Shown here: positions 1 through 64,000 of the stretch, piece after piece
How the letters are laid out: each line of letters opens with the position of its first letter
How positions within the stretch are numbered: position 1 is the first letter of the stretch
Assembly (NCBI GenBank): GCA_030647485.1
Contig: JAUSJT010000004.1
Coordinates: 237,088 to 301,087, forward strand
DNA length: 64,000 nucleotides
Direction: 5' to 3'
Origin: a bacterium
GTDB lineage: Bacteria > Patescibacteriota > Minisyncoccia > Minisyncoccales > UBA10102
The notes under the pieces: generated by a model
Told to the model about the DNA's origin: nothing
Database searches by the model: none
The model's input: the letters and a program-made list of their open reading frames with translations, nothing else
Translations under genes and position numbers: made by a program

Positions 1-1
1 T

Positions 2-130
2 GGGCAGGCCGTATACGATCGGTCAACCGGAGGATGCTATGATGGGGTTGGAAAAAAATTTATTAATCTGAACCAAGGCGCAGAATCTACAATTTCTTAT
101 CTTTTCGCCCGTCTCTCTTTCGAGAGATAG
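2..130 (+). CDS. 3' end (last 42 codons) of a gene that starts upstream of the window; product not identifiable
   Basis: Frame is open from the window edge and ends at TAG 128-130. Tail reads ...NLNQGAESTISYLFARLSFER. Too short to name. Confidence 0.3.
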   Translation, partial: GQAVYDRSTGGCYDGVGKKFINLNQGAESTISYLFARLSFER

Positions 131-146
131 ATCTAACACTTTCTAT

Positions 147-1388
147 ATGCATAAACAAAGCACAGCAAAAACAAATAAAGAACGAAAAATAACCATTGTC
201 TCGGTAAGCGGGGGGTTTGATCCTCTACATATTGGCCATGTCCGTTTGTTTCAAGAAGCGAAGAAATTGGGCGATAAGCTCGTTGTGATTCTTAATAACG
301 ACAATTGGCTCAAAAAAAAGAAAGGTTACGCTTTCATGCCGCAGGAAGAAAGGAAAGAAATTATTAAAGCGTTGGCTGTGGTGGATGAGGTGATGATTAC
401 GAACCATCCGATTAACCCGAAAGATATGAGCGTATGCGCGGAGCTTGCCTTCTTAAAACCGCATATTTTTGCCAATGGCGGAGACAGAACCCTCAAGAAT
501 ATACCGGAGGTGGAGACATGTGAAAAAATCGGATGCAAAATGGTCTTTAGCGTTGGCCAAGGAGGTAAAATACAGTCAAGTTCGTGGCTACTGGAGCAAC
601 ATTCAAAAAAAGCAATATTCATCAAACAGAGCAAGAAATTTTCTGCAAAGAAAATAATTATATTTGATCTTGATGGTACGCTTACGGCGAGCAAGGCGAT
701 TCTAGATCAAGAGATGGCTTCTCTGCTTTGTCGTTTACTTGAAAAAAAGAAAGTGATGGTTATTGGCGGCGGCAGTTTGGCACAATTCCGCCAGCAATTT
801 TTAAAGTATCTTAGCTGCCCAAAAGAAAAATTAGAGAACTTATTCATTTCTCCAACTTCCGGCGCAAGTATGTATAAAAATAGAAATGGCGAATGGCAAG
901 AGATTTATCGATATACCCTGAGTTCAGAAGAGCAGAGAAAAATTCTTGTGGCTTTCAAGAAAGCTTTGCGAGATATTAGGTACGAGAATCTTAAGAAAAC
1001 ATACGGTAAAATTATAGAAAACCGCGGAAGCCAGATTACTTTTTCTGCGTTGGGACAAAAAGCGCCGCTTGCAGCCAAGGAAAAATGGCATAAAGAATCC
1101 GATATCCGCCTCATTCTTAAAAACACTTTTGAAAAATATTTACCTGAATTTGAGGCGCGACTAGGCGGTCTTACTTCGATAGATGTAACAAAGAAAGGAA
1201 TTGATAAGGCATACGGCGTACGGCGAATTGCTGCGATATTAAAAATTCCCGTAAAGGAGATGGTGTATGTGGGAGATGCTCTTTATGAGGGCGGCAACGA
1301 CTTTACAGTAGTACGCGCGGGAATAGATACCCTTCAGGTTTCTGGGCCCGCAGAGGCAGAATGTTTCATCCGATGCCTCCTTTTTTAA
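147..1388 (+). CDS. Fusion protein: cytidylyltransferase-like nucleotidyltransferase (N-term) + eukaryotic-type phosphomannomutase-like HAD-IIB domain (C-term)
   Basis: 413-aa ORF. N-term GGFDPLHIGHVRLF is the HxGH nucleotidyltransferase signature. C-term IFDLDGTLT (HAD motif I) followed by VMVIGGGS resembles PMM-type HAD proteins. Confidence 0.7.
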   Translation: MHKQSTAKTNKERKITIVSVSGGFDPLHIGHVRLFQEAKKLGDKLVVILNNDNWLKKKKGYAFMPQEERKEIIKALAVVDEVMITNHPINPKDMSVCAELAFLKPHIFANGGDRTLKNIPEVETCEKIGCKMVFSVGQGGKIQSSSWLLEQHSKKAIFIKQSKKFSAKKIIIFDLDGTLTASKAILDQEMASLLCRLLEKKKVMVIGGGSLAQFRQQFLKYLSCPKEKLENLFISPTSGASMYKNRNGEWQEIYRYTLSSEEQRKILVAFKKALRDIRYENLKKTYGKIIENRGSQITFSALGQKAPLAAKEKWHKESDIRLILKNTFEKYLPEFEARLGGLTSIDVTKKGIDKAYGVRRIAAILKIPVKEMVYVGDALYEGGNDFTVVRAGIDTLQVSGPAEAECFIRCLLF

Positions 1389-1535
1389 TAAAGCAGTAAA
1401 TTGACTTTAGATAAGTTTCAACAATTCCTTAAACCAAAGCGTATTGTTGAAAGTGAACGAAAAAGTGAACAAGAATATTTAGCTTTTTGGGCTGAAGAAA
1501 ATCTTAAATTGCTTAACAAGCTCGCAAAATAGATA

Positions 1536-1712
1536 ATGAGCTCTCATATGCCTCTTCGCCGTAAGAACACGAGGAGGCGATTGAGAGGATTTACTACTAT
1601 GGATGAAAAAAAAGAGCGACAAAAAGAGATAGAGAGAAGACTCGAAGAAGCAGGGATTGATCCAAGCGAGCTAGACGAGAGCGAGCAAGAAGAGCTTGCT
1701 GATCTTCTTTGA
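1536..1712 (+). CDS. Small hypothetical protein (58 aa; basic N-term, acidic C-term)
   Basis: Hand-read ORF below the track cutoff: MSSHMPLRRKNTRRRLRGFTTMDEKKERQKEIERRLEEAGIDPSELDESEQEELADLL*. A strong hairpin follows it. Confidence 0.25.
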   Translation: MSSHMPLRRKNTRRRLRGFTTMDEKKERQKEIERRLEEAGIDPSELDESEQEELADLL

Positions 1713-1722
1713 AAGCTTCCCT

Positions 1723-1753
1723 AAATGAGACACGCCTATCCAGTGTCTCATTT
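1723..1753 (+). terminator. Hairpin terminator candidate (11-bp stem AAATGAGACAC/GTGTCTCATTT)
   Basis: Perfect 11-bp stem with a 9-nt loop, followed by the T-rich run gtctcattttgtg. Confidence 0.45.
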
Positions 1754-1865
1754 GTCTCATTTTGTGCTAAAATGACCCCGACTTGTCCCGCCGTAGTTTT
1801 AACGAAGGGGGACCGAGAGGGGTAGATGAGACACCCCTAGAAAACTCTATAATTTCTCTACTTAC

Positions 1866-1893
1866 TTGACAGTATGTCTAAGGTATATATAAT
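1866..1893 (+). promoter_or_regulatory. Sigma70-like promoter (TTGACA-16-TATAAT) for the first TA pair
   Basis: TTGACA at 1866-1871 and TATAAT at 1888-1893. The ATG at 1900 lies 6 nt after the -10, so the mRNA is probably leaderless. Confidence 0.45.
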
Positions 1894-1899
1894 GGATAT

Positions 1900-2175
1900 A
1901 TGACAAACAAAATGATTTTTAATGTTGACTCTAAGATTAAGGAACGCGCCATGAAACAAGCACGGCAGGATGGCGTGCCATTTTCCATTGTTTTAAAGCT
2001 TGCCACAAAAGCATACGCAGAAGGGAAACTACGTCTTAGCATTTCTGATGTTTCCTCTTTCAACGAAGTGACTCGTAAAGAAATCAAGCAAGCGCTTGAA
2101 GACATCGAAAGGGGAAAGAATCTTTCGCCAGCTTTTACGAACGCCAAGGGCGCTATTGCATACTTGAATAAATAA
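1900..2175 (+). CDS. Type II antitoxin, RelB/DinJ-like (ribbon-helix-helix)
   Basis: 91-aa ORF. N-term MIFNVDSKIKERAMKQARQDGVPFSIVLKLATKAY has the RHH antitoxin pattern. It ends 4 nt before a RelE-like ORF. Confidence 0.65.
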   Translation: MTNKMIFNVDSKIKERAMKQARQDGVPFSIVLKLATKAYAEGKLRLSISDVSSFNEVTRKEIKQALEDIERGKNLSPAFTNAKGAIAYLNK

Positions 2176-2179
2176 CGCC

Positions 2180-2437
2180 ATGAAAATTATTTTTCATAGG
2201 ACGTTTGAAAAGAAGTTTGCAAAGCTTTCAAAAAACATGCAAAGGCAAACATCTGAGCGGGTTTATGTATTCTCTCAAAACCCAATGAATCCCATGCTCA
2301 ATAACCATTCAGTTGAGAAAAAATTTCCTGGCTGCAGAAGCATTAATATAACGGGAGATTACAGGGCAATTTTTAAGATACGAGAGGCGACCACTATTTT
2401 CATCAATATTGGATCACACTCTGATCTTTACTTATAA
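2180..2437 (+). CDS. Type II toxin, RelE/StbE-family mRNA interferase
   Basis: 85-aa ORF. The ...GDYRAIFKI...IFINIGSHSDLY pattern and the size match RelE/YafQ-like toxins. It is paired with the upstream antitoxin. Confidence 0.7.
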   Translation: MKIIFHRTFEKKFAKLSKNMQRQTSERVYVFSQNPMNPMLNNHSVEKKFPGCRSINITGDYRAIFKIREATTIFINIGSHSDLYL

Positions 2438-2478
2438 TCCTTCTTAAACCTTTGGTTCTAGACCAAAGTACATAGCAC

Positions 2479-2506
2479 TTGACATTGTGTATACAATGAG
2501 TATACT
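2479..2506 (+). promoter_or_regulatory. Sigma70-like promoter (TTGACA-16-TATACT) with an internal TGTATACA palindrome, for dinJ-yafQ
   Basis: TTGACA at 2479-2484 and TATACT at 2501-2506. The ATG at 2513 lies 6 nt after the -10. The palindrome in the spacer is a plausible autoregulatory operator. Confidence 0.45.
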
Positions 2507-2512
2507 AAAAGC

Positions 2513-2764
2513 ATGGGAACACTCAATGTAAGAATTGATAAGGATATCAAGGACAAGGCGGGCAAGACACTTTCTGCCTTAGGTTTAGATACCTCAACTG
2601 CGGTGCGACTTTTTTTACATCAAGTTGTTACCGAGAGAGGACTCCCCTTTATTCCAACAAGAAATCCTGCAACTATCCGTGCGCAATGGGATAAAGCAGT
2701 TTCCACGGCTAAAAGAAATAGCCGTCGCTATACAACTGCCGAGGAAGCGTTGGCTGATCTATAG
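2513..2764 (+). CDS. dinJ: Type II antitoxin, RelB/DinJ family
   Basis: 83 aa. MGTLNVRIDKDIKDKAGKTLSALGLDTSTAVRLFLHQVVTERGLPF is a typical DinJ N-terminus. Confidence 0.8.
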   Translation: MGTLNVRIDKDIKDKAGKTLSALGLDTSTAVRLFLHQVVTERGLPFIPTRNPATIRAQWDKAVSTAKRNSRRYTTAEEALADL

Positions 2765-2765
2765 G

Positions 2766-3050
2766 ATGTACAAAATTATTCGTACAAAGGTTTTTGAGCG
2801 TTCTTACAAAAGACTGAAACAGTCAGGCATCAGAAAACAAATTATCGATGATATAAAGAATATTATTGATATCTTGGCATCGGGGAAATCATTGTTGCCA
2901 AAACATCGCGACCACAAGCTCACTGGACATTTTGACGAATATCGAGAATGCCATGTGCGGCCCAATCTGCTTCTTGTATACCAGATTGATCATGGCAATC
3001 TTATACTCGTGCTAGTTGACATCGGATCGCATCCTTATTTATTCGGCTAA
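2766..3050 (+). CDS. yafQ: Type II toxin, YafQ family
   Basis: Track ORF 2625-3050 trimmed to ATG 2766, just after the dinJ stop. HRDHKLTGHFDEYRECHVRPNLLLVYQIDHGNLILVLVDIGSHPYLF is YafQ-like. Confidence 0.8.
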   Translation: MYKIIRTKVFERSYKRLKQSGIRKQIIDDIKNIIDILASGKSLLPKHRDHKLTGHFDEYRECHVRPNLLLVYQIDHGNLILVLVDIGSHPYLFG

Positions 3051-3072
3051 TCCCTTACTCGCATAATAGAAA

Positions 3073-3101
3073 TTGATTTTCTGATGAATTTGTTGTATAA
3101 T
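3073..3101 (+). promoter_or_regulatory. Sigma70-like promoter (TTGATT-17-TATAAT)
   Basis: -35 at 3073-3078 and -10 at 3096-3101. The ATG at 3107 lies 5 nt after the -10. Confidence 0.4.
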
Positions 3102-3106
3102 CAGGT

Positions 3107-3343
3107 ATGAGAACAGCAAGAAAGGATGAGATAGACCTCACTCAAGTGCAAACCTCTCTTGAGGTTTTTTTAGAATCATACAATAAAAATATTCCCGCAG
3201 GGTTTCCTCGCGCTTCCGTTGCAATATTAAAAAAGTTTCAAAGCATATATCCGATGCTTTTTAAACACGGCAATACCTGGTCGGTAGCTTTGTATCGAAA
3301 AAAAGTGATTGATTGGCTTTCTTCGTATCGCAATGCTGATTGA
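3107..3343 (+). CDS. Hypothetical protein (78 aa)
   Basis: ORF directly behind a good promoter. It overlaps the obg start by 11 nt. No recognisable motif. Confidence 0.4.
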   Translation: MRTARKDEIDLTQVQTSLEVFLESYNKNIPAGFPRASVAILKKFQSIYPMLFKHGNTWSVALYRKKVIDWLSSYRNAD

Positions 3344-4313
3344 TGACGTACTCATCAAGATAGCGGCAGGCAACGGCGGAAAAGGCGCCGTTGCTTTTAA
3401 TAAGAATAAAATGAGCTTGGGGCCTGTTGGAGGAAAAGGCGGCAAAGGAGGAAGCGTATATATTGAAGGCGTGTCTAATTTGAATGCATTAGGCCAATTT
3501 AGATACAAAAAAGATATCAAAGCGAACAATGGAACAGACGGAAAAGGCCAACTCAATGACGGCTCTAATGGGGATGACCTTATTCTTAAGGTTCCCGTGG
3601 GAACAGTCATTCACAATATTGAGAGCAAGGAGACCGAAGAAATAATGAAAATAGGGGAGAAGATTCTTGTTGCAAAAGGAGGAATTGGAGGACGAGGAAA
3701 TTTTCTTTTTCGATCTTCAACAAACACAAGTCCCAAGCAATTTCAAAAGGGTTTGCCTGGCGAGCATATTACGTTGCGGCTCGAGCTCAAGCTTATTGCC
3801 GATGTGGGCCTTATAGGGTTGCCCAATGCTGGAAAATCTAGCTTGCTCAATGAGCTCACACAAGCGCAAAGCAAGATTGGAAACTACCCTTTCACTACAT
3901 TAGAACCAAACTTGGGAGTATATTATGAACTTATCTTAGCTGATATTCCCGGGCTTATTGAAGGTGCGTCAACTGGAAAAGGCTTGGGCACAAAGTTTCT
4001 TCGCCATATTGAACGCACGAACATACTTTTTCATTTAATCTCTGCCGAATCACAAGATCCCGTACAAGATTATCTGACAATTCAAAAAGAACTTGAAACA
4101 TACAGTAAAGAACTTCTCAAGAAAACTGAGTATGTATTTTTAAGCAAGAGTGACGCAGTACCGGCAAAAGAAATAGAGAAAAAAATTGCTGCCCTAAAGA
4201 AAATTCACAAAGATATTCTTGTAATTTCCATTCATAATTGGGAAAGTCTGGAAAAAGTGAAAAAGATTTTAAACGAGATAAAAATGAATAAATCTGATAC
4301 AATTCATATATAG
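3333..4313 (+). CDS. obg: GTPase Obg/CgtA
   Basis: Gly-rich Obg fold (GNGGKGAVAF, GGKGGKGGSV). G1 is GLPNAGKSS, G3 is DIPG, and there is an NKxD-like SKSD. Start moved to ATG 3333 (MLIDDV...). Confidence 0.9.
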   Translation: MLIDDVLIKIAAGNGGKGAVAFNKNKMSLGPVGGKGGKGGSVYIEGVSNLNALGQFRYKKDIKANNGTDGKGQLNDGSNGDDLILKVPVGTVIHNIESKETEEIMKIGEKILVAKGGIGGRGNFLFRSSTNTSPKQFQKGLPGEHITLRLELKLIADVGLIGLPNAGKSSLLNELTQAQSKIGNYPFTTLEPNLGVYYELILADIPGLIEGASTGKGLGTKFLRHIERTNILFHLISAESQDPVQDYLTIQKELETYSKELLKKTEYVFLSKSDAVPAKEIEKKIAALKKIHKDILVISIHNWESLEKVKKILNEIKMNKSDTIHI

Positions 4314-4685
4314 ATGAAAAAACTACTTATAGAAATTACTCTCTCTGCGGTCATTGTTTTTGGCCTTACCTTTATTGCCTATAACTTCCTTGCGGGAATT
4401 TCACCATTCTGGAATACACAATTTATCTGGAGTGTTGTTCTTGCTGTAGGTTGGGCAATAGTAGCCGCGGGATACTATCATCAAGGATGGCTTGTGTATA
4501 CACAGAAAAGCTCTGCGAACGTTTCCATTGTCCTTCCTATCGCAGTTTTCTTCATCCAGTGCGTGTTATTTGTGAAAGGCATCTATTACCAGGACTGGTC
4601 GCTCGTCTGGGGAGCGGTGATCGTAAATTCCGGGGTGGTTTTCAGTCTTTATCAGATAATGCGTCAAAAAACGAAACAAAACTAA
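4314..4685 (+). CDS. Small integral membrane protein (about 4 TM)
   Basis: 123-aa hydrophobic ORF that starts immediately after the obg stop. Confidence 0.55.
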   Translation: MKKLLIEITLSAVIVFGLTFIAYNFLAGISPFWNTQFIWSVVLAVGWAIVAAGYYHQGWLVYTQKSSANVSIVLPIAVFFIQCVLFVKGIYYQDWSLVWGAVIVNSGVVFSLYQIMRQKTKQN

Positions 4686-4737
4686 GGCCGACTTAGTTTA
4701 CAGTTTAATAATTCGCAATCGGTTATAATAAAATGCG

Positions 4738-5364
4738 ATGAAACATATGAACTACGAAACAATTCCTACGAAAGAAATAGTTGAGAAAACTGCTGCGGCT
4801 CTCAAGGAACGCAATATTGAGGCATTGATTGTTGATACGAAAGAACAAGCATTAGAAAAGATCAAAGAACTTATCCCGAAAGGAGCGTCTGTTATGAACG
4901 GATCCTCCACTACGCTTGAAGAAATTGGGTTTGTTGATTATCTAAAAACGGGCACGCATGGCTGGAACAATCTTCATGAGGCAATTCTTGCTGAAAAAGA
5001 TCCTGCCAAACAGGCAGAACTCCGCAAGCAAGCCGCGCTCTCCGATTACTACCTAGGAAGTGTTCATGCGCTTGCACAAACAGGCGAATTTCTCATCGCC
5101 TCAAACAGCGGAAGCCAGTTGCCGAATATTGTCTTTACCTCGCCCAACCTTATTTTTGTCGTCGGCACGCAGAAAATCGTACCAACTCTTGCAGACGCCA
5201 TGAAACGCCTTGAAGATTATGTTGTCCCGCTTGAAAACCAGCATATGCAAAAACTATACGGTGTAGATACCATGTTATCTAAAATTGTCATCTTCAAGCA
5301 CGAAAATGCCATGATGGGCAGGAAGGTCAAGATGATTCTTGTGCAAGAGAAGCTCGGGTTCTAA
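4738..5364 (+). CDS. LUD-domain (lactate-utilisation C-like/DUF162) protein
   Basis: 208 aa. The overall pattern (…ALIVDTKEQALEKIKELIP…NGSSTTLEEIG…) resembles the YkgG/LutC family. Confidence 0.55.
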   Translation: MKHMNYETIPTKEIVEKTAAALKERNIEALIVDTKEQALEKIKELIPKGASVMNGSSTTLEEIGFVDYLKTGTHGWNNLHEAILAEKDPAKQAELRKQAALSDYYLGSVHALAQTGEFLIASNSGSQLPNIVFTSPNLIFVVGTQKIVPTLADAMKRLEDYVVPLENQHMQKLYGVDTMLSKIVIFKHENAMMGRKVKMILVQEKLGF

Positions 5365-5368
5365 AGGA

Positions 5369-5893
5369 ATGGCTGTTGAACTCATCTCAATAGCGATTAC
5401 GCTTTCCGCGATCGCCATCAATATCTTTATTCTTACAACCGTTCTTATTCCCATGCTATTGGGAGCTCCTTTTGTTCCCATTGATAAGACGGTTCTCAAA
5501 AGAATGATTGCGCTTTTGCAGGTGCAGCCAGGAGAGAAAGCAGCAGATCTTGGGTCTGGAGATGGAAGAGTTGTTATCGCGCTGGCCAAGGCTGGCGCAA
5601 TAGCTGAGGGGTATGAAATAAACCAGTTTCTTGTGCTAGCCTCCCGCAAAAATATCAAAAATGCGGGAATCTCCGCCCAGGCATCCATACATTGGAAAAA
5701 CTTCTGGGGACAAGATCTTTCATCTTTTCAAGTGGTAACCCTCTTTGGTATGCCGCATATGATGAAGAAGCTTGGAGCAAAACTGCGCAAAGAGCTAAAA
5801 CCAGGCACAAAAGTTATTTCTCATCAATTCATGTTCCCTGACTGGCCCATTTCCCAACAAGAGTCTCAACTGTATCTGTACCGTATAGGATAA
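5369..5893 (+). CDS. Class I SAM-dependent methyltransferase with N-terminal TM helix
   Basis: DLGSGDGRVVIALA is motif I. Start set to ATG 5369; the track start at 5339 is TTG and lies inside the upstream gene. Confidence 0.65.
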   Translation: MAVELISIAITLSAIAINIFILTTVLIPMLLGAPFVPIDKTVLKRMIALLQVQPGEKAADLGSGDGRVVIALAKAGAIAEGYEINQFLVLASRKNIKNAGISAQASIHWKNFWGQDLSSFQVVTLFGMPHMMKKLGAKLRKELKPGTKVISHQFMFPDWPISQQESQLYLYRIG

Positions 5894-5911
5894 AAAGAAA
5901 AAGCTCTTGCG

Positions 5912-6187
5912 CTACCTATTGGCAAGAGCTGACTTCCTCTCCCACACCTCTATCGTGTAGTCACCCTTGGGGGGATACTTACCATTATGATTTTTGGCAT
6001 ATTGATTACGGAAGTTTCTTGCAGCTTCCACTCTGTTCCGGGCATCGGTTTTGAACCCATCGCACACGATACGACCAAAGACCGTTATCTTTCCTCCCCA
6101 ATGCGGAAGATCTGACGATTTGTCCGACTCTTCTGGTGGAAATCCGGGCAACCTACCTTGTTCTTGCATGGATTCCTCCTTGCTCAA
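5912..6187 (-). CDS. Hypothetical protein (91 aa)
   Basis: ORF only. The hairpin GCTCTTGC...GCAAGAGC at its 3' end is shared with the convergent gene. Confidence 0.4.
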   Translation of the reverse strand: MSKEESMQEQGRLPGFPPEESDKSSDLPHWGGKITVFGRIVCDGFKTDARNRVEAARNFRNQYAKNHNGKYPPKGDYTIEVWERKSALANR

Positions 6188-6274
6188 GGATCAGATTAAA
6201 GAACGTCTACACCCTATTACTTCACTCCCTATCATGTTTTTTTATTATTGTCAATAGTATAGTATACTGAAAGC

Positions 6275-6610
6275 ATGAGAATTGAACTCAAAGAAACAAG
6301 CCTTGATCTTATTCCTCTCACAAAGGAATACATCCACAAAAAGCTCCAGCCCTTGGGACGCTTCGTAAAACGCTACGAGCAGTACGCAGAAGTCCGCATG
6401 TTTGTGGAAATAGCGAGAACAACAAAACACCATCAGAAGGGCAACGTGTTTTACGCAGAGATAACCATGGAACTGCCCAAAAGAATTATTCGGGCTGAAG
6501 CAAAAAACATTGACGTGCGAACTGCTTTAGATCAAGTACGGGATATTGTAAAGAGGGAATGCCAGCAGTATAAAGAGAAATACGTGATGGGTGCCAGAAA
6601 GAATGTATAG
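6275..6610 (+). CDS. hpf: Ribosome hibernation factor HPF/RaiA family
   Basis: 111 aa. The pattern ...LTKEYIHKKLQPLGRFV...AEITMELPKRIIRAEAKNIDVRTALDQVRDIVKRECQQYKEK matches the HPF/YfiA layout. Confidence 0.7.
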   Translation: MRIELKETSLDLIPLTKEYIHKKLQPLGRFVKRYEQYAEVRMFVEIARTTKHHQKGNVFYAEITMELPKRIIRAEAKNIDVRTALDQVRDIVKRECQQYKEKYVMGARKNV

Positions 6611-7196
6611 AAAGGATAATAAAACCGAGCATTACACCGTAAAGGCAAATAGAGAGGGATACCCTGCGCGCTCTGTGTACAAACTCAAAGACATTGATGA
6701 GAAATACCGCTTTTTCAAGAAAGGGGACAGGGTCTTGGATTTAGGGGCAGCCCCGGGATCCTGGATGCAGTACATTGCAACAAAGGTTGGAGAAAAGGGA
6801 TTTGTGCAAGGGGTTGATATCAAGGATGTTGAGATAGAAATGAAACCCAATATGCGTTTTCTGAAAAAAGACATGAGGGAATTAACCTCAACTCATTTTA
6901 CAAGAGGGAAGTATGACGCAGTGGTTTCTGACGCAGCGCCTTTTACCTCGGGAGTGCCGTCTTTAGACGCAGGAAGATCGTTTGAGCTTACTTCCAAAGC
7001 TTTTGAGATTGCATGCTCTATATTAAAGCCAAAGGGAAGTTTTCTCACCAAGCTCTTTGACGGAGAATATACAGGGGATTTCCACAGAGAGATACAGAAG
7101 AGCTTTTCTAGCGTAAAGCGGTACCGACCAAGAGCAATAACCAAGCAAAGCCGTGAGATATATATTATTGCAAGGAACTTTACGCCCAAAACGTAA
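6603..7196 (+). CDS. rlmE: 23S rRNA 2'-O-ribose methyltransferase RlmE/FtsJ
   Basis: YPARSVYKLKDIDEKY...VLDLGAAPGSWMQY is the FtsJ signature. ATG 6603 chosen; the track start at 6591 is GTG. Confidence 0.85.
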   Translation: MYRKDNKTEHYTVKANREGYPARSVYKLKDIDEKYRFFKKGDRVLDLGAAPGSWMQYIATKVGEKGFVQGVDIKDVEIEMKPNMRFLKKDMRELTSTHFTRGKYDAVVSDAAPFTSGVPSLDAGRSFELTSKAFEIACSILKPKGSFLTKLFDGEYTGDFHREIQKSFSSVKRYRPRAITKQSREIYIIARNFTPKT

Positions 7197-7319
7197 TCTT
7201 GTATACTAGAGAGGAATTCCCCCGACCCCCCACTTTTAGACACCTTCGGTTTCTAACACTCACTTCGTTCGCTGTTTTTCCACCACGGGGGCATTCCAAA
7301 ATTTCTTAAATAAATTTTT

Positions 7320-7808
7320 ATGAAACCAATCTTTCTAATCACCCTAACGCTTGGAGTCGTGGGAGGAATTCTGTTTATAACATTTCTTTCTAACCCAAAA
7401 GAGTCACAAGAAAACACTAGATTCGACAAGCTCACTACAAGTATGCCAACACAACAAAACGAACAGAGTAAAAATGAGCAAGCGCCCACAGAGCTCCAGA
7501 TAGAGGATATTGTAGTAGGTACGGGCGCCCAAGCACAGACAGGAAACACGGTATCCGTGCACTATACCGGAACCCTCCTTAATGGAACCAAATTTGATAG
7601 CTCCCTGGACAGAGGGACTCCTTTCTCATTCACCTTAGGGCAAAACAGCGTCATTGCAGGCTGGGAACAAGGAGTCTTGGGAATGAAAATTGGGGGAAAG
7701 AGAAAGCTCATCATTCCTCCTAGCTTAGCGTACGGACCAAGAGCAACGGGACCCATACCCGCCAACAGCACCCTTGTTTTTGAAGTAGAATTACTAAATG
7801 TAAAATAA
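7320..7808 (+). CDS. FKBP-type peptidyl-prolyl cis-trans isomerase, membrane anchored
   Basis: N-terminal TM helix. The FKBP core reads VSVHYTGTLLNGTKFDSSLDRGTPFSFTLGQNSVIAGWEQGVLGMKIGGKRKLIIPPSLAYG. Confidence 0.85.
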   Translation: MKPIFLITLTLGVVGGILFITFLSNPKESQENTRFDKLTTSMPTQQNEQSKNEQAPTELQIEDIVVGTGAQAQTGNTVSVHYTGTLLNGTKFDSSLDRGTPFSFTLGQNSVIAGWEQGVLGMKIGGKRKLIIPPSLAYGPRATGPIPANSTLVFEVELLNVK

Positions 7809-7810
7809 CT

Positions 7811-8560
7811 ATGGACCAAAAGATCAAAAACTACCTTGGCATAGCTATTATTGGGATTCTTATCACGAGCACATACGGGATATTAAGCTTTGTCCGTTCA
7901 TACGCCACAGCTTCAGAAACCTCAAGCTTTTCAACCAGCGCGGAAGGAAAGATGATTGCCATACCCGATATTGCCCAGTTCTCCTTTAGCGTTATCACGC
8001 AAGGAGGAGTGAACTTGCAAAATACTCAAAGCGAAAACACAAACAAGGCAAACGCCGCCATATCCTTTGTGAAATCCAAGAGCGTAAACGCAAAAGACAT
8101 CACAACGCAAGGGTATAACGTAGAGCCGCGCTATCAATATTATAACTGCGATCAAGATGACACCGTGTGCCCTCCGTATGAAATTACAGGGTACACTATC
8201 ACGCAAAGCATACTAGTGAAGGTGCGTGACTTTGATGTAATTGGAGACCTCCTATCAGGGGTGGTGCAGAACGGAGCGAACACCGTCTCTCAATTAAGCT
8301 TTACCGTTGAGGACCCTGCTGAACTTGAAAATCAAGCGCGAGAGAAAGCCATAACCAAAGCAAAAGACAAAGCAAAATCTATTGCAAAAGCAGGAGGATT
8401 CCGGCTTGGAAAGCTGCTTTCTATCAACGAGGGATCCTACTACCCCATGCCCATGTTCTCTGCGGCGGAAGGAAAGGGCGGGGGAGCACCTACTCCCACG
8501 ATAGAACCAGGATCTTACGACATTACAATCAACGTGACTCTTACCTACGAAATCAAGTAG
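7811..8560 (+). CDS. SIMPL-domain (DUF541) envelope protein
   Basis: 249 aa with an N-terminal TM helix. The AEGKMIAIPDIAQFSFSV... pattern and the C-terminal ITINVTLTYEI are typical of SIMPL proteins. Confidence 0.65.
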   Translation: MDQKIKNYLGIAIIGILITSTYGILSFVRSYATASETSSFSTSAEGKMIAIPDIAQFSFSVITQGGVNLQNTQSENTNKANAAISFVKSKSVNAKDITTQGYNVEPRYQYYNCDQDDTVCPPYEITGYTITQSILVKVRDFDVIGDLLSGVVQNGANTVSQLSFTVEDPAELENQAREKAITKAKDKAKSIAKAGGFRLGKLLSINEGSYYPMPMFSAAEGKGGGAPTPTIEPGSYDITINVTLTYEIK

Positions 8561-8565
8561 AAGGA

Positions 8566-9138
8566 TTATTCTCCCTTGCCAACTCTTTTTGAGTATTCCC
8601 CGGTGTCGGTATTGATTTCAAGAATGTCTCCTGTTTCTATGAACAGGGGGGCTTGAACGGTTGCCCCTGTCTCAAGAGTCACAAGCTTGGTACCTCCCTT
8701 TGCGCTGTCTCCTTTTAATCCAGGAGGAGCTTCTGTCACTTTCAGTTGCACCTTTACGGGAAGAGAAATGTTAATGATATTGCCTTTGAATCTCAATCCG
8801 TCTATGACTTCGTTGGATTTGAGAAATTGGATTCCTTCTCCCACTTGCTCTCCTGGAAGCTCAAAACGCTTTGAAGGATCATCCACTTGGCAAAACACGT
8901 ATTTACCCCGGTTGCCATATACGAACTTCGCTTTAAACTTCTCTATGTCCGCTTCTTCAAGCGTATCTGAATGATGGAAACTCCGATACACGACTTTCCC
9001 ATTGATCAAGTTCCTAATCTTGGTCTGGGCAACCGTCACATCCTGGGCTTTTCTCATTTGTTTAAACTCCAACACCTCATAGGGCTGCCCCTCAAGAATA
9101 AACTGAACTCCATTCCGAAGCTCAAAATAACTTAACAT
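8566..9138 (-). CDS. efp: Translation elongation factor P
   Basis: 190 aa with the three-domain EF-P length. Motifs include ...YEVLEFKQMRKAQDVTVAQTKIRNLINGKV... and ...PLFIETGDILEINTDTGEY. Confidence 0.9.
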   Translation of the reverse strand: MLSYFELRNGVQFILEGQPYEVLEFKQMRKAQDVTVAQTKIRNLINGKVVYRSFHHSDTLEEADIEKFKAKFVYGNRGKYVFCQVDDPSKRFELPGEQVGEGIQFLKSNEVIDGLRFKGNIINISLPVKVQLKVTEAPPGLKGDSAKGGTKLVTLETGATVQAPLFIETGDILEINTDTGEYSKRVGKGE

Positions 9139-9149
9139 AGAATTTCTGC

Positions 9150-9191
9150 CTTAATTCCATTAATTTGGGGATAACTTAATGGAATTAAGTT
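9150..9191. repeat. 14-bp-stem hairpin made of two inverted copies of TTAATGGAATTAAG; the right arm is a copy of the 19-nt palindrome AACTTAATGGAATTAAGTT
   Basis: CTTAATTCCATTAA at 9150-9163 pairs with TTAATGGAATTAAG at 9176-9189. The 19-mer at 9173-9191 is identical to 20234-20252 and 59395-59413. It abuts the fmt stop codon. Confidence 0.8.
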
Positions 9192-10133
9192 TTACTTTAA
9201 ATTAGTTCCGATAAAGTTTTTATGACCCAAGAGAAACTCTTTTGAAGACATGGGTTTGCCGCCCTCCAGTTGAAGCTCTTCCAGCAAAAGAGCGTCTTTC
9301 CTAGTTTGCACGGCAATACCAGGCAGTGGAGGAGGAAATGCCTGACCTGGCTTACCAATAGGCCGGTCTTGGGACATAACACTTGCTTTCAATATTTTCA
9401 TAATCCTCTGTTTCCCGTCTATTTCACCTGTCGTGAAGGTTCCGGGCCAGGGATACAAGGCCCGAACCTGCCTCTCTATATACCCGGCTTCTTTGTTCCA
9501 GTCAATCTTGCCGTCCTCTTTTGTAATATGGGATGCGTACGTCGCCTTGGAATCATCTTGCGCTTGCGTTTGTATCTTCCCCTCTATCCAAAGAGGAATG
9601 GTTCGTATCAAAAGATCTCCTCCAAGTTCAGCTAACGCATTGTGCAATTCAGGATACACATACTTCTTCTGTATCCCAAACCGTTCAACGGCCACTATGG
9701 GGCCATGGTCCATATCCTCATCTAATACAATGATGCTTACTCCGGTTTCTTCGTCTCCATTCAGCAATACTGCCTGCACTGGAGAAGAACCCCTGTACTT
9801 TGGCAGTAGAGACGGATGCACGTTCAAAGATCCTTTCTGGGGAATGTTTAGCAATGCCTTAGGGAGAATCTTGCCGTATGCAGCAATCACAAAAAGATTG
9901 GGATTCTTCTCTTGCACAAAACGTATCGCAGCCTGATCAAGCTTTGCGGGTTGAAAAACCTCAAGGCCCTGCGTTTTGGCAAAAAGCTTGACTGGCGGGG
10001 GAGTGAGCGCCTGTTTTCTTCCGGCAGGCTTGTCAGGCGTGGTCACAACCAAAACAGGCATCAAATGCGCCTGCACGAGTTTTTCTAAAATAATAACTCC
10101 AAACTCTGAAGTTCCAAAGAAAACAATCTTCAT
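9192..10133 (-). CDS. fmt: Methionyl-tRNA formyltransferase
   Basis: MKIVFFGTSEFG..., VHPSLLPKYRGSSPVQ and a C-terminal domain; 313 aa. Confidence 0.9.
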   Translation of the reverse strand: MKIVFFGTSEFGVIILEKLVQAHLMPVLVVTTPDKPAGRKQALTPPPVKLFAKTQGLEVFQPAKLDQAAIRFVQEKNPNLFVIAAYGKILPKALLNIPQKGSLNVHPSLLPKYRGSSPVQAVLLNGDEETGVSIIVLDEDMDHGPIVAVERFGIQKKYVYPELHNALAELGGDLLIRTIPLWIEGKIQTQAQDDSKATYASHITKEDGKIDWNKEAGYIERQVRALYPWPGTFTTGEIDGKQRIMKILKASVMSQDRPIGKPGQAFPPPLPGIAVQTRKDALLLEELQLEGGKPMSSKEFLLGHKNFIGTNLK

Positions 10134-10224
10134 AATATAACTAATAATGGCCCTGGGCGTTCAGGTCCCGCGAAGCGGGACAACTTCACGCCCGTCTCGC
10201 AGCACTTAAATAAAGCAGTTTATT

Positions 10225-10896
10225 TCATTTCCGCTGCTCGACCCACTCAATCTTATCTTCTTTGTCAGCAAACTCCAGCCATTCTCCATCTTTTATTACA
10301 AACCATTTCTTTTTCTGTTCACTCCATGTCATAGGATCACCACGGTAGAATGCCTTTTTCACTACGGGCTTGGGCTTTAAAGTATCAAGTTCAAGCCATT
10401 TTTTCAACATAGTTTCAAGTGAATAATCAAGACCCCTCGACTGCGCCCATTCTGCAACTTTCGTAATAACTTCTTTCGCTTTCTGAACCGACCCTGCAAG
10501 ATCAAATAACTCCCTTGCTGATTTAGCAAAACGGCCATACACTATATTTCTTTTCCTCGCGTTTTTCTTGAGTTCTTCTAATGATATGCCCTTGGTTTCA
10601 AAAAAATGCGTAACTATTTGGCGTATCACTGTTTTCTCTCTTAATTCTTTGTGATATTTGATTTTTCTTGTTTTGATGTACTCTTCTATTTTTTCAGCAA
10701 TACTCTGGCCAACCCCTTTAATTTTTTTAACACCCTTTAACCCGTCTTTTTTGTATATTTTAGAAACACCAACGCCAAGCATTTCTAAACTTTGGGCAGC
10801 TCGTCTATATGCTGCAGGCTTAAAGACGACCCCTTGAATATCCAGGAACTCAGCAATTTCTCGTAGCAGAGAAACAAGTCTCTTGTTTTTCTCCAT
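10225..10896 (-). CDS. Helix-hairpin-helix DNA-binding protein (Pol X N-terminal-like) with unknown C-terminal domain
   Basis: LLREIAEFLDIQGVVFKPAAYRRAAQSLE and GVGQSIAEKIEEY resemble the Pol X 8-kDa/HhH modules. No polymerase domain follows. Confidence 0.5.
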   Translation of the reverse strand: MEKNKRLVSLLREIAEFLDIQGVVFKPAAYRRAAQSLEMLGVGVSKIYKKDGLKGVKKIKGVGQSIAEKIEEYIKTRKIKYHKELREKTVIRQIVTHFFETKGISLEELKKNARKRNIVYGRFAKSARELFDLAGSVQKAKEVITKVAEWAQSRGLDYSLETMLKKWLELDTLKPKPVVKKAFYRGDPMTWSEQKKKWFVIKDGEWLEFADKEDKIEWVEQRK

Positions 10897-10967
10897 GATG
10901 CATTGATTCTAGCTTAAAAAATGGTACAATTCAATACATTCGGCTCTACTCAGTATTGATACTGAGC

Positions 10968-11549
10968 ATGTCGAAGTATCAACTCATGCTGCATAGAATA
11001 TTCCTTGCCATTAATATTCCTGAATCCTTGAAAGAGGAGATGCTCCAGGTGAAAGATAAACTTCCCGAGGTTCCCTGCACATGGACCTCAAAAGAAAACC
11101 TTCATTTCACCCTTGTGTTTCTGGGCAATACGTCAGATAAAGAGTTAGAAGAGGTACTTTTGCTGGCTAAAGGAGTTGGGGAGCAGCACAAGAAGTTTTC
11201 CATTACCCTTTCACATATTCAATACGGGTCTAGCAGAAACGTTCCTCGCATGATTTGGGCAATAGGGCATACGCCAGGGGGACTTCTATCATTACAGAAA
11301 GATCTTGAGAAAGCATTTAGCGCCTCAACCATATTACACTTTATCCCAGAAAAGCGCCCCTATTCTTTACACCTAACCCTGGCACGTCTGAATGGGTTTG
11401 AACTCCAGACAATGGAACAAGACGAGCTTCCTATTATAGACGAAGAGATAATATGGGAGGTTCCCGCGAACTCCTTTGAAGTCATGGAAAGCAAACTCAA
11501 AAAGGGAGGAGCGGAGTATACGGTTGTCCAAAGTTTTTCCCTTTCATGA
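10968..11549 (+). CDS. thpR: RNA 2',3'-cyclic phosphodiesterase (2H family, ThpR/LigT)
   Basis: Two HxT/S motifs: HFTLVFLG and HLTLARL. The start is ambiguous among 10956 (TTG), 10968 and 10986. Confidence 0.75.
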   Translation: MSKYQLMLHRIFLAINIPESLKEEMLQVKDKLPEVPCTWTSKENLHFTLVFLGNTSDKELEEVLLLAKGVGEQHKKFSITLSHIQYGSSRNVPRMIWAIGHTPGGLLSLQKDLEKAFSASTILHFIPEKRPYSLHLTLARLNGFELQTMEQDELPIIDEEIIWEVPANSFEVMESKLKKGGAEYTVVQSFSLS

Positions 11550-12976
11550 AACAGAAACAACGAATCCATTTCATAGGCATAGGCGGCATAGGGGTCTCTG
11601 CGCTGGCAAAGTACTACCTCGTAAAGGGATACCAAGTATCTGGCTGTGATTTGGTTGCTTCTGAAATCACCCAACAACTTTCAGAACAAGGAGTAATCAT
11701 TCGTATTGGAACTCCAGAACAAACTCGGTGCTTTAGTAATGTGAAAAAAACTCACGATCGTGAGAATTTTACACATTGGGTCATCTACAGTCCTGCTGTG
11801 TCTAAAGATCATCCAGAACGTATTGCTGCAAGAAAAGAAAAAATTCCGGAGTTTTCCTATCCCCAGGCCCTTGGAGAACTCACGAAAACCCATTTTACTA
11901 TTGCTGTTTCAGGAACTCACGGCAAAAGCACCACAACAGCAATGATCGGCCTTTTGCTCACCAGAGCAGGAATCGACCCAACAGTTATCGTGGGCACCAA
12001 GCTCAAAGAGTTTGGTCCTTCGACAAACTCAGGATCAAATTGCAGGGTAGGAAAAGGAAAATACCTGGTCATTGAAGCAGACGAGCACTTCGCTTCATTC
12101 CTCAACTATTGGCCAAAGATCATTGTCCTCACTACCATTGAGGCAGATCACTTGGATTATTGGAAAACTCTCAAAAACCTTCTGAAGGGTTTCCAGAAAT
12201 ATATAAGCCATATCCCTCAAGACGGAACTCTTGTCGCGAACAAGGATGACAAGAATATTCGTAAGATTATATCTTCAAAACATAACAACATTTCTGCGGC
12301 CGCAAAAAAGGTGTTATGGTATTCCTTAAAACAAAAAGAGGCAAGCACTTTGCGGAGAATTCTCAAGGTCCCGGGCCAGCACAACGTTTCAAATGCGTTA
12401 GCGGCGCTTGCCGTTGCAAGAATACTCGGGATAAAAGATGTAACGAGTTTCAAAGCCTTGGGAGAATTCCAAGGCACATGGAGAAGGTTTGAAATATTCA
12501 AACTTTCAACCCCAAAACCGTACACACTCGTGTCCGATTACGGCCATCATCCAACGGAGGTCAAAGTAACCGTGCAGGCGGCGCGGGAGAAGTGGCCAAA
12601 GAAAAAGATATGGCTGGTATTCCAACCCCATCAATATCAGCGCACCTACTACCTCTGGAAAAACTTTGTACAAGTTCTCTCACGCCTGCCAGTTGATAAG
12701 CTCGTTCTCACAGATATTTATGACGTGGCTGGCCGAGAAGAAACATCAATCAAGAAAAAAGTGTCTTCAGAAAAACTCGCAGAAGAAACTAAAAACTATA
12801 AACTAAAAACTAAAAACTTTGACATTCTTTATATCCCCACCCTTTCAAAAACAGAATCATACCTTAAACAAAATCTTCAGGGCGGAGAAATCGTAATGGT
12901 TATGGGAGCAGGGGATATATACAACCTCACCCTCGCCTTGACAAGAAAACATCCAAAAGGGAGAATAAAAACATGA
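11546..12976 (+). CDS. murC: UDP-N-acetylmuramate--L-alanine ligase
   Basis: IHFIGIGGIGVSALA, VSGTHGKSTTTAM and a MurC-type C-terminus; 476 aa. Confidence 0.9.
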   Translation: MKQKQRIHFIGIGGIGVSALAKYYLVKGYQVSGCDLVASEITQQLSEQGVIIRIGTPEQTRCFSNVKKTHDRENFTHWVIYSPAVSKDHPERIAARKEKIPEFSYPQALGELTKTHFTIAVSGTHGKSTTTAMIGLLLTRAGIDPTVIVGTKLKEFGPSTNSGSNCRVGKGKYLVIEADEHFASFLNYWPKIIVLTTIEADHLDYWKTLKNLLKGFQKYISHIPQDGTLVANKDDKNIRKIISSKHNNISAAAKKVLWYSLKQKEASTLRRILKVPGQHNVSNALAALAVARILGIKDVTSFKALGEFQGTWRRFEIFKLSTPKPYTLVSDYGHHPTEVKVTVQAAREKWPKKKIWLVFQPHQYQRTYYLWKNFVQVLSRLPVDKLVLTDIYDVAGREETSIKKKVSSEKLAEETKNYKLKTKNFDILYIPTLSKTESYLKQNLQGGEIVMVMGAGDIYNLTLALTRKHPKGRIKT

Positions 12977-13275
12977 CACTACTTATCATTATCCTTATCG
13001 TCGTCGCAGTAGGTGTAGCGGTATGGTATATTTCAAAGCCAAAAGGACCAAGGCCTCTTCCTATGGTGCAACAAAAGACACCTATAGCTCCAAAACCATT
13101 TGAGACACCCAAGCCCCCAATGGTGAGACCTACTCCTCCTCCGATTCCTCCTCGTCCTACTCCTCCGCCTCTAATCCCGCCAATGCCTGCCTCGTCGGCA
13201 GGCGGGCCTCCAACTCCCCCTTCCTCAACTCCACCAGCTCCTCCTATAGGCGGGGGCGGAACCTATAAGATCTAG
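12973..13275 (+). CDS. Small proline-rich membrane-anchored protein
   Basis: ATGA overlap with the murC stop. One N-terminal TM helix, then a PxP-rich tail. Confidence 0.5.
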   Translation: MTLLIIILIVVAVGVAVWYISKPKGPRPLPMVQQKTPIAPKPFETPKPPMVRPTPPPIPPRPTPPPLIPPMPASSAGGPPTPPSSTPPAPPIGGGGTYKI

Positions 13276-13898
13276 ACAAGATGTTTTAAAGAATTTACCA
13301 CAAGAGGGTTATCTATAAGATAGCCCTCTTGTTTTTTAGCCGAGATAAAGATTGCTTTCTCACCGAGAAACAAGGTTCCTTGGAGACTAGGAACTATTTT
13401 CTCTTGAATTGAAAGTCTACCAAGCCGCTTTTGCAATATTACATACCACCTCTGTGTCTGCGCTTTCTCTGAAGTAAATACTATAATATCTTTTTTTGTA
13501 GTGTAGAGAATCTGTTCTTGCAATACCTGCAACCCCTCTTTTCCCTTGAATATCTGTATGCCCCCGTCTTTCAAGGCATACCGTGATTCTAAAGCAGCAA
13601 TGATGCGTATGAATTCGCGTTCTTTTTCCTCAAGCTCACGCTTCTGCAAACGCAGAATATTCAAGATCTTCTCTGGAGAATTTGCAACAAACAACCGCTT
13701 CTTTCCCTGCTGGACTTCTCTAAATAACCCTTTTTCTTGCAGAGCTCTTACAATGCCGTATGCAGTGGGCCTTGTAATCTCGGATTTCCGAGCAATATTC
13801 TGCAAGGATTCTGGCCCCAGCTCCAATCCAGCCAGATACACTCTGGCTTCCTTTTCTTTCAATCCGAGTTTCCTTAATTCAAGGGGAAGAATATCCAT
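13272..13898 (-). CDS. TrmB-family transcriptional regulator
   Basis: LGLKEKEARVYLAGLELGPESLQNIARKSEITRPTAYGIVRALQEKGL is a TrmB-type wHTH. Confidence 0.75.
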   Translation of the reverse strand: MDILPLELRKLGLKEKEARVYLAGLELGPESLQNIARKSEITRPTAYGIVRALQEKGLFREVQQGKKRLFVANSPEKILNILRLQKRELEEKEREFIRIIAALESRYALKDGGIQIFKGKEGLQVLQEQILYTTKKDIIVFTSEKAQTQRWYVILQKRLGRLSIQEKIVPSLQGTLFLGEKAIFISAKKQEGYLIDNPLVVNSLKHLV

Positions 13899-14089
13899 AG
13901 CTCTTTCATATCATAAAACCTTAGTTTTGTTAAGAAAATAGAGGTAGGCATATTTGGGTTATTTGTAGCGATCGCTTAGAATAAAACATATTAAAATTCG
14001 CCATCAATATTTCACCATGGTGAGTTATTAATTTTGTCAGCACTTTTCTACATATTTTTCTGCCTTAAAATAGGAGGGTGTGGATAATT

Positions 14090-14109
14090 CTGTCAATATT
14101 TATTGACAG
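14090..14109. promoter_or_regulatory. Operator-like palindrome CTGTCAAT-ATTT-ATTGACAG overlapping a TTGACA -35
   Basis: Perfect 8-bp arms in the divergent TrmB/methyltransferase intergenic region. TTGACA lies at 14103-14108. Confidence 0.4.
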
Positions 14110-14181
14110 AACATTCAATCAACGACATACTATATGTACACAGTTTAGAACGCACATTTACATCTCAAAAGGAGGGGACGC

Positions 14182-15093
14182 ATGGCAACGATACAGCAGA
14201 AGACAGATCTGCCCGGCGACACCCTTCCTTACGAGTACAAAAGGAAGGGCATCAAGGGAGGTGTACACTGGGTGGTTATCCAAATCCTCAACCTTCTTCC
14301 AAAGAAGGCAGCGCAGTTCCTCTTTACCCTAGCGAGTGAAAAGGGAGAGGAAACCCGCACAGTTTCAGACACCGTCGCAACATTCCAAGCGCTCGAGATC
14401 ATGTATACATTTCCTCAGAAGCGCAAAGAGGGGACTGCGACATCCTCTGGATTCATCTGGTGGACCGTCTTGGACAACGCCAGGTCCGTGTGGAACAGAC
14501 TTTTGCTCGTCAAGCAGGAACTCAGGGAAGCAGTCCTTACGGTCGCTGCCCAAAAGGGGAGCGTACACTTCTTGAGCATCGGGAGCGGAAGCGCGCGCCC
14601 GGCGTTAGGAGCCATAGCTTCTCTCGAGCAAGAGGTTCCTATTGAAAGCATGCTGCTTGATCAGAATCCTCAGGCAACTGAGTTTAGCAGGAAGCTCGCT
14701 CAGCAATTCAACCTAAACCACACGCAGTGGGTAACCGGGGACTTCTTCCGACTCGAGCAGCACTGCAGGTCTTTCCATCCAAATGTCATAGAGCTCGTGG
14801 GACTTCTTGACTATCTGAACAACACACTAGCCATCTTTTTCCTCAAAAAGGTGTTTCGTGTGCTGGAGCCCGGCGGGTTTCTCATCACGGGCAACATCGC
14901 TCCCAACCTAGAGCGTCCGTACGTTGAAAAAGGAGTCAAGTGGCCGTCCATGGTCTACAGAACGGAAGAGGATCTCAAAGGTCTGCTTCTCGAAGCAGGA
15001 TTTGCGGAGAATCACATCCGCATCCAGAGAGAACCTCTCGGCATTCACATGGTGGCTACCGTTCGCAAGCCTCAGGAGAGTATGGTATCATAA
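14182..15093 (+). CDS. Class I SAM-dependent methyltransferase
   Basis: 303 aa. Motif I is FLSIGSGSARP. GGAGG lies 6 nt before the ATG. Substrate unknown. Confidence 0.65.
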   Translation: MATIQQKTDLPGDTLPYEYKRKGIKGGVHWVVIQILNLLPKKAAQFLFTLASEKGEETRTVSDTVATFQALEIMYTFPQKRKEGTATSSGFIWWTVLDNARSVWNRLLLVKQELREAVLTVAAQKGSVHFLSIGSGSARPALGAIASLEQEVPIESMLLDQNPQATEFSRKLAQQFNLNHTQWVTGDFFRLEQHCRSFHPNVIELVGLLDYLNNTLAIFFLKKVFRVLEPGGFLITGNIAPNLERPYVEKGVKWPSMVYRTEEDLKGLLLEAGFAENHIRIQREPLGIHMVATVRKPQESMVS

Positions 15094-15126
15094 CCTAATC
15101 TTTCCTGAGGTTTTTCTTTACTCGCC

Positions 15127-16728
15127 ATGAACATCTTCGCTTTTCTCGCTGCCATCAATACAGTTGTAAGCCTTCTTATCGGAATCTTTGTGTATACGCA
15201 GAATAGAAAAAGCCTGATGAATAAAACATTCGGTCTCTTTTCTCTTTCTGTAGTAGTGTGGAGCGCAGGATATTTCCTTTGGCAGAATGCAAAAACACCA
15301 GAGGATGCTCTTTTCTGGTCTCGCGTACTCATGATAGGCGCGATCCTTATCCCTATTCTCAATTTCCATTTTGTTCTTGCCTTTTTGAATAAAGTAAAGG
15401 AGCAACGCATTGTCCTATACCTAGGATATGCGCTGTTTTCTTTCTTTCTTCTCTTAAGCTTTTCCTCCTCGTTTGTTTCGGGAGTAGAACAAAAACTGGA
15501 ATTTCTCTTCTGGCCAAACCCGGGTATTCTCTTTCATCCATTTCTTCTCCTTTGGTTTGTGTATGTCATCTACAGTGTAGTACTTCTGTTAAAAGCAAGA
15601 GGCACTGCTACGCAATCCCTGAGAAGCCAGATTGAATATATTCTCTTTGCCACTGCCATTGGATACGGTGGAGGAATAACTAATTTCTTTCTGTGGTACA
15701 ACATTCCCATCCCTCCCATAGGGATATGGGCTCCTGCTCTGTATGTGGGTATTGTTGCGTATGCCATGGTCACGAAACAACTCTTTGGCATCCGCATCCT
15801 CCTCACACAACTTCTTGTAGGAGTCATATCACTCCTTCTCCTCGTCAACTTTCTCTCATCTGAAACTCCATTTGAATACCTCTGGAAGGGATCCCTTCTT
15901 GTCGCTTTCCTTATCACAGGATATCTTCTGGTCCGCAGCGTCATGAGCGAAATTAAACAACGAGAAGAGCTCCAGCAGGCGTATGCGAAGCTTAAGGAGC
16001 TTGACGAAGCAAAATCAGAGTTCGTTTCCATTGCCTCCCACCAACTCCGCACTCCGCTGACCGCCATTAAGGGATATATGTCCATGATCATGGAAGGAAG
16101 TTATGGAAACTTGAATGAAGCACAGCAAAAACCCATGAAAAGCGTGTACGAATCCAACGAGCGGCTTATACGGCTCGTGAACGATCTTCTCAATATCTCC
16201 CGCATTGAATCTGGGAAAATAGATATGAAATGGGCAAAGAAAAATATCGCAGACATTATCAAAAACGTTGTTGAAGAGATGGACATAAAGGCGAAGGAGA
16301 AAAAACTAAAGCTCGTGTTTGAAAAACCAGAAGAGTCTCTCCCCGAGCTTTCCTTGGACGAAGAGAAAATACGGAACGTACTTCTCAACATCCTAGACAA
16401 CGCCATTAAGTATACAAAGAAAGGAAAGATAATTATACGAGCATACACAAAACAGGAAGAAGATGTTAGACGTTCAACGTCTAACACCCCATCTAACATA
16501 ATGATAGAAGTAAAAGATACGGGAGATGGAATGACGCAGGAAGAATTAAGCCATCTATTTGAAAGCTTTTCAAGAGGAGGAGCTGGCACAAGAATGTCAA
16601 CAGAAGGAGCTGGTCTCGGCCTATACATCGCCAAGCAATTCATGAAGCTCCATAAAGGAAAGATCTGGGCAGAATCTGAAGGAAGGGGAGAGGGGAGTAC
16701 CTTCTTCATTGAACTTCCGGTACAATAA
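15127..16728 (+). CDS. Sensor histidine kinase with polytopic N-terminal membrane domain
   Basis: About 7 TM segments, then the H-box SHQLRTPLTAIKGY, N-box LLNILDNAIKYT and G-boxes DTGDGM / GAGLGL. Confidence 0.85.
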   Translation: MNIFAFLAAINTVVSLLIGIFVYTQNRKSLMNKTFGLFSLSVVVWSAGYFLWQNAKTPEDALFWSRVLMIGAILIPILNFHFVLAFLNKVKEQRIVLYLGYALFSFFLLLSFSSSFVSGVEQKLEFLFWPNPGILFHPFLLLWFVYVIYSVVLLLKARGTATQSLRSQIEYILFATAIGYGGGITNFFLWYNIPIPPIGIWAPALYVGIVAYAMVTKQLFGIRILLTQLLVGVISLLLLVNFLSSETPFEYLWKGSLLVAFLITGYLLVRSVMSEIKQREELQQAYAKLKELDEAKSEFVSIASHQLRTPLTAIKGYMSMIMEGSYGNLNEAQQKPMKSVYESNERLIRLVNDLLNISRIESGKIDMKWAKKNIADIIKNVVEEMDIKAKEKKLKLVFEKPEESLPELSLDEEKIRNVLLNILDNAIKYTKKGKIIIRAYTKQEEDVRRSTSNTPSNIMIEVKDTGDGMTQEELSHLFESFSRGGAGTRMSTEGAGLGLYIAKQFMKLHKGKIWAESEGRGEGSTFFIELPVQ

Positions 16729-16745
16729 GTTATACTGGGAAAATC

Positions 16746-18155
16746 ATGAACAGAATTCTTACAAGCCAAACGCCAGACCACAAGGGAGAAGTGGTCGTTA
16801 TAGCAGGCTGGGTGCACACAAGAAGAGATCACGGGAAGATTACCTTTCTTGACATGAGAGACAGGGAGGGCTTGGTGCAAGTTGTTTGCACCCCGCAGGC
16901 AAAAGACGCATACGAAACTGCGCAGAAAGCACGGACAGAGTGGGTGTTGAGAATTGAAGGAATGGTCCAAGAAAGGCCAGAAGGCACCAAGAACCCAGAT
17001 ATTGCGACCGGAACCATTGAAATTGTTGCTCAAGCAATCACCGTGTATTCCCAGGCAAAAACTCTGCCCTTTGCCATTGATACTGACGGGTACGAAATAG
17101 GGGAAGAGAAACGCCTTCAATACAGATACCTGGACCTTAGAAGACCAAGACTACTTCATAATCTAGTTTCGCGCCATCGCGTCCTCCAGTTCATGCGCGA
17201 CTTTCTTAGCAAAGAGGGCTTTATAGAGATTGAAACTCCAATACTCACCAAATCAACGCCAGAAGGAGCGCGAGACTTTGTGGTTCCCTCACGGCTGTAT
17301 CCCGGAACCTTCTACGCCTTGCCCCAAAGCCCGCAGCAGTACAAGCAGCTCTTGCAGGTTGCGGGAATTGAACGGTATTTCCAAATTGCCAGATGTTTCC
17401 GCGACGAGGACCCACGAGCAGACCGACAGCCAGAATTCACCCAATTGGATATTGAAATGTCTTTTGTAACCCAAGAAGAGATCATGGAAGTTATAGAGCG
17501 GCTGTATACCGATATTGTGAAAACCCTATTCCCTGAAAAGCGCATTCAAAAGAGTCCATTCCCGAGGCACAACTACAAGGATGTGATGGAAAAGTACAAC
17601 TCCGACAAGCCCGACCTGCGAGAGAATAAAGAGGACCCGAACGAACTTGCGTTTGCCTTTGTGGTCAACTTCCCCATGTTTGAGTGGAAAAAACAAGAGA
17701 ACAGATGGGACGCGGTACATCATCCCTTCACGCGTCCCCAGACAGAAAACATTGAAGCAATAAAAAAGGACCCGGGAAGCATACTTGCTTTCCAGTACGA
17801 CTTAGTGCTCAACGGATACGAAATTGCAGGAGGAAGTTTGCGAACCTATCGTCCCGACCTATTGGCCGGAGTGTTTGAACTTATGGGAAACAAGAAAGAA
17901 GATATCCAAACCAAGTTTGGCCATCTCTTGGAGGCCTTTGAATACGGAGTGCCTCCCCACGGGGGAATAGCTTCGGGATTGGAACGGTTTCTTGCGGTGC
18001 TCCTTGGAGAACCCAACATCCGCGAAGTGATGGCATTCCCCAAGACCGGAGACTCAAGAGACCTCATGATGCATGCACCAAGTGAGCTAGACCCTGTCCA
18101 ATTGAAAGAGCTGGGGATTGAAACAAAAAAGAAACTCGCTCAGAAAAAGAAATGA
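16746..18155 (+). CDS. aspS: Aspartyl-tRNA synthetase, bacterial-type sequence but lacking the GAD insertion domain
   Basis: FYALPQSPQQYKQLL and RCFRDEDPRADRQPEFTQLDIEMSF. KYNSDKPDLRENKEDPNELAFAFVVNFPMFEW joins directly where the E. coli enzyme carries about 130 aa. 469 aa. Confidence 0.9.
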   Translation: MNRILTSQTPDHKGEVVVIAGWVHTRRDHGKITFLDMRDREGLVQVVCTPQAKDAYETAQKARTEWVLRIEGMVQERPEGTKNPDIATGTIEIVAQAITVYSQAKTLPFAIDTDGYEIGEEKRLQYRYLDLRRPRLLHNLVSRHRVLQFMRDFLSKEGFIEIETPILTKSTPEGARDFVVPSRLYPGTFYALPQSPQQYKQLLQVAGIERYFQIARCFRDEDPRADRQPEFTQLDIEMSFVTQEEIMEVIERLYTDIVKTLFPEKRIQKSPFPRHNYKDVMEKYNSDKPDLRENKEDPNELAFAFVVNFPMFEWKKQENRWDAVHHPFTRPQTENIEAIKKDPGSILAFQYDLVLNGYEIAGGSLRTYRPDLLAGVFELMGNKKEDIQTKFGHLLEAFEYGVPPHGGIASGLERFLAVLLGEPNIREVMAFPKTGDSRDLMMHAPSELDPVQLKELGIETKKKLAQKKK

Positions 18156-19129
18156 CCCCAAATATCATGTTCTTCCTCTCGGCGTTTCTTTTGAGCCTTC
18201 CTGTTTGGCTTGGATTTAATACGTCCTCGGGCGCTCTTTCTGAAGCTTTCTTCTGGAAGGAAATGACAGAAAACCCTGCCATACTGCAGGCCCAGCTTAT
18301 TCAGGCAAGGCTCCAAAAACAAGTTCTAGAAGAACGGCCTATTTTAAAATCAGGTACTCTTTTCCCTGAAATCCAGGCAAAATCTGCGTTCTCGCTTTTT
18401 CTTGATACAGAAGAAAATACAAAAGTTCTCTTTGAGAAAGGCAGTGAACAGCGGCTTCCCATAGCATCCCTTACAAAGCTCATGACAGCGCTGGTTGCTG
18501 TGAAGCACTACGATCCTATGCAGCACATAGTTATAAGCAGCAGGGCTATCGCAGAAGAAGAGAGTCTAGGCCAGCTCAGAGTAGGGGACGTGTTTCCGGT
18601 ACAAGACCTTCTGTACCCATTGCTTATGGAATCATCAAACGACGCGGCAGCAGCATTGACTGAAGTAGTGGGAAAAGAGGTATTTATGGAGTTAATGAAC
18701 TTGGAGACACGAGAACTCGGGTTGTCCAACACTTATTTTTTTAATCCCACAGGATTGGACCCAGATATTCCACAAGGCCCCGTGAACTATTCTACAAGCA
18801 GAGATATGGCAATGCTCGCTTCGTATATTGTGCAAACATATCCTCAAATTTTTGATATTCTTGCTATTTCCCAGCGCGATCTCCTTGAAAAAGGAACATT
18901 CCACCATACGATGAAAAATACAAACGAACTTTTGAGCTTTGAAGAGTGGCCTACTCCTATAGTGGGAGGCAAGACGGGATGGACACCATTAGCACAAGGA
19001 ACCCTCATTTTTGTCTTGCAAAGCCCGAAAGACCAGGGATACCTTGTGAATGTTGTACTTGGGGCAGAAGACCGGTTTTCGCAAATGAAGACGCTGGTGA
19101 ACTGGACCTATGATTCATTTTTGTGGTAA
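18152..19129 (+). CDS. D-alanyl-D-alanine carboxypeptidase (S11 serine peptidase)
   Basis: SLTK (SxxK), SSN (SxN) and KTG (GGKTGWT) motifs, with an N-terminal TM helix. Confidence 0.8.
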   Translation: MTPNIMFFLSAFLLSLPVWLGFNTSSGALSEAFFWKEMTENPAILQAQLIQARLQKQVLEERPILKSGTLFPEIQAKSAFSLFLDTEENTKVLFEKGSEQRLPIASLTKLMTALVAVKHYDPMQHIVISSRAIAEEESLGQLRVGDVFPVQDLLYPLLMESSNDAAAALTEVVGKEVFMELMNLETRELGLSNTYFFNPTGLDPDIPQGPVNYSTSRDMAMLASYIVQTYPQIFDILAISQRDLLEKGTFHHTMKNTNELLSFEEWPTPIVGGKTGWTPLAQGTLIFVLQSPKDQGYLVNVVLGAEDRFSQMKTLVNWTYDSFLW

Positions 19130-19131
19130 CC

Positions 19132-20235
19132 ATGGGCATTGATCTTTCGTTTAGCGTTATTAAAATAGCTGCCATTGGGGCTGCATCTTTTTTGTTTGCG
19201 TTCTTACTCACTCCTTTTCTTCTTAGGGTTTTGTATGCCAACAAGCTTTGGAGAAAAGAGGTGCGCACAGAAGCTTTGGGAGGGGGAACGGTTCCTGTAT
19301 TCCAGAAGTTTCATGGAGAGGGGGAGATAAAAACTCCACGCTTTGGAGGCGTCCTCATATGGCTCACCGTTCCCGTCCTTGCCGTTCTCTTTTCTCTTGC
19401 CGCGCTTGCGTATGTTCCCTGGTTCGAAAAACTCAATTTTCTGAACAGATCTCAGACATGGCTTCCTCTGGCCACTCTTTTTGCGGCCTCGGCAATAGGA
19501 TTTCTTGATGACATCCTGCAGGTTATTGCAACGCCGACAAACGCGTTCTTCCGGATACTATGGGTAAGAGTAGGAAAGTATATCGGGGGAGGACTTTCTT
19601 TAAAATACCGGTTTGGCGCGGTTACCTTAATAGGGCTCGTGGGCGCATGGTGGTTTTTTTACAAGCTGGGGTGGGATACGGTGTTTGTCCCGGGGCTAGG
19701 AGATGTCTTTCTCGGCTGGTTTATGATTCCTTTCTTTATCCTTGTCATGCTCGCCACGTACAGCGGGGGAGTCATAGACGGCATTGACGGGTTATCCGGA
19801 GGAGCTTTCGCCTCCATATTCACCGCCTATGGCTTGCTTGCCTTCACACAGGGGCAAGTTGATTTAACCGCATTCTGCTTTGCTATTGTGGGTGCAATAC
19901 TCGCTTTCTTATGGTTTAATATTCCTCCTGCAAAGTTCTACATGGGAGAGACGGGGACTATGGGATTAACGGCAACCCTAACTGTAGTTGCCTTTTTGAC
20001 CGATTCTGTTGTAGTATTGCCCATTATTGGCATTCTTTTGGTTGCAGAGTCAGGATCCGTCATCATACAGCTTGCTTCCAAGAAACTGCGCCATGGCAAG
20101 AAAGTTTTCTTAGCGGCTCCCTTTCATCATCACCTGGAAGCCATAGGATGGGAAAAACCGCAAATAACCATGCGCTTCTGGATTATTGGCATTGTCGCAG
20201 CTTTTGTGGGAGTTGCCGTTAGATTACTCGGGTAA
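19132..20235 (+). CDS. mraY: Phospho-N-acetylmuramoyl-pentapeptide transferase
   Basis: Polytopic protein with ...IGFLDD..., ...GVIDGIDGLSGG... and ...APFHHHLE... motifs. ATG 19132 preferred over GTG 19123. Confidence 0.9.
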   Translation: MGIDLSFSVIKIAAIGAASFLFAFLLTPFLLRVLYANKLWRKEVRTEALGGGTVPVFQKFHGEGEIKTPRFGGVLIWLTVPVLAVLFSLAALAYVPWFEKLNFLNRSQTWLPLATLFAASAIGFLDDILQVIATPTNAFFRILWVRVGKYIGGGLSLKYRFGAVTLIGLVGAWWFFYKLGWDTVFVPGLGDVFLGWFMIPFFILVMLATYSGGVIDGIDGLSGGAFASIFTAYGLLAFTQGQVDLTAFCFAIVGAILAFLWFNIPPAKFYMGETGTMGLTATLTVVAFLTDSVVVLPIIGILLVAESGSVIIQLASKKLRHGKKVFLAAPFHHHLEAIGWEKPQITMRFWIIGIVAAFVGVAVRLLG

Positions 20236-20252
20236 CTTAATGGAATTAAGTT
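20234..20252. repeat. 19-nt palindrome AACTTAATGGAATTAAGTT (copy 2 of 3)
   Basis: Identical to 9173-9191 and 59395-59413. It overlaps the mraY stop codon. With the flank TTCTA it is 23/23 identical to 59395-59417. Confidence 0.85.
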
Positions 20253-20255
20253 TCT

Positions 20256-21590
20256 ATGACAGTACAAACACTACGAAAAACATATCCTGCGTTTTTCTAT
20301 CGGGGATATAAGTATAAAAAAAGAGGAAAGGATCTCCTCATCTCTTTTTCTTTTGAGGTTCCTCCTGGCATCCAATTTCACCCCAAGGTTCTCATTAAAA
20401 ATCTCCCGCAAAAAGCATTAGAGGAGATAGGGAAGCAAGCGCTCAATAACCTTGTCTTTCATTTGGGACTCATGGAAATCCCAAGCTATTGGAAGGCAAC
20501 GTGTTCGCCCAACATTGTCATAGAAGCAGGATATTTGAATAAAAGGCAGATCAACTGGTGGCACGACCTAATCCTCAAAGGCATGGGGGAGTACTTCTAC
20601 AAAAACAAGATTGATTTTACCAAACCCAACTTCCTCAAAATTATCTCAATGGGAATCCCGCCTAAGCGAGACTTAGGCATACCTAAGTCTCGCTTAGGAA
20701 ACAGCTTGGGAAACAAGGTATTGGTGCCGGTAGGGGGAGGAAAAGATGCGGTGGTCACCCTAGAATTACTCAGGAAGGGGAAACAGCGTATCATTCCGTT
20801 TTTGCTGAATCCTAAAAGAGAGCAAGAAGAAATCCTCAAAATCGCAGGATTGAAGAACCCTGTGATTGTGACAAGGACCATAGATCCCAAGCTTTTAGAG
20901 TTAAACCGTAAAGGATATTTGAATGGACACACTCCCTTCTCTGCGTACCTTGCGTTCTTGTCTGTACTTAGCGCAGCTCTCTTTGGCACAAAGTACATTG
21001 CGCTCTCCAACGAAAGAAGCTCTAACGAAGGAAACGTACGGTATCTGGGAAAAACAATTAATCACCAGTATTCCAAGAGCTTTGATTTTGAAAAGAAGTT
21101 CCGTTCCTATGTAAAAACATATCTTGTAAAAAGTATAGAGTACTTCAGTTTTCTGCGGCCCCTCTACGAACTTCAAATTGCAAGGATATTCGCAAAGTAT
21201 CCAAAGTATTTCCCTGCATTCTTGAGCTGCAACGAAGCCCACAAAACAACATCGGGCACAAAGAAACCAACGGGAAAATGGTGCGGAAAATGCGCCAAAT
21301 GCCTGTTTGTATGGCTTGCGCTGTATCCGTTTATTTCAGCAAAACAATTAATCAGCATATTCAAGAAAAACTTGCTTCAAGACAAAGCTCTTGTCCCTCT
21401 TTTGGAAGAATTGACCGGAAAGAGAAAATTCAAACCCTTTGAATGCGTGGGCACAATAAGAGAAAGCAGAACCGCGCTTTCTCTGTGCCGCCAAAAACAA
21501 AAAGGGAAACTGCCTCGCGCTGCCATGTTATCTTCGTGGAATCGCAAACATTTTCTCCCCCTAAAGTTCGTTCAATTGTTGAAACATTGA
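20256..21590 (+). CDS. PP-loop-like ATP-utilising protein of unknown function inside the mur cluster (possible MurL-type epimerase; hypothesis)
   Basis: 444 aa. VLVPVGGGKDAVV resembles the SGGxDS PP-loop. A CGKCAKC motif lies near the C-terminus. It sits between mraY and murD. Confidence 0.45.
   Translation: MTVQTLRKTYPAFFYRGYKYKKRGKDLLISFSFEVPPGIQFHPKVLIKNLPQKALEEIGKQALNNLVFHLGLMEIPSYWKATCSPNIVIEAGYLNKRQINWWHDLILKGMGEYFYKNKIDFTKPNFLKIISMGIPPKRDLGIPKSRLGNSLGNKVLVPVGGGKDAVVTLELLRKGKQRIIPFLLNPKREQEEILKIAGLKNPVIVTRTIDPKLLELNRKGYLNGHTPFSAYLAFLSVLSAALFGTKYIALSNERSSNEGNVRYLGKTINHQYSKSFDFEKKFRSYVKTYLVKSIEYFSFLRPLYELQIARIFAKYPKYFPAFLSCNEAHKTTSGTKKPTGKWCGKCAKCLFVWLALYPFISAKQLISIFKKNLLQDKALVPLLEELTGKRKFKPFECVGTIRESRTALSLCRQKQKGKLPRAAMLSSWNRKHFLPLKFVQLLKH
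20661..20698. repeat. 38-nt perfect palindrome inside the CDS (CCTAAGCGAGACTTAGG-CATA-CCTAAGTCTCGCTTAGG)
   Basis: 17-bp arms. It encodes ...PKRDLGIPKSRLG.... The same CTAAG-N5-CTTAG hairpin occurs in intergenic DNA at 31775-31789 and 39686-39700. Confidence 0.85.
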
Positions 21591-21627
21591 CAATTTTGCA
21601 AACTTTACTAGAATCTATTTAGAACGT

Positions 21628-21702
21628 AGGGGTGTAGTTTAATGGACAGAACGCTTCGCTTATAGCGAAGAGACGGAGGTTCGAATCCTTCCACGCCTAC
21701 CA
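21628..21702 (+). tRNA. tRNA-Ile (anticodon UAU), CCA encoded
   Basis: Hand-folded cloverleaf. Acceptor AGGGGTG/CACGCCT has one G-G mismatch. D stem is GTTT/GAAC with a GG loop. Anticodon stem is CTTCG/CGAAG with loop CTTATAG. T arm is GGAGG-TTCGAAT-CCTTC. Confidence 0.8.
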
Positions 21703-21714
21703 TCCCAAAGAAAC

Positions 21715-21750
21715 AGACCTAGCCCCAGAGCTAGGTCTTTGCATTTTCTT
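21715..21750 (+). terminator. Rho-independent terminator after the tRNA
   Basis: AGACCTAGC-cccaga-GCTAGGTCT followed by ttgcattttctt. Confidence 0.6.
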
Positions 21751-21801
21751 CATTGGGAAACGGCTTTTTTATGCAAAATTTTTGTGGTACATTACATTAT
21801 T

Positions 21802-23088
21802 ATGCATCTTAATGAATTGGGGAGCAAAAAAATACTCATTTTGGGATTTGCAAGGGAGGGACAAGACACTCTTTTGTTTTTGCGCAGAAAGTTTCCAAAG
21901 AAAATCATCGGAATTGCAGACCAAGAAGAACTATCGTTTAATTTCGGCTCGAGCAGAAATAAAGTGAAAGTTCATACAGGAAAAAACTATCTCAAAACAC
22001 TCAAACGCTACGACATTATTATAAAATCTCCTGGAATCTCACCAAGAGTAATAGCTCCATTTATCACAAAAAAACAAGTTATTATCTCTCAAACTGAAAT
22101 CTTTTTTGAAGAATGCCAGGGCACTATAATTGGAGTTACGGGGACGAAAGGGAAAAGCACAACTTCATCGCTTATCTACCAAGTTTTAAAGAGTAGGGGA
22201 TTAAAGGTTCATTTGGTTGGAAACATTGGCGAGCCAGTACTTCAGTTTTTAGAAAAAACCGGACCCAATGATATTTTCGTGTATGAGCTTTCGAGCTTCC
22301 AGCTCACCAATCTTAAGAAAAGTCCGCATATTGCAGTATTTTTGAATGTGTATCCAGAGCATCTCGACTACTACGGCGGGAAATTCGAAGATTACACAAA
22401 CGCAAAAGCAAACATCACAAAATACCAGACGCAAACAGACTTTCTTATATACAACGCAAAAGACTCTCTTGTTGCAAAAATCGCAAAGGGATCAAAAGCA
22501 CAAAAGATTCCGTTCACTCCAAAAAAAGACAAAAACCCATGGATAACATCTTCAGAACCTGCAATACTCATTGGAAAGCTTTTTGGCATTCCGCAAAAAA
22601 AGATCCAGCAAGCTATACGCAACTTCAAGCCGCTTCCTCATCGATTAGAAAGAGTGGGGGAATGGAAGGGAATCACTTTTTACAATGATTCTCTTGCAAC
22701 TATACCCGAAGCAACCTGCGCTGCGCTGGATCTTCTTGGGCCTAAAGTCCACACCCTTATTGCAGGAGGGTTCGACAGGGGACTTACATTTAGAAAACTC
22801 GGCAAGAAAATACAAAAGAGCAGCATCAAAACACTGATTCTTTTCCCTACAACGGGAGAAAAGATTGCCTCGTCAATACGAAAATCTGCCTCGAGCGCAG
22901 ACGGGCCTCCGCAGTGCTTCTTTGCAAAAACCATGGAAGAAGCAATACGGTTGAGTTACAGCCATACCCCAAAAGGAAAGATATGCCTGCTTTCTCCTGC
23001 CGCCTCCAGCTTTAACATGTTCAAAGATTACAAAGATAGGGGAGAACAATTTACAAAACTAGCAAAAAGATATGGAGAAAAAACATAG
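21802..23088 (+). CDS. murD: UDP-N-acetylmuramoylalanine--glutamate ligase (MurD family)
   Basis: KILILGFAREG, GVTGTKGKSTTSSL and 428 aa from ATG 21802. The track start at 21739 would lie inside the tRNA terminator. Confidence 0.85.
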   Translation: MHLNELGSKKILILGFAREGQDTLLFLRRKFPKKIIGIADQEELSFNFGSSRNKVKVHTGKNYLKTLKRYDIIIKSPGISPRVIAPFITKKQVIISQTEIFFEECQGTIIGVTGTKGKSTTSSLIYQVLKSRGLKVHLVGNIGEPVLQFLEKTGPNDIFVYELSSFQLTNLKKSPHIAVFLNVYPEHLDYYGGKFEDYTNAKANITKYQTQTDFLIYNAKDSLVAKIAKGSKAQKIPFTPKKDKNPWITSSEPAILIGKLFGIPQKKIQQAIRNFKPLPHRLERVGEWKGITFYNDSLATIPEATCAALDLLGPKVHTLIAGGFDRGLTFRKLGKKIQKSSIKTLILFPTTGEKIASSIRKSASSADGPPQCFFAKTMEEAIRLSYSHTPKGKICLLSPAASSFNMFKDYKDRGEQFTKLAKRYGEKT

Positions 23089-24169
23089 GCCAGATCCTAT
23101 TCTTTTTGGCATTTGCATCCTTCTTGTTGCCGTGGGAATTCTTGTTTTAGCCAGCGTGTCTGCTTCTTTTTCCTTGCAACGATTTGGCACCACATTCTAC
23201 TTCTTTATACATCAGATAACGCATGGGTTGCTCCCCGGACTTCTCTTGGGATCCATAGCATTCTTCACTCCATTGACACTCGTAAAACGGTTCAGCCTGC
23301 CTCTTCTTTTAGGTGCCATCGTCCTTGTGGGATTAGTGTTTATTCCGGGCATTGGAGTAAAATCAGGGGAAGCTTTGCGGTGGATATCCTTTTTTGGTTT
23401 TTCGTTCCAACCTTCCGAACTCTTAAAGCCCGCTTTCATAGTGTATCTTGCGGCATGGCTTGCAAACCGCGTTTCCCAGAAGAATAAGAATGCAATCCTT
23501 ATCCCTTTCTTTGCTATATTGGTAGCCATAAGCCTGTTTCTGGTTGCGCAGCCCGCAATAAGCACGCTGGGCATCATCGGAATCATTGGCCTTGCCATGT
23601 ATTTCTTTGCAGGCACGCCTGTGTGGCATACGGCTCTGCTGCTCTTGGGCGGACTTTTCATACTTATGAAGTTAGCCGCGTATAGCAAACTATCATATGT
23701 ATTAAACAGGGTAGCTGTGTTTCTTGACCCTTCATTAGACCCGCTTGGAAAAGGATATCAAATACAGCAAGCGCTCATTGGAATTGGGTCTGGGGGTATT
23801 ACGGGGGTAGGTTTAGGATTGAGCTTTCAGAAATTCGGATCTCTGCCTGAACCCATTGGGGACTCCATCTTTGCCATTTTTGCAGAAGAAATGGGCTTGA
23901 TAGGCGCAGTATTCCTTATTCTTCTCTTTCTCGCCTTTGCATGGAGAAGTTTTATCGTGGCTCAGCGGGTGCAGGATCCCTTTGCCAAGAACGCTGTTAT
24001 TGGAGTCGCCTGCTGGATTACGGTACAGGCATTCGTCAATATGGGAGCCATGATAGGCATTATTCCCTTAACAGGGGTACCCCTACCGTTTATATCCTAC
24101 GGAGGGTCAGCCCTCATAGCAGAGTTGATTGGAATTGGAATATTGCTTAACATATCTAAACAGGCATGA
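23072..24169 (+). CDS. ftsW: SEDS-family peptidoglycan glycosyltransferase FtsW/RodA
   Basis: 365-aa polytopic protein. ...GSLPEPIGDSIFAIFAEEMGLIG... and ...PLPFISYGGSA... are SEDS signatures. It lies in the mur cluster. Confidence 0.85.
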   Translation: MEKKHRPDPILFGICILLVAVGILVLASVSASFSLQRFGTTFYFFIHQITHGLLPGLLLGSIAFFTPLTLVKRFSLPLLLGAIVLVGLVFIPGIGVKSGEALRWISFFGFSFQPSELLKPAFIVYLAAWLANRVSQKNKNAILIPFFAILVAISLFLVAQPAISTLGIIGIIGLAMYFFAGTPVWHTALLLLGGLFILMKLAAYSKLSYVLNRVAVFLDPSLDPLGKGYQIQQALIGIGSGGITGVGLGLSFQKFGSLPEPIGDSIFAIFAEEMGLIGAVFLILLFLAFAWRSFIVAQRVQDPFAKNAVIGVACWITVQAFVNMGAMIGIIPLTGVPLPFISYGGSALIAELIGIGILLNISKQA

Positions 24170-25302
24170 AAATATTATTCACCGGAGGCGGAACAGGCGG
24201 GCACATCCTTCCCATCATCGCAGTAGCAAGAGAATTGAGAAAACAACAGGACAGCCCCGAACTTGCCGGAGGGCTGGAGTTTTTCTACATGGGCCCAAAG
24301 GATGACTTTGCGGAGATTTTGCTTTCACAAGAAGGAATCAAGGTATACCATGCGTTAGCTGGCAAGATAAGAAGATATGGGGGCTTCAAAACGCTTTTCC
24401 CAAACCTCCTAGATACGTTCGTCAAAACTCCCTTGGGAATTTTTCAGGCCTTGTTGCGCATGTTCCTTCTTTCTCCAGATCTTATCTTGAGCAAGGGGGG
24501 ATACGGAGCTTTGCCCGCAACCATTGCGGGGTGGATGCTCCAAATCCCCATTGTTCTCCATGAATCAGACACTGTTCCAGGATTATCCAATAGGGTGGGA
24601 GGATTCTTTGCCTCTCAAATCTTTGTATCATTCCCGCGCACCTCGTTCTTTCCCGCAAAGAAAATGGCAGTTGTGGGAAACCCCATACGAAAGGGGGTTC
24701 TGGTAGGATCCAAAGAAGAAGCGCAACGGCTCTTGGAACTAAAGGGCGGCAAGCCCGTCATCCTATTTATGGGGGGATCACAAGGTGCCCAGCGTATCAA
24801 CGACATGCTCTTGGCAATCTTGCAAGAAGCCTTAAAAGACTTTGAGATCATACACCAGGCAGGAGAAAAGAATTTTGTCCAGGTACGAGAAGAAGCCAAG
24901 ACCGTGGTAGACAAAGAACTCCTCCCGTATTATCACGCAGTTTCTTTCCTCAAGGAACAAGAGTTGCGGCACGTGTATGCTGCAACTGATTTTATCGTGA
25001 GCAGGGCAGGGTCTGGCTCCATATTTGAAATAGCAGCCCTGGGCAAACCATCCATTCTTATTCCTCTTCCTGAAGCTGCACAAAACCATCAAATTCAGAA
25101 TGCGTATGAGTATGCAAACACGGGAGCCGCCATAGTGCTTGAAGAGTCAAACCTGGCTCCGCATTTTTTCTTGGAGAAATTACGCTATCTGGTTTCAAAT
25201 TCTCAAGAATTGGCAAAAATGTCTGCGGCTGCCCTCCAATTTGCAAAGCCTGAAGCCGCAACAACCATTGCCAGATATCTCATTGAATCTAGCGTAAAGT
25301 AA
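24166..25302 (+). CDS. murG: Undecaprenyldiphospho-muramoylpentapeptide beta-N-acetylglucosaminyltransferase
   Basis: ILFTGGGTGGHILP and ...GGSQGA...; 378 aa; overlaps the ftsW stop. Confidence 0.9.
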   Translation: MKILFTGGGTGGHILPIIAVARELRKQQDSPELAGGLEFFYMGPKDDFAEILLSQEGIKVYHALAGKIRRYGGFKTLFPNLLDTFVKTPLGIFQALLRMFLLSPDLILSKGGYGALPATIAGWMLQIPIVLHESDTVPGLSNRVGGFFASQIFVSFPRTSFFPAKKMAVVGNPIRKGVLVGSKEEAQRLLELKGGKPVILFMGGSQGAQRINDMLLAILQEALKDFEIIHQAGEKNFVQVREEAKTVVDKELLPYYHAVSFLKEQELRHVYAATDFIVSRAGSGSIFEIAALGKPSILIPLPEAAQNHQIQNAYEYANTGAAIVLEESNLAPHFFLEKLRYLVSNSQELAKMSAAALQFAKPEAATTIARYLIESSVK

Positions 25303-25307
25303 CAACT

Positions 25308-26228
25308 ATGGACGTTCTACAAGCAAAAAATCTGACAAAAAAATTCGGCAATCTTGTTGCCGTAGATAATGTTTCCTTTTCGTTGCGAGAAGGAGAGATT
25401 TTAGGATTTTTGGGTCCCAATGGAGCTGGAAAAACAACTACTATTCAAATTCTTCTTGGAACGCTCTTGCCAACAAGTGGAGAAGTATTCTACTTTGGCA
25501 AAGATTTTAAACGCCATAGAGAAGAAATTCTTGAACAGGTAAACTTTTCTTCTACGTATACAAATCTTCCTTGGTATTTAACACTGCAAGAAAATCTCAA
25601 CTGTATTTCTTATTTGTACGATATTAAAAACCGGCGAGAACGAATCCAGAAAGTTGTTGAACTTTTCCACTTGGATGAGTTGCTGAAGAAAAAAACGTAT
25701 GAGTTTTCTTCGGGACAGCTCACAAGAATTAATCTCGCGAAAGCGTTTATTAACTTTCCCAAAGTTATTTTACTAGACGAACCGACAGCTTCTTTGGATC
25801 CAGATGTAGCAAAATATATCCGTGAATTCTTATTAAAAGAGCAAGAACAATTTCAGGTTTCTATTATTCTTACATCCCACAATATGGCAGAGATAGAAGC
25901 AGTATGCGACAGGGTCATCTTTATCAATGAGGGGAAAATTGTTGCAGATGATACCCCGGAAAACCTTGCAAAATCAATAGAAACCTGCCATATTCAGCTT
26001 TTTATAAAAGAGGGGCTAGAAAGAACAGTGGAATACTGCGTTAAATATGGATATGCAGCAAAGATAGAGGGGCATTACATTACTGTAGATCTTAAAGAAA
26101 AATCGATCGCTCCATTTCTTCAGGGCCTCGTAGAAGAGGGGATAACCTATGAAGAAATAAACATAGAAAAGCCCACATTAGAAGATTACTTCCTGCAGGT
26201 TATTGCAACTAAGTCTTCTGGACCATGA
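25308..26228 (+). CDS. ABC transporter ATP-binding protein (ABC-2 type)
   Basis: Walker A GPNGAGKTTT, signature FSSGQ, Walker B ILLDEPT. Confidence 0.9.
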   Translation: MDVLQAKNLTKKFGNLVAVDNVSFSLREGEILGFLGPNGAGKTTTIQILLGTLLPTSGEVFYFGKDFKRHREEILEQVNFSSTYTNLPWYLTLQENLNCISYLYDIKNRRERIQKVVELFHLDELLKKKTYEFSSGQLTRINLAKAFINFPKVILLDEPTASLDPDVAKYIREFLLKEQEQFQVSIILTSHNMAEIEAVCDRVIFINEGKIVADDTPENLAKSIETCHIQLFIKEGLERTVEYCVKYGYAAKIEGHYITVDLKEKSIAPFLQGLVEEGITYEEINIEKPTLEDYFLQVIATKSSGP

Positions 26229-27010
26229 AACTGCATCGAATATATGCAAATGTCTTGAGGTATTTCTATCTGTTCCGTCATAATCTAGATCGACTTACCG
26301 ATGCTTTTTATTGGCCTACGGTAGACCTTGTTCTGTGGGGAATAGCGAGTTTATATTTTCGATCATACCTAGATAATGCGCCCGCGATTGTCGCTTTCAT
26401 TCTTTCTGGGGTTATTCTTTGGATTATTGTATGGAGAGGTCAAGCTGAAATTTCTGTAAACGTGCTTGAAGAGATATGGAACAGGAACTTAATCAATATC
26501 TTTGTCGCTCCCCTGAAATTCTCTGAATGGATTTTATCTCTTTTAGCTATAGGGGCAATAAAAGCTTTTGCAAGTTTCCTTTTCGCTGTACTAGTAGCTT
26601 TCCTTTTGTACAAAGTGCAAATATTCTCCTTTGGATTTTACTTGGTTCCATTTATCATACCTTTGTTACTATTTGGGTATTCGGTTGGATTCTTCATTTC
26701 AGGGCTTGTACTTCGCTTCGGGACTAGGATACAAGGACTTTCATGGTCGTTAATTTTTGTTATCTCACCGTTTTCTGCGATCTATTATCCGCTAGAGATT
26801 CTTCCCGCATGGGCACAGAATATCGCTTCGTTTATCCCAGCAAGCTATATCTTCGAAGGAGCAAGAGAAGTTCTCATGAGCGGTGTCTTTGATCAAAACA
26901 AAGTTTTCATTAGCGTTGCCTTAAGCGTCGTATACTTTGTCGCTGCGTTGCTCTTTTTCAGACAAAGTTTCTACAAAGCTTTAAAGAATGGCCTCACCAA
27001 GGTGTACTAA
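26225..27010 (+). CDS. ABC-2 family transporter permease
   Basis: 261 aa with about 6 TM segments, translationally coupled to the ATPase. Confidence 0.8.
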   Translation: MKLHRIYANVLRYFYLFRHNLDRLTDAFYWPTVDLVLWGIASLYFRSYLDNAPAIVAFILSGVILWIIVWRGQAEISVNVLEEIWNRNLINIFVAPLKFSEWILSLLAIGAIKAFASFLFAVLVAFLLYKVQIFSFGFYLVPFIIPLLLFGYSVGFFISGLVLRFGTRIQGLSWSLIFVISPFSAIYYPLEILPAWAQNIASFIPASYIFEGAREVLMSGVFDQNKVFISVALSVVYFVAALLFFRQSFYKALKNGLTKVY

Positions 27011-27012
27011 GT

Positions 27013-27053
27013 CCATCGCCAGGTATCTCATTGAATCTAGCGTAAAGTGGTGA
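27013..27053 (+). pseudogene. Orphan copy 2 of the murG 3' end (…SIARYLIESSVKW*)
   Basis: Starts 2 nt after the permease stop. The 22-nt core CTCATTGAATCTAGCGTAAAGT is identical to 25279-25300. Confidence 0.85.
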
Positions 27054-27065
27054 TAAACTAGAGAT

Positions 27066-27260
27066 ATGAAGAATAAAAAGATATCGATTCAAGAAAGACA
27101 AGACAAGATATTTAGAAACATGTCTGCCGATAGGAAGTTAACCATAGCGGCGCGTTTATCGATGTTCTGTTTGGAATTAAACACCTTAAATCACTATGCA
27201 TCACATAATCGACCCCAGAGCAGTAGTGGTCAAGATCGCCAGCATCTTGCACGAGGTTAA
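27066..27260 (+). CDS. Small ORF (64 aa) overlapping the next gene by 65 nt; real length uncertain
   Basis: ORF track only. Its ATG occupies the same position in the repeat as the gltX ATG does in copy 3. Confidence 0.25.
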   Translation: MKNKKISIQERQDKIFRNMSADRKLTIAARLSMFCLELNTLNHYASHNRPQSSSGQDRQHLARG

Positions 27261-27768
27261 AATCCCTTATTTCATAACTGGCGGTTTTGCCGTTTCTGTC
27301 TGGGGTCGGCCGCGTGCAACCTTTGATATCGACGTTGTTGTAGAACTCATAGAACCAAAGGTGGAGGCGTTGGCAGGAGCGCTCCGGAAAATCTACAAGG
27401 CAGGCTATATAGATGAGACTTCAGCAAAAGATGCAATTCGCCATCAAAGCGAATTTAATTTTCTTGACCCGTTTACCGGGTTAAAAATAGATTTCTGGGT
27501 TACAAAGCGAGACGAGTTGTCTTTACTGAAGTTACAGAGAAAAATACCTAAAAAAATCAGCGGCAAGACGGTCTACTTTATTTCTCCCGAAGATTTAATT
27601 TTAAGCAAGCTTGTCTGGTATACAATGGGCGAGTCAACGAGACAGTTAGAGGATATAGAATCTGTCATCAAAATTTCTGGCAAGAAGCTTGATATGGGGT
27701 ATATTCGAAAATGGGCAAAGAGATTGGGAACTTTAGATATTCTTTCAAAACTTCTCGCAAAAATATAG
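27196..27768 (+). CDS. Nucleotidyltransferase-fold protein (MNT/AbiEii-like core)
   Basis: ITGGFAVSVWGRPRATFDIDVVV resembles the G[GS]-x9-13-DxD minimal NTase signature. 190 aa. Confidence 0.5.
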   Translation: MHHIIDPRAVVVKIASILHEVKIPYFITGGFAVSVWGRPRATFDIDVVVELIEPKVEALAGALRKIYKAGYIDETSAKDAIRHQSEFNFLDPFTGLKIDFWVTKRDELSLLKLQRKIPKKISGKTVYFISPEDLILSKLVWYTMGESTRQLEDIESVIKISGKKLDMGYIRKWAKRLGTLDILSKLLAKI

Positions 27769-27778
27769 AGTACAGGGC

Positions 27779-27802
27779 CTCATTGAATCTAGCGTAAAGT
27801 GA
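27779..27802 (+). pseudogene. Orphan copy 3 of the murG 3' end (…LIESSVK*)
   Basis: The 22-nt core is identical to copies 1 and 2. The following spacer up to the gltX ATG resembles the spacer after copy 2. Confidence 0.85.
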
Positions 27803-27817
27803 TGATAGGGTAGAGGT

Positions 27818-29260
27818 ATGAATGTGAGAACGAGATTTGCGCCATCTCCGACAGGACCCTTGCATATGGGGAATGCAAGAACTGCGTTGTTTAACTATCT
27901 CTTTGCCAAAAAGGAAGGAGGAGTTTTTGTTCTGCGCATTGAAGACACAGACAAAGAACGCTCTTCGCCCGAATGGGAGAAAGACCTTCTAGAAAATCTC
28001 CACTGGTTGGGCTTGGAATGGGATGAAGGGGAAGGAAAAGAAGGTCCATACAACCCATATCGCCAATCAGAAAGAACGGAGATATATAAAGAATACTTGC
28101 AGCAACTTCTAGAACAGGGAAAAGCATACTATTGTTTTTGCAGCGCAGAAGATCTGGAAGCCCAACGCCAAGACCAGCTAAGCAGGGGAGTGGCGCCAAA
28201 ATACAAAGGAACGTGCAGGGAATTATCAAAAGAAGAACAAGAAAAACAACTGCAATCCGGGAAATCCGCTATTATCCGCCTTCTCGTTCCAGAAAAAACA
28301 ATTACATTCAAAGATCTCATTCGGGGAGAAATACGTTTTGATATGGGCCTGGTAGGGGATATGGTGCTTGCAAAAGATCTAGAAACTCCGCTGTATAACT
28401 TTACCGTGGTTATAGACGACTACTTGATGAAAATAACGCATGTCATTAGAGGAGAAGACCACATTTCTAACACCCCAAAGCAAATGGTTCTAGAGGAAGC
28501 TCTCGGATTCCCCCATACTATACAATATGCCCATCTTCCCCTTATCTTAGGAGAAGACCGCACCAAATTAAGCAAACGGCATGGAGACAATTCGGTAACC
28601 AGATTCCGTAAAGAAGGGTATCTCCCAGAAGCTGTGGTAAACTTTCTTGCGCTCTTGGGGTGGAATCCGGGAGACGAACGGGAGATATTCTCCCTGGAAA
28701 ATCTTGTGAAAGAATTTTCCATGGAAAAGGTGCAGAAATCAGGCGCAGTGTTCAATATGCAGCGCTTAGATTGGATTAACGGGTCCTACATCAGGCAAAA
28801 GAGTCCAAAGAACCTCGCAGAGCTTGCGGCTCCCTATCTTCCCGGAGTTTCTATAGATGCGATTGAGAAAGTCATAGTACTGTATAAAGAACGGTTGAGA
28901 AAACTTTCTGAAATAGGGGAATTGGCAGATTTCTTTTTCAAAGAGAAGCTTGAATATCCAAAAGAACTCTTGAAATGGAAACAGTATTCAGATAAAGACA
29001 TAGAGAAGGCCCTTCAGACTGTAGAACAGATATTGTCGCTCATCCCAGAGGCAGACTGGACAAAAGAAGTCCTGGGAGAAATACTCTTGAAAGAAGCAGA
29101 AAAGATAGGGGACAGGGGATACCTTCTCTGGCCCATGAGAGTGGCGCTTACGGGAAAACAGGCGTCGCCAGGACCCTTTGAAGTAGCGGAGGTTTTAGGA
29201 AAAGAAAAAGCGTTGGCACGGATTAAAAGCGCAATATCAATGGTAAGGTCGAATACATAA
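27818..29260 (+). CDS. gltX: Glutamyl-tRNA synthetase
   Basis: RFAPSPTGPLHMGNARTALFN (HIGH) and KLSKRH (KMSKS); 480 aa. Confidence 0.9.
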   Translation: MNVRTRFAPSPTGPLHMGNARTALFNYLFAKKEGGVFVLRIEDTDKERSSPEWEKDLLENLHWLGLEWDEGEGKEGPYNPYRQSERTEIYKEYLQQLLEQGKAYYCFCSAEDLEAQRQDQLSRGVAPKYKGTCRELSKEEQEKQLQSGKSAIIRLLVPEKTITFKDLIRGEIRFDMGLVGDMVLAKDLETPLYNFTVVIDDYLMKITHVIRGEDHISNTPKQMVLEEALGFPHTIQYAHLPLILGEDRTKLSKRHGDNSVTRFRKEGYLPEAVVNFLALLGWNPGDEREIFSLENLVKEFSMEKVQKSGAVFNMQRLDWINGSYIRQKSPKNLAELAAPYLPGVSIDAIEKVIVLYKERLRKLSEIGELADFFFKEKLEYPKELLKWKQYSDKDIEKALQTVEQILSLIPEADWTKEVLGEILLKEAEKIGDRGYLLWPMRVALTGKQASPGPFEVAEVLGKEKALARIKSAISMVRSNT

Positions 29261-29277
29261 TACATATAATAATAACT

Positions 29278-29526
29278 ATGAGCACAAAACAACTTATTAT
29301 CTTAGTTCTTATTCTCTTCTTTCTCCCTCCGCTCTTGGGCAAGGTTTCACTCACGCCCTTTTCTGATTTCTTCTCGCATATGTCATTGCAGGGTTTTGTA
29401 AACGCGTTTGGTACGGTTTTTCAAGACGACTTTAATTTCTACAAAGGCCTTGTAGATCCGTGGATCACAAAGCTTGTTGATTTCATAAAGAGCAACATGC
29501 CAAAGTTGCCAGCAAGTACTCCTTAG
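29278..29526 (+). CDS. Small secreted/membrane protein (82 aa)
   Basis: N-terminal hydrophobic helix LIILVLILFFLPPLLG. No other motif. Confidence 0.45.
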   Translation: MSTKQLIILVLILFFLPPLLGKVSLTPFSDFFSHMSLQGFVNAFGTVFQDDFNFYKGLVDPWITKLVDFIKSNMPKLPASTP

Positions 29527-29529
29527 GCA

Positions 29530-30120
29530 ATGAGAAATACGAAGAGGTGCTCTTGGTCATTAAGCAGTCAGGAAATGATAGAGTACCATGACACGGAGTG
29601 GGGGAGACCCCTTTTTGAAGACAAGAAAATACTCCAAGCTTTTTTCTTGGATACATTCCAAGCAGGTTTGAGTTGGGCAATTATTCTTTCAAAAAGAAAT
29701 AATTTCAAAAAAGCTTTTGCAAACTTCAACGCTGCAAAAATTGCAACGTACGGCAGGGGAGAGGTGCGGCGTCTTATGGGGAACTCCGGGATTATACGAA
29801 ACAAAAGAAAGATAGAAGCAGCAATACTCAACGCACAAAAAATCCTTACAATTAAAAAGGAGTGCGGATCTTTCGCAAAATATCTCTGGCAATTCACACA
29901 TGGAAAAACCATACATCACGCCTTTCGTAGGCTAGGGGATGTTTCGACAACCTCAAAAGAGGCCAAAACTATGAGTAAGGATATGAGAGCTAGGGGATTC
30001 AAGTTTGTGGGGCCCACAACCCTTTATGCCCTTATGCAGGGCATTGGAATGGTGAATGACCACCTGGTATCCTGCTTTGCGTACCAAGAGGTCAAAAAGG
30101 CCTCTTCTAGACGTTTTTAG
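29530..30120 (+). CDS. tag: DNA-3-methyladenine glycosylase I
   Basis: CSW...YHDTEWGRP...FLDTFQAGLSWAIILSKRNNFKKAFANF matches the Tag family. Confidence 0.85.
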   Translation: MRNTKRCSWSLSSQEMIEYHDTEWGRPLFEDKKILQAFFLDTFQAGLSWAIILSKRNNFKKAFANFNAAKIATYGRGEVRRLMGNSGIIRNKRKIEAAILNAQKILTIKKECGSFAKYLWQFTHGKTIHHAFRRLGDVSTTSKEAKTMSKDMRARGFKFVGPTTLYALMQGIGMVNDHLVSCFAYQEVKKASSRRF

Positions 30121-30135
30121 GGTCTTATACGGGTA

Positions 30136-30166
30136 TTGACACACCCCTAGGGTAGGGGTGTATTAT
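30136..30166 (+). promoter_or_regulatory. Candidate promoter (TTGACA-19-TATTAT) whose spacer is the palindrome CACCCCT-aggGt-AGGGGTG
   Basis: TTGACA at 30136-30141 and TATTAT at 30161-30166. Inverted repeat at 30142-30148 / 30154-30160. The spacer is longer than optimal. Confidence 0.35.
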
Positions 30167-30239
30167 AAAGCTATACCAGTTCGCATAATTATACTTAAGC
30201 GAATAGCTTATACCAGTTTTACACAAAACCACTTCTCCC

Positions 30240-31181
30240 ATGCAAAAATCACAAAAACCCCTCCCCCAGCATGTTTCTGATTTTTTGGACTGGTTAGAAA
30301 TTGAAAAAGGATTATCGTCAAAATCTCAAGAAAATTATTCCAGATTCATAAATAAATTTATTTCCTGGCTCAAAGATTCTAACCTCTCTTCTCTGACTCC
30401 CGACACTCTTACTCCCGACCATATCCGCCAATACCGTCTTTTTCTGGCTCGTAACCCTACCAAGCCCCTTAAGAAATCAACCCAGAACTATTACCTTATA
30501 GCTCTTAGAAGCCTCCTCAACTACTTTGCCGACAGAGATATAATCTCTTTACCATCAGAAAAGATAAAACTTGCTAGAGACAAGGAAGACCGCCAAGTTC
30601 GTTTCTTAACTCTAGAACAACTTCAGAGACTCTTTGATGCGCCAAACACTAAAATATTCCAGGGATTGCGCGATAGGACCATACTCGAAACCTTCTTTTC
30701 CACGGGAATGAGAATTTCAGAACTCGTAGCTCTTAATACAGAACAAATCAATATAAAACCCGATGCGGAAGAACTGGAGCTAACCATTACGGGAAAAGGC
30801 GGAAGGATACGCACCGTGTACTTCTCAGCCAGAACGCTCGAATGGCTCTACAGATACCTAAAAGAACGAAAAGACGTTGAGAATGCCCTTTTTGTGACCT
30901 ACAAAGGCAAGAAGAAGGAGCCGCACCGCATCACGCCCCGGGCTATTCAAAAAGCATTCAAAAAATACACGATCATTGCTGGAATTCCCCTATTCACCAC
31001 GCCTCATGTAATGCGCCATACATTCGCTACTGACCTCCTTTCGCAAGGTGTTGATCTGCGCACCATTCAGGAATTTCTGGGCCACAAAAGCATTACCGCT
31101 ACCCAAATCTATGCCCATGTCACAAGCCAAAAACTCCGCGAAATACATGAAAAGTTTCATAGTGGAAAGAATCTAAAATGA
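30240..31181 (+). CDS. Tyrosine recombinase, XerC/XerD-like
   Basis: SAM-like N-domain. Catalytic residues: R (GMRISELVAL), HVMRHTFAT (HxxR) and LGHKSITATQIYAHV (H...Y). Confidence 0.85.
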   Translation: MQKSQKPLPQHVSDFLDWLEIEKGLSSKSQENYSRFINKFISWLKDSNLSSLTPDTLTPDHIRQYRLFLARNPTKPLKKSTQNYYLIALRSLLNYFADRDIISLPSEKIKLARDKEDRQVRFLTLEQLQRLFDAPNTKIFQGLRDRTILETFFSTGMRISELVALNTEQINIKPDAEELELTITGKGGRIRTVYFSARTLEWLYRYLKERKDVENALFVTYKGKKKEPHRITPRAIQKAFKKYTIIAGIPLFTTPHVMRHTFATDLLSQGVDLRTIQEFLGHKSITATQIYAHVTSQKLREIHEKFHSGKNLK

Positions 31182-31720
31182 TTACTACTCCCCTATCTCC
31201 AGAATTTGTTGCGGGCCTGACTGCGGGCGAAGGATGCTTTGACTTGCAGTTTCATCGCGATGTTCGCAGAGAACGAAAAGGCAGCCCCGTTTACTATAGT
31301 TGGAAAGTTCAATTTGTTATAAATCTTAAGAATAAAGACCTAGAGCTTATTAAAAAGCTTCCTGAAGTGTTTGGATGTGGTACGGTCCACACTCCAATTG
31401 GCTATGCGCGATTTTCCGTACAGGATATAGATAATTTGTACCACATCGTTTTGCCATTTTTCCGAAAATATCCGCCGTACGGAAACAAACAAAAAGATTT
31501 TGAGCTATGGGCAGAAACTATAGAGATTCTTTATGCTAATAAATTTGTACGAAAACCTGCTCGAGGGAAACAAGGTTTTGCAAAAAAGGCATGGAAACGA
31601 ACATCCTTTCAAAGAATCCTTGAACTTCATAAGTTGATGCAACCCTACAAATCTATACGTCCTCAAGGATATAAATGGATTAAAGAAGCAGAAAGATTTG
31701 CCGAAACCCTAGAAGATTAA
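31178..31720 (+). CDS. LAGLIDADG-family homing endonuclease (single-motif type)
   Basis: FVAGLTAGEGCF is a LAGLIDADG motif near the N-terminus. 180 aa. ATGA overlap with the recombinase stop. Confidence 0.75.
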   Translation: MITTPLSPEFVAGLTAGEGCFDLQFHRDVRRERKGSPVYYSWKVQFVINLKNKDLELIKKLPEVFGCGTVHTPIGYARFSVQDIDNLYHIVLPFFRKYPPYGNKQKDFELWAETIEILYANKFVRKPARGKQGFAKKAWKRTSFQRILELHKLMQPYKSIRPQGYKWIKEAERFAETLED

Positions 31721-31724
31721 ACGC

Positions 31725-31772
31725 CTCCGCGACATTCATCGTCAATTCCACAGCGGCAAAAACCTCAAGTAA
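31725..31772 (+). pseudogene. Orphan copy 2 of the recombinase 3' end (…LRDIHRQFHSGKNLK*)
   Basis: Peptide is nearly identical to the real C-terminus …LREIHEKFHSGKNLK*. The nucleotides differ mainly at third-codon positions. Confidence 0.8.
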
Positions 31773-31798
31773 AACTAAGTCTCGCTTAGTTATCCACA
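31770..31798. repeat. 29-nt element TAAAACTAAG-TCTCG-CTTAGTTATCCACA (hairpin plus a perfect DnaA-box-like 9-mer)
   Basis: Arms are the reverse complement of 39677-39705, but the 5-nt loop is identical on the + strand. Confidence 0.8.
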
Positions 31799-31815
31799 AG
31801 AGTCTTCTCTGGGGC

Positions 31816-32100
31816 CTATAGACGAATCTTCTCTAACTCTTGCTGAACTATATCGGGAGAAGCCGTATAAATACGGATTGCCTGAACAGATGTGTTCCCG
31901 CGAACAGTCATTAACAACCCACTTGTACTCCTTTTGAACTTTACCCTCTTCGTTCCCCTCTGACCTGGGGTTGATTTGATAAAACCGAGAGATATCTTTG
32001 CAACCTCTGGCAGCTTTTCTGCTGCCCTTACCAAAGGTTCTGCCGCTTCAATGAGGGTTGTATGTGTTCCCCCTGACTTTTTTCCTTGCCACTTTGCCAT
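31816..32100 (-). CDS. Hypothetical protein (94 aa, basic)
   Basis: ORF 27 nt downstream of the methyltransferase on the same strand. No recognisable motif. Confidence 0.45.
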   Translation of the reverse strand: MAKWQGKKSGGTHTTLIEAAEPLVRAAEKLPEVAKISLGFIKSTPGQRGTKRVKFKRSTSGLLMTVRGNTSVQAIRIYTASPDIVQQELEKIRL

Positions 32101-32126
32101 ATTTTAACCTGAAATGTCGCACAATG

Positions 32127-32726
32127 TTAACCCTTTCGCACGAGAAAATGAAGATAGTTTTTTGATCCTGGTTTGAATGTTTCAAAATGAAAAGGCGTAA
32201 AACCGACTTCTTTGAGTAAAGATTCCACTTCTTCTTTCGTATAATATGCGAAGTATCGCGGAAGATTTACCCCTGAACTCTCACGATATCCCTCTGTATC
32301 GCCCTCGATAAGCCCCAAGCCAAAGATTCCGTCTTTCTTTAGCACCCTATGAATTTCCTTAAGCCCTGTCTGTACTTCTGATTTTGGAACATGAAGAAGT
32401 GTTGTGTAAGACCAAACTCCGTCAAAAGAGCCGTCGGGGAATGGAATACTATTGAAATCTCCCAACACAGACAAAAAGCCCTTCTCCTTGGTCATCGAAA
32501 TCATCGCCTCCGAAGCATCAAAGCAAGTTACATCCAGCCCTGCCCGCTGAAGAATGAGTGCATCCCTGCCCGGTCCACTTCCCACGTCTAATACCCTTCC
32601 TTTGGTAGGAATATTTTCGCAAAACTTGCGAATGAAAATATTGGGAAAAATATTCCAGAAATCTTTGGTTTCTTCATCATATTCTTTTGCAAGTTTATTG
32701 TAAGTATCTATAGTCTTCTTGTCCAT
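32127..32726 (-). CDS. Class I SAM-dependent methyltransferase
   Basis: VLDVGSGPGRDAL is motif I. 199 aa. Confidence 0.75.
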   Translation of the reverse strand: MDKKTIDTYNKLAKEYDEETKDFWNIFPNIFIRKFCENIPTKGRVLDVGSGPGRDALILQRAGLDVTCFDASEAMISMTKEKGFLSVLGDFNSIPFPDGSFDGVWSYTTLLHVPKSEVQTGLKEIHRVLKKDGIFGLGLIEGDTEGYRESSGVNLPRYFAYYTKEEVESLLKEVGFTPFHFETFKPGSKNYLHFLVRKG

Positions 32727-32760
32727 ATTGATACTTTATCAAAAAACCGCCTCCTTGGCG

Positions 32761-32781
32761 ATTTTAACTATCCCCTATTCC
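32761..32781 (-). terminator. Short-stem intrinsic terminator (TCGCC-aagga-GGCGG-TTTTTT on the - strand)
   Basis: 5-bp GC stem plus a T6 run. Homologous in design to 36634-36654 and 39618-39640. Confidence 0.45.
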
Positions 32782-32797
32782 GCGACATCCACCGCCA

Positions 32798-32845
32798 GTT
32801 TCATAGTGGAAAGAATTTAAAATAGATACCTCCTACCTTGGCTCT
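32798..32845 (+). pseudogene. Orphan copy 3 of the recombinase 3' end (…FRDIHRQFHSGKNLK*)
   Basis: Shares the 19-nt block GTTTCATAGTGGAAAGAAT with the real gene end. No upstream ORF is attached. Confidence 0.8.
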
Positions 32846-32910
32846 AATTTGGATAATGACGATGGGGTCTAGAGAAATGCGGTCGATTATTCAGTTTAGG
32901 GGTATTGAAT

Positions 32911-33729
32911 TTATAATAATATACTTATTTGTTTAACTAAACCTATTCGATAAGCATTGAAAGCTTTATAGTAAGTTTCTAAATACTCTAAGACTTCGTC
33001 GGGTGTAATTCCGTTTTCAAAATCAATATAATCAAGATCGCGGTAGTTTGCTTTTATTCGATACCAATAGAAAAAATCAATTAACATTAATTGCTCCGTT
33101 GTAATGAACTGCTTCTGTTCAGTCTGATGTTTCTTTGTACGCAAATTCCATTTTTTGCCAATTTTGGCATCATGTAATTTGTACTCCATTAGCTTTTTTG
33201 CTAAAGACTGAACGCATTCATTTTTCTGCCAATAATCACTCCGAGTATTCTGTCCAGCATGTATTGTGGGCATATTTCTTACCTGTGTCAGATTGTGTAC
33301 AACATTGAGATCACTTTGACTGAAAGAGATAATACCACTACTAACTAACCCATAAATCTTCTTTCGTATACCCGAATGCCCTCCTTTTCCGAATCCATAG
33401 GTACATCCATCAATAACATTCACTAGCACGCTTTCGAGATAATAAAGGGCGTAATAGCACTTCACAGGAAACCACGGAGCAACGATTACTGCAAACTCTG
33501 GGTCTTCTTTTGCTAATTCAATATCTTTCTTAATACTCTTTACTGTAACCTTACATAATTTTTGAAATCTCACTATTTCAACATTTTTCCTTACGGGAGT
33601 ACCGATTTTACTTGCCAAAAAATTATTAACCGACAACAACTTTTCTATACACCTGATGTAATTAAGGTGTGTACGAAAAGATGCTTTTGCAGAATCAAGC
33701 GGAGATGAGGGTCGAGTGAATATGGTCAT
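32911..33729 (-). CDS. Hypothetical protein co-operonic with the RM genes; possible HEPN-like nuclease
   Basis: 272 aa, 21 nt downstream of the S subunit. Contains VRNMPTIHAG (R-N-x4-H), which fits the HEPN Rx4-6H motif. Otherwise unrecognised. Confidence 0.4.
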   Translation of the reverse strand: MTIFTRPSSPLDSAKASFRTHLNYIRCIEKLLSVNNFLASKIGTPVRKNVEIVRFQKLCKVTVKSIKKDIELAKEDPEFAVIVAPWFPVKCYYALYYLESVLVNVIDGCTYGFGKGGHSGIRKKIYGLVSSGIISFSQSDLNVVHNLTQVRNMPTIHAGQNTRSDYWQKNECVQSLAKKLMEYKLHDAKIGKKWNLRTKKHQTEQKQFITTEQLMLIDFFYWYRIKANYRDLDYIDFENGITPDEVLEYLETYYKAFNAYRIGLVKQISILL

Positions 33730-33749
33730 TTGATCTCATCTCTAAATAG

Positions 33750-34697
33750 CTAGACGCACACTGAATATGGCAAAGACTTTATATAATCTTCCATAAAATG
33801 CCAATCTGGTTGATTGTCTTTTGAAGGAAGTTTTATGCCTCTATCTCGAATCCTTTCTTGACTAGCTTTTCTGCCATAGTTGTATCTATATTGTTCTTGG
33901 TTAAAAACCGTTACAAGGAATAAAGCAATGTACTTATTCATACTAAAATTTGGAATAAGTTTTTCAACATGATCACTGGCTGAAAAATTGTCAGGTTGAT
34001 ACGAACAATAACCAAGAACTGCGCTATCTACAGTTAAAACATTACCAGATTCTGTATACAAATCATAAAATCCTTCCACTCCATTATTAGTAGCTTGCGT
34101 TGTTACAAAGGGGTACTTACCAAAACCAATCTCTTGTAAATCTATAATTGATGTTGTCTTACTCCCTGTTATCTTGAACAAATCTTTTAGATTAAAATAT
34201 TGCCACTGATCGATATTGAGTTTTACTTTTTTATTGCTTAGTGGATTTGCGCTAATGTTTAGCAATTTATCAATATCTAATTTGAGCCATTTTACTGACA
34301 TTTCAGAAGGAACTAAGAGATGGTCGAGTGTGACATTAGCCTCTCTTCCATGTGATGTATATCGAAATCTATTTGATTGGATTGCCATGCAATAAAAAAC
34401 TTTCTCCTTGAAATCCATTTCCCTTCTAGGAGTAAGGACCTTAATATTTTGTGCAGTATAGAATGGTTCTTGCTGAACAAATGAACTCAAGAGATAGGTT
34501 CCGCCAAGGGTCACTGTAATTAAGCCGGCTGGGTAAGGCTCAAAGTTTAGGTCTTTCGAAACTTTTGCTACAACGCCTAGATTTTGACTACTTCTTGAAA
34601 TAAAATTGATTTCTGGGACGTCCAAATCCATTTTATATAAATCAAATTGATTTCCGTACTCAATATCAAAAATCGAATTTAGAGGTACTAATTTCAT
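33750..34697 (-). CDS. Restriction-modification specificity subunit (HsdS/BcgIB-like, two TRDs)
   Basis: 315 aa. Overlaps the upstream RM gene by 4 nt. The size and repeated half-structure are typical of S subunits. Confidence 0.7.
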   Translation of the reverse strand: MKLVPLNSIFDIEYGNQFDLYKMDLDVPEINFISRSSQNLGVVAKVSKDLNFEPYPAGLITVTLGGTYLLSSFVQQEPFYTAQNIKVLTPRREMDFKEKVFYCMAIQSNRFRYTSHGREANVTLDHLLVPSEMSVKWLKLDIDKLLNISANPLSNKKVKLNIDQWQYFNLKDLFKITGSKTTSIIDLQEIGFGKYPFVTTQATNNGVEGFYDLYTESGNVLTVDSAVLGYCSYQPDNFSASDHVEKLIPNFSMNKYIALFLVTVFNQEQYRYNYGRKASQERIRDRGIKLPSKDNQPDWHFMEDYIKSLPYSVCV

Positions 34698-36499
34698 AAA
34701 TTTTGCACCTTAAATGCAACATACTTCTTTACTTCTTGAATGAAAATATCATCACTAATGACTGAGTAGTCAGTTTTCATGTATGCTTCTGCACACCATT
34801 CCTCGTCTGGTCTTACAACCCTATTAATACTCAATCCTGCAAAATCTTCCTTATTCATGTAGGCACGAATCCATCTTTCTCTGATAGAATCCCACCGACC
34901 ATACACATTTACACGGCCCCTATTCTTTCGCTTTACGAAACCGTCATCTTTAAAATGCCCAAAAAATGTTTTCTTTCCAGCAGGGTGAGGTCTTTTTGCT
35001 GTGAAAACCATAATGCAAGAAACAACAGCAACTTTTGAATTAATAAACAATTCTTCCGGCATAGATAAAACTGCCTCAAGTGTATGTTGTTCAAGAAGCT
35101 TCTGCTTTAATTCAAGAATTTTCCCTGTTTGAGATAATGCCGCCTGCATAGGCACAATTGCTACTGTTTTTCCGCCTTGCTCAAGACATTCAAGATTGTT
35201 AAAGATAAATTCTAATTCCTCTATATCCTTCTTTTTATCCGATTTATATGGTGGGTTGAGTAATCCAACGGTTGGTTTTTTTTCTTTAACTTTCTCTACG
35301 ATGTCTTTATCGAAGCAACTTCCGTTTAAAATATTTGTTTTCCCATCTTGGTGAATAAACATATTCGAGCAAGCCAACGCAAAGATGTGTGATTTATTTT
35401 CAACTCCAATAAGCTGTTTTGCTTTTATTTGTTTTATTTTTTCTTGATCACCCTTAGCGTCCTGTATCATTAGTTTCATTGCGCTTACCAAGAAGCCACC
35501 TGTGCCAGTACAACTGTCATATACAACACTATCTTTATTTACCTCTCCCAATTTAGCCATAAACTCCGTAATGTGCGGAGGTGTAAGTACGATTCCTAGT
35601 CCCTTATCGCTGTTTGCATACCTCAAAAATTCAATATAAAGCTGACCAAGCACGTCAAAATACTCGTGTGTACGGATAAAATCATTTATGTTTTCGTCGA
35701 TATCTTTGATTAGGTCTCTAATATTTTTTATATTATCAACTAGACCATCAAGAATGGTAATTTGTTGATAAACAACTTTTAGATTTTCAATTTTATCATT
35801 TTCTAACTTTGCTTTTTCAAATTGATTTAACGCTGTATCAATGAGGAACCGGGCTAACTGTTTAGCGTCTGTGTAATCTTTATAGGCTTTCTTAAAGGCA
35901 CTATCTTCTAAAGCAATCAAAATCGCGCTAATGAGTAACGCTCTCAGATCTTCTTTAATCTGTAGGGTGTGTAATTTATCATTTAGGTCTTTAGAAAATG
36001 AAAGCAATTTGTCGTAATCTTGTCTAAATTTCTCAGGACTTTTCAGGTATCCTTGTAAATAATCATCCGGTGTTAAAAGTTTATTAGAGAATTTTTCTAC
36101 ACCTTTTTTCTCTCCCTTTAATTGTAGAAAATGAGATACTTTTAAGTCTCGTTCCGATTCTCCACTGATAGCGATCGATAGTACATCATATTCTTTTGTT
36201 AAGTACGAAGAATAAAGTAAAACACCATCCACAGCATATTTTTTGTACTGCAAATGATCCTTGCTTTCATGTTTAGTTACATCTGCTTTGCATTCAACAA
36301 TGATGAGTAAATCGGGGTTCTGTTTATATTGAATAATAAATTCAGGACTACCGCGACCCAAGCCATTTTTTGAAGCCGTAGAGAGAAGCTTCTTAATTTT
36401 AGGAGTATCTGAAGACTGCTCTTCAATAATGATGCTTTCAATATATTTTTTGAAATGGTCTCGAACGATATCTTCTGTTTTGCGTTCGTTTTTTGACAT
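34694..36499 (-). CDS. Fused endonuclease-methyltransferase (Type IIB BcgI-A-like / Type IIG-like) N6-adenine enzyme
   Basis: N-term SPEF-x-IVECKAD gives PE-x15-ExK. MTase motif I is VYDSCTGTGGFLV and motif IV is LLNPPYK. 601 aa. Confidence 0.75.
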   Translation of the reverse strand: MSKNERKTEDIVRDHFKKYIESIIIEEQSSDTPKIKKLLSTASKNGLGRGSPEFIIQYKQNPDLLIIVECKADVTKHESKDHLQYKKYAVDGVLLYSSYLTKEYDVLSIAISGESERDLKVSHFLQLKGEKKGVEKFSNKLLTPDDYLQGYLKSPEKFRQDYDKLLSFSKDLNDKLHTLQIKEDLRALLISAILIALEDSAFKKAYKDYTDAKQLARFLIDTALNQFEKAKLENDKIENLKVVYQQITILDGLVDNIKNIRDLIKDIDENINDFIRTHEYFDVLGQLYIEFLRYANSDKGLGIVLTPPHITEFMAKLGEVNKDSVVYDSCTGTGGFLVSAMKLMIQDAKGDQEKIKQIKAKQLIGVENKSHIFALACSNMFIHQDGKTNILNGSCFDKDIVEKVKEKKPTVGLLNPPYKSDKKKDIEELEFIFNNLECLEQGGKTVAIVPMQAALSQTGKILELKQKLLEQHTLEAVLSMPEELFINSKVAVVSCIMVFTAKRPHPAGKKTFFGHFKDDGFVKRKNRGRVNVYGRWDSIRERWIRAYMNKEDFAGLSINRVVRPDEEWCAEAYMKTDYSVISDDIFIQEVKKYVAFKVQNL

Positions 36500-36633
36500 A
36501 TCAATATTATATCAATAATGACCCCCAAGGGACAGGGGTAATTTTAGAGACTTCTCAATTATCCTTAGTTTAATTAGATTCAAAGTAGTATGTTTAACAG
36601 TAACGAAAGAATTCGAACTTCTTCAAGTCTATC

Positions 36634-36654
36634 AAAAAATCGCCTTCTCGGCAA
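36634..36654 (-). terminator. Short-stem intrinsic terminator (TTGCC-gagaa-GGCGA-TTTTTT on the - strand)
   Basis: Lies downstream of the doc operon. Flank CTATCAAAAAATCGCC resembles TTATCAAAAAACCGCC at 32757. Confidence 0.4.
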
Positions 36655-36745
36655 TACCTGGGTTGAAATGTCGCACAATACATTCGCTTTCGCTCAGTAT
36701 AAAGGTCGCTTTACATATATTCTCCGTCCTTAGTCTTATCTTCCC

Positions 36746-36773
36746 TTGACATACAACGGCGGGTTGCTATAAT
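36746..36773 (+). promoter_or_regulatory. Orphan consensus promoter TTGACA-16-TATAAT
   Basis: TTGACA at 36746-36751 and TATAAT at 36768-36773. No ORF follows. Confidence 0.5.
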
Positions 36774-36779
36774 GTAGCT

Positions 36780-36836
36780 ATTACCACGAAAAAGACCCTT
36801 ACAGGGTTCCGTCCCTGTCGGGGGCTTTTTCTTTTT
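36780..36836 (+). ncRNA. Candidate about 55-nt small RNA (promoter-to-terminator unit), function unknown
   Basis: Two hairpins (ACCCT-tac-AGGGT; GTCCC-tgtc-GGGGC), then TTTTTCTTTTT. It is convergent with the doc operon and antisense to its 3' flank. Confidence 0.35.
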
Positions 36837-36915
36837 CAGATGACTCTAATTTCTGCATAAATTCATTCTACCTACTAAATTTTTGAACCTCCATTCATAT
36901 ATTCTCCATCATTCC

Positions 36916-37299
36916 CTATCCCCTCTTAGTATGCTTCTGCATCCAGCTTGCGATAACTTGCAAATCCAACTTCTTAACGGCAACTTTCAAAACAAAACTC
37001 TCTACTTCTTTATTCGTAGCTTTCAATTCATATCCATTGAGGAATAAAAAGCGTGCTGTGGCTCCAATAGCAGTTCTTTTGTTACCGTCAAGAAAAACAT
37101 GATATTGAACAAGAGATTGTAAATATGTTGCTGCTTTCAGAAGAATCCCCTTATAGAGTTCTTTCCCGCCAAAACGCCCTCTTGGCTTTTCAATAATAGA
37201 TTGCAAAAGATTGGTATCTCTTACTCCATGTAAACCACCGGTCTGATCGATAATTTCAGAATGAATAACCAGTAATTCTTGAGCGTTAAGATACCGCAT
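36916..37299 (-). CDS. doc: Doc (death-on-curing) Fic-fold toxin
   Basis: HVFLDGNKRTA is the Doc variant of the Fic motif HxFx(D/E)GNKR. 127 aa. Confidence 0.85.
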   Translation of the reverse strand: MRYLNAQELLVIHSEIIDQTGGLHGVRDTNLLQSIIEKPRGRFGGKELYKGILLKAATYLQSLVQYHVFLDGNKRTAIGATARFLFLNGYELKATNKEVESFVLKVAVKKLDLQVIASWMQKHTKRG

Positions 37300-37301
37300 T
37301 G

Positions 37302-37535
37302 TTATTTGCGGGCCAATGCCTCAAGTGCGGAACGATATTTATCGATAAACTTTCTTGTCCAATTTAGTAGTTCTTTGTCTACTGTTTTTGAAACAGGCAC
37401 AATAACTAATTTCTTCTGTTTTATATTAGCTTCAAGATTCACTTGGTCGCCAATGCGCAAGCCAAGCTCGCCCAATGTTTTCTTGGGGATGATGATACCC
37501 GCCGAACTCCCAACTTGTAGAACTTTTTGAGTCAT
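37302..37535 (-). CDS. AbrB/MazE/SpoVT-type antitoxin partner of Doc
   Basis: 77 aa. LQVGSSAGIIIPKKTLGELGL is a swapped-hairpin AbrB-type motif. It ends 2 nt before doc. Confidence 0.8.
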   Translation of the reverse strand: MTQKVLQVGSSAGIIIPKKTLGELGLRIGDQVNLEANIKQKKLVIVPVSKTVDKELLNWTRKFIDKYRSALEALARK

Positions 37536-37611
37536 GATGTTATAACTTTATTATAATCGTGAAAATATACTTGTCAAGACCTTAAGCCCCCACTCATATA
37601 TTGTCCGTACT

Positions 37612-38175
37612 TTAACGCCCCCTTAGAGATTTCAGCTCCTCAAAAAGACTTTTCAAAGAGTCATCGGTAATATATTTCTCAGCATTTATCCAGAATTCTT
37701 CTAATTTCTTCCCGTCTCTCTTTTCATACTCTAAAGCCTGCAGTACCATTTCCAGCTTATCAAGTTGTCTAACAAACCGTGCTTCTTGGGACTCCCCTTT
37801 TGCATATTCTTCCCATAAAGCAACAAACTCATCTTTTTCAGCAAGTCCAGAAAGAATCTTTTCAATTGCGGCGCCTTCCTTTTTTATCTTCTCCTCTTCT
37901 GAAAATACTCTGTCCTCTCCTCTTTCTTCAATAATATCCCCCACAATGCTTTCGCCAAGATCATGCAGCAAAGCCATGCGCATGCATTTGTATGTATCTA
38001 TACCAAATCTTTCTGCAAGAATCATCGCAAAAAACGTTAACAGAAATGAATGATCCGCAATGCTTTCTGGGTTTGAAATACCATAGTTCTCCCAACCTGT
38101 CCTTTTAACGGTCTTCAAAAGCCCAGCAGAACGGAAAAGATCAATGAAGCTTTGCACCTTAAAATCTTTATCCAT
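37612..38175 (-). CDS. HD-domain phosphohydrolase (YfbR-like 5'-nucleotidase family)
   Basis: ESIADHSF...LLHDLGESIVGDI provides the H...HD...D metal ligands. Confidence 0.75.
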   Translation of the reverse strand: MDKDFKVQSFIDLFRSAGLLKTVKRTGWENYGISNPESIADHSFLLTFFAMILAERFGIDTYKCMRMALLHDLGESIVGDIIEERGEDRVFSEEEKIKKEGAAIEKILSGLAEKDEFVALWEEYAKGESQEARFVRQLDKLEMVLQALEYEKRDGKKLEEFWINAEKYITDDSLKSLFEELKSLRGR

Positions 38176-38186
38176 ATATTACGAGA

Positions 38187-38576
38187 TTAGCCCCCTTCAT
38201 AGTGCTCTTCTGCCACCATGGCCTCTGCTTTAGTTGCATGCACCGTACCTTCTGCATGCTGGGGAGGAGAATACAACGTATACAGCTTCATTGAAGCATC
38301 GGATGACTCGTTGATAATATTATGCTTTGTGCCAGCGGGCACCACAACAGCAAAACCATCCGATATATCAAATCGTTCTCCTTCTAATATAGCTGTCCCT
38401 TTGCCCGATTCCACGCGGATAAACTGATCTAGATGCTCGTGCACCTCTTCTCCAATATCTTCTTTGGGTAGCAAAGACATAACCACAAGCTGAACTCGTG
38501 AATCGGTATATAAAACCTTCCGAAAATTGGAGTTATCCAACGATTCTTTTTCAATATTGTTTACATATCCCTTCAT
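38187..38576 (-). CDS. Cupin-domain protein
   Basis: 129 aa. GEEVHEHLDQFIRVESGKG...VVPAGTKHNI matches the two cupin motifs. Confidence 0.75.
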   Translation of the reverse strand: MKGYVNNIEKESLDNSNFRKVLYTDSRVQLVVMSLLPKEDIGEEVHEHLDQFIRVESGKGTAILEGERFDISDGFAVVVPAGTKHNIINESSDASMKLYTLYSPPQHAEGTVHATKAEAMVAEEHYEGG

Positions 38577-38632
38577 GTTCTTTTAGTATACATTCACACT
38601 ATTATGAATTCAATATGAATGACTGGCAGGAT

Positions 38633-39601
38633 TTACGGCTGGAAAATTTCTTCCGGCAAAAAACGAACTTCTTGAACTTCCGGAAATTGTTTCGCTGTGG
38701 CTTCAATTTGAAACCAGAGAATACCAACTCGGCAGGCTCCTCCAACGGTTCGGTTTTTGGAATCGTTAAATTCAAGAGTAAGGACCCCGTCTTGCAGCGA
38801 AGCTCCTTTTAGTGAAAATCCTTCCAGATGATATTCGGTTCCAATCCCTTGAACCTGTTCTTCATCGGTGAGCTCGCCCAAAAGCAAAAGTTTGATAGTG
38901 TCTTGAATCGGTGTTTTAGTTATTGGAATTTTTCTCTCAACCGGCGCCAAGCCATCTCTGCTGCAAGCGATATTGCCCGATTCGTCTTTGTCTAGTTTAG
39001 AATTATAATAATATAGATTTACTGCTCTTGTTTCCTGACATGCCGCAAAATCACATTTCGGCGGAATTCTAGCGACGTAAGAACCGTCGGGGCAAAGTTT
39101 TGCGTCCATTGTACAAACAACAGATTTTTCTTGATTAAGCACTAAAATCGAGTAGTTTAGATAACCCGCAAAACTTATCCAAAGAATATACAGCAAAAGC
39201 AAACACGCTGCTGGTTTTGAAATTTTGTAAAATAAAACGATCGTCCAGACAATTACAAGCCAGAGCGCAATGATATTAACAAAGGCCCAACTGAGACTAT
39301 GTAGGCCGAAGAATATGATTGGCCAGACAGCGTTGAGTACCAATTGTAATCCGAATACACCGAGCGCCACTTTGACCTCTTTTCTTTCCCATCCATTTCG
39401 CCATGCAAGAAACGCCGCAATACCTATCAATGTATACAGAATTACCCACACCGGGCCAAAGATCCAGTTTGGAGGGGCAAAAGCTGGTTTTACAAGCCCC
39501 GCATACCACGTTGGGATCGCAGAAAAAATGGCAAAAGACCCAATAATACCCGCACCTTGAACGATAAGAATGGCTATAAGAAGTTGAACCGCTTTTTTCA
39601 T
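38633..39601 (-). CDS. TspO/MBR (tryptophan-rich sensory protein) fused to a Cys-rich linker and a GerMN-like domain
   Basis: N-terminal 5-TM region with FAPPNWIFGPVWVILYTLIGIAAFLAWR. C-term has ...GVLTLEFN...VGILWFQIEATAKQFPEVQEVRF. Start set to ATG 39601; the TTG at 39619 lies inside a terminator. Confidence 0.7.
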   Translation of the reverse strand: MKKAVQLLIAILIVQGAGIIGSFAIFSAIPTWYAGLVKPAFAPPNWIFGPVWVILYTLIGIAAFLAWRNGWERKEVKVALGVFGLQLVLNAVWPIIFFGLHSLSWAFVNIIALWLVIVWTIVLFYKISKPAACLLLLYILWISFAGYLNYSILVLNQEKSVVCTMDAKLCPDGSYVARIPPKCDFAACQETRAVNLYYYNSKLDKDESGNIACSRDGLAPVERKIPITKTPIQDTIKLLLLGELTDEEQVQGIGTEYHLEGFSLKGASLQDGVLTLEFNDSKNRTVGGACRVGILWFQIEATAKQFPEVQEVRFLPEEIFQP

Positions 39602-39617
39602 ATATGTGTAGCGTACC

Positions 39618-39640
39618 AAAAAATCGCCGGTTTGGCGACT
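39618..39640 (-). terminator. Short-stem intrinsic terminator (TCGCC-aaacc-GGCGA-TTTTTT on the - strand)
   Basis: Perfect 5-bp stem plus a T6 run. Third member of the same terminator design. Confidence 0.5.
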
Positions 39641-39676
39641 TCTTGCTTTAACCGTTCTGCCTTAACCGAGTTAAGG

Positions 39677-39705
39677 TGTGGATAACTAAGTCTCGCTTAG
39701 TTTTA
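39677..39705. repeat. 29-nt element TGTGGATAACTAAG-TCTCG-CTTAGTTTTA (inverted partner of 31770-31798)
   Basis: 24/29 nt match the reverse complement of 31770-31798. The 5 mismatches are exactly the loop. Confidence 0.8.
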
Positions 39706-39772
39706 GAGCTTAAACTCTTCCTTATCGGTGGGGAGATCAAACTTGGCTTTTGTTTTGTTGAGCCGCCTATCA

Positions 39773-39800
39773 ACCCTTCACCTTTTTAAAGGTGAAGGGT
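39773..39800. repeat. 13-bp-arm palindrome ACCCTTCACCTTT/AAAGGTGAAGGGT (copy 1 of 2)
   Basis: Lies immediately after the stop of the 39809-40063 gene. Same arms and TCAA/TCAA flanks as 42926-42956. Confidence 0.8.
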
Positions 39801-39808
39801 CAATCCCA

Positions 39809-40063
39809 CTACTCCCCTTCCTCCAGCAGAAGCACTAGGGATCCTTCTTTCACTTCCTGGTCTACCTTAACGCCCACTGAATCCCCTTTTTCCGCTTTCT
39901 CTAGCGACTGATACTCTTTTTGTATGGAAGAAACCTCCTGGATAAACACGTTGTCTCCCCGTTCAATACGGATACGGTCGCCAACCTTGAGTTCAGCCTG
40001 AAGTTCAACAATAGCCACCCCTGCCTTGTCGTAGTAGTGAATAACTTTGCCTATTGGTTTCAT
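39809..40063 (-). CDS. Small beta-barrel protein resembling translation-factor domain 2
   Basis: 84 aa. ...VGDRIRIERGDNVFIQEVSSIQKEYQSLEKAEKGDSVGVKV... has the EF-Tu domain-2-like pattern. Confidence 0.5.
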   Translation of the reverse strand: MKPIGKVIHYYDKAGVAIVELQAELKVGDRIRIERGDNVFIQEVSSIQKEYQSLEKAEKGDSVGVKVDQEVKEGSLVLLLEEGE

Positions 40064-40103
40064 AGAAAAATGTTGAGGAAATAGTTTCGACCTTTACTGT
40101 TCT

Positions 40104-41075
40104 TTAATAGTTTATTGAAATGGTTCTATGATAAGGCAAAGATAATTTTGTCTTCGTCGACAAATCCCACAACATCCAATCGAGATCACTTGCCGTTAAA
40201 CCTCTCCCTAGTTTTTCTAACCCCGCAAGAAGCATCTCACATGCTAAAATGGTGTTTGCTCGTATCTCAATCTCTTCTTTTGATCCTTGCTCAATAAGTT
40301 CCTGATTTTGAAGTTTATTCCGCAAATCATCGGCATAGACTAACACTCCTTTCATTTCCAAAAACTGGGGGAGCTTATAATCAGCAAATACGGTTAAGTC
40401 TCCCATATTCTTGAAATGCCCATATCCTTCTCCCTTGAAAGCGTGATACAAATCGCTTGGGAATAGTTGCGCCCGTTTCAGGAAATAGAGCGTCTGGTTT
40501 TGAAGCTTCACCCAATCGCGAAAACTTGGGAAATCTTCAAGGAGCAATCCTACACAAGTATTCACATCATGCTGCGCTTTGGCAACCAAATGAGCTGCCT
40601 TACCTTCATATTTCTCTTGAATGATAGAAAAGTTCTCTTGTATAATTTGATGCCGCTCTCTCAAGAGCAACAACTCTCCTCTGCCAATAAAAATCTCTGA
40701 AAACTCATCAAAAGGTATTTGCGACAAGTACGCAGCGTCAAACAGATTCTTATTCTTCAGAAAAGCTTGTTTAATTGCACAGGAAAACGCATAATAGCCG
40801 TTTATCCATTCGCCATTCTTTTGAAACTGCCAGCGTTCTTTCTCTTTTTCATTCCAAAAGCAGAAATTAATGCTGTCTACAAAGAAATAATACTGAACGG
40901 TTTCTTCAAAATCCCCGAGAAACTGCATCTCGTTATCCCATTCATAGAGCGGGGAATTCTTTAGTTTCTCAGCTAAATTATCAATCCCTTGCTGGTTTAT
41001 AGAAACAAAAGAACTGTTATCCACAATTGGTTTTAGGGAATCCAGGATTTTCTTTTTTATCGGAATAGTATTCAT
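40104..41075 (-). CDS. Queuosine-salvage family protein (DUF2419/Qng1-like)
   Basis: 323 aa. Contains FFVDSINFCFWNE, FADYKLPQFL and C-terminal LPYHRTISINY, as I recall for DUF2419. Confidence 0.6.
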   Translation of the reverse strand: MNTIPIKKKILDSLKPIVDNSSFVSINQQGIDNLAEKLKNSPLYEWDNEMQFLGDFEETVQYYFFVDSINFCFWNEKEKERWQFQKNGEWINGYYAFSCAIKQAFLKNKNLFDAAYLSQIPFDEFSEIFIGRGELLLLRERHQIIQENFSIIQEKYEGKAAHLVAKAQHDVNTCVGLLLEDFPSFRDWVKLQNQTLYFLKRAQLFPSDLYHAFKGEGYGHFKNMGDLTVFADYKLPQFLEMKGVLVYADDLRNKLQNQELIEQGSKEEIEIRANTILACEMLLAGLEKLGRGLTASDLDWMLWDLSTKTKLSLPYHRTISINY

Positions 41076-41085
41076 GCAAAGTTTA

Positions 41086-42222
41086 CTATTTCTTAGGGGA
41101 AAGATATTTCTTCCCTTTTAACTTCTCTGGCAAGAAATCATCTTTTGCGTACTTCTCATACCCCTTGCCGTATTCCAGCTCTTCCATAAGCTTAGTTTCA
41201 GCATTCCGCAGCTTTAGGGGAACCGGCAAATTGCCGTATGCTTTCACATCTTCCATGGCTTTAAAGTATGCGTCGTTAGCGCTTCTGTCTTTCTTGCACC
41301 CGCACAGGTACGCCACCCCGTGAGCCAGATTTATGGCGCACTCTGGCAGCCCGATAATCTCTACTGCTCGGAATACATCGTTTGCAACAACAAGAGCTGT
41401 AGGGTGAGCCAGGCCAACGTCTTCTGAAGCGAAGATAACCATACGCCTGGCTATGAACTTGGGGTCTTCTCCAGCATCAATCATGCGTGCCAGATAATAC
41501 AGGGCGGCGTCTGCCTGCGAAGCTCTCATGCTTTTGATAAAAGCAGAAATGGTGTTGTAATGCTCCTCCCCCTTCTTATCATAACGAAGAAACTTTGCCT
41601 GCAAAGTATCTTTGAGCGTTTCTACGGTAATGGCGCCATACAGTTCTTTTGTGCTCTCAAGCATGAGAATAGCCTGCCTGGCGTCTCCGTTTGCCATGGC
41701 GCAAAGCCAGTCTGTGGCTTTTTTGTCCAGCTTAAATCCTGTCTGCTTTATAATCTTCGCCATTTCCTCTAAGGAAAGTTCATTTAACACAAACACCCTG
41801 CACCTTGAAAGCAGGGGCGAGATAACCTCAAAGCTAGGGTTTTCGGTTGTAGCTCCAATCAACGTGAGCTCTCCTGATTCAACATATGGCAACAAAAAAT
41901 CCTGCTGTGCCTTGTTAAATCTATGGATCTCGTCTAAGAACAAGACTTTGGGCTGATCTCCAATCTTGTCCCCTATAATCGCCTTGATGTCTGCCTTGCC
42001 TGCTGAAACCGCAGAAAGCTCGTAGAGTTTTGCGTCTAAACTCTTGGCATATATCTTTGCCAGCGTTGTTTTGCCAGACCCCGGAGGCCCCCACAACACA
42101 AACGAGAACAAGTGCTTTTGGGCAATGGCAATGTTTAAGGGTTTCCCCTCTCCCACCAGGTGCTCTTGGCCCACAAACTCTTTTAAGCTCTTTGGCCGTA
42201 TCTTGGAAGCTAAAGGTTCCAT
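41086..42222 (-). CDS. rarA: Replication-associated recombination protein A (AAA+ ATPase)
   Basis: LWGPPGSGKTTLA and LFLDEIHRFNKAQQD, plus MgsA-type C-terminal helices. Confidence 0.85.
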   Translation of the reverse strand: MEPLASKIRPKSLKEFVGQEHLVGEGKPLNIAIAQKHLFSFVLWGPPGSGKTTLAKIYAKSLDAKLYELSAVSAGKADIKAIIGDKIGDQPKVLFLDEIHRFNKAQQDFLLPYVESGELTLIGATTENPSFEVISPLLSRCRVFVLNELSLEEMAKIIKQTGFKLDKKATDWLCAMANGDARQAILMLESTKELYGAITVETLKDTLQAKFLRYDKKGEEHYNTISAFIKSMRASQADAALYYLARMIDAGEDPKFIARRMVIFASEDVGLAHPTALVVANDVFRAVEIIGLPECAINLAHGVAYLCGCKKDRSANDAYFKAMEDVKAYGNLPVPLKLRNAETKLMEELEYGKGYEKYAKDDFLPEKLKGKKYLSPKK

Positions 42223-42294
42223 GCACCCAGCCTACCAAAAAAGGCAACAAAAAACCACCGCATGAAGCGATGGCTTTTTGCTGCAACAAAGCGA

Positions 42295-42492
42295 TTAGGC
42301 TTTTGTTACATTCTTGGCGCTGAGCCCTTTCTCGCCGTCAACGACGTCGAAAGAAAGCACATCTCCTACTTTAAGCTCTTCGTAGGTCACGCCACTCAAA
42401 TCCTTGGAATGAAAGAATAGATCCTTCTCTTCGCCTTCGCGAGAAATGAATCCAAATCCTCTATCCGTAAGTGTCTTGATTGTTCCTGTCAT
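42295..42492 (-). CDS. Cold-shock protein (CspA family)
   Basis: MTGTIKTLTDRGFGFISREGEEKDLFFH contains the RNP1/RNP2 motifs. 65 aa. Confidence 0.9.
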   Translation of the reverse strand: MTGTIKTLTDRGFGFISREGEEKDLFFHSKDLSGVTYEELKVGDVLSFDVVDGEKGLSAKNVTKA

Positions 42493-42572
42493 GTGTGTGT
42501 TTTGTCTTACGTTAATTCTTCTTCGACTTCACCTAGAAACCCGACCTCGTCTCGTAGTATGCAAGTAGTGAC

Positions 42573-42601
42573 ATACTAGCATACATGCTACACAATGTCA
42601 A
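42573..42601 (-). promoter_or_regulatory. Promoter TTGACA-17-TAGTAT for csp, leaving an about 75-nt 5' UTR
   Basis: On the - strand, TTGACA lies at 42601-42596 and TAGTAT at 42578-42573. A long leader is usual for csp genes. Confidence 0.45.
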
Positions 42602-42885
42602 GGGTTTGGGCCTTTCATCCTTTCCTCGTAGGTTGAAAAGTTTCTCTGAATATCCCGTATGTGAAAGCTTCTTTGAACGGAGGTCCGCGGCTCTCTTGCC
42701 AAGAGGAATCTGAATGATCTCGTCACGAGTTCATCTGGAGAATATTTGCCGCCGGTCAACTCGGTCCAGTAGTCTTTATCAAGAAACACCACAAATCCTA
42801 TCTTGTTAAAATCTGGCCCAACTTCAACTACAAATCTCCAGCCATCGGCTGTATCTTCTTTCTTGTCGATGTGGATTGCATCCAT
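42598..42885 (-). CDS. Hypothetical protein (95 aa)
   Basis: ORF with GGAGG 7 nt upstream. No motif recognised. Confidence 0.45.
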   Translation of the reverse strand: MDAIHIDKKEDTADGWRFVVEVGPDFNKIGFVVFLDKDYWTELTGGKYSPDELVTRSFRFLLAREPRTSVQRSFHIRDIQRNFSTYEERMKGPNP

Positions 42886-42925
42886 GCCCCTACCTCCTTC
42901 ATATGCTCATTGAAATAGGGTGTCA

Positions 42926-42956
42926 ACCCTTCACCTTTTTAATTAAGGTGAAGGGT
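42926..42956. repeat. 12-bp-arm palindrome ACCCTTCACCTT/AAGGTGAAGGGT (copy 2 of 2)
   Basis: Contains the stop codon and the last codons (…LDPSP*) of the DUF167 gene. Its left flank TTGACA may serve as the -35 for the next gene. Confidence 0.8.
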
Positions 42957-43170
42957 CAAGGGAAAAGGTTTTCTCTTTTGAAGAAAATCCAGAGGTAAGC
43001 TTTACAGAAGATACTGGAATGCCAAAATACTCGGCAAGCGCTTTCCCTATCGCAGCGTTTGCCTTTCCCTGTACCGGAAGTTCTTTTACAAAAACAACAA
43101 AATGCGTGTCGTCAATCTTCTCAATACGCCCTTCCTTTGATCTGGGTTTTGCCTTCACGAAAACTCTCAT
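42943..43170 (-). CDS. DUF167 (YggU-like) protein
   Basis: 75 aa. ...VKAKPRSKEGRIEKI...VKELPVQGKANAAIGKALAEYFGIPVSSVKL... has the YggU pattern. Confidence 0.7.
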   Translation of the reverse strand: MRVFVKAKPRSKEGRIEKIDDTHFVVFVKELPVQGKANAAIGKALAEYFGIPVSSVKLTSGFSSKEKTFSLDPSP

Positions 43171-43190
43171 TTATTCTTATTCCGACTAGA

Positions 43191-43991
43191 TTATCCCAAC
43201 CTAAAAATGTCTCTGGCATTCTTCCAGAACACAAGATCTTTTTCTTCTTTGGACATATGGAGTGATCCAACGGCCCTCACGTATTCTTTTTGAGAATAGA
43301 TTGGCCAATCTGTGCCAAATAACAGCTTCTTATATCCTCCCAAAAGCCATGCCATATAACCCACCTCCTTTTTGAACATCTCTACTTCGTTTTTACTAAT
43401 AGGCATGAACTCGCTGAAGTACCCTGAAAGATCCGCATACACGTTCTCGTTCTTTGCAACCACTGCTGCGCAATCTGCAATCCATGGATTCCCGAAATGC
43501 GCCATGATGATCTTGAGGGTTGGAAATGCATTTGCAAGTTCATCTATATTCAAAGGATGGGAGCTTTTCAAAGATCCTCGAGATCCTTGAAGCAGAAACC
43601 CTGTATGAAATATGACGGGGTACCCCTCTCTGGAACAAAAATCGTAAAAATCATGGAGCTTTGGGTCGAAAGGCAAAAATTCTTCGTACCCTGTGTATAA
43701 TTTCACTCCTATAATCCTTCCTGCCTTCAAAAATCCTTTGAGTTCCTCAACTTGATCCTCTGCAAGCGTTGCATACTCTATATTCCCAATGATTTTCAAA
43801 CGCGGGTACTTTTCGCCAATCTCAACTGCCTTTGCCGTAGCCAACCCATCAACTTCATGGCCAAGTCTATTCGTAATCAAAAAAGAGGTTTCAATGCCGG
43901 CTTCGTCCATGGACTGAAGAAGCTCTTCTGGAGTTTTTGACGCAATGATGGTACCAAACTTTCCTATATGCGTGTGTACATCAATAATCAT
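43191..43991 (-). CDS. Amidohydrolase-family metal-dependent hydrolase
   Basis: MIIDVHTHIG (HxH metal site), with ...HFG... and ...GTDWP... motifs. 266 aa. Confidence 0.75.
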   Translation of the reverse strand: MIIDVHTHIGKFGTIIASKTPEELLQSMDEAGIETSFLITNRLGHEVDGLATAKAVEIGEKYPRLKIIGNIEYATLAEDQVEELKGFLKAGRIIGVKLYTGYEEFLPFDPKLHDFYDFCSREGYPVIFHTGFLLQGSRGSLKSSHPLNIDELANAFPTLKIIMAHFGNPWIADCAAVVAKNENVYADLSGYFSEFMPISKNEVEMFKKEVGYMAWLLGGYKKLLFGTDWPIYSQKEYVRAVGSLHMSKEEKDLVFWKNARDIFRLG

Positions 43992-44012
43992 TATTTAAGT
44001 ATATCTCACTCG

Positions 44013-44051
44013 TCTCTAAAGAAAAAGCCTCACAGAGAATATCTGCGAGGC
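44013..44051 (-). terminator. Rho-independent terminator of purB
   Basis: On the - strand, the 10-bp-stem hairpin GCCTCGCAGA-tattc-TCTGTGAGGC is followed by TTTTTCTTT. Confidence 0.7.
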
Positions 44052-44078
44052 ACGAGAAAGTTCTGCGTTTGGGATCTG

Positions 44079-45428
44079 CTAGCGTGGTTGTGATACGACA
44101 GCGCCTGCTACGCAGAATATGTGCGAGATTCCTGGGCGAACGTACGCATCCGCATTAAAGCACTGTACCAACTTCCCCTCTCCGAGAACGTCTCTCGCGG
44201 TTCGGGAATCTTCTCTAGAGATGGGCATCTCGGAAAGCACCTCTTGCATATGGACGCTTCTCTCAACAGCATTGAATGCTGCCTGCTGCGTATACAGGTA
44301 CGCAGCGTCGTACGAGATACCCTCATTCATGAGGGTAATGCGGACCTGCTGAGTTGCCCAGACTCCGTGAGTTCTGTTTTCCAGATTGTCTCGCATGCGG
44401 TCCTTGAACACCACAAGGCGTGCCACGAGAGTTGTCGCCCGGGAAGCCATGTAGTGCACAAGCGCTGTTGCGTCAGGGAAAATGTGGCGTTCCACGCTGG
44501 ATTGGGAAATGTCCCGCGCTTCCGGAGTTGCCACATTCTCCATGGCAGTATGCGCATAGCCGCGGATAAGCCGCGGCATCCCCATAAGACGCTCAGTGAG
44601 TATGGGATTCTTCTTATGGGACATCGCAGAAGAACCCCGCTGGCGTTCAGACCGCGGCTCTTCCAGTTCGTGCGCATCGCTACGCATCATTTCCCAGAAG
44701 GTGCGGCTCATCTGTTCTATGGTGGCTGCGGCAATCGCGAGGTCCGCAAGGTACGCGGCGTGCCGGTCTCGCTGCAAGATCTGGGTCTCTGCGTGAGCTG
44801 GCTTGAGGCCGAGCTCCCGCAGTGCCAGGAACTCAATCTCAGGATTGATGCCGGCATACGTGCCCACGGCCCCGGAGATCTTGCCTTCGTTGAATTCTGC
44901 CTGCTCAAGGCGTGCAATACTACGTTGCATCGCCTCTGCGCAGACCAGGAGAAGCTGACCAAAGGTCGTGGGCTCTGCGTACTGCCCATGGGTTCTTGCG
45001 ATCATGAGGGTCCACTGATGCTCCTTCGCCTTTTGCGAAAGAGCGTCTCGGAGCCTCCGCAGCTCTTCCAGAACCAGGGTATTGGCTTCTCTGAGCATAA
45101 GTATGAGGGCGGGGTCCTCGATGTCATACGAGGTGACACCCTTGTGTAGCTCGGGGGCGAATTCTTCAACCCCTGCAGCGGTCAATGATTCCTGGACGGT
45201 AACGACAAAGGCGATCATATCCTGGTCAAACTCGGCTTCCAGCTCGTTGATCCTGGCTACAGTGAAACTGGCGTTCTTTGATATGGCGCTGAAAGCTTCG
45301 GGAGAAAGATCTCCAAGCTGCACCCGCGCCTTCAAAATAGCCAACTCCACCTTCAACCAGAACTCAAACTTGGCTTCCTCCCGACCCCACAACTGTCTCA
45401 TGGGTGCTAAAGTATACCGGGTAAGCAT
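44079..45428 (-). CDS. purB: Adenylosuccinate lyase
   Basis: 449 aa. GSSAMSHKKNP is the fumarate-lyase signature, with PurB-type termini. Locally high GC, about 57% in a sampled line. Confidence 0.9.
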   Translation of the reverse strand: MLTRYTLAPMRQLWGREEAKFEFWLKVELAILKARVQLGDLSPEAFSAISKNASFTVARINELEAEFDQDMIAFVVTVQESLTAAGVEEFAPELHKGVTSYDIEDPALILMLREANTLVLEELRRLRDALSQKAKEHQWTLMIARTHGQYAEPTTFGQLLLVCAEAMQRSIARLEQAEFNEGKISGAVGTYAGINPEIEFLALRELGLKPAHAETQILQRDRHAAYLADLAIAAATIEQMSRTFWEMMRSDAHELEEPRSERQRGSSAMSHKKNPILTERLMGMPRLIRGYAHTAMENVATPEARDISQSSVERHIFPDATALVHYMASRATTLVARLVVFKDRMRDNLENRTHGVWATQQVRITLMNEGISYDAAYLYTQQAAFNAVERSVHMQEVLSEMPISREDSRTARDVLGEGKLVQCFNADAYVRPGISHIFCVAGAVVSQPR

Positions 45429-45551
45429 ACGTCCTCCTCTATCTATATTGGTATTGTCAAGGTCCGTCTCAAGAGAATGTTCTCTTGGATGCTCTAGATA
45501 GTAGCAAAATCCCAGGATTTCGCAACCCGCGTCAAAAAGAAAAAAGGAGCA

Positions 45552-46019
45552 TCATCCTATCTTCCCCGTGGGGATAAGGATGGCTCCTTCAGGAACAATG
45601 TATTCTTCTCCTGTATCTGTAAGGAACTTGGGCATTCCGTTTCCATTATTGCGAGCCACAAGCTCCAAGACGTCTTCTTGGCGAGCGGGGTGGCGGACAA
45701 GACCCTCGTTAAAGAATACCGTCACCCTGATGTCTTGCGTATCCCTGGGAAACTTCTGGAGAGAGAACGACTCGACCGGGGCAAACCATGCCGATGGATC
45801 AGGGCGTGTTCCGAAGCTAAAGAAAGTCTCAATGCGCGGAGTCCCAACGGGATACAACGCAAGCTGTCTTCCGTTTGGAGCGTACAGCACACGGTGGACC
45901 ATGCGAGGATTCCCTTCTTTGGTTTGCTCTAAGGGCTCTCCCCTCCTGTTACAAAGGAATACCCTCATGCCTTGTTGAAGATCATCTCCCTTGATGCGAA
46001 GAGCAGAAGAATTACTCAC
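45552..46019 (-). CDS. Hypothetical protein (155 aa)
   Basis: ORF in the same GC-rich stretch. No motif recognised. Confidence 0.45.
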   Translation of the reverse strand: MSNSSALRIKGDDLQQGMRVFLCNRRGEPLEQTKEGNPRMVHRVLYAPNGRQLALYPVGTPRIETFFSFGTRPDPSAWFAPVESFSLQKFPRDTQDIRVTVFFNEGLVRHPARQEDVLELVARNNGNGMPKFLTDTGEEYIVPEGAILIPTGKIG

Positions 46020-46080
46020 CTACTACCTCCTTCTTTACGGTATACTAGTTATCCTACTTTCCCCTATTCTCCCGCCCTTG

Positions 46081-46773
46081 TCAATGTCCAAATCTCCGTT
46101 GGCGCTTTGCATACTCCGCAAGCGCATCGTCTAAATCCTGTTCTGTAAAATCAGGCCAGTACTTAGAAGTGAAATACAGCTCGGCATATGCCGCCTGCCA
46201 CAGCAAGAAGTTGGAGAAACGCATCTCGCCCCCTGGCCGAATAACAAGATCCGGGTCTGCAAGCCCTGCGGTGGAAAGATATGACGCAAAGCGCTCTTCT
46301 GTGAGTTCTGCTGGGGCGACTCCCTCTTGCATAGCTCTTTGCGCTGCCTGGACGATATCCCATCTCCCCCCATAACTTACCGCTACATTCAACCGTAAAC
46401 CCGTGTTGTTCTTGGTCTGCTCTTCCACATCGGTTATAACATTCTGAAGAGAAGGACGGAGCCTATCTTTCTGCCCAATCACGCATACCCTCATTCCCTG
46501 CTCTTGAAACTTTGCAATACTTTCTGCTTCTCCAAGATATGTTTCCAGTAGGGTCATCAAATAATCCACTTCCTCCGGAGAACGATTCCAATTCTCTGTA
46601 GAAAATCCAAATACAGTGACGATCGCAACGCCCCGTTTTTGGGCCCATCGCAAAAACTCCTCCAGGTTGTTCTTCCCTGCAAGATGCCCTTCTAGGGGAT
46701 GGAGCCCCCTCTCTCTAGCCCATCTCCGGTTCCCGTCTGGGAACAACACGATATGCTTTGGTATATTTTCCAT
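46081..46773 (-). CDS. uppS: Undecaprenyl (isoprenyl) diphosphate synthase
   Basis: HIVLFPDGNRRWARERG and ...IRPGGEMRFSNFLLWQAAYAELYF.... Confidence 0.9.
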   Translation of the reverse strand: MENIPKHIVLFPDGNRRWARERGLHPLEGHLAGKNNLEEFLRWAQKRGVAIVTVFGFSTENWNRSPEEVDYLMTLLETYLGEAESIAKFQEQGMRVCVIGQKDRLRPSLQNVITDVEEQTKNNTGLRLNVAVSYGGRWDIVQAAQRAMQEGVAPAELTEERFASYLSTAGLADPDLVIRPGGEMRFSNFLLWQAAYAELYFTSKYWPDFTEQDLDDALAEYAKRQRRFGH

Positions 46774-46804
46774 AGAAACTTACTCTCGGTAAGTTACTCA
46801 CACC

Positions 46805-46975
46805 TTACCGAGAGTAAGGAGATAGTTGTTCTTCGATAATAACAGGGGCTTTCAGTTGTTCTCTTGCCGCAAGATACCCTGCCGCAAAGGAAAGAAGGGA
46901 GACAAGGATGACTCCTATGCCAAGAACGATGCTCCCCTCGTTAGTTTTGACAAATTCTTTGATTTTTGATAGCAT
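46805..46975 (-). CDS. Small single-TM protein (56 aa)
   Basis: Track ORF trimmed to MLSKIKEF.... TM segment [22 protein letters not shown]. Lies upstream of uppS. Confidence 0.35.
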
Positions 46976-46982
46976 ACGTGTT

Positions 46983-47255
46983 ATGGCAACATCTAAAGCA
47001 ACAGGCTCTTCAAGACTTGGAAGAGACTCACAACCCAAATACTTAGGGGTGAAAATAGCTGCAGGACAAGCTGTGAAAGCAGGCCAGATTCTTATACGGC
47101 AACGCGGCACCCACTTTTTCCCTGGAAAGAATGTGGCGCAAGGTGGCGACAACACCTTGTTCGCCTTAAAAGAAGGGGTTGCGCAATTTCAAACAAAAAA
47201 GAGAACAAGCTTCAACAATTCTCAAAAGCTGGTGAAAGTGGTTTCGGTGAAATAA
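46983..47255 (+). CDS. rpmA: 50S ribosomal protein L27
   Basis: [24 protein letters not shown]...[13 protein letters not shown]. Track ORF trimmed to ATG 46983. Confidence 0.9.
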
Positions 47256-47257
47256 GA

Positions 47258-48889
47258 CTAGCCTTTCTTTGCCGCTTTTATAAACTCTCGAAAGAGCGGG
47301 TGAGGACTCAAGGGCCTTGACTTGAACTCTGGATGAAATTGAACTCCCACAAAAAAGGGATGATTTTTTAGTTCAATGATTTCCACTAAATCTCTTTCAG
47401 GATTTATGCCAGACATCACCATGCCTTTCTTTTCTAGCAGAGCCCTGTATGTATTATTCAATTCATAGCGATGCCTGTGGCGCTCTGAAATCATTGTTTT
47501 CCCATACGCTCTGAACGCCAGAGTCCCCTTCTGCACACGGCAAGGATATGCTCCCAGCCTCATGGTCCCCCCGTATCGCTTCTCTTTGAGCAGGGCCTGC
47601 TGATCTGGCATAACATCAATGACGGCGTCTATCTTCTGATTCTGCTTTCCTGAAACAAACTCTGTAGATATAGCAGACTTCAATCCACACACATGCCGTG
47701 CAAACTCAATGACCGCAAGCTGCAGCCCAAAACACAAACCAAGGTATGGGATCTTCGCCTTGCGGCAGAACTCAATGGCCCTTATCTTCCCCTCCACTCC
47801 TCTGTTTCCAAATCCCCCAGGAACAATAACTCCATCGTACTGCTTTAACTCCTGCACCGCATCAGGGCTCTTTTCGTACTTCTCGGCAGAAAGCCAGGTA
47901 ATCTCTGGCTTCACACGATTCTCCCATGAAGCATGTTTTATGGCTTCTATGACGGAGATGTAGACATCAGATAAAACAAAGTCTCCGGTTTCAAAATACT
48001 TGCCCACAATGGCAATCTTGACTGTTTTTTTCACGCGCCCGATCGCCCGCATCAGCGCCTTCCATTCTGCCATATCATGGGATTTCTTTTTGATCCCAAA
48101 CTTTTCCAGAATCCTGTCTCCCAATCCCTCTTTTTCAAAATTCAGGGGAATCTTGTATATAAAATCTACGTCGGGGGCGGAAATCACGTCTTTCTCGTCT
48201 ACGTCGCAGAAAACGGATATTTTCTTTTTTCTGGGCTTATCAACCAGAACCTCAGACCTTGCAAGAATAATGTCGGGCTGAATCCCTGTCGCGTTGAGTG
48301 TTCTTACCGCAGTCTGCGTTGGCTTGGTTTTCATCTCTCCAATGATAGCAGGAACAGGAAGATAGCTCACCAATACAAACAAAACCTGTTGAGGAAAGGT
48401 ATGCTTCATCATGCGCGCCGCTTCCAAAAAGAGCAGGTTCTGATACTCCCCGACGGTGCCTCCTATTTCAATCAACACAAAATCTGCCTTATCTTTCTGC
48501 CCCACTCTTTTTATGCGATCAATCACCTCTAAAGGAATGTGCGGGACCACTTCTACGCATTTCCCCTTGTACTCCAAGTTTCTCTCTCTGGCGATAACTG
48601 ACTGATACACCCTGCCCGTGGTGAGGTAATTCACGGTGCCAAAATCCCGATTAAGAAACCTCTCGTAGTTTCCCACGTCCTGGTCGCATTCTGTTCCGTC
48701 ATCAGTCACAAAAACCTCCCCGTGTTCGAGGGGGTTCATGGTGCCTGCGTCTACATTGACATATGGATCTATTTTGAGGGCCGAAACTGCGAATCCCTTT
48801 CCTTGAAGGATCTTCCCAATGGAAGCTGTGGCCACGCCCTTGCCTACTCCGGACATGACCCCTCCTGCAACGAAGATGTAACGAGTCAT
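47258..48889 (-). CDS. pyrG: CTP synthase
   Basis: [18 protein letters not shown] and a GATase domain with GLCFGLQ and HRHRYE. Confidence 0.95.
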
Positions 48890-49338
48890 TCTCCTGTCTT
48901 TTCTACAATGATAACGCTTATAGTTGCTTCTAAATTATGTTCAAAGGTAACCTTGACCGGAAATTCCCCCAAGTCCTTAATGGGCTGTTCAAGCTTGATC
49001 TGATTCTTTGAAATCTCAAACCCCATTTCCTTTAGGCGATCTTGAATCTTCTGGCTATTTACAGATTCAAACAGCTGGCCCTCGTCTCCTACCTTCATAG
49101 TAATAGTCACCTCCATGTCATCAAGGCTGGAAGCCAATACCTGCGCCTTATTCAATCCTTCTTCTGCAAGCTTTGAAACAAGCTCTTTCTGAACCTCAAG
49201 CCACGCTAAGGCATCCTTTGTTGCAGGCTTTGCCAATCCCTGGGGAATCAAAAGGTTGTTCGCATGCCCGTCGGCAACCTCCTTTATCTCAAACTTCTTC
49301 CCCGTATTCTCAACGTCTTGTAGCAGAATAACCTTCAT
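48886..49338 (-). CDS. rplI: 50S ribosomal protein L9
   Basis: [36 protein letters not shown]; 150 aa. Confidence 0.9.
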
Positions 49339-49350
49339 GTCAATATTTTG

Positions 49351-50559
49351 TCATAAATCTTTGACCACTTCAAGAGCCTTGTCAAGCTGTGGGTCAAGAT
49401 CCTTATCTTCGTCTTCTGATGTATTCTCAACCTCAATATCCGGCTTCAATCCTACATCCTGAATGACGCTGCCTTTGGGCGTCAGCCATTTTGCTACGGT
49501 AACTTTCAAGGAAGAGTTGTCTCTCAAGTTCTGGATTTCTTGCACCGATCCTTTTCCAAATGACTGGGCGCCTATAAGCAAGATTCCCCGGTTATCACGC
49601 AACGCTCCTGCTAAGATTTCAGAGGCAGAAGCTGAACCCTCGTTGATTAATACCACAGTGGGATAGGAAATCAAGCCAGCTGTTCCCCTTGCCTCATGCA
49701 CCCTCTGCTCTGCTGCGTCTTTTAACTCCTCTGTCACCACAACGCTGCCACGCTCTAGAAACCATCCTGCAATATCCACTGAAATATCCAGAAACCCTCC
49801 AGGGTTGTTCCTGACATCAAGAACAATGGACTTGGCTGCAGACGCAATAATCTCCTGACTGGCTTTTCGAAAGTCCCTTCCTGCTTTTTCTGAAAACTGG
49901 AACAACTTGATGTACGCAACATCTCCTTTCAATTCCCATTCTAACGAAGGAATAATGATGACATCGCGCACAATGCTAATCTCTTTTGTCTCTTCCCATC
50001 CTTCCCGGAATACGGTAAGGGTCACGCTCGTACCTTTGGGGCCGCGTATAAGGGAAACTGCTTTTTCCACGCTCATCCCATCGGTAACAACGTCACCAAT
50101 TTTGATGATGCGATCCCCTGCTCTCACCCCTGCTCTTTTTGCCGGGGTTCCTTCCAAAGGAGATATAACCTGAAGCGCCTTGTTGCGAATGCCAATTTCC
50201 ATGCCTACTCCCTCAAACGAACCCTCCAAGTCATCAAAAAACTTCTTGGAATCTTCGGGATTCATGAATATAGTGTAGGGATCCTCTAAACTTCCCAACA
50301 TCCCAGAAATAGCCCCATACACCATGCTCTGTACGTTCAAGGGTTCTTTGGTGGCAAACTTTTCTTGCACTACGCGCCACGCATCCCAGAAAAGAGAAAA
50401 GTCCACTCCTTCTGGCTTTCCCAACTCTGTTCCCATGACGCCCTCCAAGTACACGGTTCTGCTTTGGCCTGCGCCAATGTAAAAACCAGAACTAAAGCTT
50501 ATAACCAAGCTTACGATAACAACAATAAAAACAGTATTTTTCTGAAAGCCCGAAAACAT
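49351..50559 (-). CDS. S41-family C-terminal processing peptidase
   Basis: N-terminal TM helix, a PDZ segment (GVRAGDRIIKIGD), catalytic GSASASEILAGAL and ...SFGKGSVQ. Confidence 0.85.
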   Translation of the reverse strand: MFSGFQKNTVFIVVIVSLVISFSSGFYIGAGQSRTVYLEGVMGTELGKPEGVDFSLFWDAWRVVQEKFATKEPLNVQSMVYGAISGMLGSLEDPYTIFMNPEDSKKFFDDLEGSFEGVGMEIGIRNKALQVISPLEGTPAKRAGVRAGDRIIKIGDVVTDGMSVEKAVSLIRGPKGTSVTLTVFREGWEETKEISIVRDVIIIPSLEWELKGDVAYIKLFQFSEKAGRDFRKASQEIIASAAKSIVLDVRNNPGGFLDISVDIAGWFLERGSVVVTEELKDAAEQRVHEARGTAGLISYPTVVLINEGSASASEILAGALRDNRGILLIGAQSFGKGSVQEIQNLRDNSSLKVTVAKWLTPKGSVIQDVGLKPDIEVENTSEDEDKDLDPQLDKALEVVKDL

Positions 50560-50655
50560 ATTGCTCTATAGTATCACAGGGAATAACACTCTGCAACTAT
50601 ACCCTAAAAAAAGAAAATTCCCCGAAGAACCAATATGGCTCTCCGGGGGGACCTG

Positions 50656-51003
50656 CTACCCTAGAAGCAGGCCTTTTACTGTTGCCAGCACCTGTGCTGG
50701 CGAAAACGGCTTTTGGAGGAATGCGTCTGGATTCCAGGGCAACCTTTCTCTTTCCCTCGCAGAGATTGATACGAGCTTTGCCCGAGGGAAAGAGCTTCGC
50801 AGAACGGCAGCTGCTTGAGCTCCAGAACCTCCAGAAAAATCCTCATCAAGAAACGCCACCATGGATGAGGAAAGACCAGGCAGCAAGTCACAGAATTCTT
50901 CATACGTTGTTGCCATAAGGAGCTTGGTATCGTTTCCCGTGAACGTTGCCCGGACAAGCTTCAGAATGTTTTCCTCGTCTTCTACAACAAGCACTGTCAG
51001 CAT
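50656..51003 (-). CDS. Single-domain response regulator (CheY-like receiver)
   Basis: VLVVEDEE, FLDEDF and LQKPF supply the acidic pocket, phospho-acceptor Asp and conserved Lys. ATG 51003 has GGAGG 5 nt upstream. Confidence 0.75.
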   Translation of the reverse strand: MLTVLVVEDEENILKLVRATFTGNDTKLLMATTYEEFCDLLPGLSSSMVAFLDEDFSGGSGAQAAAVLRSSFPRAKLVSISARERERLPWNPDAFLQKPFSPAQVLATVKGLLLG

Positions 51004-51040
51004 ATATCCTCCTTCCAATATTTATTCCCCAGGGGGTAGT

Positions 51041-51175
51041 TCACTTGCCGTTATAAGCGAGCCTACCGCACTCTGGACAGGTTGCTATGCGTCCATTGCC
51101 GTACCGGACAGGCCTAACCTCAACCTTCTTTCTACAAGAGATACAAACTACCTCTTTCTTTTCTTCTTCCATCAT
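51041..51175 (-). CDS. Small zinc-ribbon protein (44 aa)
   Basis: Hand-read: MMEEEKKEVVCISCRKKVEVRPVRYGNGRIATCPECGRLAYNGK*. Has CxxC...CxxC. Lies directly upstream of the response regulator. Confidence 0.5.
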   Translation of the reverse strand: MMEEEKKEVVCISCRKKVEVRPVRYGNGRIATCPECGRLAYNGK

Positions 51176-51245
51176 TTCTTCTCCCTTCTGTAACCTTTAA
51201 GCTAAATCTTTACTACCATACTTTTCCAGTTTTGTCAAACAAGGT

Positions 51246-51296
51246 GGAACGTAAGAACGTTAATTTTGCCCTGCAAAATTTTACGTTCAACGTTCC
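51246..51296. promoter_or_regulatory. Composite palindrome GGAACGT-aa-GAACGT ... ACGTTC-a-ACGTTCC around an inner TTTTGC/GCAAAA hairpin
   Basis: Four GAACGT half-sites arranged as an inverted pair of tandem repeats, 70-120 nt upstream of the zinc-ribbon/response-regulator operon. Confidence 0.4.
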
Positions 51297-51330
51297 GACA
51301 GCGTTTAAATTTTCTGCAAATTTATTACGC

Positions 51331-51355
51331 TGTGTCCCCGCCGCGATTGGAACGC
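51331..51355 (-). repeat. Duplicated 3' end of tRNA-Lys (acceptor 3' strand + T-loop), 24/25 identical to 51486-51510
   Basis: TGTGTCCCCGCCGCGATTgGAACGC versus TGTGTCCCCGCCGCGATTcGAACGC, 155 nt apart and in direct orientation. Confidence 0.85.
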
Positions 51356-51450
51356 ATCGCTACGCTCTTGGGAACCCCTCGGTTCCCATATTCCGCCACG
51401 GGAAAGAATACTTCTTTCCCGACCCCTTTCTTGCGTTCGAATCGCAAAGA

Positions 51451-51479
51451 CACAAAACAAACACGCCCATACGGGCGTG
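51451..51479 (-). terminator. Rho-independent terminator after tRNA-Lys
   Basis: On the - strand, CACGCCC-guau-GGGCGUG is followed by TTTGTTTTGTG. Confidence 0.65.
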
Positions 51480-51489
51480 CTGTTTTGTG

Positions 51490-51561
51490 TGTCCCCGCCG
51501 CGATTCGAACGCGGAACCACTTCCTTAAAAGGGAATTGCTCTACCGTTGAGCTACGGGGAC
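51490..51561 (-). tRNA. tRNA-Lys (anticodon UUU), CCA not encoded
   Basis: Hand-folded cloverleaf. Acceptor GTCCCCG/CGGGGAC, D arm GCTC-aacggta-GAGC, anticodon loop CTTTTAA, T arm CCGCG-TTCGAAT-CGCGG. Confidence 0.9.
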
Positions 51562-51585
51562 AAAAAGCAAACTGCTTTGCTTTTT
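51562..51585. terminator. Perfect 10-bp A/T-flanked hairpin AAAAAGCAAA-ctgc-TTTGCTTTTT (bidirectional terminator-like)
   Basis: Lies directly next to the tRNA-Lys 5' end, between dnaJ and the tRNA. Confidence 0.45.
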
Positions 51586-51692
51586 GTGGGTTTGCCCGCC
51601 CGAGTCCTCGAGGGCGGAATCATGCAAACCCAGGGCCTGTTTTGGAAAACTGCGGCACGCACATCGTTTTCTAAAACAGGATTAACAAATTA

Positions 51693-52790
51693 TCAAATAC
51701 CCTCCTTCTGTAATTTCTCCAATAACTCTCTCTGCTCTTGGGTGAGTTTCTTTGGCAGTTTGAACTGCATCTCTATATTCATACTCCCCCTCCCCAATCC
51801 TGCAAAGTGCGGAATCCCCTTTCCTGGAACCTTCAATATCTTACCCGATTCTGTCCCAGGAGCAATAGCCACAAGAATCGGGGTGCCTTCAATTGTAGGA
51901 ACCTCAACCTCGTCTCCAAGCACAGCTTGAGAGAACAGAATAGGCATGCGCACAAAAAGATCATCCCCATTTCTCTGAAACACCGGGTGTGGCTTTACAT
52001 GAATACGGATATACAAGTCTCCTGACTTTCCTTTTCTCCTCCCTGCCTCTCCCTTCTCCGCTATCTTGAGGATCTGATTGGAATCAATACCAGCCGGAAT
52101 CTGCACCTTTATGGTTTCTTGCCCTTTTATCCTCCCTTCTCCCTTGCATACATTGCACGGCTTTTCAGGCTGCAGACCCTCTCCCTCGCATTCGGGGCAC
52201 ATTCCCCCTCTCGTGAAAGAACCAAATATGGTGCGCTGTATTCTTTGCACCTGGCCTGTGCCTCGGCATGAAAAACACTCTTTCACCCTGCTTGCTGGTT
52301 CCGCTCCCACTCCCTGGCACCGAGAGCACGTGATAAACCTTGAAAGAGGGATAACCTCTTCCTTTCTTTGCAAAGTTGCCTCCAAGGGAATCTCGAGCTC
52401 TAACTCCATGTCTTTTCCTCGTCTCAAGTCTTTCCCTCGCGCGTCTTGACCCCCAAAGAAATCCTCAAAGATATCTCCTACATCAAAATCAAAGGCGAAT
52501 CCCGAAGATCCATCCTCGTCTCCAGCCTCTGCTCCGGGAAACCCCCATCTAAATCCTCCAAATCCCTCCTGGCCAGATCCTCCCTCAAAGACCCTTCCGA
52601 ACTTGTCATACTGGGCCCGCTTATCCTCATTAGAAAGAATCTGGTAGGCTTCTGAAACCTCCTTAAACTTTTTCTCGTCCCCTCCCTTATCAGGATGGAA
52701 TTGATGGGCAAGACGGCGATACGCCTTCTTAATATCTTCCTGCGTGGCGCCTTTTGCTATCCCAAGAATTTGATAATAATCTTTTGTCAT
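51693..52790 (-). CDS. dnaJ: Molecular chaperone DnaJ
   Basis: J domain with HPD (QFHPDK), a G/F region and four CxxCxGxG zinc motifs. Confidence 0.95.
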
Positions 52791-52795
52791 AAAAA

Positions 52796-54613
52796 TTATT
52801 TAGGCGGATTCTGGTCTTTGTACATTGCGGCTCCCGCCTTTTGAATGGCCTGGGAAAGCTCCTCTGTTGTTCTCTTTATTTCTTCAACACTATCACTTTC
52901 TTTCGCCTTCTTCAACAAATCAAGCTTCTCTGCAATATCTTTCTTGAGATCTTCTACAATTTTGTCACCCGCATCCCGCAAAGTCTTTTCAACCGTATAT
53001 ACCAGGGTATCTGCGGTATTTTTAGCCTCAACTAAGTCTTTGCGCTTTCTGTCTTCTTCTTCGTGCATCTCTGCCGCTTTTCTCATCTGCTCCACTTCTT
53101 CTTTTGACATGCCTGTGGACCCTTCAATACGAATACTCTGGGTTGTTTGGCTCGCCTTGTCTTTTGCCGTAACGTTCAAAATGCCATTAGCATCAATATC
53201 AAAGGTTACCTCAACCTGCGGGACGCCCCTGGAAGCTGGAGGAAGACCGTCTAGGATAAACCTGCCCAAAGACTTGTTATCTTGCGCCAAGGGACGCTCC
53301 CCTTGCACCACATGAACTTCTACTGAAGTTTGGTTGTCTGCCGCAGTAGAGAATGTCTGGCTTTTAGACGTAGGGATGGTGGTGTTCTTTTGGATAAGAA
53401 CGGTATTAACACCTCCCAATGTCTCAATACCCAAAGAAAGCGGAGTAACGTCCAAGAGCAGCACGTCTTTCACTTCTCCCTGTAATATTCCGCCCTGTAT
53501 GGCGGCTCCCAAGGCAACCACTTCGTCTGGATTAATAGACTTATTGGGCTCTTTGCCGAATAACGCTTTTACCGCTTCTTGCATGGCGGGCATTCTAGTC
53601 TGGCCTCCAACTAACACTATCTCGTCAATGTCTTTGGGAGAAAACTTCGCCTCCTGCAGAGTTTGCTTTACCAGCGCAATGGACTTGTCTATGTATTCTC
53701 GCACCAGGTTCTCTAACTGCGCGCGGGTCATCTTATAGTACAGGTGTTTAGGGCCTTCGGCTCCAGAAGTAATGAACGGAAGGTTGATTTCGGTTTCCAA
53801 AGAAGTGGAAAGCTCTATTTTTGCCTTTTCTCCGGCTTCTTTCAAGCGTTGCAAAGCCAGAGGATCTTTTGAAAGATCAATGCCCTGTTCTTTCTGGAAC
53901 TGTTCAATAATCCACTCCATGACCTTCTGGTCAAAATCCTCTCCTCCCAGGTGCGTGTCCCCTCCTGTTGCCTTTACTTCTATAGTATCTGCTGAAACCT
54001 CAAGAATGGATATGTCAAAGGTGCCTCCCCCAAAGTCATACACAACTATTCTCTCGTCTTTCTTCTTGTTCAATCCATAGGCCAATGCCGCAGCAGTAGG
54101 CTCGTTGAGTACGCGCTTTACATCCAACCCTGCGATTTCCCCTGCAACCTTAGTTGCCTTTCTCTGGCTGTCGTCAAAGTATGCGGGAACTGTGATAATG
54201 GCTTCTGTGATTTTTTCTCCTAGCTTTTCTTCTGCGTCTTGCTTGAGCTTACGCAAAACCATGGCAGAAATTTCAGCTGGCTTATACCATTTCTCACCCA
54301 TGCGCACTTCTACTCCTCCGTCTTGCGCCTCTTTAACCTCAAAAGGAAGCATTTTCTTGTCTTGCTGAACCGAAGCGTCAGAAAACCTACGGCCCATAAG
54401 GCGCTTTACCTGAAAGAGCGTGTTCTGGGGATTGGTTATCTGCTGGCGCCTTGCTTGAATTCCTACAAGAATTTCCCCGCTCTTTGCCATGGCAATAACC
54501 GAAGGAGTAGTCCTTGCCCCTTCCCTATTCTCAATTATCTTTGGCTCTCCTCCTTCCATAACCGCTATTTCAGAGAGCGTTGTCCCCAAATCAATTCCTA
54601 CAATTTTTGACAT
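52796..54613 (-). CDS. dnaK: Molecular chaperone DnaK (Hsp70)
   Basis: [16 protein letters not shown] and [10 protein letters not shown] signatures; 605 aa. Confidence 0.95.
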
Positions 54614-54771
54614 GTCATTTTTCTTTAATATTGCTTATGCGAGATGATGTGTATTCTGCAAGCTCTCGGAAATGTTTTGGCATGGTTCTGAGCGCAGCGA
54701 AGACAAAACATTGAGAGTGCAGGCCCCAAAATCTCGCAGGGATTTTGAGGGACGGTTGCCAAGAATGCACA

Positions 54772-55245
54772 TCATCGAGCAATCTTCACCTTTGCGGGAC
54801 GGATAAGTTTTCCGTGCAGGGTGTATCCCTTCAAAAGAACCTCAACTATCGTTCCTGGCTCTGCTCCTTCTTTTGCAACTTCCCCTGCCGCCTCATGGAA
54901 CTCTGGATTGAACTTTTGTCCTTCTGTTTTGAGTTCTTCCACTTGGTGGTCTTTCAAGAAACGCTTTACCAGCATAGCTATTTGCAAGAATCCCTTGGAT
55001 ACTATGTCTTCCCTGTCTTTCAGTTGCGCCAGGGCAAACTCCAGATTATCTGCTATAGGCAGAAGCTCTGCGAGCAGTTCTTCTTCTGAAAACTTAATGA
55101 ACTCTCGCATGCGTTCTCGCTCTTCTTTCTTGTGATTCATAAAATCCGCCCGCGCCCTCTGCCATCCTGCCAAGTATTCATCCCGCTGCGATTTCGTTTC
55201 CTCCAATTCCTTTTGTTGTAATTCTTCTGTCTTTACTTCTTCCAT
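54772..55245 (-). CDS. grpE: Nucleotide exchange factor GrpE
   Basis: 157 aa. RARADFMNHKKE, and a C-terminal ...VLLKGYTLHGKLIRPAKV. Confidence 0.9.
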   Translation of the reverse strand: MEEVKTEELQQKELEETKSQRDEYLAGWQRARADFMNHKKEERERMREFIKFSEEELLAELLPIADNLEFALAQLKDREDIVSKGFLQIAMLVKRFLKDHQVEELKTEGQKFNPEFHEAAGEVAKEGAEPGTIVEVLLKGYTLHGKLIRPAKVKIAR

Positions 55246-55934
55246 ATTCTTGAAAACGCGTTAAGTAAATGGATATTCTTTGGGTATTCCATGCGCTTTG
55301 GCCCCAGCAACGCAACCATTCCTCTGCCGCGCCCTGGGAAACTGCACTCGGCAATCATTATACTAAAATCCGTAACTTTTGAAAAAGGATTCTCTTTCCC
55401 TATAAACACCTGAATGCCTTCTTGAGAGGACATGGTGGCCACATTCTTCTCAAAATCATTCAAGAACTTTGTGAAACTTCTGATAGATTCCTGCTCCTCA
55501 AACTCGGGTTCTTGGAGCATATCTTCCCACCCTTCTTTAAAAAACAAAGATGTGTTCTCCATATACAGCGCAGCCAACCCTGAACTTTCGCTCGCTAAAG
55601 CTCTCGCCGCATACGCGGCAAACTCCAAAGCGTCTGTGACTTCTTTCTCAAACACATCCTCCCATTTCCTTGACGCTTGCAGCTTCTCTTTCTTTGACAC
55701 CCCGTCTACGAAAAACCGGTATCCCCTGTCAGTAGGAACCCTCCCAGCTGAAGTATGCGGCTGGGCCAGATATCCTCTTTCAGAGAGCGTCTGCAATTCA
55801 TTCCTAATGGTAGCAGGACTTACGCCAAAATCGTATCTTTCCTCAAGATACTGGGAGCTGATGGGCTGGGCAAACCTGATGTATTCGGAAATGAGACTAT
55901 CTAATATATCCTCTTGTCGTACGGTAAGATTCAT
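55233..55934 (-). CDS. hrcA: Heat-inducible transcription repressor HrcA (short form)
   Basis: LTVRQEDILDSLISEYIRFAQPISSQYL... is a wHTH. It is first in the hrcA-grpE-dnaK-dnaJ operon. ATG 55934 chosen over the TTG at 55952. Confidence 0.8.
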   Translation of the reverse strand: MNLTVRQEDILDSLISEYIRFAQPISSQYLEERYDFGVSPATIRNELQTLSERGYLAQPHTSAGRVPTDRGYRFFVDGVSKKEKLQASRKWEDVFEKEVTDALEFAAYAARALASESSGLAALYMENTSLFFKEGWEDMLQEPEFEEQESIRSFTKFLNDFEKNVATMSSQEGIQVFIGKENPFSKVTDFSIMIAECSFPGRGRGMVALLGPKRMEYPKNIHLLNAFSRIWKK

Positions 55935-55958
55935 TACGCTATAATACCTCAAGAGAAA

Positions 55959-55985
55959 TTAGCAGTCAAGACCCATGACTGCTAA
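55959..55985. promoter_or_regulatory. CIRCE-like operator TTAGCAGTC-N9-GACTGCTAA
   Basis: Perfect 9-bp inverted repeat with a 9-nt spacer, 25 nt upstream of hrcA. Differs from the consensus TTAGCACTC-N9-GAGTGCTAA at one position per arm. Confidence 0.8.
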
Positions 55986-56042
55986 GTCCACTCTGTGGAT
56001 AAACTACTAGGGATACTCTCCCTGGTCTGATATACTATCAGA

Positions 56043-56957
56043 ATGCATACCATTCTTAAGGGTCCAAGCGTTACCTGGATTGATATTCAAGATCCCCAAA
56101 AAGAGGATATTGAGTATTTGCAAAAAGAGTTCAACTTCCACCCCTTAGTCTTAGATCAGATCATTCCTCCTTCATGGAGCACAAAAGTTGAGGTATTCCC
56201 CGACCACCTTCTTTTGATACTCTTTTTCCCTTCCTACAATAAAGAGAAACGAGAGAGCCGCCCCCGAGAGCTCGACATCATTGCCACTAAAGACATTCTG
56301 GTAACATCCCACTACAACTCCATTGTTCCCCTCAAAGAGGTGCTTCATCAATGCAATCTGCACAAGGAAGAACAAGCAAAGTGGATGGCGCAAGGAACAG
56401 GATACCTTCTACATCACCTACTTCATGCGTTATGGGAAGACTGCAGTGCCAAGGTGAATAGAATAGACCAAAAGCTCACCCGTATTGAGGAGTCCATGTT
56501 CCAGGGGAAAGAACGGGAAATGCTAAAAGAAATCTCCATTATAAAGGCTGACATTATAAACTTTTGGAAAATCGTGCGCCCTCAAAAAGGCATCTTCACT
56601 TCCTTGAGAGACATTTCCGGAGAATTCTTCGGACCCCAACTCACCCCCTACTTTTCCCATATGAGAAATCATTGGGCGCGGGTGGCAAGCAGCTTGCTTG
56701 CGAACAAAGAAACCATAGAAGCCCTTGAAGACACCAACAACGCCCTCTTAAGCCACAAAACAAACGAGATTATGAAAGTGCTTACGATGTTTTCCGTAGT
56801 GCTTTTGCCGCTCACCCTTATTGCGGGAATCTTCAGCATGAATACCAAACTTCTCCCTATTACTGGAATGCCAAACGATTTCTGGATTCTTTTTGGCATT
56901 ATGGTAACCTGCGCCTTGCTGACAATCGGATACTTCAAGAAGAAAAAGTGGCTCTAA
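56043..56957 (+). CDS. corA: CorA-family divalent cation transporter
   Basis: 304 aa. A soluble N-domain plus two C-terminal TM helices. The GMN position reads SMN (GIFSMNTK). Confidence 0.65.
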   Translation: MHTILKGPSVTWIDIQDPQKEDIEYLQKEFNFHPLVLDQIIPPSWSTKVEVFPDHLLLILFFPSYNKEKRESRPRELDIIATKDILVTSHYNSIVPLKEVLHQCNLHKEEQAKWMAQGTGYLLHHLLHALWEDCSAKVNRIDQKLTRIEESMFQGKEREMLKEISIIKADIINFWKIVRPQKGIFTSLRDISGEFFGPQLTPYFSHMRNHWARVASSLLANKETIEALEDTNNALLSHKTNEIMKVLTMFSVVLLPLTLIAGIFSMNTKLLPITGMPNDFWILFGIMVTCALLTIGYFKKKKWL

Positions 56958-57054
56958 ACACACTAGCGATTCCGGAAACTTATCCGGCCTAGATTATCCA
57001 TGACAAGAAAAGACCCGTCCTCATGAGGGCGGGCTTTGCTGAAAGAACAAACTA

Positions 57055-57462
57055 CTAGTCGTTTCGGGTATACCCCGCAACATTGGTTATCCTTTCAGAC
57101 AATTTGGTGGAAGGAACATCGAGGTCAAGCACGAACTCCTCTCCGAGCTGGGCTACCGCCTCTCTATCTTTTTTGTTGATCCACTCCTCTGAAAATTGAA
57201 TCCAGCTCCCCCTATTGTCTATAACTCTCATTACTCCTTCACTCGACCGAAGGATAAAGAGCCATTCCTCCACCTCGGGGCAAAGACCCGTCTCTTCATT
57301 TCGTCGAGAGAATCCGACAAAGATATCAGGATACTGACCCCGTAGCAAAAGAATGGCTTCGCTCCATTCTTTTGCCTCCATCGTCCAGCAACGTCCAAAG
57401 GGCAAGATGCTGCAAAGCACATTAAGAACCAAAAGGGGCTTGGGGGGCGCAGCTTGAATCAT
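57055..57462 (-). CDS. Hypothetical protein (135 aa)
   Basis: ORF with AAGGAGG 7 nt before ATG 57462. No motif recognised. Confidence 0.45.
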   Translation of the reverse strand: MIQAAPPKPLLVLNVLCSILPFGRCWTMEAKEWSEAILLLRGQYPDIFVGFSRRNEETGLCPEVEEWLFILRSSEGVMRVIDNRGSWIQFSEEWINKKDREAVAQLGEEFVLDLDVPSTKLSERITNVAGYTRND

Positions 57463-57547
57463 GGGCAACCTCCTTACAAATCTATTGCGTATGACTAAAC
57501 ACTACAGCTACTGCAATAGTACTAAATAGTGCATTAAAAGCAAGGGG

Positions 57548-58342
57548 CTAGCGATATTTAAAGTACGCCTGATCCCCAAAACGCACGTCGATATATTCTA
57601 GCCTCCTCCTTTTTTCAGGAGGAATTTTATTCTCCAGCACAGTCTGAAGCTTCGTTATTTGCCAGGAGAGATCTTCCGTGTTCGTGAAGTACACGCTCCA
57701 TCCCTCTTTAGTGCGCGCATGAATCTGCGTTTCAGAAACAATCTCAAAAGAAGACTCACCCTGCATAAACAATGAGCGGTGCTCAGCTTCTCTGGCAAAT
57801 TCCAGGATTACGTAAAGAACATCTTTCTTTACAACCGCCTCTCTAAGATTCAAAGACTGACCTTGCCCATAAATCACTATGCTTTCTGGAGATGGTTCTG
57901 CCTCCTTGAATGCAACGCCTTCATTATCGATTGCAACGCAATGAAGTTTTTGGCAAAAAAGCGCGACCACTCCCCTTTCTCGCACAACAACGGTAAGGAT
58001 ATTTGGGAACTTCCTTTGTATATTCACCGATTCTAACTCGGGAATAGCTTCCAAGAGAGCGTTCCGTATGCCCAAAGTGTCAACCAAAAGAATGCTTGCG
58101 GTGGGAAAGAATAAGAACTTCCCCCAAAGGCGATCTAAGACTACGCTGTTTATATTATTCTCTGAAACGCTCTCGTTTCCTTTTATTCTCACTTCTTGGA
58201 TCTGAATAAAAGGGAGCAAGACAATACCATACAAAAGAAGCTCCGCGCATACAGCCACAGCTACTCCAAAGAGAAAGAAGCGATTCTTCAAAAAAGATTG
58301 CTTCTTTTTTATCTTTTTAAGCTTCCGGAACTCTTTTCTCAT
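57548..58342 (-). CDS. ftsQ: Cell division protein FtsQ/DivIB (POTRA domain)
   Basis: N-terminal TM helix, then a POTRA segment (IQEVRIKGNESVSENNI). 264 aa. Located in the division/cell-wall cluster. Confidence 0.7.
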   Translation of the reverse strand: MRKEFRKLKKIKKKQSFLKNRFFLFGVAVAVCAELLLYGIVLLPFIQIQEVRIKGNESVSENNINSVVLDRLWGKFLFFPTASILLVDTLGIRNALLEAIPELESVNIQRKFPNILTVVVRERGVVALFCQKLHCVAIDNEGVAFKEAEPSPESIVIYGQGQSLNLREAVVKKDVLYVILEFAREAEHRSLFMQGESSFEIVSETQIHARTKEGWSVYFTNTEDLSWQITKLQTVLENKIPPEKRRRLEYIDVRFGDQAYFKYR

Positions 58343-58346
58343 ATCA

Positions 58347-59387
58347 CTACAGATGGCGCCGTATCTTGCGCACCTTTTCGAATAACGCGGTAGGCAGGTA
58401 TTTCCAGCTCAAGGGCAAATCCTGGGTTTTCACGTATTCGTGGGCATCTCCTCCAAATCCCATTTTAAACAGCGTAGGCCCTGCCCAAGGATGATTGGGT
58501 TCTTTTTTAGGATCCACATATCCCCAAAAATCATAGAGAACACATCTCCTATTCTTTGTCTCCTTGATGGCTTCCCATTGCAAAAGATAAGGGATGGAAA
58601 GCTTTGCATATTGTGGCAAGGAAGCCGCATGGTGATAAAACCCAATGCCGGACCAGAATACCACAAAGGAGGCTGCGGCAATCTCGTCTTTGTACTTGCC
58701 AAAGAATATGGAAATGGCGTTGTCTTTTTGGAATACGGAAAATTCTTTTTCCAGGTATTCAAGAGAGAACGGAATAAATGCCTGCCGTTTTGATACCTTC
58801 TCATGCATTGCGCTGAATAACCGCACATCTTCCAAGCGGTTGCTCTGAAAAACAGTGATATCTGGATTCTGGGAGGCCTGGCGTATGAGGTACCTCGTTG
58901 TCTTTCTCATATCTAGTAAGAGCTCTGAACTTGGAGGAATGATGTTCAGCTTCCATGACGCTTCAGGGTGCATTTGAATGGGAGCGTCCCTGAATCCCAT
59001 GGTTTTGAATAACGAGATATTTTCAGGGCTCCTGCTCCATATGGGGTTTATGCGAATAAACCCCGCTTCTTCCTGCTTTGCAATTTGTTTTAGTTTCTCC
59101 ACTAAAACTTTTAAAACTTCCTGCCTGGAAACCGGCCTGCCCGCCACAGTCTCGATAGAGATGGGGCCGTGTGGAACCAGCAAAAAGGTTCCCCTCTTGG
59201 CCTTTACCTTCACCACAAGGGCTACTGCCATAAGATCTTTGCCTTCAAAAACTCCAAGGCGCCAAACCCTGTCTCTCATCATTTCCTGAAACTCTCCCCA
59301 ACTCCAAGACTGCAAAAACGTCTTGTCTTTGCATCCTGCAAGAAAACCCTCCCACTCTCCTTTACTTTGTATTTCCCGTATCTCCAT
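58347..59387 (-). CDS. FemAB-family peptidoglycan interpeptide-bridge aminoacyltransferase
   Basis: 346 aa. N-terminal ...WEGFLAGCKDKTFLQSWSWGEFQ... and the overall length are typical of FemX/FemAB proteins. Confidence 0.7.
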   Translation of the reverse strand: MEIREIQSKGEWEGFLAGCKDKTFLQSWSWGEFQEMMRDRVWRLGVFEGKDLMAVALVVKVKAKRGTFLLVPHGPISIETVAGRPVSRQEVLKVLVEKLKQIAKQEEAGFIRINPIWSRSPENISLFKTMGFRDAPIQMHPEASWKLNIIPPSSELLLDMRKTTRYLIRQASQNPDITVFQSNRLEDVRLFSAMHEKVSKRQAFIPFSLEYLEKEFSVFQKDNAISIFFGKYKDEIAAASFVVFWSGIGFYHHAASLPQYAKLSIPYLLQWEAIKETKNRRCVLYDFWGYVDPKKEPNHPWAGPTLFKMGFGGDAHEYVKTQDLPLSWKYLPTALFEKVRKIRRHL

Positions 59388-59394
59388 CTTCTTA

Positions 59395-59413
59395 AACTTA
59401 ATGGAATTAAGTT
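59395..59413. repeat. 19-nt palindrome AACTTAATGGAATTAAGTT (copy 3 of 3)
   Basis: Lies between the FemAB start and the DegT-type gene, and contains the DegT stop codon. Confidence 0.85.
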
Positions 59414-60651
59414 TCTACTGATTTTAAGAATTTGGCTATAGTTTCTGCATCCTTTTGCGAAATGCGGATATGGGTTGGAAGATTAAGAGTTATCTTTGCC
59501 AATCTCTCTGCAATGGGACAACTTCCCATACTATACCCAACTGCATCCAATTGAGTATCATGCGGAGCAATAGGAGTAGTATACCAGTCCCCTATCAACA
59601 AATTTTGCGACCACGCCTTTTTTATAATTTCGTGGGCGTTGGGATGTACCACGGGAAACCGAAGAAAAATATTGCCCTCTTGGTATTTAGTATCTAGTAT
59701 TTTGTATTTTGTATTTGATAACTCTTTTACGTACAGCGCCGCAATCTGCTTCCTGTGTGTATTGAAACGTTCCAGCTTTGCAAACTGATGAAACGCAAGA
59801 ATCGCTAAGACATTGGGCAGGCGCCTTGGAAAATACCCTGGCATCTTTCCTCTTTTCTCTTTCCAGTGCACCGCCTTGGAAAGAATGTGCAGCCACTGAA
59901 AAAAAATCAAAAGGTATTTCCCGAGAAGTCCGTATGTAGGAAGTATAATCCAGTTCATTAAAATAGGGTGTAGGAGCTGTTGGGCAATCCAGCATAGCGA
60001 CGGATACCCGACAGTCTCTTGGAACTTCTTTAAGTTCTCTGCCAACACAGGGTCATTGGTTGTTGCCATGCCTCCGTACACGCAAGAGATAACTTTATCT
60101 CTTGAAAAGCTGAAGAATGCTGCCTCCCCAAATGTTCCTACCTTCTTTCCTTTATACGTTGCTCCTAGAGCATGGGCGCAATCCTCAACAAGGATAATGT
60201 TGCGGCGATTGCAGATCTCCATAATGCGATCCATGTCTGCAGGCAGACCAAACGTATGCTGTATGATCACAACTCTGCTCTTTGGCGTAATCTTTTTCTC
60301 CAAATCCACAGGATTAATATTAAAATCGTCTTCCCTGCAGTCAACATACACTGGCTTTAATCCTGCCCAGAGCACAGGATTTGGCACTGCGTTGCAGGTA
60401 AAAGTCTGCAAGAGTACCTCATCTCCTTGCTGTAAACCAAGAGAACGTAGAATTGCAAAAAGCGCAGACCGTCCGCTATTGAATGAATACGCGTACTCCG
60501 TTCCAATGTATTGGGTAAACTCTTGCTCTAGCGCGAGAGTTGAAGCTCCCTTCTTCCATAGCCATGGCTGTAAAAGAAGCTTAAAAGCAAGCAAGATATC
60601 GTCCTGTTCTGTGTTGGGAGATAAAGAAATAGATATCGGTTTTATTCTCAT
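59407..60651 (-). CDS. DegT/DnrJ/EryC1/StrS-family PLP-dependent aminotransferase
   Basis: 414 aa. ...FSFSRDKVISCVYGG... is in the position of the PLP-lysine region. The N-terminal pattern FEQEFTQYIG is typical. Confidence 0.75.
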   Translation of the reverse strand: MRIKPISISLSPNTEQDDILLAFKLLLQPWLWKKGASTLALEQEFTQYIGTEYAYSFNSGRSALFAILRSLGLQQGDEVLLQTFTCNAVPNPVLWAGLKPVYVDCREDDFNINPVDLEKKITPKSRVVIIQHTFGLPADMDRIMEICNRRNIILVEDCAHALGATYKGKKVGTFGEAAFFSFSRDKVISCVYGGMATTNDPVLAENLKKFQETVGYPSLCWIAQQLLHPILMNWIILPTYGLLGKYLLIFFQWLHILSKAVHWKEKRGKMPGYFPRRLPNVLAILAFHQFAKLERFNTHRKQIAALYVKELSNTKYKILDTKYQEGNIFLRFPVVHPNAHEIIKKAWSQNLLIGDWYTTPIAPHDTQLDAVGYSMGSCPIAERLAKITLNLPTHIRISQKDAETIAKFLKSVET

Positions 60652-62102
60652 ATCAAATACGAAAGTAACAATTGCGGAATCCTTCCTTCCAAAAGCACCA
60701 CGTCGCCTGCTTGCGTGGCGTTTTTTATCCTTTCAACAATCTCTATCGGATTTTCGATGAATAAAACTTTTTCGCTTCCTCCTGCTCCCTGTTGTATATC
60801 ATGAAACCTATCTCTCGTTGTAATAATTGCGAGGTCGCATACTTCTCCAATCTTTTCCCCTATTGCTTTATGCACCTCTCTTGAGGCGCTGCCAAGCTCA
60901 ATCAAGCAAGGCATGACAATAACCTTTTTTCCCGGCCATGTCTTCAGATACTCTAAGGCGGCAAGAACGCCATCTGGATTTGCAGAATATGTCGCCTCAA
61001 TAATAGTAAATCCGTCTTTCCCTTTTTGTATCTTGGCGCCAGGGAATCTTGTGTCGATTTCCTTTACGGCGCCTGAAATTTCTTCATCTGTCATTCCTAG
61101 CTCTTTGGCAACTGCCATGGCTCCTAATATATTTTCTTCGCCCAGGAAATTCGCTGCCTGACCATACAGCGCCTTCCTGATGTTCGTTTTGTTATAGAGT
61201 TCTACGCAATACTTATTTTTTGCGTTGAAAAAAGCGACTCCGCTCGCAGGCAAACTCTCAATAAGCTCATACTTTGCCTGTATGATGTTTTCTTGCGAAC
61301 CAAACGTTGCCATGTGTTGCTGGTTAATGCCAGTAAGAACGCCAATGCTTGGTTTTGCAATACTCGCCAAAAGTTTTATCCCCCCTTTGTTGTATGCGCC
61401 CATTTCGCAGACAAACACTTGGTGTTCTGGTTTCAACTCCTGCAAAATGCAGTTTGAAACGCCAACTTCGGAATTTTGATGCTCTTTTGTTTTGAGAACC
61501 TTGAACTTTTTTGAAAGAATATGAGCCAAAAACTCTTTGGTAGTGGTTTTCCCATAACTCCCCGTAATGCCAATAACAAGAAGATTAGGAAACTGCTTTC
61601 TTCTATTTTTTGCTTTGGCAATGATTCTGTTTCGCACTAAGACAGTCCAGGGCTGCAAGAGAAGTACAAGAAGAGAGAATATCTTGGGGGCTATAATATC
61701 AAACCCCAACAACAGCTGAAGATACCAAATACCAAAAGAACTCGTCACAACTCCGAGGAATACGATCTCTATCCCGAGTCCCAAGAGAACCAGAAGTCCT
61801 GTCTTTGCGGTCCATACTGGCTTCAAGAGTCTCTTTTGGAGTAACGCTTTGAATGTTAACGCTCCTTCAAGAATATAGATACCAAGTAAGAGAAGCGCTA
61901 CTTGGGGATACCAAAAGAGCATAGTAAACAACACGAGTTTCCCCAGAAATAAGGGGTTCAAAAAAATCTGCTTTCCTTTTGCAGTCCTGAAATGATCAAT
62001 GAACCTGCCGAGATGATAGTCTTTCAGCTGCCAAAGGTATATCCAAAACAGCAGCGCTTTTGTGGTACGGATAAACCAAAAAAAAGAAAAAAGAAATATC
62101 AT
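60648..62102 (-). CDS. murF: Mur ligase (MurF-like) with an about 165-aa polytopic membrane N-terminus in place of the usual N-domain
   Basis: ITGSYGKTTTKEF P-loop, central and C-terminal Mur ligase domains. The first about 165 aa form about 5-6 hydrophobic helices. Confidence 0.7.
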   Translation of the reverse strand: MIFLFSFFWFIRTTKALLFWIYLWQLKDYHLGRFIDHFRTAKGKQIFLNPLFLGKLVLFTMLFWYPQVALLLLGIYILEGALTFKALLQKRLLKPVWTAKTGLLVLLGLGIEIVFLGVVTSSFGIWYLQLLLGFDIIAPKIFSLLVLLLQPWTVLVRNRIIAKAKNRRKQFPNLLVIGITGSYGKTTTKEFLAHILSKKFKVLKTKEHQNSEVGVSNCILQELKPEHQVFVCEMGAYNKGGIKLLASIAKPSIGVLTGINQQHMATFGSQENIIQAKYELIESLPASGVAFFNAKNKYCVELYNKTNIRKALYGQAANFLGEENILGAMAVAKELGMTDEEISGAVKEIDTRFPGAKIQKGKDGFTIIEATYSANPDGVLAALEYLKTWPGKKVIVMPCLIELGSASREVHKAIGEKIGEVCDLAIITTRDRFHDIQQGAGGSEKVLFIENPIEIVERIKNATQAGDVVLLEGRIPQLLLSYLI

Positions 62103-62171
62103 GCTATCTCAAGAAAAAATAATAGTTTCGCTAATTACCATTTTCCCACGGCCGTAGAAAAGTGGTAATAC

Positions 62172-62705
62172 CTATAACTCGACTGCTTTAATAAGGAACA
62201 GTTTTACGCATCGTTCCAAGGCATATTCTCTCACAATTCTTTCTGTTTCTTCAAGTGCATCGTTCCCACACATCCATACACTCTGTTGAAGTTTTTTATA
62301 TCCCATTGTAACTAAGAACTCTCGAAAAATATCGCGAGTCTTTCTTTTTGCTTCCGGAATATCAAAAAACGCCATCACGAACCTTCCATCTCGTCTTGGT
62401 TTTTCTTGTATAAGTTTTAGCTTAATCTTTAAAGCCTTGTTTCTTCCTTTGGCGGTCAATAATACGCCTTCACCAGATTCCGTAGGCTTTATATATCCGT
62501 GTACCTTCAAATAGTGGACAAACTGACTAAATGTTTTTTTGCTTTTCTCTTGTTCATATGTTTTTTTGAGCTTATACCATTCTGGCGAAAGAACTGCTCT
62601 CATGGGACGGGGGGTGAGGAGTTTATACGTTTGATCGGCGTTCTCTAAAATTGTATAGAACTGCCAAAGAAATTTTTCAGTTAAAGGTAATCTCATATTT
62701 TTCAT
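62172..62705 (-). CDS. PaaX-like wHTH protein with a Cas2/VapD-like ferredoxin-fold C-domain
   Basis: FVMAFFDIPEAKRKTRDIFREFLVTMGYKKLQQSVWMC resembles the Cas2-like fold seen in PaaX C-domains. No CRISPR context. Confidence 0.5.
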   Translation of the reverse strand: MKNMRLPLTEKFLWQFYTILENADQTYKLLTPRPMRAVLSPEWYKLKKTYEQEKSKKTFSQFVHYLKVHGYIKPTESGEGVLLTAKGRNKALKIKLKLIQEKPRRDGRFVMAFFDIPEAKRKTRDIFREFLVTMGYKKLQQSVWMCGNDALEETERIVREYALERCVKLFLIKAVEL

Positions 62706-62717
62706 TGTACCATATTC

Positions 62718-63497
62718 CTACGGCCGTAGAAATGTGGTTATTTTTGCTACGAGCTGTTCTGGCATATGCCGTTCAATATTATGATCCCCTCCTGGAATAA
62801 TGGCAACCCTTGAGCTCTGGATGTGATTCTGGATAAAGTATGCATCTTGCAGGGGAACGACGTCATCTCTATCCCCCCAGATGATAAGCGTAGGAACCTT
62901 AATAGAGGGGAGATAATGAGAAAGGTCGTTCCGCATGACTTTCAGATATGTTTCTCTCATGATTCCTGAGGTATACGGATAATCGCTCTTGTCTATGAAA
63001 TACTTATACACTGCTTTCCTAAAAAGCGAATAAAAGGGAACAAAAGAAAACACTTTGAACACCTTTGAGATAATCCAGAATACTTTTTCCTTAAGGGTTC
63101 CCCTGCGCACAATAGCGCTTGCGAACAGCAGAAGCTTCTTTACTCTATGGGGAAACGTTGCCGCATATACTGCCCCTAATCCCCCGCCAAAGGAATGACC
63201 GAGTAAGTAGAATTCTTTCAAGCCAAGCTGTCCAACGAATTGTTCAATAAAACGGCAGTAGTCTTTTTCATTCCAAGCTACCGGAGGAATTGAGCTTTTC
63301 CCGAATCCTGACAAATCAGGAACAATAACTGAAAAATTGTGCTGCGAAAGCAATTTTGAGACTTGCGCCCATCTGTCACTCTTGGAACCCCATCCATGCA
63401 AAATCAAAATGGTGGGTCCCTGACCCACAATTTTGTAGTTTACTTCAAGACCACTGACTAAAATTTGCTTTTCTTCAAACCCTTGACCCGAGTTCAT
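62718..63497 (-). CDS. Alpha/beta-fold hydrolase
   Basis: HGWGS and the nucleophile elbow GHSFGG. 259 aa. Confidence 0.8.
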   Translation of the reverse strand: MNSGQGFEEKQILVSGLEVNYKIVGQGPTILILHGWGSKSDRWAQVSKLLSQHNFSVIVPDLSGFGKSSIPPVAWNEKDYCRFIEQFVGQLGLKEFYLLGHSFGGGLGAVYAATFPHRVKKLLLFASAIVRRGTLKEKVFWIISKVFKVFSFVPFYSLFRKAVYKYFIDKSDYPYTSGIMRETYLKVMRNDLSHYLPSIKVPTLIIWGDRDDVVPLQDAYFIQNHIQSSRVAIIPGGDHNIERHMPEQLVAKITTFLRP

Positions 63498-63559
63498 AGA
63501 ATGATATTATAAAATTGGTTCTTACTGAAAAGACTAAATCTGTGAAAGGAGTGAAAATA

Positions 63560-63646
63560 ATGAATAAGCGTATCGGCCTCCTTAGCCTGTTCGGTATCGT
63601 CGCGCTCCTTCTGGCCATAGTAGGGGCAATTACGGCCTTGTCCTAA
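63560..63646 (+). CDS. Tiny hydrophobic peptide (28 aa)
   Basis: Hand-read: MNKRIGLLSLFGIVALLLAIVGAITALS*. AGGAG lies about 10 nt upstream and a hairpin follows. Confidence 0.3.
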   Translation: MNKRIGLLSLFGIVALLLAIVGAITALS

Positions 63647-63697
63647 AAATGACGAAGCGCCACCGGAATTGCTCCTACGAGCCGGTCTTTTTTTAAG

Positions 63698-64000
63698 TTA
63701 GGCCGGCTTTTTTATTTCTTTTTTTCCTATATATTTTTGAAGAACTTTTGGAATTTTTACTGAACCGTCTTTCTGCTGATAGTTCTCGAGAATGGCAATA
63801 ATGGTCCTTCCAATTGCAAAGGCGGTAGCATCATTCATATGAACAAACTCGGTTCGGCCATCTTTCCTCTTCACCCTTATATTCAATCTCCGCGCCTGGA
63901 AATCCTGCATTAAGTCTGCAGAATGAGTTTCCCTGTACTTTCCCTGGCCTGGCAGCCATGTCTCAATATCAATTTGCCTGGCGTCTGGCTTACCCATGTC
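63698..64000 (-). CDS. serS: Seryl-tRNA synthetase, C-terminal part (gene continues beyond the window)
   Basis: ...IETWLPGQGKYRETHSADLMQDFQARRLNIR...NDATAFAIGRTIIAILENYQQKDGSVKIP is the SerRS motif-3 region. Confidence 0.9.
   Translation of the reverse strand, partial: DMGKPDARQIDIETWLPGQGKYRETHSADLMQDFQARRLNIRVKRKDGRTEFVHMNDATAFAIGRTIIAILENYQQKDGSVKIPKVLQKYIGKKEIKKPA

Follow-up and report, generated by a model that had tools for sequence, protein, structure and literature searches.

Neisseria reportedly carries minimal mobile elements (MMEs), which are accessory cassettes located between conserved genes and exchanged via DNA uptake and homologous recombination. Tandem accretion also occurs at att sites in gene 3' ends, and 'additive' islands lie next to tRNA genes. 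ICESt1/ICESt3 and the integrase-less CIMEs are said to accrete in this way at fda in Streptococcus thermophilus. In E. coli, the microcin H47 island is flanked by short direct repeats, has no recombinase of its own and is excised by the host in a RecA-independent manner (PMC3191183, PMC5426353). In fungal mtDNA, LAGLIDADG ORFs and a partial copy of the C terminus come after atp6 and cob, a gene duplication associated with homing endonucleases (PMC6279837).

Here, we describe, in an ultrasmall CPR bacterium, the murG/gltX boundary of a Patescibacteria genus, which parts two essential genes and for which the chances are roughly even that it is a cassette slot working without a recombinase. Like the microcin H47 island, the DNA at this boundary is flanked by short repeats and lacks a recombinase of its own. 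Unlike the murG/gltX stack, microcin H47 is a single island whose repeats duplicate neither a gene terminus nor a promoter. The features are given below, with positions counted in the window, that is, the whole 64,000-nt stretch of DNA that was analysed:

24166–25302, + strand: murG (378 aa), which closes the murD-ftsW-murG block; both Glyco_transf_28 domains (N and C, Pfam), synteny with relatives.
25265–25302, + strand: junction-module copy 1, where murG functionally ends (..IARYLIESSVK*, stop at 25300–25302); core at 25279–25300.
25308–27010, + strand: cassette 1, ABC ATPase (25308–26228) and ABC-2 permease (26225–27010); Pfam ABC_tran and ABC2_membrane.
27012–27070, + strand: junction-module copy 2, a displaced murG terminus, gltX-type leader and ATGAA.
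27066–27768, + strand: cassette 2, a 64-aa ORF (27066–27260) overlapping a DUF6036/AbiEii-like nucleotidyltransferase (NTase) gene (27196–27768).
27769–27778, + strand: G-rich filler of variable sequence, after the NTase stop and before copy 3, from alignment with relative L034.
27779–27822, + strand: junction-module copy 3, the core with the native leader and start of gltX, as in cassette-free relatives.
27818–29260, + strand: gltX (glutamyl-tRNA synthetase), ancestral downstream neighbour of murG; Pfam tRNA-synt_1c and Anticodon_2, synteny.

These gene identities agree with those of the initial annotation. The ABC genes of cassette 1 are DrrA-like (NCBIfam) and have only three close homologues (84–87%), and every one examined sits at the murG/gltX site. 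Cassette 2 is a toxin-antitoxin-like (TA) pair, and the small-ORF/NTase combination is also present in hundreds of Patescibacteria. Its NTase scores 23.0 bits with Pfam DUF6036, slightly below the cut-off, and weakly matches the AbiEii/AbiGii toxin 8an4 in the PDB (E 0.024). Cassette units span 0.7–1.7 kb, and their genes are of Patescibacteria type. The earlier argument from low GC rested on wrong numbers, as hand counts had given 57% for murG and 30–35% for the cassettes. The computed values are 47.4% for murG, 38.3% and 40.5% for cassettes 1 and 2, and 44.2% for gltX (window mean, 43.5%). As the cassette values are close to those of native genes such as murD (39.8%), composition is a weak signal of foreign origin.

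The initial annotation was accurate in reporting three exact copies of the 22-mer CTCATTGAATCTAGCGTAAAGT, which lie on the + strand at 25279, 27027 and 27779 (0 expected from 100 shuffles). There is no further match in the window, even when up to 3 mismatches are allowed, and the 13-mer CTCATTGAATCTA recovers the identical three sites. The 22-mer is also absent elsewhere in the metagenome and viral collections searched, and is thus not a generic dispersed repeat. Copy 1 lacks a gltX-type leader, and the ABC ATPase gene begins after a gap of just 5 nt. Copy 2 begins at 27012, 1 nt past the permease stop (27008–27010), and not at 27013 as first given, but it is a murG-terminus repeat as claimed: 27012–27053 encodes SIARYLIESSVKW* in the murG frame and is out of frame with the permease. 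Its gltX-type leader spans 27049–27065, and the ATGAA that follows now starts the small ORF. In L034, this same form, ..SVKW* GGTGATAA, makes up the functional end of murG. Copy 3 lies 10 nt past the NTase stop, as had been estimated, and the intervening filler has indels even relative to the L034 cassette, which is itself 98% identical. Copies 2 and 3 have G[GA]TGATAnnnTAGAG[AG]TATGAA in common, through to an ATG, again as previously noted.

The repeated unit is therefore more than the murG end: it is the whole murG-3'/gltX-5' junction, comprising the murG end, the gltX leader and the start codon. Besides the start codon, it contains two boxes, CTCATTGAAT and the promoter-like TGATAnnnT; the repeats are 22–59 nt long. 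A fixed 22-nt core as the repeat unit, as proposed initially, does not hold in general. In other lineages, the constant part between copies is CTCATTGAAT(CTA) only, and the block of identity between adjacent copies shifts, being the core in the window and the leader (not the core) in L032.

Comparison with relatives shows how the cassettes came to lie here. In 12 distant Patescibacteria, murG is directly followed by gltX, and approximately six close relatives (L019/L021, L023, L025, L027/L028 and L033) are cassette-free with one module copy each. Because murG abuts gltX with a single copy in both groups, both window modules are insertions into an ancestrally direct junction, which bears out the earlier proposal of serial insertion into the murG terminus and its prediction of cassette-free, single-copy alleles. 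Relatives carry none to four modules: ABC only in L031; TA and a 243-aa gene in L034; TA, a Bestrophin-like gene and a minus-strand gene in L032; and ABC, a decayed TA, a Bestrophin-like gene and a minus-strand gene in L030, with ABC and TA in the window. The site is thus a real insertion hot spot without a recombinase of its own, used repeatedly in lineages of the genus. Domain searches found no nuclease or recombinase domain in any cassette (ABC, TA, Bestrophin-like), and the earlier statement that neither window cassette encodes a recombinase extends to all array variants examined. The NTase cassette was exchanged recently, because between the window and L034 it is 97–98% identical (NTase gene, 98.1%; TA cassette, 97.3%) versus 83–85% for the flanking genes (murG, 84.4%; gltX, 82.7%); o82+tag, also on the flanks, is 89.7% identical.

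The CTCATTGAAT box is constrained at the DNA level. All module copies that precede an ORF retain CTCATTGAAT-N13-14-TGATAR, and the spacer between the two boxes diverges freely in non-coding copies. The same geometry is present in the distant relative L001 (TTGAGT-17-TACGAT-6-ATG). Across nine functional murG ends, the seven core codons have a pairwise divergence of 0.08 versus 0.18 upstream; this is the lowest-divergence seven-codon window of all, and CTC ATT GAA TCT is almost without synonymous change. A consensus promoter scan did not call the module, its best being 8/12 matches with a tool threshold of 9/12. In five lineages, the 10–13 nt of CTCATTGAAT(CTA) are invariant in every copy, non-coding copies included. 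This exceeds the need of a -35 hexamer, and could mark a protein-binding or recombination site.

Our preferred reading, on which we are evenly divided, is that cassettes entered by rare illegitimate insertion, that the survivors duplicated the murG-end/gltX-signal module and that they were then shuffled or lost by inter-module recombination. In the ancestral state, murG leads directly into gltX, and its last codons (CTC ATT GAA T..) and a 15-nt spacer would double as putative gltX signals: a -35-like TTGAAT and, 17 nt on, a TGn and TAnnnT -10-like box, then AGAGG as ribosome-binding site and, last, the start codon. A plain insertion would truncate murG or sever gltX from these signals, and therefore insertions that persist would leave a complete module of ~40–60 nt on each side. 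At the origin step, a 37–55-nt duplication would have been created around the foreign DNA. The window would hold two such insertions, stacked. In the first, read-through from murG would reach the ABC-2 exporter pair, and the former murG terminus now lies after that pair; in the second, the small-ORF/AbiEii-like NTase pair is joined to a duplicate of the gltX leader with its start codon. Compared with the family form in L035, the small ORF is shortened at its N terminus and continues in frame from the gltX ATG, which points to an illegitimate joint.

Once duplicated, the modules could act as portable homology arms. Recombination between them, or in the flanking genes of related lineages, would add, swap or delete cassettes and make a cassette-encoded enzyme unnecessary. 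Differences between lineages in the displaced murG termini are almost all synonymous, and these termini match the murG end of their own genome, as is expected if module crossover places the recipient's terminus behind the incoming cassette. The agent would be host homologous or illegitimate recombination, the module would function as a promoter, and selection would be the reason that the murG terminus appears 'regenerated'. The initial annotation had ascribed regeneration to the insertion mechanism; selection accounts for it just as well, since signals that gltX requires overlap with the end of murG. As a counterpoint, homology arms of 30–50 nt are short for RecA-type exchange, and a tandem module without cargo, which would be an intermediate, was not found among ~8 cassette-free lineages.

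It is unlikely, in our estimation, that the site is instead a dedicated platform, integron- or IMEX-like without IntI, at which a host recombinase recombines cassette circles at the CTCATTGAAT-containing core and the site supplies expression signals. The most obvious candidate enzyme would then be the Xer-family tyrosine recombinase encoded 2.4 kb downstream, where the features are:

30240–31181, + strand: Xer-like tyrosine recombinase gene, allele type A, which shares 57% identity with the type-B allele found in close relatives.
31178–31720, + strand: free-standing gene for a LAGLIDADG homing endonuclease, which overlaps the stop of xer (Pfam LAGLIDADG_1).
31721–31791, + strand: displaced type-B xer terminus, copy 2 of repeat family D1, with a terminator-like hairpin.
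32110–32139, + strand: M motif copy 1, AAATGTCGCACAATGTTAA (repeat family D11).
32779–32825, + strand: third xer-terminus copy, chimeric (left half B-like, right half A-like), inside a low-GC island.
36664–36693, + strand: M motif copy 2.

The M motif, a candidate dif motif next to xer, is conserved, non-coding and located downstream of xer across Patescibacteria. Its two copies bracket a 4.5-kb island of 35.6% GC with methyltransferase and type I R-M genes. As this separate motif divides single-gene cassettes, recombinase-driven accretion probably does occur in these genomes, which favors a platform. So do the conserved gltX-tag-xer block flanked by two repeat-bounded arrays, the core that is exact in 3/3 window copies with frozen synonymous sites, the invariant 10–13 nt, and cassettes that are co-oriented, tightly packed and different in content by strain. 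However, the murG/gltX module copies do not resemble the M motif (negative score with a matrix from 14 M sites) and form no hairpin, being without dyad symmetry (DNA folding z-scores, -0.96 to +1.0). The shifting identity block misfits a fixed crossover point, the copy flanks derive from the junction and not from element-specific arms, array state does not track xer allele type, and the 22-mer is confined to this site in the collections searched. Further, the recombinase scores 104.7 bits against an integron-integrase cut-off of 265 and is syntenic in cassette-free genomes.

Rather more doubtful is a single ancient array, assembled once in the ancestor of the genus and subject since then only to deletion between module copies, with nothing mobile today. 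Cassette order is identical in all array variants where cassettes co-occur, direct repeats favor precise deletion, and divergence in the ABC pair is similar to that in core genes (82–84% vs 77–85% identity), all as such an array would predict. Against this, the TA cassette is 97% identical between lineages with core genes at ~84%. The non-homologous Bestrophin-like genes of L030 and L032 share one slot with only 42% identity, so that simple inheritance and loss does not explain slot content, and the 243-aa gene is unique to L034. In addition, the murG identity matrix does not group the cassette-bearing lineages together, and at least five independent clean losses would be required.

The xer locus bears on a further possibility. 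Genes neighboring xer are 84–95% identical to those of the close relatives with the divergent type-B allele, and the displaced terminus shares 90% identity with the functional end of xer in L019. L025 has the LAGLIDADG gene, whereas L019, L027 and L023 lack it. The xer-gene repeat is a separate case, tied to a homing endonuclease of the LAGLIDADG type and to an exchange of the complete xer allele. The initial annotation was right that the recombinase 3' end recurs twice (family D1), and a scan of the 64-kb window for other recurring gene ends found only murG and this gene; its suggestion of one shared, uncharacterised mechanism was not supported, as the recombinase-gene repeat is in part characterised, with the LAGLIDADG gene located between xer and its displaced old terminus, and the murG cassettes have no nuclease. 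By analogy with xer, a surrogate murG 3' end with cargo might have been driven in by a homing-type nuclease, lost or acting in trans, that cleaves near the murG end, with the resident terminus displaced each time; we regard both this invasion and such a cleavage site as very improbable. The architecture is similar (1–5-nt gaps, displaced termini differing at synonymous sites), comparable C-terminal duplications are known in fungal mitochondria (PMC6279837), and the right-hand ABC breakpoint, TAA-N-TCCAT, is identical in three lineages, but common descent accounts for that breakpoint. The ABC, TA and Bestrophin-like cassettes have no nuclease domain, the TA cassette duplicates the gltX leader and carries no surrogate murG end, and murG, unlike xer, is not allele-replaced (84–85% vs 57%). 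A contig chimera joined at a short shared repeat is scarcely credible: the source is a metagenome-assembled genome and Logan contigs break at the repeat (L022 terminates inside copy 2), but a single sequencing read is longer than the repeats, independent assemblies of other runs (L030, L031, L032 and L034) have these junctions too, at 81–97% identity and not as copies, and the cassette genes are Patescibacteria-type.

Recombinase-less shuffling of modules, as preferred here, relates to the known systems as follows. The xer locus is like the fungal duplications, with a gene, a LAGLIDADG ORF and a displaced old terminus, presence/absence polymorphism and an identical breakpoint; unlike them, it is bacterial and chromosomal with a whole recombinase allele swapped, and the murG cassettes have no endonuclease. 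Like integron arrays, the murG/gltX locus has small, co-oriented, packed cassettes of one or two genes, including a TA-like one, with strain-variable content and a tyrosine recombinase gene nearby. Unlike integrons, it has no IntI and no attC hairpins, and its boundary copies the host junction, is conserved in sequence and not in structure, and provides a putative promoter-like module per unit. The Xer-dependent, integrase-less IMEX and Acinetobacter pdif modules are similarly bounded by short repeats close to xer, and this model fits the M-motif array better than the murG/gltX module, which has neither the dif-like 11-6-11 architecture nor an M-motif match. As in ICE/CIME accretion, direct repeats of a gene 3' end part stacked elements, some of which lack an integrase. 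However, those arrays have an integrase from one member and a fixed core, whereas the murG/gltX variants are all integrase-less, with small units and a shifting identity block. Like MMEs, the locus is a fixed slot between two conserved genes with strain-specific cargo and no element-encoded recombinase, and inter-lineage exchange shows in cassettes that are far more alike than their flanks. MMEs differ in being replaced as single units without junction duplication; each murG/gltX insertion keeps a copy of the junction module, which would double as an expression signal, and so the cassettes stack in tandem.

The 3′ end of murG recurs twice between murG and gltX, where the window carries two cassettes: cassette 1, an ABC ATPase and an ABC-2 permease, and cassette 2, a 64-aa ORF and a nucleotidyltransferase-fold (NTase) gene. 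A 22-nt core, CTCATTGAATCTAGCGTAAAGT, is found at exactly three sites in the 64-kb window, which confirms the three copies reported by the initial annotation:

25279, + strand: copy 1, the end of murG (24166–25302)
27027, + strand: copy 2, beginning 1 nt past the ABC-2 permease stop; translated in frame with murG it gives SIARYLIESSVKW and then a stop
27779, + strand: copy 3, 10 nt past the stop of the NTase gene, continuing into the gltX start

No fourth site is present in the window at up to 3 mismatches, with none expected by chance, and the 13-mer CTCATTGAATCTA finds the same three sites. Copies 2 and 3 agree over the next 22 nt up to the ATG, also as first described. In a systematic scan of the window, murG and the recombinase gene (xer, 30240–31181, + strand) are alone in having their last 45 nt repeated downstream, and gltX is the sole gene with a 5′ region recurring upstream; the murG-end and recombinase-end families are the two largest direct-repeat families there. 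A dispersed repeat or terminator was rejected because the core has only three sites in the window, marks three murG ends with one copy each in the metagenome collection and forms no hairpin. The viral contigs searched gave zero matches to the 22-mer, and Rfam over 24000–37500 gave no known RNA element in the junction at E ≤ 1. A 26-nt match between mraY (19507) and the end of the ABC ATPase gene (26184) is a coincidence involving a conserved MraY motif. The hand-counted GC contents of the initial annotation (about 30–35% in the cassettes, 57% in murG and 47% in gltX) were wrong: the computed values are 47.4% for murG, 38.3% and 40.5% for cassettes 1 and 2, 44.2% for gltX and 43.5% for the window, and these rule out a strongly foreign composition of the cassettes.

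MurG relatives are all Patescibacteria/CPR, and the closest species representatives, labelled Wildermuthbacteria and Nealsonbacteria, are 63% identical. The gene order murD-ftsW-murG-gltX is found in 12 distant genomes, where the murG–gltX spacer is 10–200 nt. In the window, a tRNA-Ile with anticodon TAT (UAU) lies just 5′ of murD (21628–21702). Scanning the metagenome collection with the 22-mer gave three contigs (L-numbers denote loci of relatives), each with a single copy at the murG end and then gltX, which lies 15 nt away in L019 and L021; in L020 some 100 nt of unrelated sequence intervenes. The same cassette-free layout is seen in L023, L025, L033 and L027/L028 (the last of the same lineage as L020), which are contexts of MurG homologues at 84–91% identity. 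The ancestral junction reads ..ATTGCCAGRTAY CTCATTGAATCTAGCGTAAAGT GATGATAnnGTAGrGrYATGAAYGTGAGAAC.. These single-copy junctions indicate that both window segments are insertions, as had been proposed together with the prediction of cassette-free alleles. Exact-sequence look-ups for same-species variants returned one short contig with the window MurG and nothing with an 82-aa ORF.

Four further array variants were reached via close homologues of the permease (84–87%) and of the NTase. In what follows, the module is the repeated murG-3′/gltX-5′ boundary and the TA pair is the toxin-antitoxin-like pair of cassette 2.

Content of the murG–gltX slot
Window: ABC pair, module, TA pair, module
L031: ABC pair, module
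L034: module, TA-like pair, module, 243-aa gene with its own TTGACA-17-TATTAT promoter
L032: module, TA pair, module, Bestrophin-like gene, module, terminator, minus-strand gene
L030: ABC pair, module, decayed TA pair, short module, Bestrophin-like gene, short module, terminator, minus-strand gene

The slot therefore combines conserved flanking genes with strain-variable cargo, as an array of small co-oriented cassettes that number from 0 to 4 per lineage. Where a unit lacking the module stands directly 5′ of gltX (L030 3765–3800, L032 12048–12080, L034 2363–2385), the first 2–4 gltX codons are replaced, giving starts that read MSSKVRT.., MSNTVRT.. and MAVRT..; insertion breakpoints thus extend into the gltX start. 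L027 (9365–9470) has ~100 nt of extra gltX leader instead of codon replacement.

Cassette 1 encodes a DrrA-like ABC ATPase and an ABC-2 permease. The family is common across Patescibacteria at 55–62% identity; close relatives number only three, and those examined sit in the murG–gltX slot. Cassette 2 comprises the 64-aa ORF overlapping a DUF6036 NTase gene, and looks like a toxin-antitoxin module because the NTase weakly matches AbiEii/AbiGii toxins. The overlap (27196–27260) is 65 nt in different frames, an arrangement kept in L035 that may reflect translational coupling or programmed frameshifting; among the homologues P0262, P0285 and P0302 some are 224–231 aa and may be fused forms. The pair is found in hundreds of Patescibacteria. 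It also lies, 74–77% identical, between metG and tatD in L035 (5820–7200), L036, L037, L038 and L039, a junction whose content differs among contigs (extra 74–95-aa ORFs, HicAB nearby). The metG–tatD form of the small ORF has 11 additional N-terminal codons; the ORF in the window's genus is therefore a truncated version whose in-frame fusion to a gltX-type ATG suggests an illegitimate joint. Nuclease, transposase and recombinase domains were found in none of the cassettes of the window, L030, L031, L032 and L034.

Alignment of all copies shows that the entire junction is repeated: as much as 15 nt of murG ahead of the core, the core itself, then the leader GATGATAGGGTAGAGGT and ATGA, at times with a few bases more. 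The duplications span 37–55 nt and their extent is variable. Just two elements are invariant among the copies that stand before an ORF, CTCATTGAAT(CTA) and, 13–14 nt downstream, a TGATAR box; between them, non-coding copies drift freely (L030 copies 3 and 4, L032 copies 2 and 3). The resulting geometry (TTGAAT, 17 nt ending in TGA, TAnnnT, 6 nt, ATG) matches an extended −10 promoter, a putative function suggested by the conservation of this geometry, and the distant L001 has the same geometry with a different sequence. A sigma-70 consensus promoter scan did not report the module. When the last 47 codons are compared among nine functional murG ends, no 7-codon window diverges less than the seven codons of the core (0.08 vs 0.18), and synonymous change in CTC ATT GAA TCT is virtually zero, which indicates that the core is constrained as DNA. 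In addition, AGAGG lies 6 nt 5′ of an alternative GTG start of gltX, and the module therefore also contains a ribosome-binding site.

A second terminus duplication lies at xer, which is syntenic in cassette-free genomes. The genus has three xer allele types that are only 51–64% identical, and the adjoining genes are 84–95% identical across the window, L019, L023, L025 and L027 lineages:

Type A: window and L025, mutually 94.6% identical
Type B: L019 and L027, 57% identical to A
Type C: L023

Directly after type A xer comes a LAGLIDADG endonuclease gene (LAGLIDADG_1, E 3.7e-17), its start overlapping the xer stop, followed by the last 51 nt of a type-B xer and its terminator, 90% identical to the functional end in L019. 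L023 has a type-B remnant that begins at the same base, without the endonuclease gene. Types A and C thus both leave a type-B 3′ remnant from one base (ACGCC/TCCGCGAC; window 30170–31791, L025 12557–14140, L023 12635–13700). The succession of gene, homing endonuclease and displaced C-terminal copy is known in fungal mitochondria (PMC6279837); at xer the whole host gene is also replaced. The LAGLIDADG cleavage point would be expected on type-B xer 3′ ends near ..AACAA/ACGCCTCCGCGA.. or CGCCAA/TTCCAC. The initial annotation had seen the same architecture at murG and at the recombinase gene and had suggested one shared, uncharacterised mechanism; the likeness in form stands, but a driver, the endonuclease, is identifiable at xer and absent at murG. 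A small GC-rich palindromic insert lies between ..CACCGCCAA and TTCCACAGCGG.. in the xer 3′ end (L032 15401–15470, L023 13650–13676); in L032 14 nt are also duplicated and a stop codon has been gained. A third xer-terminus copy in the window (32779–32825) is chimeric exactly at this point (32797/32798), a possible hot spot of recombination or cleavage.

Further 3′ of xer lies a conserved non-coding motif, AAATGTCGCACAAT[R]TTAATCC (the M motif), always in the same orientation:

Window: 32110–32139, 36664–36693
L023: 14234, 15534, 16507
L032: 15574, 16266
L002: 14397
L003: 8916
L019: 5654
L025: 14141
L027: 14985

It is present in distant Patescibacteria too, 40–45 nt past xer in L002 and L003, and repeated copies separate single minus-strand genes. 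The motif is a candidate dif/Xer target, suggestive of IMEX- or pdif-like cassette accretion; a clear 11-6-11 dyad was not seen in it, and viral contigs scanned for it gave one unrelated GC-rich match. Two AAATGTCGCACAAT copies bracket a 4.5-kb island in the window (32140–36663, 35.6% GC) with a SAM methyltransferase (32127–32726, weak PADLOC mad2 match), type I R-M hsdS and hsdM, the chimeric xer-terminus copy and a 272-aa ORF without a family match. GC skew is steadily negative from ~30 kb on and mixed earlier, and gene orientation converges at ~31.8 kb, in a 64-kb window that is too small to place the replication terminus. Two palindromic families, ..CTAAGTCTCGCTTAG.. (20672–20697, 31764–31789, 39675–39700) and ..AACTTAATGGAATTAAGTT.. 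(9169–9192, 20230–20253, 59391–59414), are probably genus-typical terminators; the one read in context, 31764–31789, sits just past the displaced xer terminus.

How the cassettes arrive is a matter on which our judgement is evenly balanced for one account: they would enter by illegitimate insertion, selection would retain only products with the murG end and the gltX signal module intact, and recombination between modules and in the flanks would follow. The first step would be rare and duplicative, and could proceed by a small tandem junction duplication with insertion at the joint, by fill-in of a wide staggered break or by template switching. Selection would be the reason that only duplicative products are seen, and the module copies would then double as movable homology arms and as sources of expression signals. 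Where a junction has no overlapping signals, lineage-specific genes are inserted with no duplication: gene-end duplication was not found at ftsW–murG (L023, L033), murL–murD (L027, L032) or metG–tatD (L035–L039, where the small-ORF/NTase pair also lacks a flanking duplication), and junction duplication is therefore not universal. Lineage-specific small ORFs in the cell-wall cluster are found at L023 8643–8918, L033 8311–8871, L027 5611–5802 and L032 6288–6614.

Allele comparisons bear on the recombination step. The window and L034 share 98.1% identity in the NTase gene and 97.3% across the TA cassette, against 84.4% for murG, 82.7% for gltX and 89.7% for o82 plus tag, a difference that argues for homologous exchange. 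Window copy 2 is chimeric, with an upstream part unlike L034 joined to the ..SVKW-stop GGTGATAA form that is the functional murG end of L034, as would be expected of a crossover inside the module. Between lineages, six of the eight changes in displaced murG termini are synonymous, and each such terminus follows the murG end of the genome it sits in (window AGA/AGG, L030 CGC/CGC, L031 CGA/CGC; Tyr and Val codons too). A double crossover, its right arm spanning the donor's displaced terminus and the recipient's real murG end, would give this pattern exactly.

A dedicated site-specific system, with the copies as att-like sites, is unlikely. Direct repeats of the murG 3′ end do flank each unit, but the block of identity shifts: neighbouring copies in the window have an identical core and a leader differing at 6 of 22 positions, whereas those in L032 have 23 nt of identical leader and a core differing at 10 of 23. 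The two full cores of L030 differ at 2 positions, and identity across copies falls from 22 nt in the window to only CTCATTGAAT(CTA) across lineages, which would count against a fixed crossover core. The three copies show no excess of folding over shuffled controls on either strand (z between −0.96 and +1.0; minimum free energies between −0.3 and −5.0 kcal/mol). With a matrix from 14 candidate-dif M motifs the copies score below 0 and rank 50, 1600 and 2449; a dif-like site akin to the M motif was thereby rejected. That the slot is an ancient array shaped by loss only is quite unlikely. Array order is constant (ABC, then TA, then Bestrophin-like); the Bestrophin-like genes of L030 and L032 share only 42% nucleotide identity, and lineages with cassettes do not cluster in the murG identity matrix.

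A bolder and improbable proposal is that the junction module is a true recombination site and that, with the M motif, it places the gltX-tag-xer block at the centre of a Patescibacteria chromosomal cassette-capture platform. A housekeeping Xer-family recombinase would insert integrase-less cassettes at both sites, the site giving promoter and start codon; if true, this would be a functional analogue of integrons, independently evolved in ultrasmall bacteria. Homing-type invasion has very little probability: terminus duplication next to a homing endonuclease is seen at xer, whereas the murG cassettes hold only ABC and NTase genes. An artefact is scarcely credible, the array variants coming from independent sequencing runs.

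CPR/Patescibacteria genomes are tiny, dense and largely without classical mobile elements, and to our knowledge their route of accessory gene gain is poorly understood. Here, natural before-and-after alleles present accessory modules (an exporter, a toxin-antitoxin-like pair, membrane proteins) stacked between two essential genes that share signals, through duplication of a ~50-nt boundary whose copies would then act in recombination and expression. If this is general, recurring gene termini and leaders would mark flexible slots in streamlined genomes, and such stacking would offer a recombinase-free path to integron-like arrays. The same recombinase gene adds two features, a conserved candidate Xer target that in distant Patescibacteria separates single-gene cassettes, and a LAGLIDADG-linked recombinase gene replacement.

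The literature searched gave no earlier description of such an architecture in Patescibacteria. Like an integron, the slot has a variable array of small co-oriented cassettes, but the nearest recombinase is best described as XerC/XerD/XerA (104.7 bits against the integron integrase TIGR02249, cut-off 265) and attC-like folding of the copies was rejected. As in ICE/CIME tandem accretion, each unit is flanked by direct repeats copied from the 3′ end of the target gene, but no member in the window, L030, L031, L032 or L034 encodes an integrase. The copies appear to lack the dif-like boundary of IMEX and Xer-dif elements (two arms, 6–8-nt centre), having neither dyad nor structure. Transposons and IS elements differ, since there is no transposase domain and the duplications vary in length; inspection of the cassette ends by eye turned up no inverted repeats. 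MME-like flank-homology exchange is matched in the conserved flanking genes, variable cargo, lack of an element recombinase and 97–98% cassette against 83–85% flank identity, although the murG–gltX slot, unlike those systems, duplicates the junction. The locus falls outside integrons, IMEX elements and transposons, and is a variant of flank-homology islets and gene-end accretion.

Follow-up and report, generated by a model that had tools for sequence, protein, structure and literature searches.

Repeated gene ends and a free-standing LAGLIDADG homing endonuclease gene at the xer locus of a Patescibacteria genome

In the 64,000-nucleotide stretch of patescibacterial DNA analyzed here (referred to as the window), the gene of a Xer-type tyrosine recombinase is directly followed by a homing endonuclease gene and by two further copies of its own 3′ end. 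The features are listed below with their positions in the window; loci are referred to by L numbers.

30178–30205, plus strand: dif-like site, AGTTCGCATAA-TTATAC-TTAAGCGAATA (11-6-11); the xer start is 35 nt further on.
30240–31181, plus strand: Xer-type tyrosine recombinase gene (313 aa) with PF00589 and SAM-like N-terminal domains.
31134–31181, plus strand: copy 1, the working xer tail (LREIHEKFHSGKNLK, then stop).
31178–31720, plus strand: free-standing single-domain LAGLIDADG homing endonuclease gene (180 aa), with PF00961 and an I-PanMI/I-OnuI-type match.
31719–31772, plus strand: copy 2, a foreign-type tail fragment (KRLRDIHRQFHSGKNLK, then stop); its last 27 nt and the next A are the invariant 28-nt core of the repeat R.
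31773–31798, plus strand: R continued and then cut off in the window; hairpin AACTAAG-TCTCG-CTTAGTT, then TTATCCACA.
31816–32100, minus strand: DUF2103 gene (94 aa), named DUF2103 in a source; homologues carry PF09876.
32112–32125, plus strand: motif M (AAATGTCGCACAAT), which forms the right end of an R-type unit and overlaps a minus-strand promoter-like site just before the DUF2103 gene.
32127–32726, minus strand: SAM-dependent methyltransferase gene (199 aa) that opens a block missing between DUF2103 and cupin genes in relatives.
32760–32777, plus strand: GATTTTAACTATCCCCTAT, a possible, weak remnant of the start of an endonuclease gene (cf. ATGATTACTACTCCCCTAT at 31178).
32778–32825, plus strand: copy 3, a mosaic relic, copy-2-like in nt 1–21 (16/21) and copy-1-like in nt 22–48 (24/27).
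36666–36679, plus strand: second M motif, a reduced R-type unit, directly after a minus-strand terminator hairpin (36630–36655).
39655–39706, minus strand: inner part of R in inverted form (hairpin 1, TTATCCACA, hairpin 2), at the distal boundary of the variable region.

The recombinase is Xer-type and belongs to the core genes of Patescibacteria. In profile searches, its best NCBIfam families were XerC and XerD, with scores under the family cut-offs, and the integron-integrase signature TIGR02249 gave 104.7 bits against a cut-off of 265. Homologues number 6307 at E ≤ 1e-20 (the best 120 of the 6307 being 67–95 % identical), and the gene order mur genes-gltX-tag-xer is kept. Gene orientation converges at xer, accompanied by a weak GC skew, and the gene adjoins a conserved dif-like site. 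This site is the only one in the window; allowing up to seven mismatches, it was found in 58 of 165 loci, nearly always 10–60 nt 5′ of xer, and in L164 it is 100 % identical over 30 nt as compared to only 79 % for the xer DNA. It has a palindromic fold (z −3.5), and its left arm shares 10 of 11 positions with the XerC arm of E. coli. No dif-like sequence was found in any of the tail copies or in R; with a single site in the window, 5′ of xer, and none at the tail copies, the inserts do not lie between dif-like sites in the manner of IMEX, elements that make use of Xer at dif.

The three gene ends form one repeat family. A repeat finder returned three 45-nt copies (31135–31179, 31726–31770, and 32779–32823, spaced by 591 and 1053 nt), of which the second and third are 67 % and 82 % identical to copy 1. 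The peptide FHSGKNLK, back-translated with degenerate codons, matched exactly three times in 64 kb, namely in copies 1–3, and none of 100 shuffled sequences contained any match. Both searches agree with a preliminary description of this DNA, according to which the xer 3′ end is present three times on the same strand. Copy 2 (31725–31772) encodes LRDIHRQFHSGKNLK and a stop, with homology starting two codons sooner (KR, from 31719), while copy 3, encoding FRDIHRQFHSGKNLK and a stop, runs from 32778 to 32825, that is, 20 nt to the left of the 32798–32845 originally assigned to it. The offsets from copy 1 are 591 nt, as had been claimed for copy 2, and 1644 nt, both in frame, and in silico removal of either 31134–31724, the deletion proposed at the time, or 31134–32777 results in a single intact recombinase ORF. 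Twelve of the 16 differences between copies 1 and 2 are at third codon positions, as are 13 of the 15 between copies 2 and 3 (13 synonymous codon changes and one non-synonymous), in line with the earlier remark on third positions; the origin of copy 2 from a diverged allele instead of a fresh duplication is likewise upheld. That the pattern is an assembly artefact caused by collapsed or chained strain variants of the xer 3′ end is most improbable. Several contigs indeed end within the repeat (assemblies break within the R core in L082, L162, L165, and L081), but the arrangement of xer, endonuclease gene, and copy 2 recurs in four further assemblies, five in all, from different samples, and L172 reads through five copies. 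Moreover, an independently assembled Logan contig (SRR13727527) is 100 % identical to window positions 31750–33948, and thus the junctions from copy 2 via the cargo to copy 3 are not peculiar to this assembly.

The ORF on the xer 3′ end, whose ATG overlaps the xer stop (ATGA) and whose own stop lies 4 nt before copy 2 at 31725, had been called a LAGLIDADG gene from the sequence alone, and the profile search recommended for 31178–31720 confirms this: its product matches PF00961 (LAGLIDADG_1) at E 3.7e-17 and each half of two-domain I-PanMI/I-OnuI-type enzymes at E 3e-26. The 180-aa protein has one motif (VAGLTAGEG) and one Pfam stretch (12–114), and in the alignment with the two I-PanMI domains, Glu18 falls on the catalytic Glu of either xxEG motif; we infer that it acts as a homodimer. 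Among 82 loci of the endonuclease family with at least 400 nt of upstream sequence, 73 are located downstream of a xer-type gene. In 68 of the 82, the end of a same-strand xer-family gene lies less than 700 nt upstream, in most cases within 0–50 nt; five have such a gene further off, and nine are without any. The xer 3′ end is a habitual location of a large, patchily spread family of free-standing single-domain LAGLIDADG enzymes, and the endonuclease gene is a mobile element specialized on it. It is present in 4 of 80 species-representative xer loci and, among the closest relatives, in the window, L081, L082, L162, and L163; L023 and L164 represent the endonuclease-free relatives whose existence had been anticipated, the xer DNA of L023 being 91 % identical to that of the endonuclease-bearing L081. 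Relics of deleted endonuclease genes also are present in relatives: the xer stop is followed in L002 by 40 nt of endonuclease start and then GGTAAAAACCTAAAATAA, and in L001 by 15 nt of endonuclease start and then a 22-codon orphan. In the window, the alignment score of GATTTTAACTATCCCCTAT, directly in front of copy 3, is at the 99.9th percentile of the window background and of borderline significance; L002 and L001, with their 40 and 15 nt, provide clear equivalents.

Copy 1 is the working, clade-typical tail, and copy 2 travels with the endonuclease gene as the start of R. This departs from the preliminary description, in which copy 2 was the formerly functional native end. In such a scenario, modeled on mitochondrial mobile ORFs, copy 1 would be a recoded replacement tail on the 5′ side of the element, copy 2 the displaced native tail, and copy 3 a native tail pushed out by an earlier endonuclease-less cassette. 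Layout and reading phase agree with it, no stretch differs more between L081 and the endonuclease-free L023 than the tail (77 % vs. 91 % gene-wide), and tails of the EK type are common in a clade with many endonuclease-bearing or relic loci. The accompanying prediction that endonuclease-free alleles end copy-2-like came partly true in L164, the RQ tail of which is 86 % identical to copy 2, but failed for L023. The displaced-tail scenario is nevertheless unlikely: the copy 1 peptide is common to all relatives that are at least 94 % identical, including L023, while the KRLRDIHRQ… type of copy 2 is native to distant lineages, as are the residues preceding such orphans (VTNKRLRD). Orphans of the type NKRLRDIHRQ are found in hosts whose own tail reads SQKLREIHEK, and hosts of a different recombinase paralogue, B (L094, L108, L110), have an A-type orphan behind the endonuclease gene; in L133/L135, the endonuclease gene is flanked by a B-type tail fragment on the left and an A-type one on the right, with an intact A gene upstream of all three. 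Because the copy 1 peptide is that of the close relatives, and because the orphan type is foreign and also occurs behind the other paralogue, copy 2 is element-carried and not a displaced native end. Further points against displacement are that the core of copy 2 occurs five times in L172 and as identical DNA in other genomes, and that the second interval contains a conserved chromosomal gene moved in by deletion. Across the family, a tail-like peptide lies at most 330 nt downstream in 24 of 92 endonuclease copies (scores of 28–68 vs. a control maximum of 26).

Copy 2 is also not the orphan fragment it had been taken for, but the first part of a repeat of about 120 nt that is present five times in the close relative L172. 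This repeat, R, comprises the invariant 28-mer, a hairpin, TTATCCACA, a second hairpin, and TGTCGCACAAT, its start being the last 8–17 codons of a foreign-type xer tail. The core (TTCCACAGCGGCAAAAACCTCAAG) is identical in L081, L082, L039, and L172, including the L172 copy at 7518, that is, across genomes with xer proteins 65–78 % and endonucleases 55–94 % identical; a passive relic would vary, which counts against the repair mechanism discussed below, although recurrent copying may explain this constancy. The hairpin within 31773–31798, to which the fold found there (z −2.25) is due, displays a compensatory T/A change in its stem among R copies. In L172, the five same-strand copies separate minus-strand genes, each copy standing directly after the stop codon of such a gene. 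The left edge of R is sharp and uniform (..A|TTCCAC) against unrelated terminators in at least 11 copies, and at least 11 orphans begin exactly at the F codon. The long orphans beside endonuclease genes vary in their left edge, which lies between 3 and 32 codons before the F codon. The sharp boundary and the one-gene-one-repeat layout in L172 are the expected product of a site-specific recombinase and run counter to the repair mechanism discussed below.

R could conceivably be an autonomous small repeat (MITE/REP-like, or a reusable terminator module) with a captured or included xer tail fragment that spreads independently of the endonuclease, in which case the window copies would be three insertions. 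Its internal hairpins, conserved ends, and intergenic 3′ placement would suit such an element, as would the R parts without tail core at 36630–36679 and, inverted, at 39655–39706 and the frequent occurrence of the M motif on either side of xer in some lineages. Yet every tail-bearing copy is on the xer strand, at most a few kb to the right of the gene; the remaining ~55 kb of the window contained none, and neither did the DNA upstream of xer at 143 loci. Tail repeats gave five matches downstream of xer, on the same strand only, vs. none in comparable sequence lengths. Terminal inverted repeats and target-site duplications are lacking, and the left edge of R is a codon boundary within the xer tail that coincides with the mosaic point of copy 3, so that we consider an autonomous repeat quite unlikely.

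The interval between copies 2 and 3 does contain, on the minus strand, the SAM methyltransferase gene and 94-aa ORF that had been described as a two-gene module; it is, however, not a cassette, because DUF2103 was placed there by a deletion and the methyltransferase gene comes from a separate inserted block. DUF2103 is a conserved chromosomal gene, not mobile cargo, that is syntenic with cupin, TspO, and MgsA genes in relatives, and the junction between R and the DUF2103 terminator is a deletion relative to L166 and L172. A search for an element-encoded integrase (Pfam, ORFs tested from 31.2 to 39.7 kb) yielded none except xer, with ORFs of 94 and 272 aa giving no significant match. Several genes lie between the copies in the window and in L083 and five single-gene units in L172; non-endonuclease genes between tail copies were found in L081, L083, L013, and L039. 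At copy 3, G+C falls from ~0.44 to 0.33, and the mosaic switches at the very nucleotide where R begins (the F-codon breakpoint).

The idea put forward at the outset that the gene terminus serves for serial capture receives support from the five-repeat array in L172, which has one orientation and adjoins a tyrosine recombinase gene, though not from the dif-like site of the recombinase, which is located upstream of the gene and not in its tail. According to this integron-like logic, R would be an attachment site, and circular units of a gene plus R would recombine with the 28-nt core at the xer end via Xer or another recombinase; each insertion would regenerate the tail, older cassettes would move outward, and the endonuclease gene would be one unit among the inserts. 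The identical sharp left edge would fit a fixed crossover point of a circular intermediate, and the invariant core, the compensatory hairpin change, and the non-endonuclease genes between tail copies are consistent with it, as are the two hairpin copies of the window, which have a common core in direct orientation and swapped outer flanks. On the other hand, the recombinase is a conserved dif-linked Xer orthologue (105 bits vs. the integron-integrase cut-off of 265) without a dif-like site in tails or R, and no second recombinase gene was found among the ORFs tested from 31.2 to 39.7 kb. The tail copies have neither dyad symmetry nor a fold of their own (z 0.17 and −0.30), R has two short local hairpins without end-to-end pairing (by eye, only 12 of 28 positions of its core agree with the reverse-complemented M-end), and an attC-like imperfect palindrome closing the units was found neither in the tail copies nor in R. 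Site-specific capture is furthermore at odds with the variable left edges of the long orphans by endonuclease genes, with the restriction of arrays of at least three copies to one lineage, and with relics that retain the endonuclease start, which indicates ordinary deletion and not clean excision. On the whole, we regard it as doubtful.

The most likely mechanism to explain the locus, at a probability of about one half, is endonuclease-driven repair with R as right-hand homology arm. The endonuclease would cut xer tails that lack the element, probably close to the Q|F codon boundary. An occupied allele would then serve as repair template, its xer body providing the left homology arm and R the right one; with R in this role, the element could enter genomes with unrelated DNA downstream of xer. 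Repeated rounds, together with homologous recombination between R copies through their identical 28-nt core, might add, delete, and reshuffle genes to the right of xer, and both copy 3 and the five-copy array of L172 may be products of such rounds. The window itself would then have undergone a deletion that brought DUF2103 up against the truncated R1 (copy 2), and an accessory block reaching from the methyltransferase gene to the HD-domain gene would have been inserted beyond DUF2103. Several observations speak against endonuclease-driven repair. A number of distant family members are without the catalytic acidic residue, and R cores are present in endonuclease-free genomes too (L039, L023). 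Within the window clade, endonuclease identity tracks xer identity (0.95/0.94 and 0.78/0.75), and inheritance there may thus be largely vertical, accompanied by losses. The sequence around the proposed breakpoint is not a pseudo-palindrome, the type of site for which homodimeric LAGLIDADG enzymes usually have a preference. This breakpoint is, moreover, intact in copy 2, which should accordingly be cut as well unless recognition reaches past its left edge. In a broader sense, R may tentatively be viewed as the attachment or homology module of a Patescibacteria-specific gene-cassette system at the dif-linked xer 3′ end, driven either by endonuclease breaks or by a recombinase at the TTCCAC edge. 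If true, genes would be gained, lost, and swapped between genomes at the xer 3′ end, making it an integron-like accretion site with a different enzyme logic at the replication terminus.

In integrons, a tyrosine recombinase gene adjoins a row of same-orientation genes, and behind each of these stands a structured repeat, one end of which is conserved; L172 is alike in these respects. The xer locus differs in that its recombinase is a Xer orthologue without integron-integrase signature, that xer points towards the array and not away from it, and that the repeat begins with the recombinase's own last codons and lacks an attC-like long imperfect palindrome. Some islands integrate into gene 3′ ends, rebuild the gene, and accrete in tandem, and phage Mx8 has its attP inside int. 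Here, too, direct repeats of a gene 3′ end flank inserts, the gene is intact, and older insertions lie further out; in contrast, no element-borne integrase is found at the xer locus, and the repeats differ synonymously, the R 28-mer excepted. The streptococcal xerS-difSL module, with a recombinase gene immediately beside a dif-like site at the terminus, is alike in context only, as the present site lies upstream of xer and has an 11-6-11 geometry close to classical dif. Free-standing homing endonuclease genes of phages (intronless homing, T4 seg/mob) likewise lie between genes and not in an intron or intein, and spread via two-sided homology with co-conversion of the flanks. The phage genes rely on conserved neighbours on both sides, whereas the xer element has a hypervariable right flank and apparently brings its own right arm. 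Nuclease genes at boundaries of genetic exchange in phages belong to the same comparison (bioRxiv 10.1101/2023.03.23.533998). The LAGLIDADG endonucleases known from insertions in rRNA genes of CPR bacteria share the phylum, the enzyme superfamily, and the patchy distribution, yet they reside in rRNA-gene introns, and recombinases, Xer, and free-standing genes are not mentioned in the full text (PMC11270868). Closest in layout are mobile endonuclease ORFs with C-terminal duplication in fungal mitochondria, as in atp6 of Allomyces and atp6, atp9, cox2, and nad3 of Glomus (PMC3630166). In these ORFs, the foreign copy is the upstream one and the native copy the downstream one. The xer locus shows the reverse; its host is moreover a bacterial chromosome, and its downstream copy is part of a longer structured repeat that can occur five times. 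In both cases, however, a LAGLIDADG ORF directly follows the complete host gene, a duplicate C-terminal segment lies downstream on the same strand, the copies differ mostly synonymously, and the presence of the ORF varies among close relatives (PMC3630166), so that the general likeness to mitochondrial mobile ORFs, which the preliminary description had recognized, stands.

The 3′ end of the recombinase gene (its tail) occurs three times in the window, with a LAGLIDADG endonuclease gene between the first two copies:

30240-31181, plus strand: xer, a Xer-type tyrosine recombinase gene (313 aa)
31135-31179: copy 1, the working tail of xer
31178-31720, plus strand: LAGLIDADG endonuclease ORF (180 aa), start codon overlapping the xer stop (ATGA)
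31726-31770: copy 2, an orphan (tail fragment without a gene body)
32779-32823: copy 3, a further orphan

The three 45-nt copies were returned by a repeat finder as one family, and a degenerate FHSGKNLK pattern matched only them in the 64 kb (0 of 100 shuffles with any match), confirming the triplication reported in the preliminary description. On the positions from both searches, copy 3 is therefore placed at 32778-32825, 20 nt to the left of where it had been put (32798-32845). Both orphans are indeed in phase with xer (offsets of 591 and 1644 nt), and an in-silico deletion that reaches to either copy 2 or copy 3 gives an intact ORF. Likewise, copy 2 does differ from the other two mostly at third codon positions, namely at 12 of the 16 differences from copy 1 and 13 of the 15 from copy 3, the latter amounting to 13 synonymous codon changes and one non-synonymous change. 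An assembly artefact was ruled out as the source of the arrangement by an independent Logan contig that is 100 % identical to 31750-33948 and by four other assemblies in which the order xer-endonuclease-copy 2 is seen.

The assignment of the ORF to the LAGLIDADG endonucleases passed the profile check (LAGLIDADG_1, E 3.7e-17); the protein furthermore matches either half of I-PanMI/I-OnuI-type enzymes (E 3e-26), with Glu18 aligned with their catalytic Glu. The family was collected by protein search (40 relatives) and by a metagenome scan (347, of which 80 loci were kept). Upstream sequence of 400 nt or more was available for 82 family loci. In 68 of these, an xer-family gene on the same strand ends fewer than 700 nt ahead of the endonuclease gene, usually at a distance of 0-50 nt; in five it lies further upstream, and in nine it is lacking. 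The endonuclease gene itself is present in only 4 of 80 species-representative xer loci. Among the closest relatives, it is found in the window, L081, L082, L162, and L163 and is absent from L023, whose protein is 94 % identical to that of the window and whose xer DNA shares 91 % identity with that of L081, which bears the endonuclease, as well as from L164 (xer protein identity 84 %). Relics also occur: in L002, the xer stop is followed by 40 nt of the endonuclease start and then by the last 18 nt of an orphan tail, and in L001, 15 nt of the endonuclease start are fused to a 22-codon orphan. Some distant family members have lost the catalytic residue. The distribution and the relics are the usual gain, decay, and loss picture of a homing endonuclease gene, and the endonuclease is a mobile element specialised on the xer gene end. 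In a search for viral carriers, neither its gene nor the core of the repeat unit R (see below) was found on viral contigs.

Overall, endonuclease identity is only weakly correlated with xer identity (Spearman 0.23). This was not used as evidence for horizontal transfer: the most discordant pair (L122/L131) consists of syntenic loci in which the 3′ part of xer has been replaced and a paralogue inserted, and further discordant pairs set two endonuclease subfamilies, which can sit in tandem, against each other. In detail, L122 (1564-3830) and L131 (2078-3091) are otherwise syntenic at ~86 % DNA identity and their downstream endonucleases are 96 % identical, while in L122 the 3′ two-thirds of xer have given way to diverged sequence and, in addition, a second, complete recombinase paralogue. 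Within the clade of the window, the endonuclease may have been inherited mostly vertically; a sliding identity analysis along xer revealed no clear breakpoint of a co-conversion tract.

The site behind xer has other occupants as well. Two endonuclease family members stand there in tandem in L096, L098, L099, L100, L113, and L116, and in L109 (3445-3942) and L153 (3401-3964) a member of another LAGLIDADG lineage (LAGFIDGEG; PF00961, E 7e-9 and 6e-8) separates xer from the family member. The endonuclease ORF of L098, L099, and L116 runs through into the orphan tail and hence carries a Xer tail peptide at its end. Where other loci have the LAGLIDADG gene, L039 (1712-2237) and L013 (9388-9700) have small plus-strand ORFs that are related to each other (ending ...VYLLVPSDEKLIEF...), with the xer stop on one side and an orphan tail on the other. 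They may represent another nuclease family at the same site; an assignment to the PD-(D/E)xK nucleases was rejected, as only a sub-threshold match to an SfsA domain (E 0.24) was obtained.

As for the origin of the tails, the preliminary description had taken copy 1 as imported and copy 2 as native, and the opposite was seen. All relatives that are at least 94 % identical, endonuclease-free L023 included, end in ...TSQKLREIHEKFHSGKNLK, as copy 1 does. The orphans behind the endonuclease read (VTN)KRLRDIHRQFHSGKNLK (window, L081, L083, L085, and the L001 relic); the hosts' own tails differ from this sequence and among themselves, and working tails of this type belong to lineages that are merely 55-65 % identical. 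In L094, L108, and L110, the host gene is a different recombinase paralogue (B; ~31 % identity, tail ...KYHPLKE), and the orphan is still of the type of paralogue A. In L133/L135, the endonuclease lies downstream of an intact A gene, flanked on the left by a 31-codon B-type tail fragment and on the right by an A-type fragment. Tail fragments thus hitch-hike with the endonuclease on both sides. A clear orphan lies within 330 nt of the endonuclease in 24 of 92 copies. These comparisons argue strongly that copy 2 is a portable orphan travelling with the endonuclease and copy 1 a tail of native type. Endonuclease-free alleles had also been expected to end in copy-2-like sequence, which does not hold for L023 (copy-1-like) and holds in part for L164, whose RQ tail is 86 % identical to copy 2. 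In addition, L081 and L023 differ more in the tail than anywhere else in xer. The working tail may therefore have been exchanged to some extent when the endonuclease was gained or lost. Recoding of copy 1 for immunity was rejected: TTTCATAGTGG occurs in the window and L081 and TTCCACAGCGG in L023 and copy 2, and as endonuclease-bearing L083 has TTCCACAGCGG in its working tail, there is no consistent immunity signal.

The xer product is a XerC/XerD-like tyrosine recombinase with thousands of close homologues in Parcubacteria-type Patescibacteria, among which the tail L(R/K)(E/D)IHxxFHSGxxLK is strongly conserved. The synteny (mur genes-gltX-tag-xer) is kept. Between ~11 kb and 31.7 kb, nearly all long ORFs are plus-strand, and between 31.8 kb and ~55 kb nearly all are minus-strand; the sign of the local GC skew switches near 30 kb. 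Ahead of the gene stands a conserved site:

30178-30205: dif-like 28-mer AGTTCGCATAA-TTATAC-TTAAGCGAATA, 11-6-11 geometry, 35 nt upstream of the xer start

Its left arm is identical at 10 of 11 positions to the XerC arm of E. coli. Of 165 Patescibacteria loci, 58 have the site in the equivalent position, and its conservation in L164 is 100 %, against 79 % identity for the xer gene itself. Sequence and position suggest a dif-xer module at the replication terminus, resembling streptococcal xerS-difSL in that a recombinase gene has its dif-like site alongside, at the terminus; such a conserved site just 5′ of xer offers a handle on chromosome dimer resolution in Patescibacteria. That the probable substrate of the recombinase lies upstream of the gene bears on the interpretation of the tail copies. 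None of them resembles the dif-like site, and neither folding nor dyad symmetry was found in them; they were dismissed as dif or IMEX sites, as the only dif-like site is upstream of xer. Elsewhere in the window, a tRNA-Ile gene (21628-21702) has the anticodon UAU, which is uncommon among bacteria.

The core of copy 2 is at the same time the beginning of R, a repeat unit of ~120 nt. Its 24-mer TTCCACAGCGGCAAAAACCTCAAG recurs unchanged in L081, L082, and L039, of which L039 lacks the endonuclease and has a 65 % identical xer protein; further orphans have 1-2 mismatches to it, and every working tail is at least three mismatches away. In L172, a close relative whose contig reaches 8 kb past the endonuclease, there are five R copies, all on the xer strand:

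R part 1: invariant 28-mer TTCCACAGCGGCAAAAACCTCAAGTAAA
R part 2: hairpin with a 7-bp stem and a compensatory T/A change among copies
R parts 3-4: TTATCCACA, then a second hairpin
R parts 5-6: TTTAAnnTGAAA, then the motif TGTCGCACAAT
R part 7: ATTAA, containing the stop codon of the adjacent minus-strand gene
L172 copy 1: after the endonuclease
L172 copies 2-3: between hydrolase and ABC transporter; between RecQ and DUF2268
L172 copies 4-5: between DUF2268 and amidohydrolase; between amidohydrolase and DUF5680

The homology of the four distal copies begins precisely at TTCCAC (F codon), right after an unrelated minus-strand terminator, and this edge recurs in L083, L039, L082, L109, L133, L088, and L090-L093. 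Site-specific, integron-like capture at TTCCAC, the main rival explanation, would predict such a sharp edge with an invariant core as well as the five-copy array, whereas the recombinase lacks a suitable (integron-type) signature, no dif-like or attC-like structure is present in the tail copies or R, and the L001 and L002 relics are of the deletion type. Moreover, the long orphans beside endonuclease genes begin at variable positions on the left, 3-32 codons ahead of the F codon, and we consider capture of this kind improbable. All tail-like DNA copies found lie downstream of xer, on the strand of the gene (five matches versus none upstream, 143 loci). Several assemblies stop inside the R core, in agreement with a junction that is multi-copy or varies between strains.

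R contains a perfect DnaA-box-like 9-mer, TTATCCACA (window 31790-31798 and 39682-39690; four or five in L172), whose copies stand near the apparent terminus, not the origin, and which may reflect coincidence or DnaA titration. At 39655-39761, the far edge of the variable region is marked by an inverted R interior (hairpin, TTATCCACA, hairpin) with a second orphaned gene end beside it, an 18-codon 3′ piece (NKTKAKFDLPTDKEEFKL*) of a small gene. L023 has this gene intact, with 95 % DNA identity across 58 nt. An Rfam scan of 29-41 kb gave zero matches. The right-hand end of R-type units is formed by motif M, (A)TTGTCGCACAAT, a 5-3-5 palindrome of 11-13 nt with an asymmetric centre, found in many loci:

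32112-32125 and 36666-36679: motif M in the window
2143, 2400, 3825, and 3848: motif M in L149

The exact 12-mer is present in 31 of 161 loci and, at one mismatch, is dense around xer and endonuclease genes, usually pointing one way left of xer and the opposite way on its right, often just past the xer stop or 35-60 nt ahead of gene starts. A general promoter role was rejected, as promoter-like hexamers are overlapped in some loci and not in most. Motif M may act as an operator or as a site that organises the terminus, or it may be no more than a piece of R.

Copy 3 matches copy 2 at 16 and copy 1 at 13 of its first 21 nt, and copy 1 at 24 and copy 2 at 17 of its last 27 nt, a pattern that identifies it, on alignment, as a mosaic with the switch at the nucleotide where R begins. 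Directly before it, GATTTTAACTATCCCCTAT resembles the endonuclease start at only the 99.9th percentile of background; on such a borderline resemblance alone, a remnant was not accepted. At copy 3, G+C falls from ~0.44 to 0.33. The interval between copies 2 and 3 had been read as a two-gene cassette, which could not be upheld. Its 94-aa gene is DUF2103, part of a run conserved in relatives (MgsA...TspO-cupin-DUF2103) and located in L172 ~7.7 kb past the endonuclease. The R unit at copy 2 breaks off after TTATCCACA and is fused to the middle of the DUF2103 terminator, a plain deletion junction. The methyltransferase belongs to a block reaching to an HD-domain gene (32.1-38.2 kb) between DUF2103 and cupin, where relatives have nothing. 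Synteny and deletion speak against a mobile module and, together with the accessory block, show the interval to be rearranged chromosome plus accessory DNA. Minus-strand orientation is the norm right of xer.

The 31.8-39.7 kb island contains no transposase and no integrase and was thus rejected as a transposon or integrative element. A low-G+C island (0.32-0.36; 32911-36499, minus strand) encodes a 601-aa fused restriction-methylase (Type IIG model, E 1e-159), a specificity subunit, and an unannotated 272-aa protein; further along follow a Fic/Doc gene (36916-37299) and the HD-domain gene, in the block that relatives do not have. Between the Fic and restriction-modification genes, a TTGACA-17-TATAAT consensus promoter with a strong hairpin terminator behind it (-25 kcal/mol, z -3.8) at 36748-36835 (plus strand) represents a candidate small RNA with a predicted transcript of ~55 nt and no Rfam match. 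A Lyase_1-family gene with a long antisense ORF (44079-45428, minus strand) lies in a G+C-rich stretch (0.55-0.60 versus ~0.43) and is likely a recent foreign acquisition.

The established elements, i. e., the identity of the endonuclease, its fixed place behind xer, patchiness and relics, orphan portability, the sharp edge of R, and the mosaic copy 3, can be joined in a break-repair model, to which we assign a probability of about 0.5. The endonuclease would cut empty xer tails, probably near the Q|F boundary (CAA|TTCC), where independent junctions pile up; putative empty sites include L164-type and L023-type tails and a reconstructed ...VTNKRLRDIHRQFHSGKNLK*-hairpin site. Repair would then copy the endonuclease gene from the occupied allele, with the xer body as left and R as right homology. 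An element that follows the stop codon and lacks a right arm of its own would be unable to home where the downstream DNA is unrelated. R x R recombination, helped by breaks, may delete, import, or reorder genes between R copies, the identical 28 nt being about the minimum length for RecA-type exchange, and earlier tail remnants, for example copy 3, may be left at a greater distance from xer. That the orphans retain a coding-like difference pattern would be explained by recurrent copying or by conversion from working tails. Weak points of the break-repair model are that the proposed target does not appear palindromic, that the proposed breakpoint is intact inside copy 2, that R cores persist in endonuclease-free genomes, and that inheritance in the clade of the window may be largely vertical.

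If the break-repair model holds, a selfish nuclease invades a conserved gene with never-conserved downstream DNA by carrying its own right-hand homology arm, which would explain both the high variability of the terminus-proximal flank of xer in these small genomes and the breaks of metagenome assemblies at its 3′ end. It is conceivable, if doubtful, that the R array constitutes a cassette system of a new sort; the five repeats would then point to a cassette-exchange mechanism of a new kind in a phylum from which few mobile elements are known. The endonuclease family is moreover a source of compact nucleases whose targets could be worked out.

LAGLIDADG genes of the CPR have been described in rRNA introns (PMC11270868); a search through the full text of that paper gave no mention of recombinase or free-standing genes. 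In the literature, we found no report tying LAGLIDADG genes, or any homing endonuclease family, to xer, and none of free-standing homing endonuclease genes that duplicate the host-gene end in a bacterial chromosomal gene. In fungal mitochondria, such free-standing genes do occur, and the mobile ORF with C-terminal duplication found there is the nearest described system (PMC3630166). The layout is common to both; however, the polarity that characterises the mitochondrial system is not that of the xer-endonuclease case, which is therefore not classed as a mobile ORF of the mitochondrial type. In its working, the xer-associated endonuclease is similar to the free-standing endonucleases of phages (intronless homing), to which it adds the proposed self-carried homology arm.
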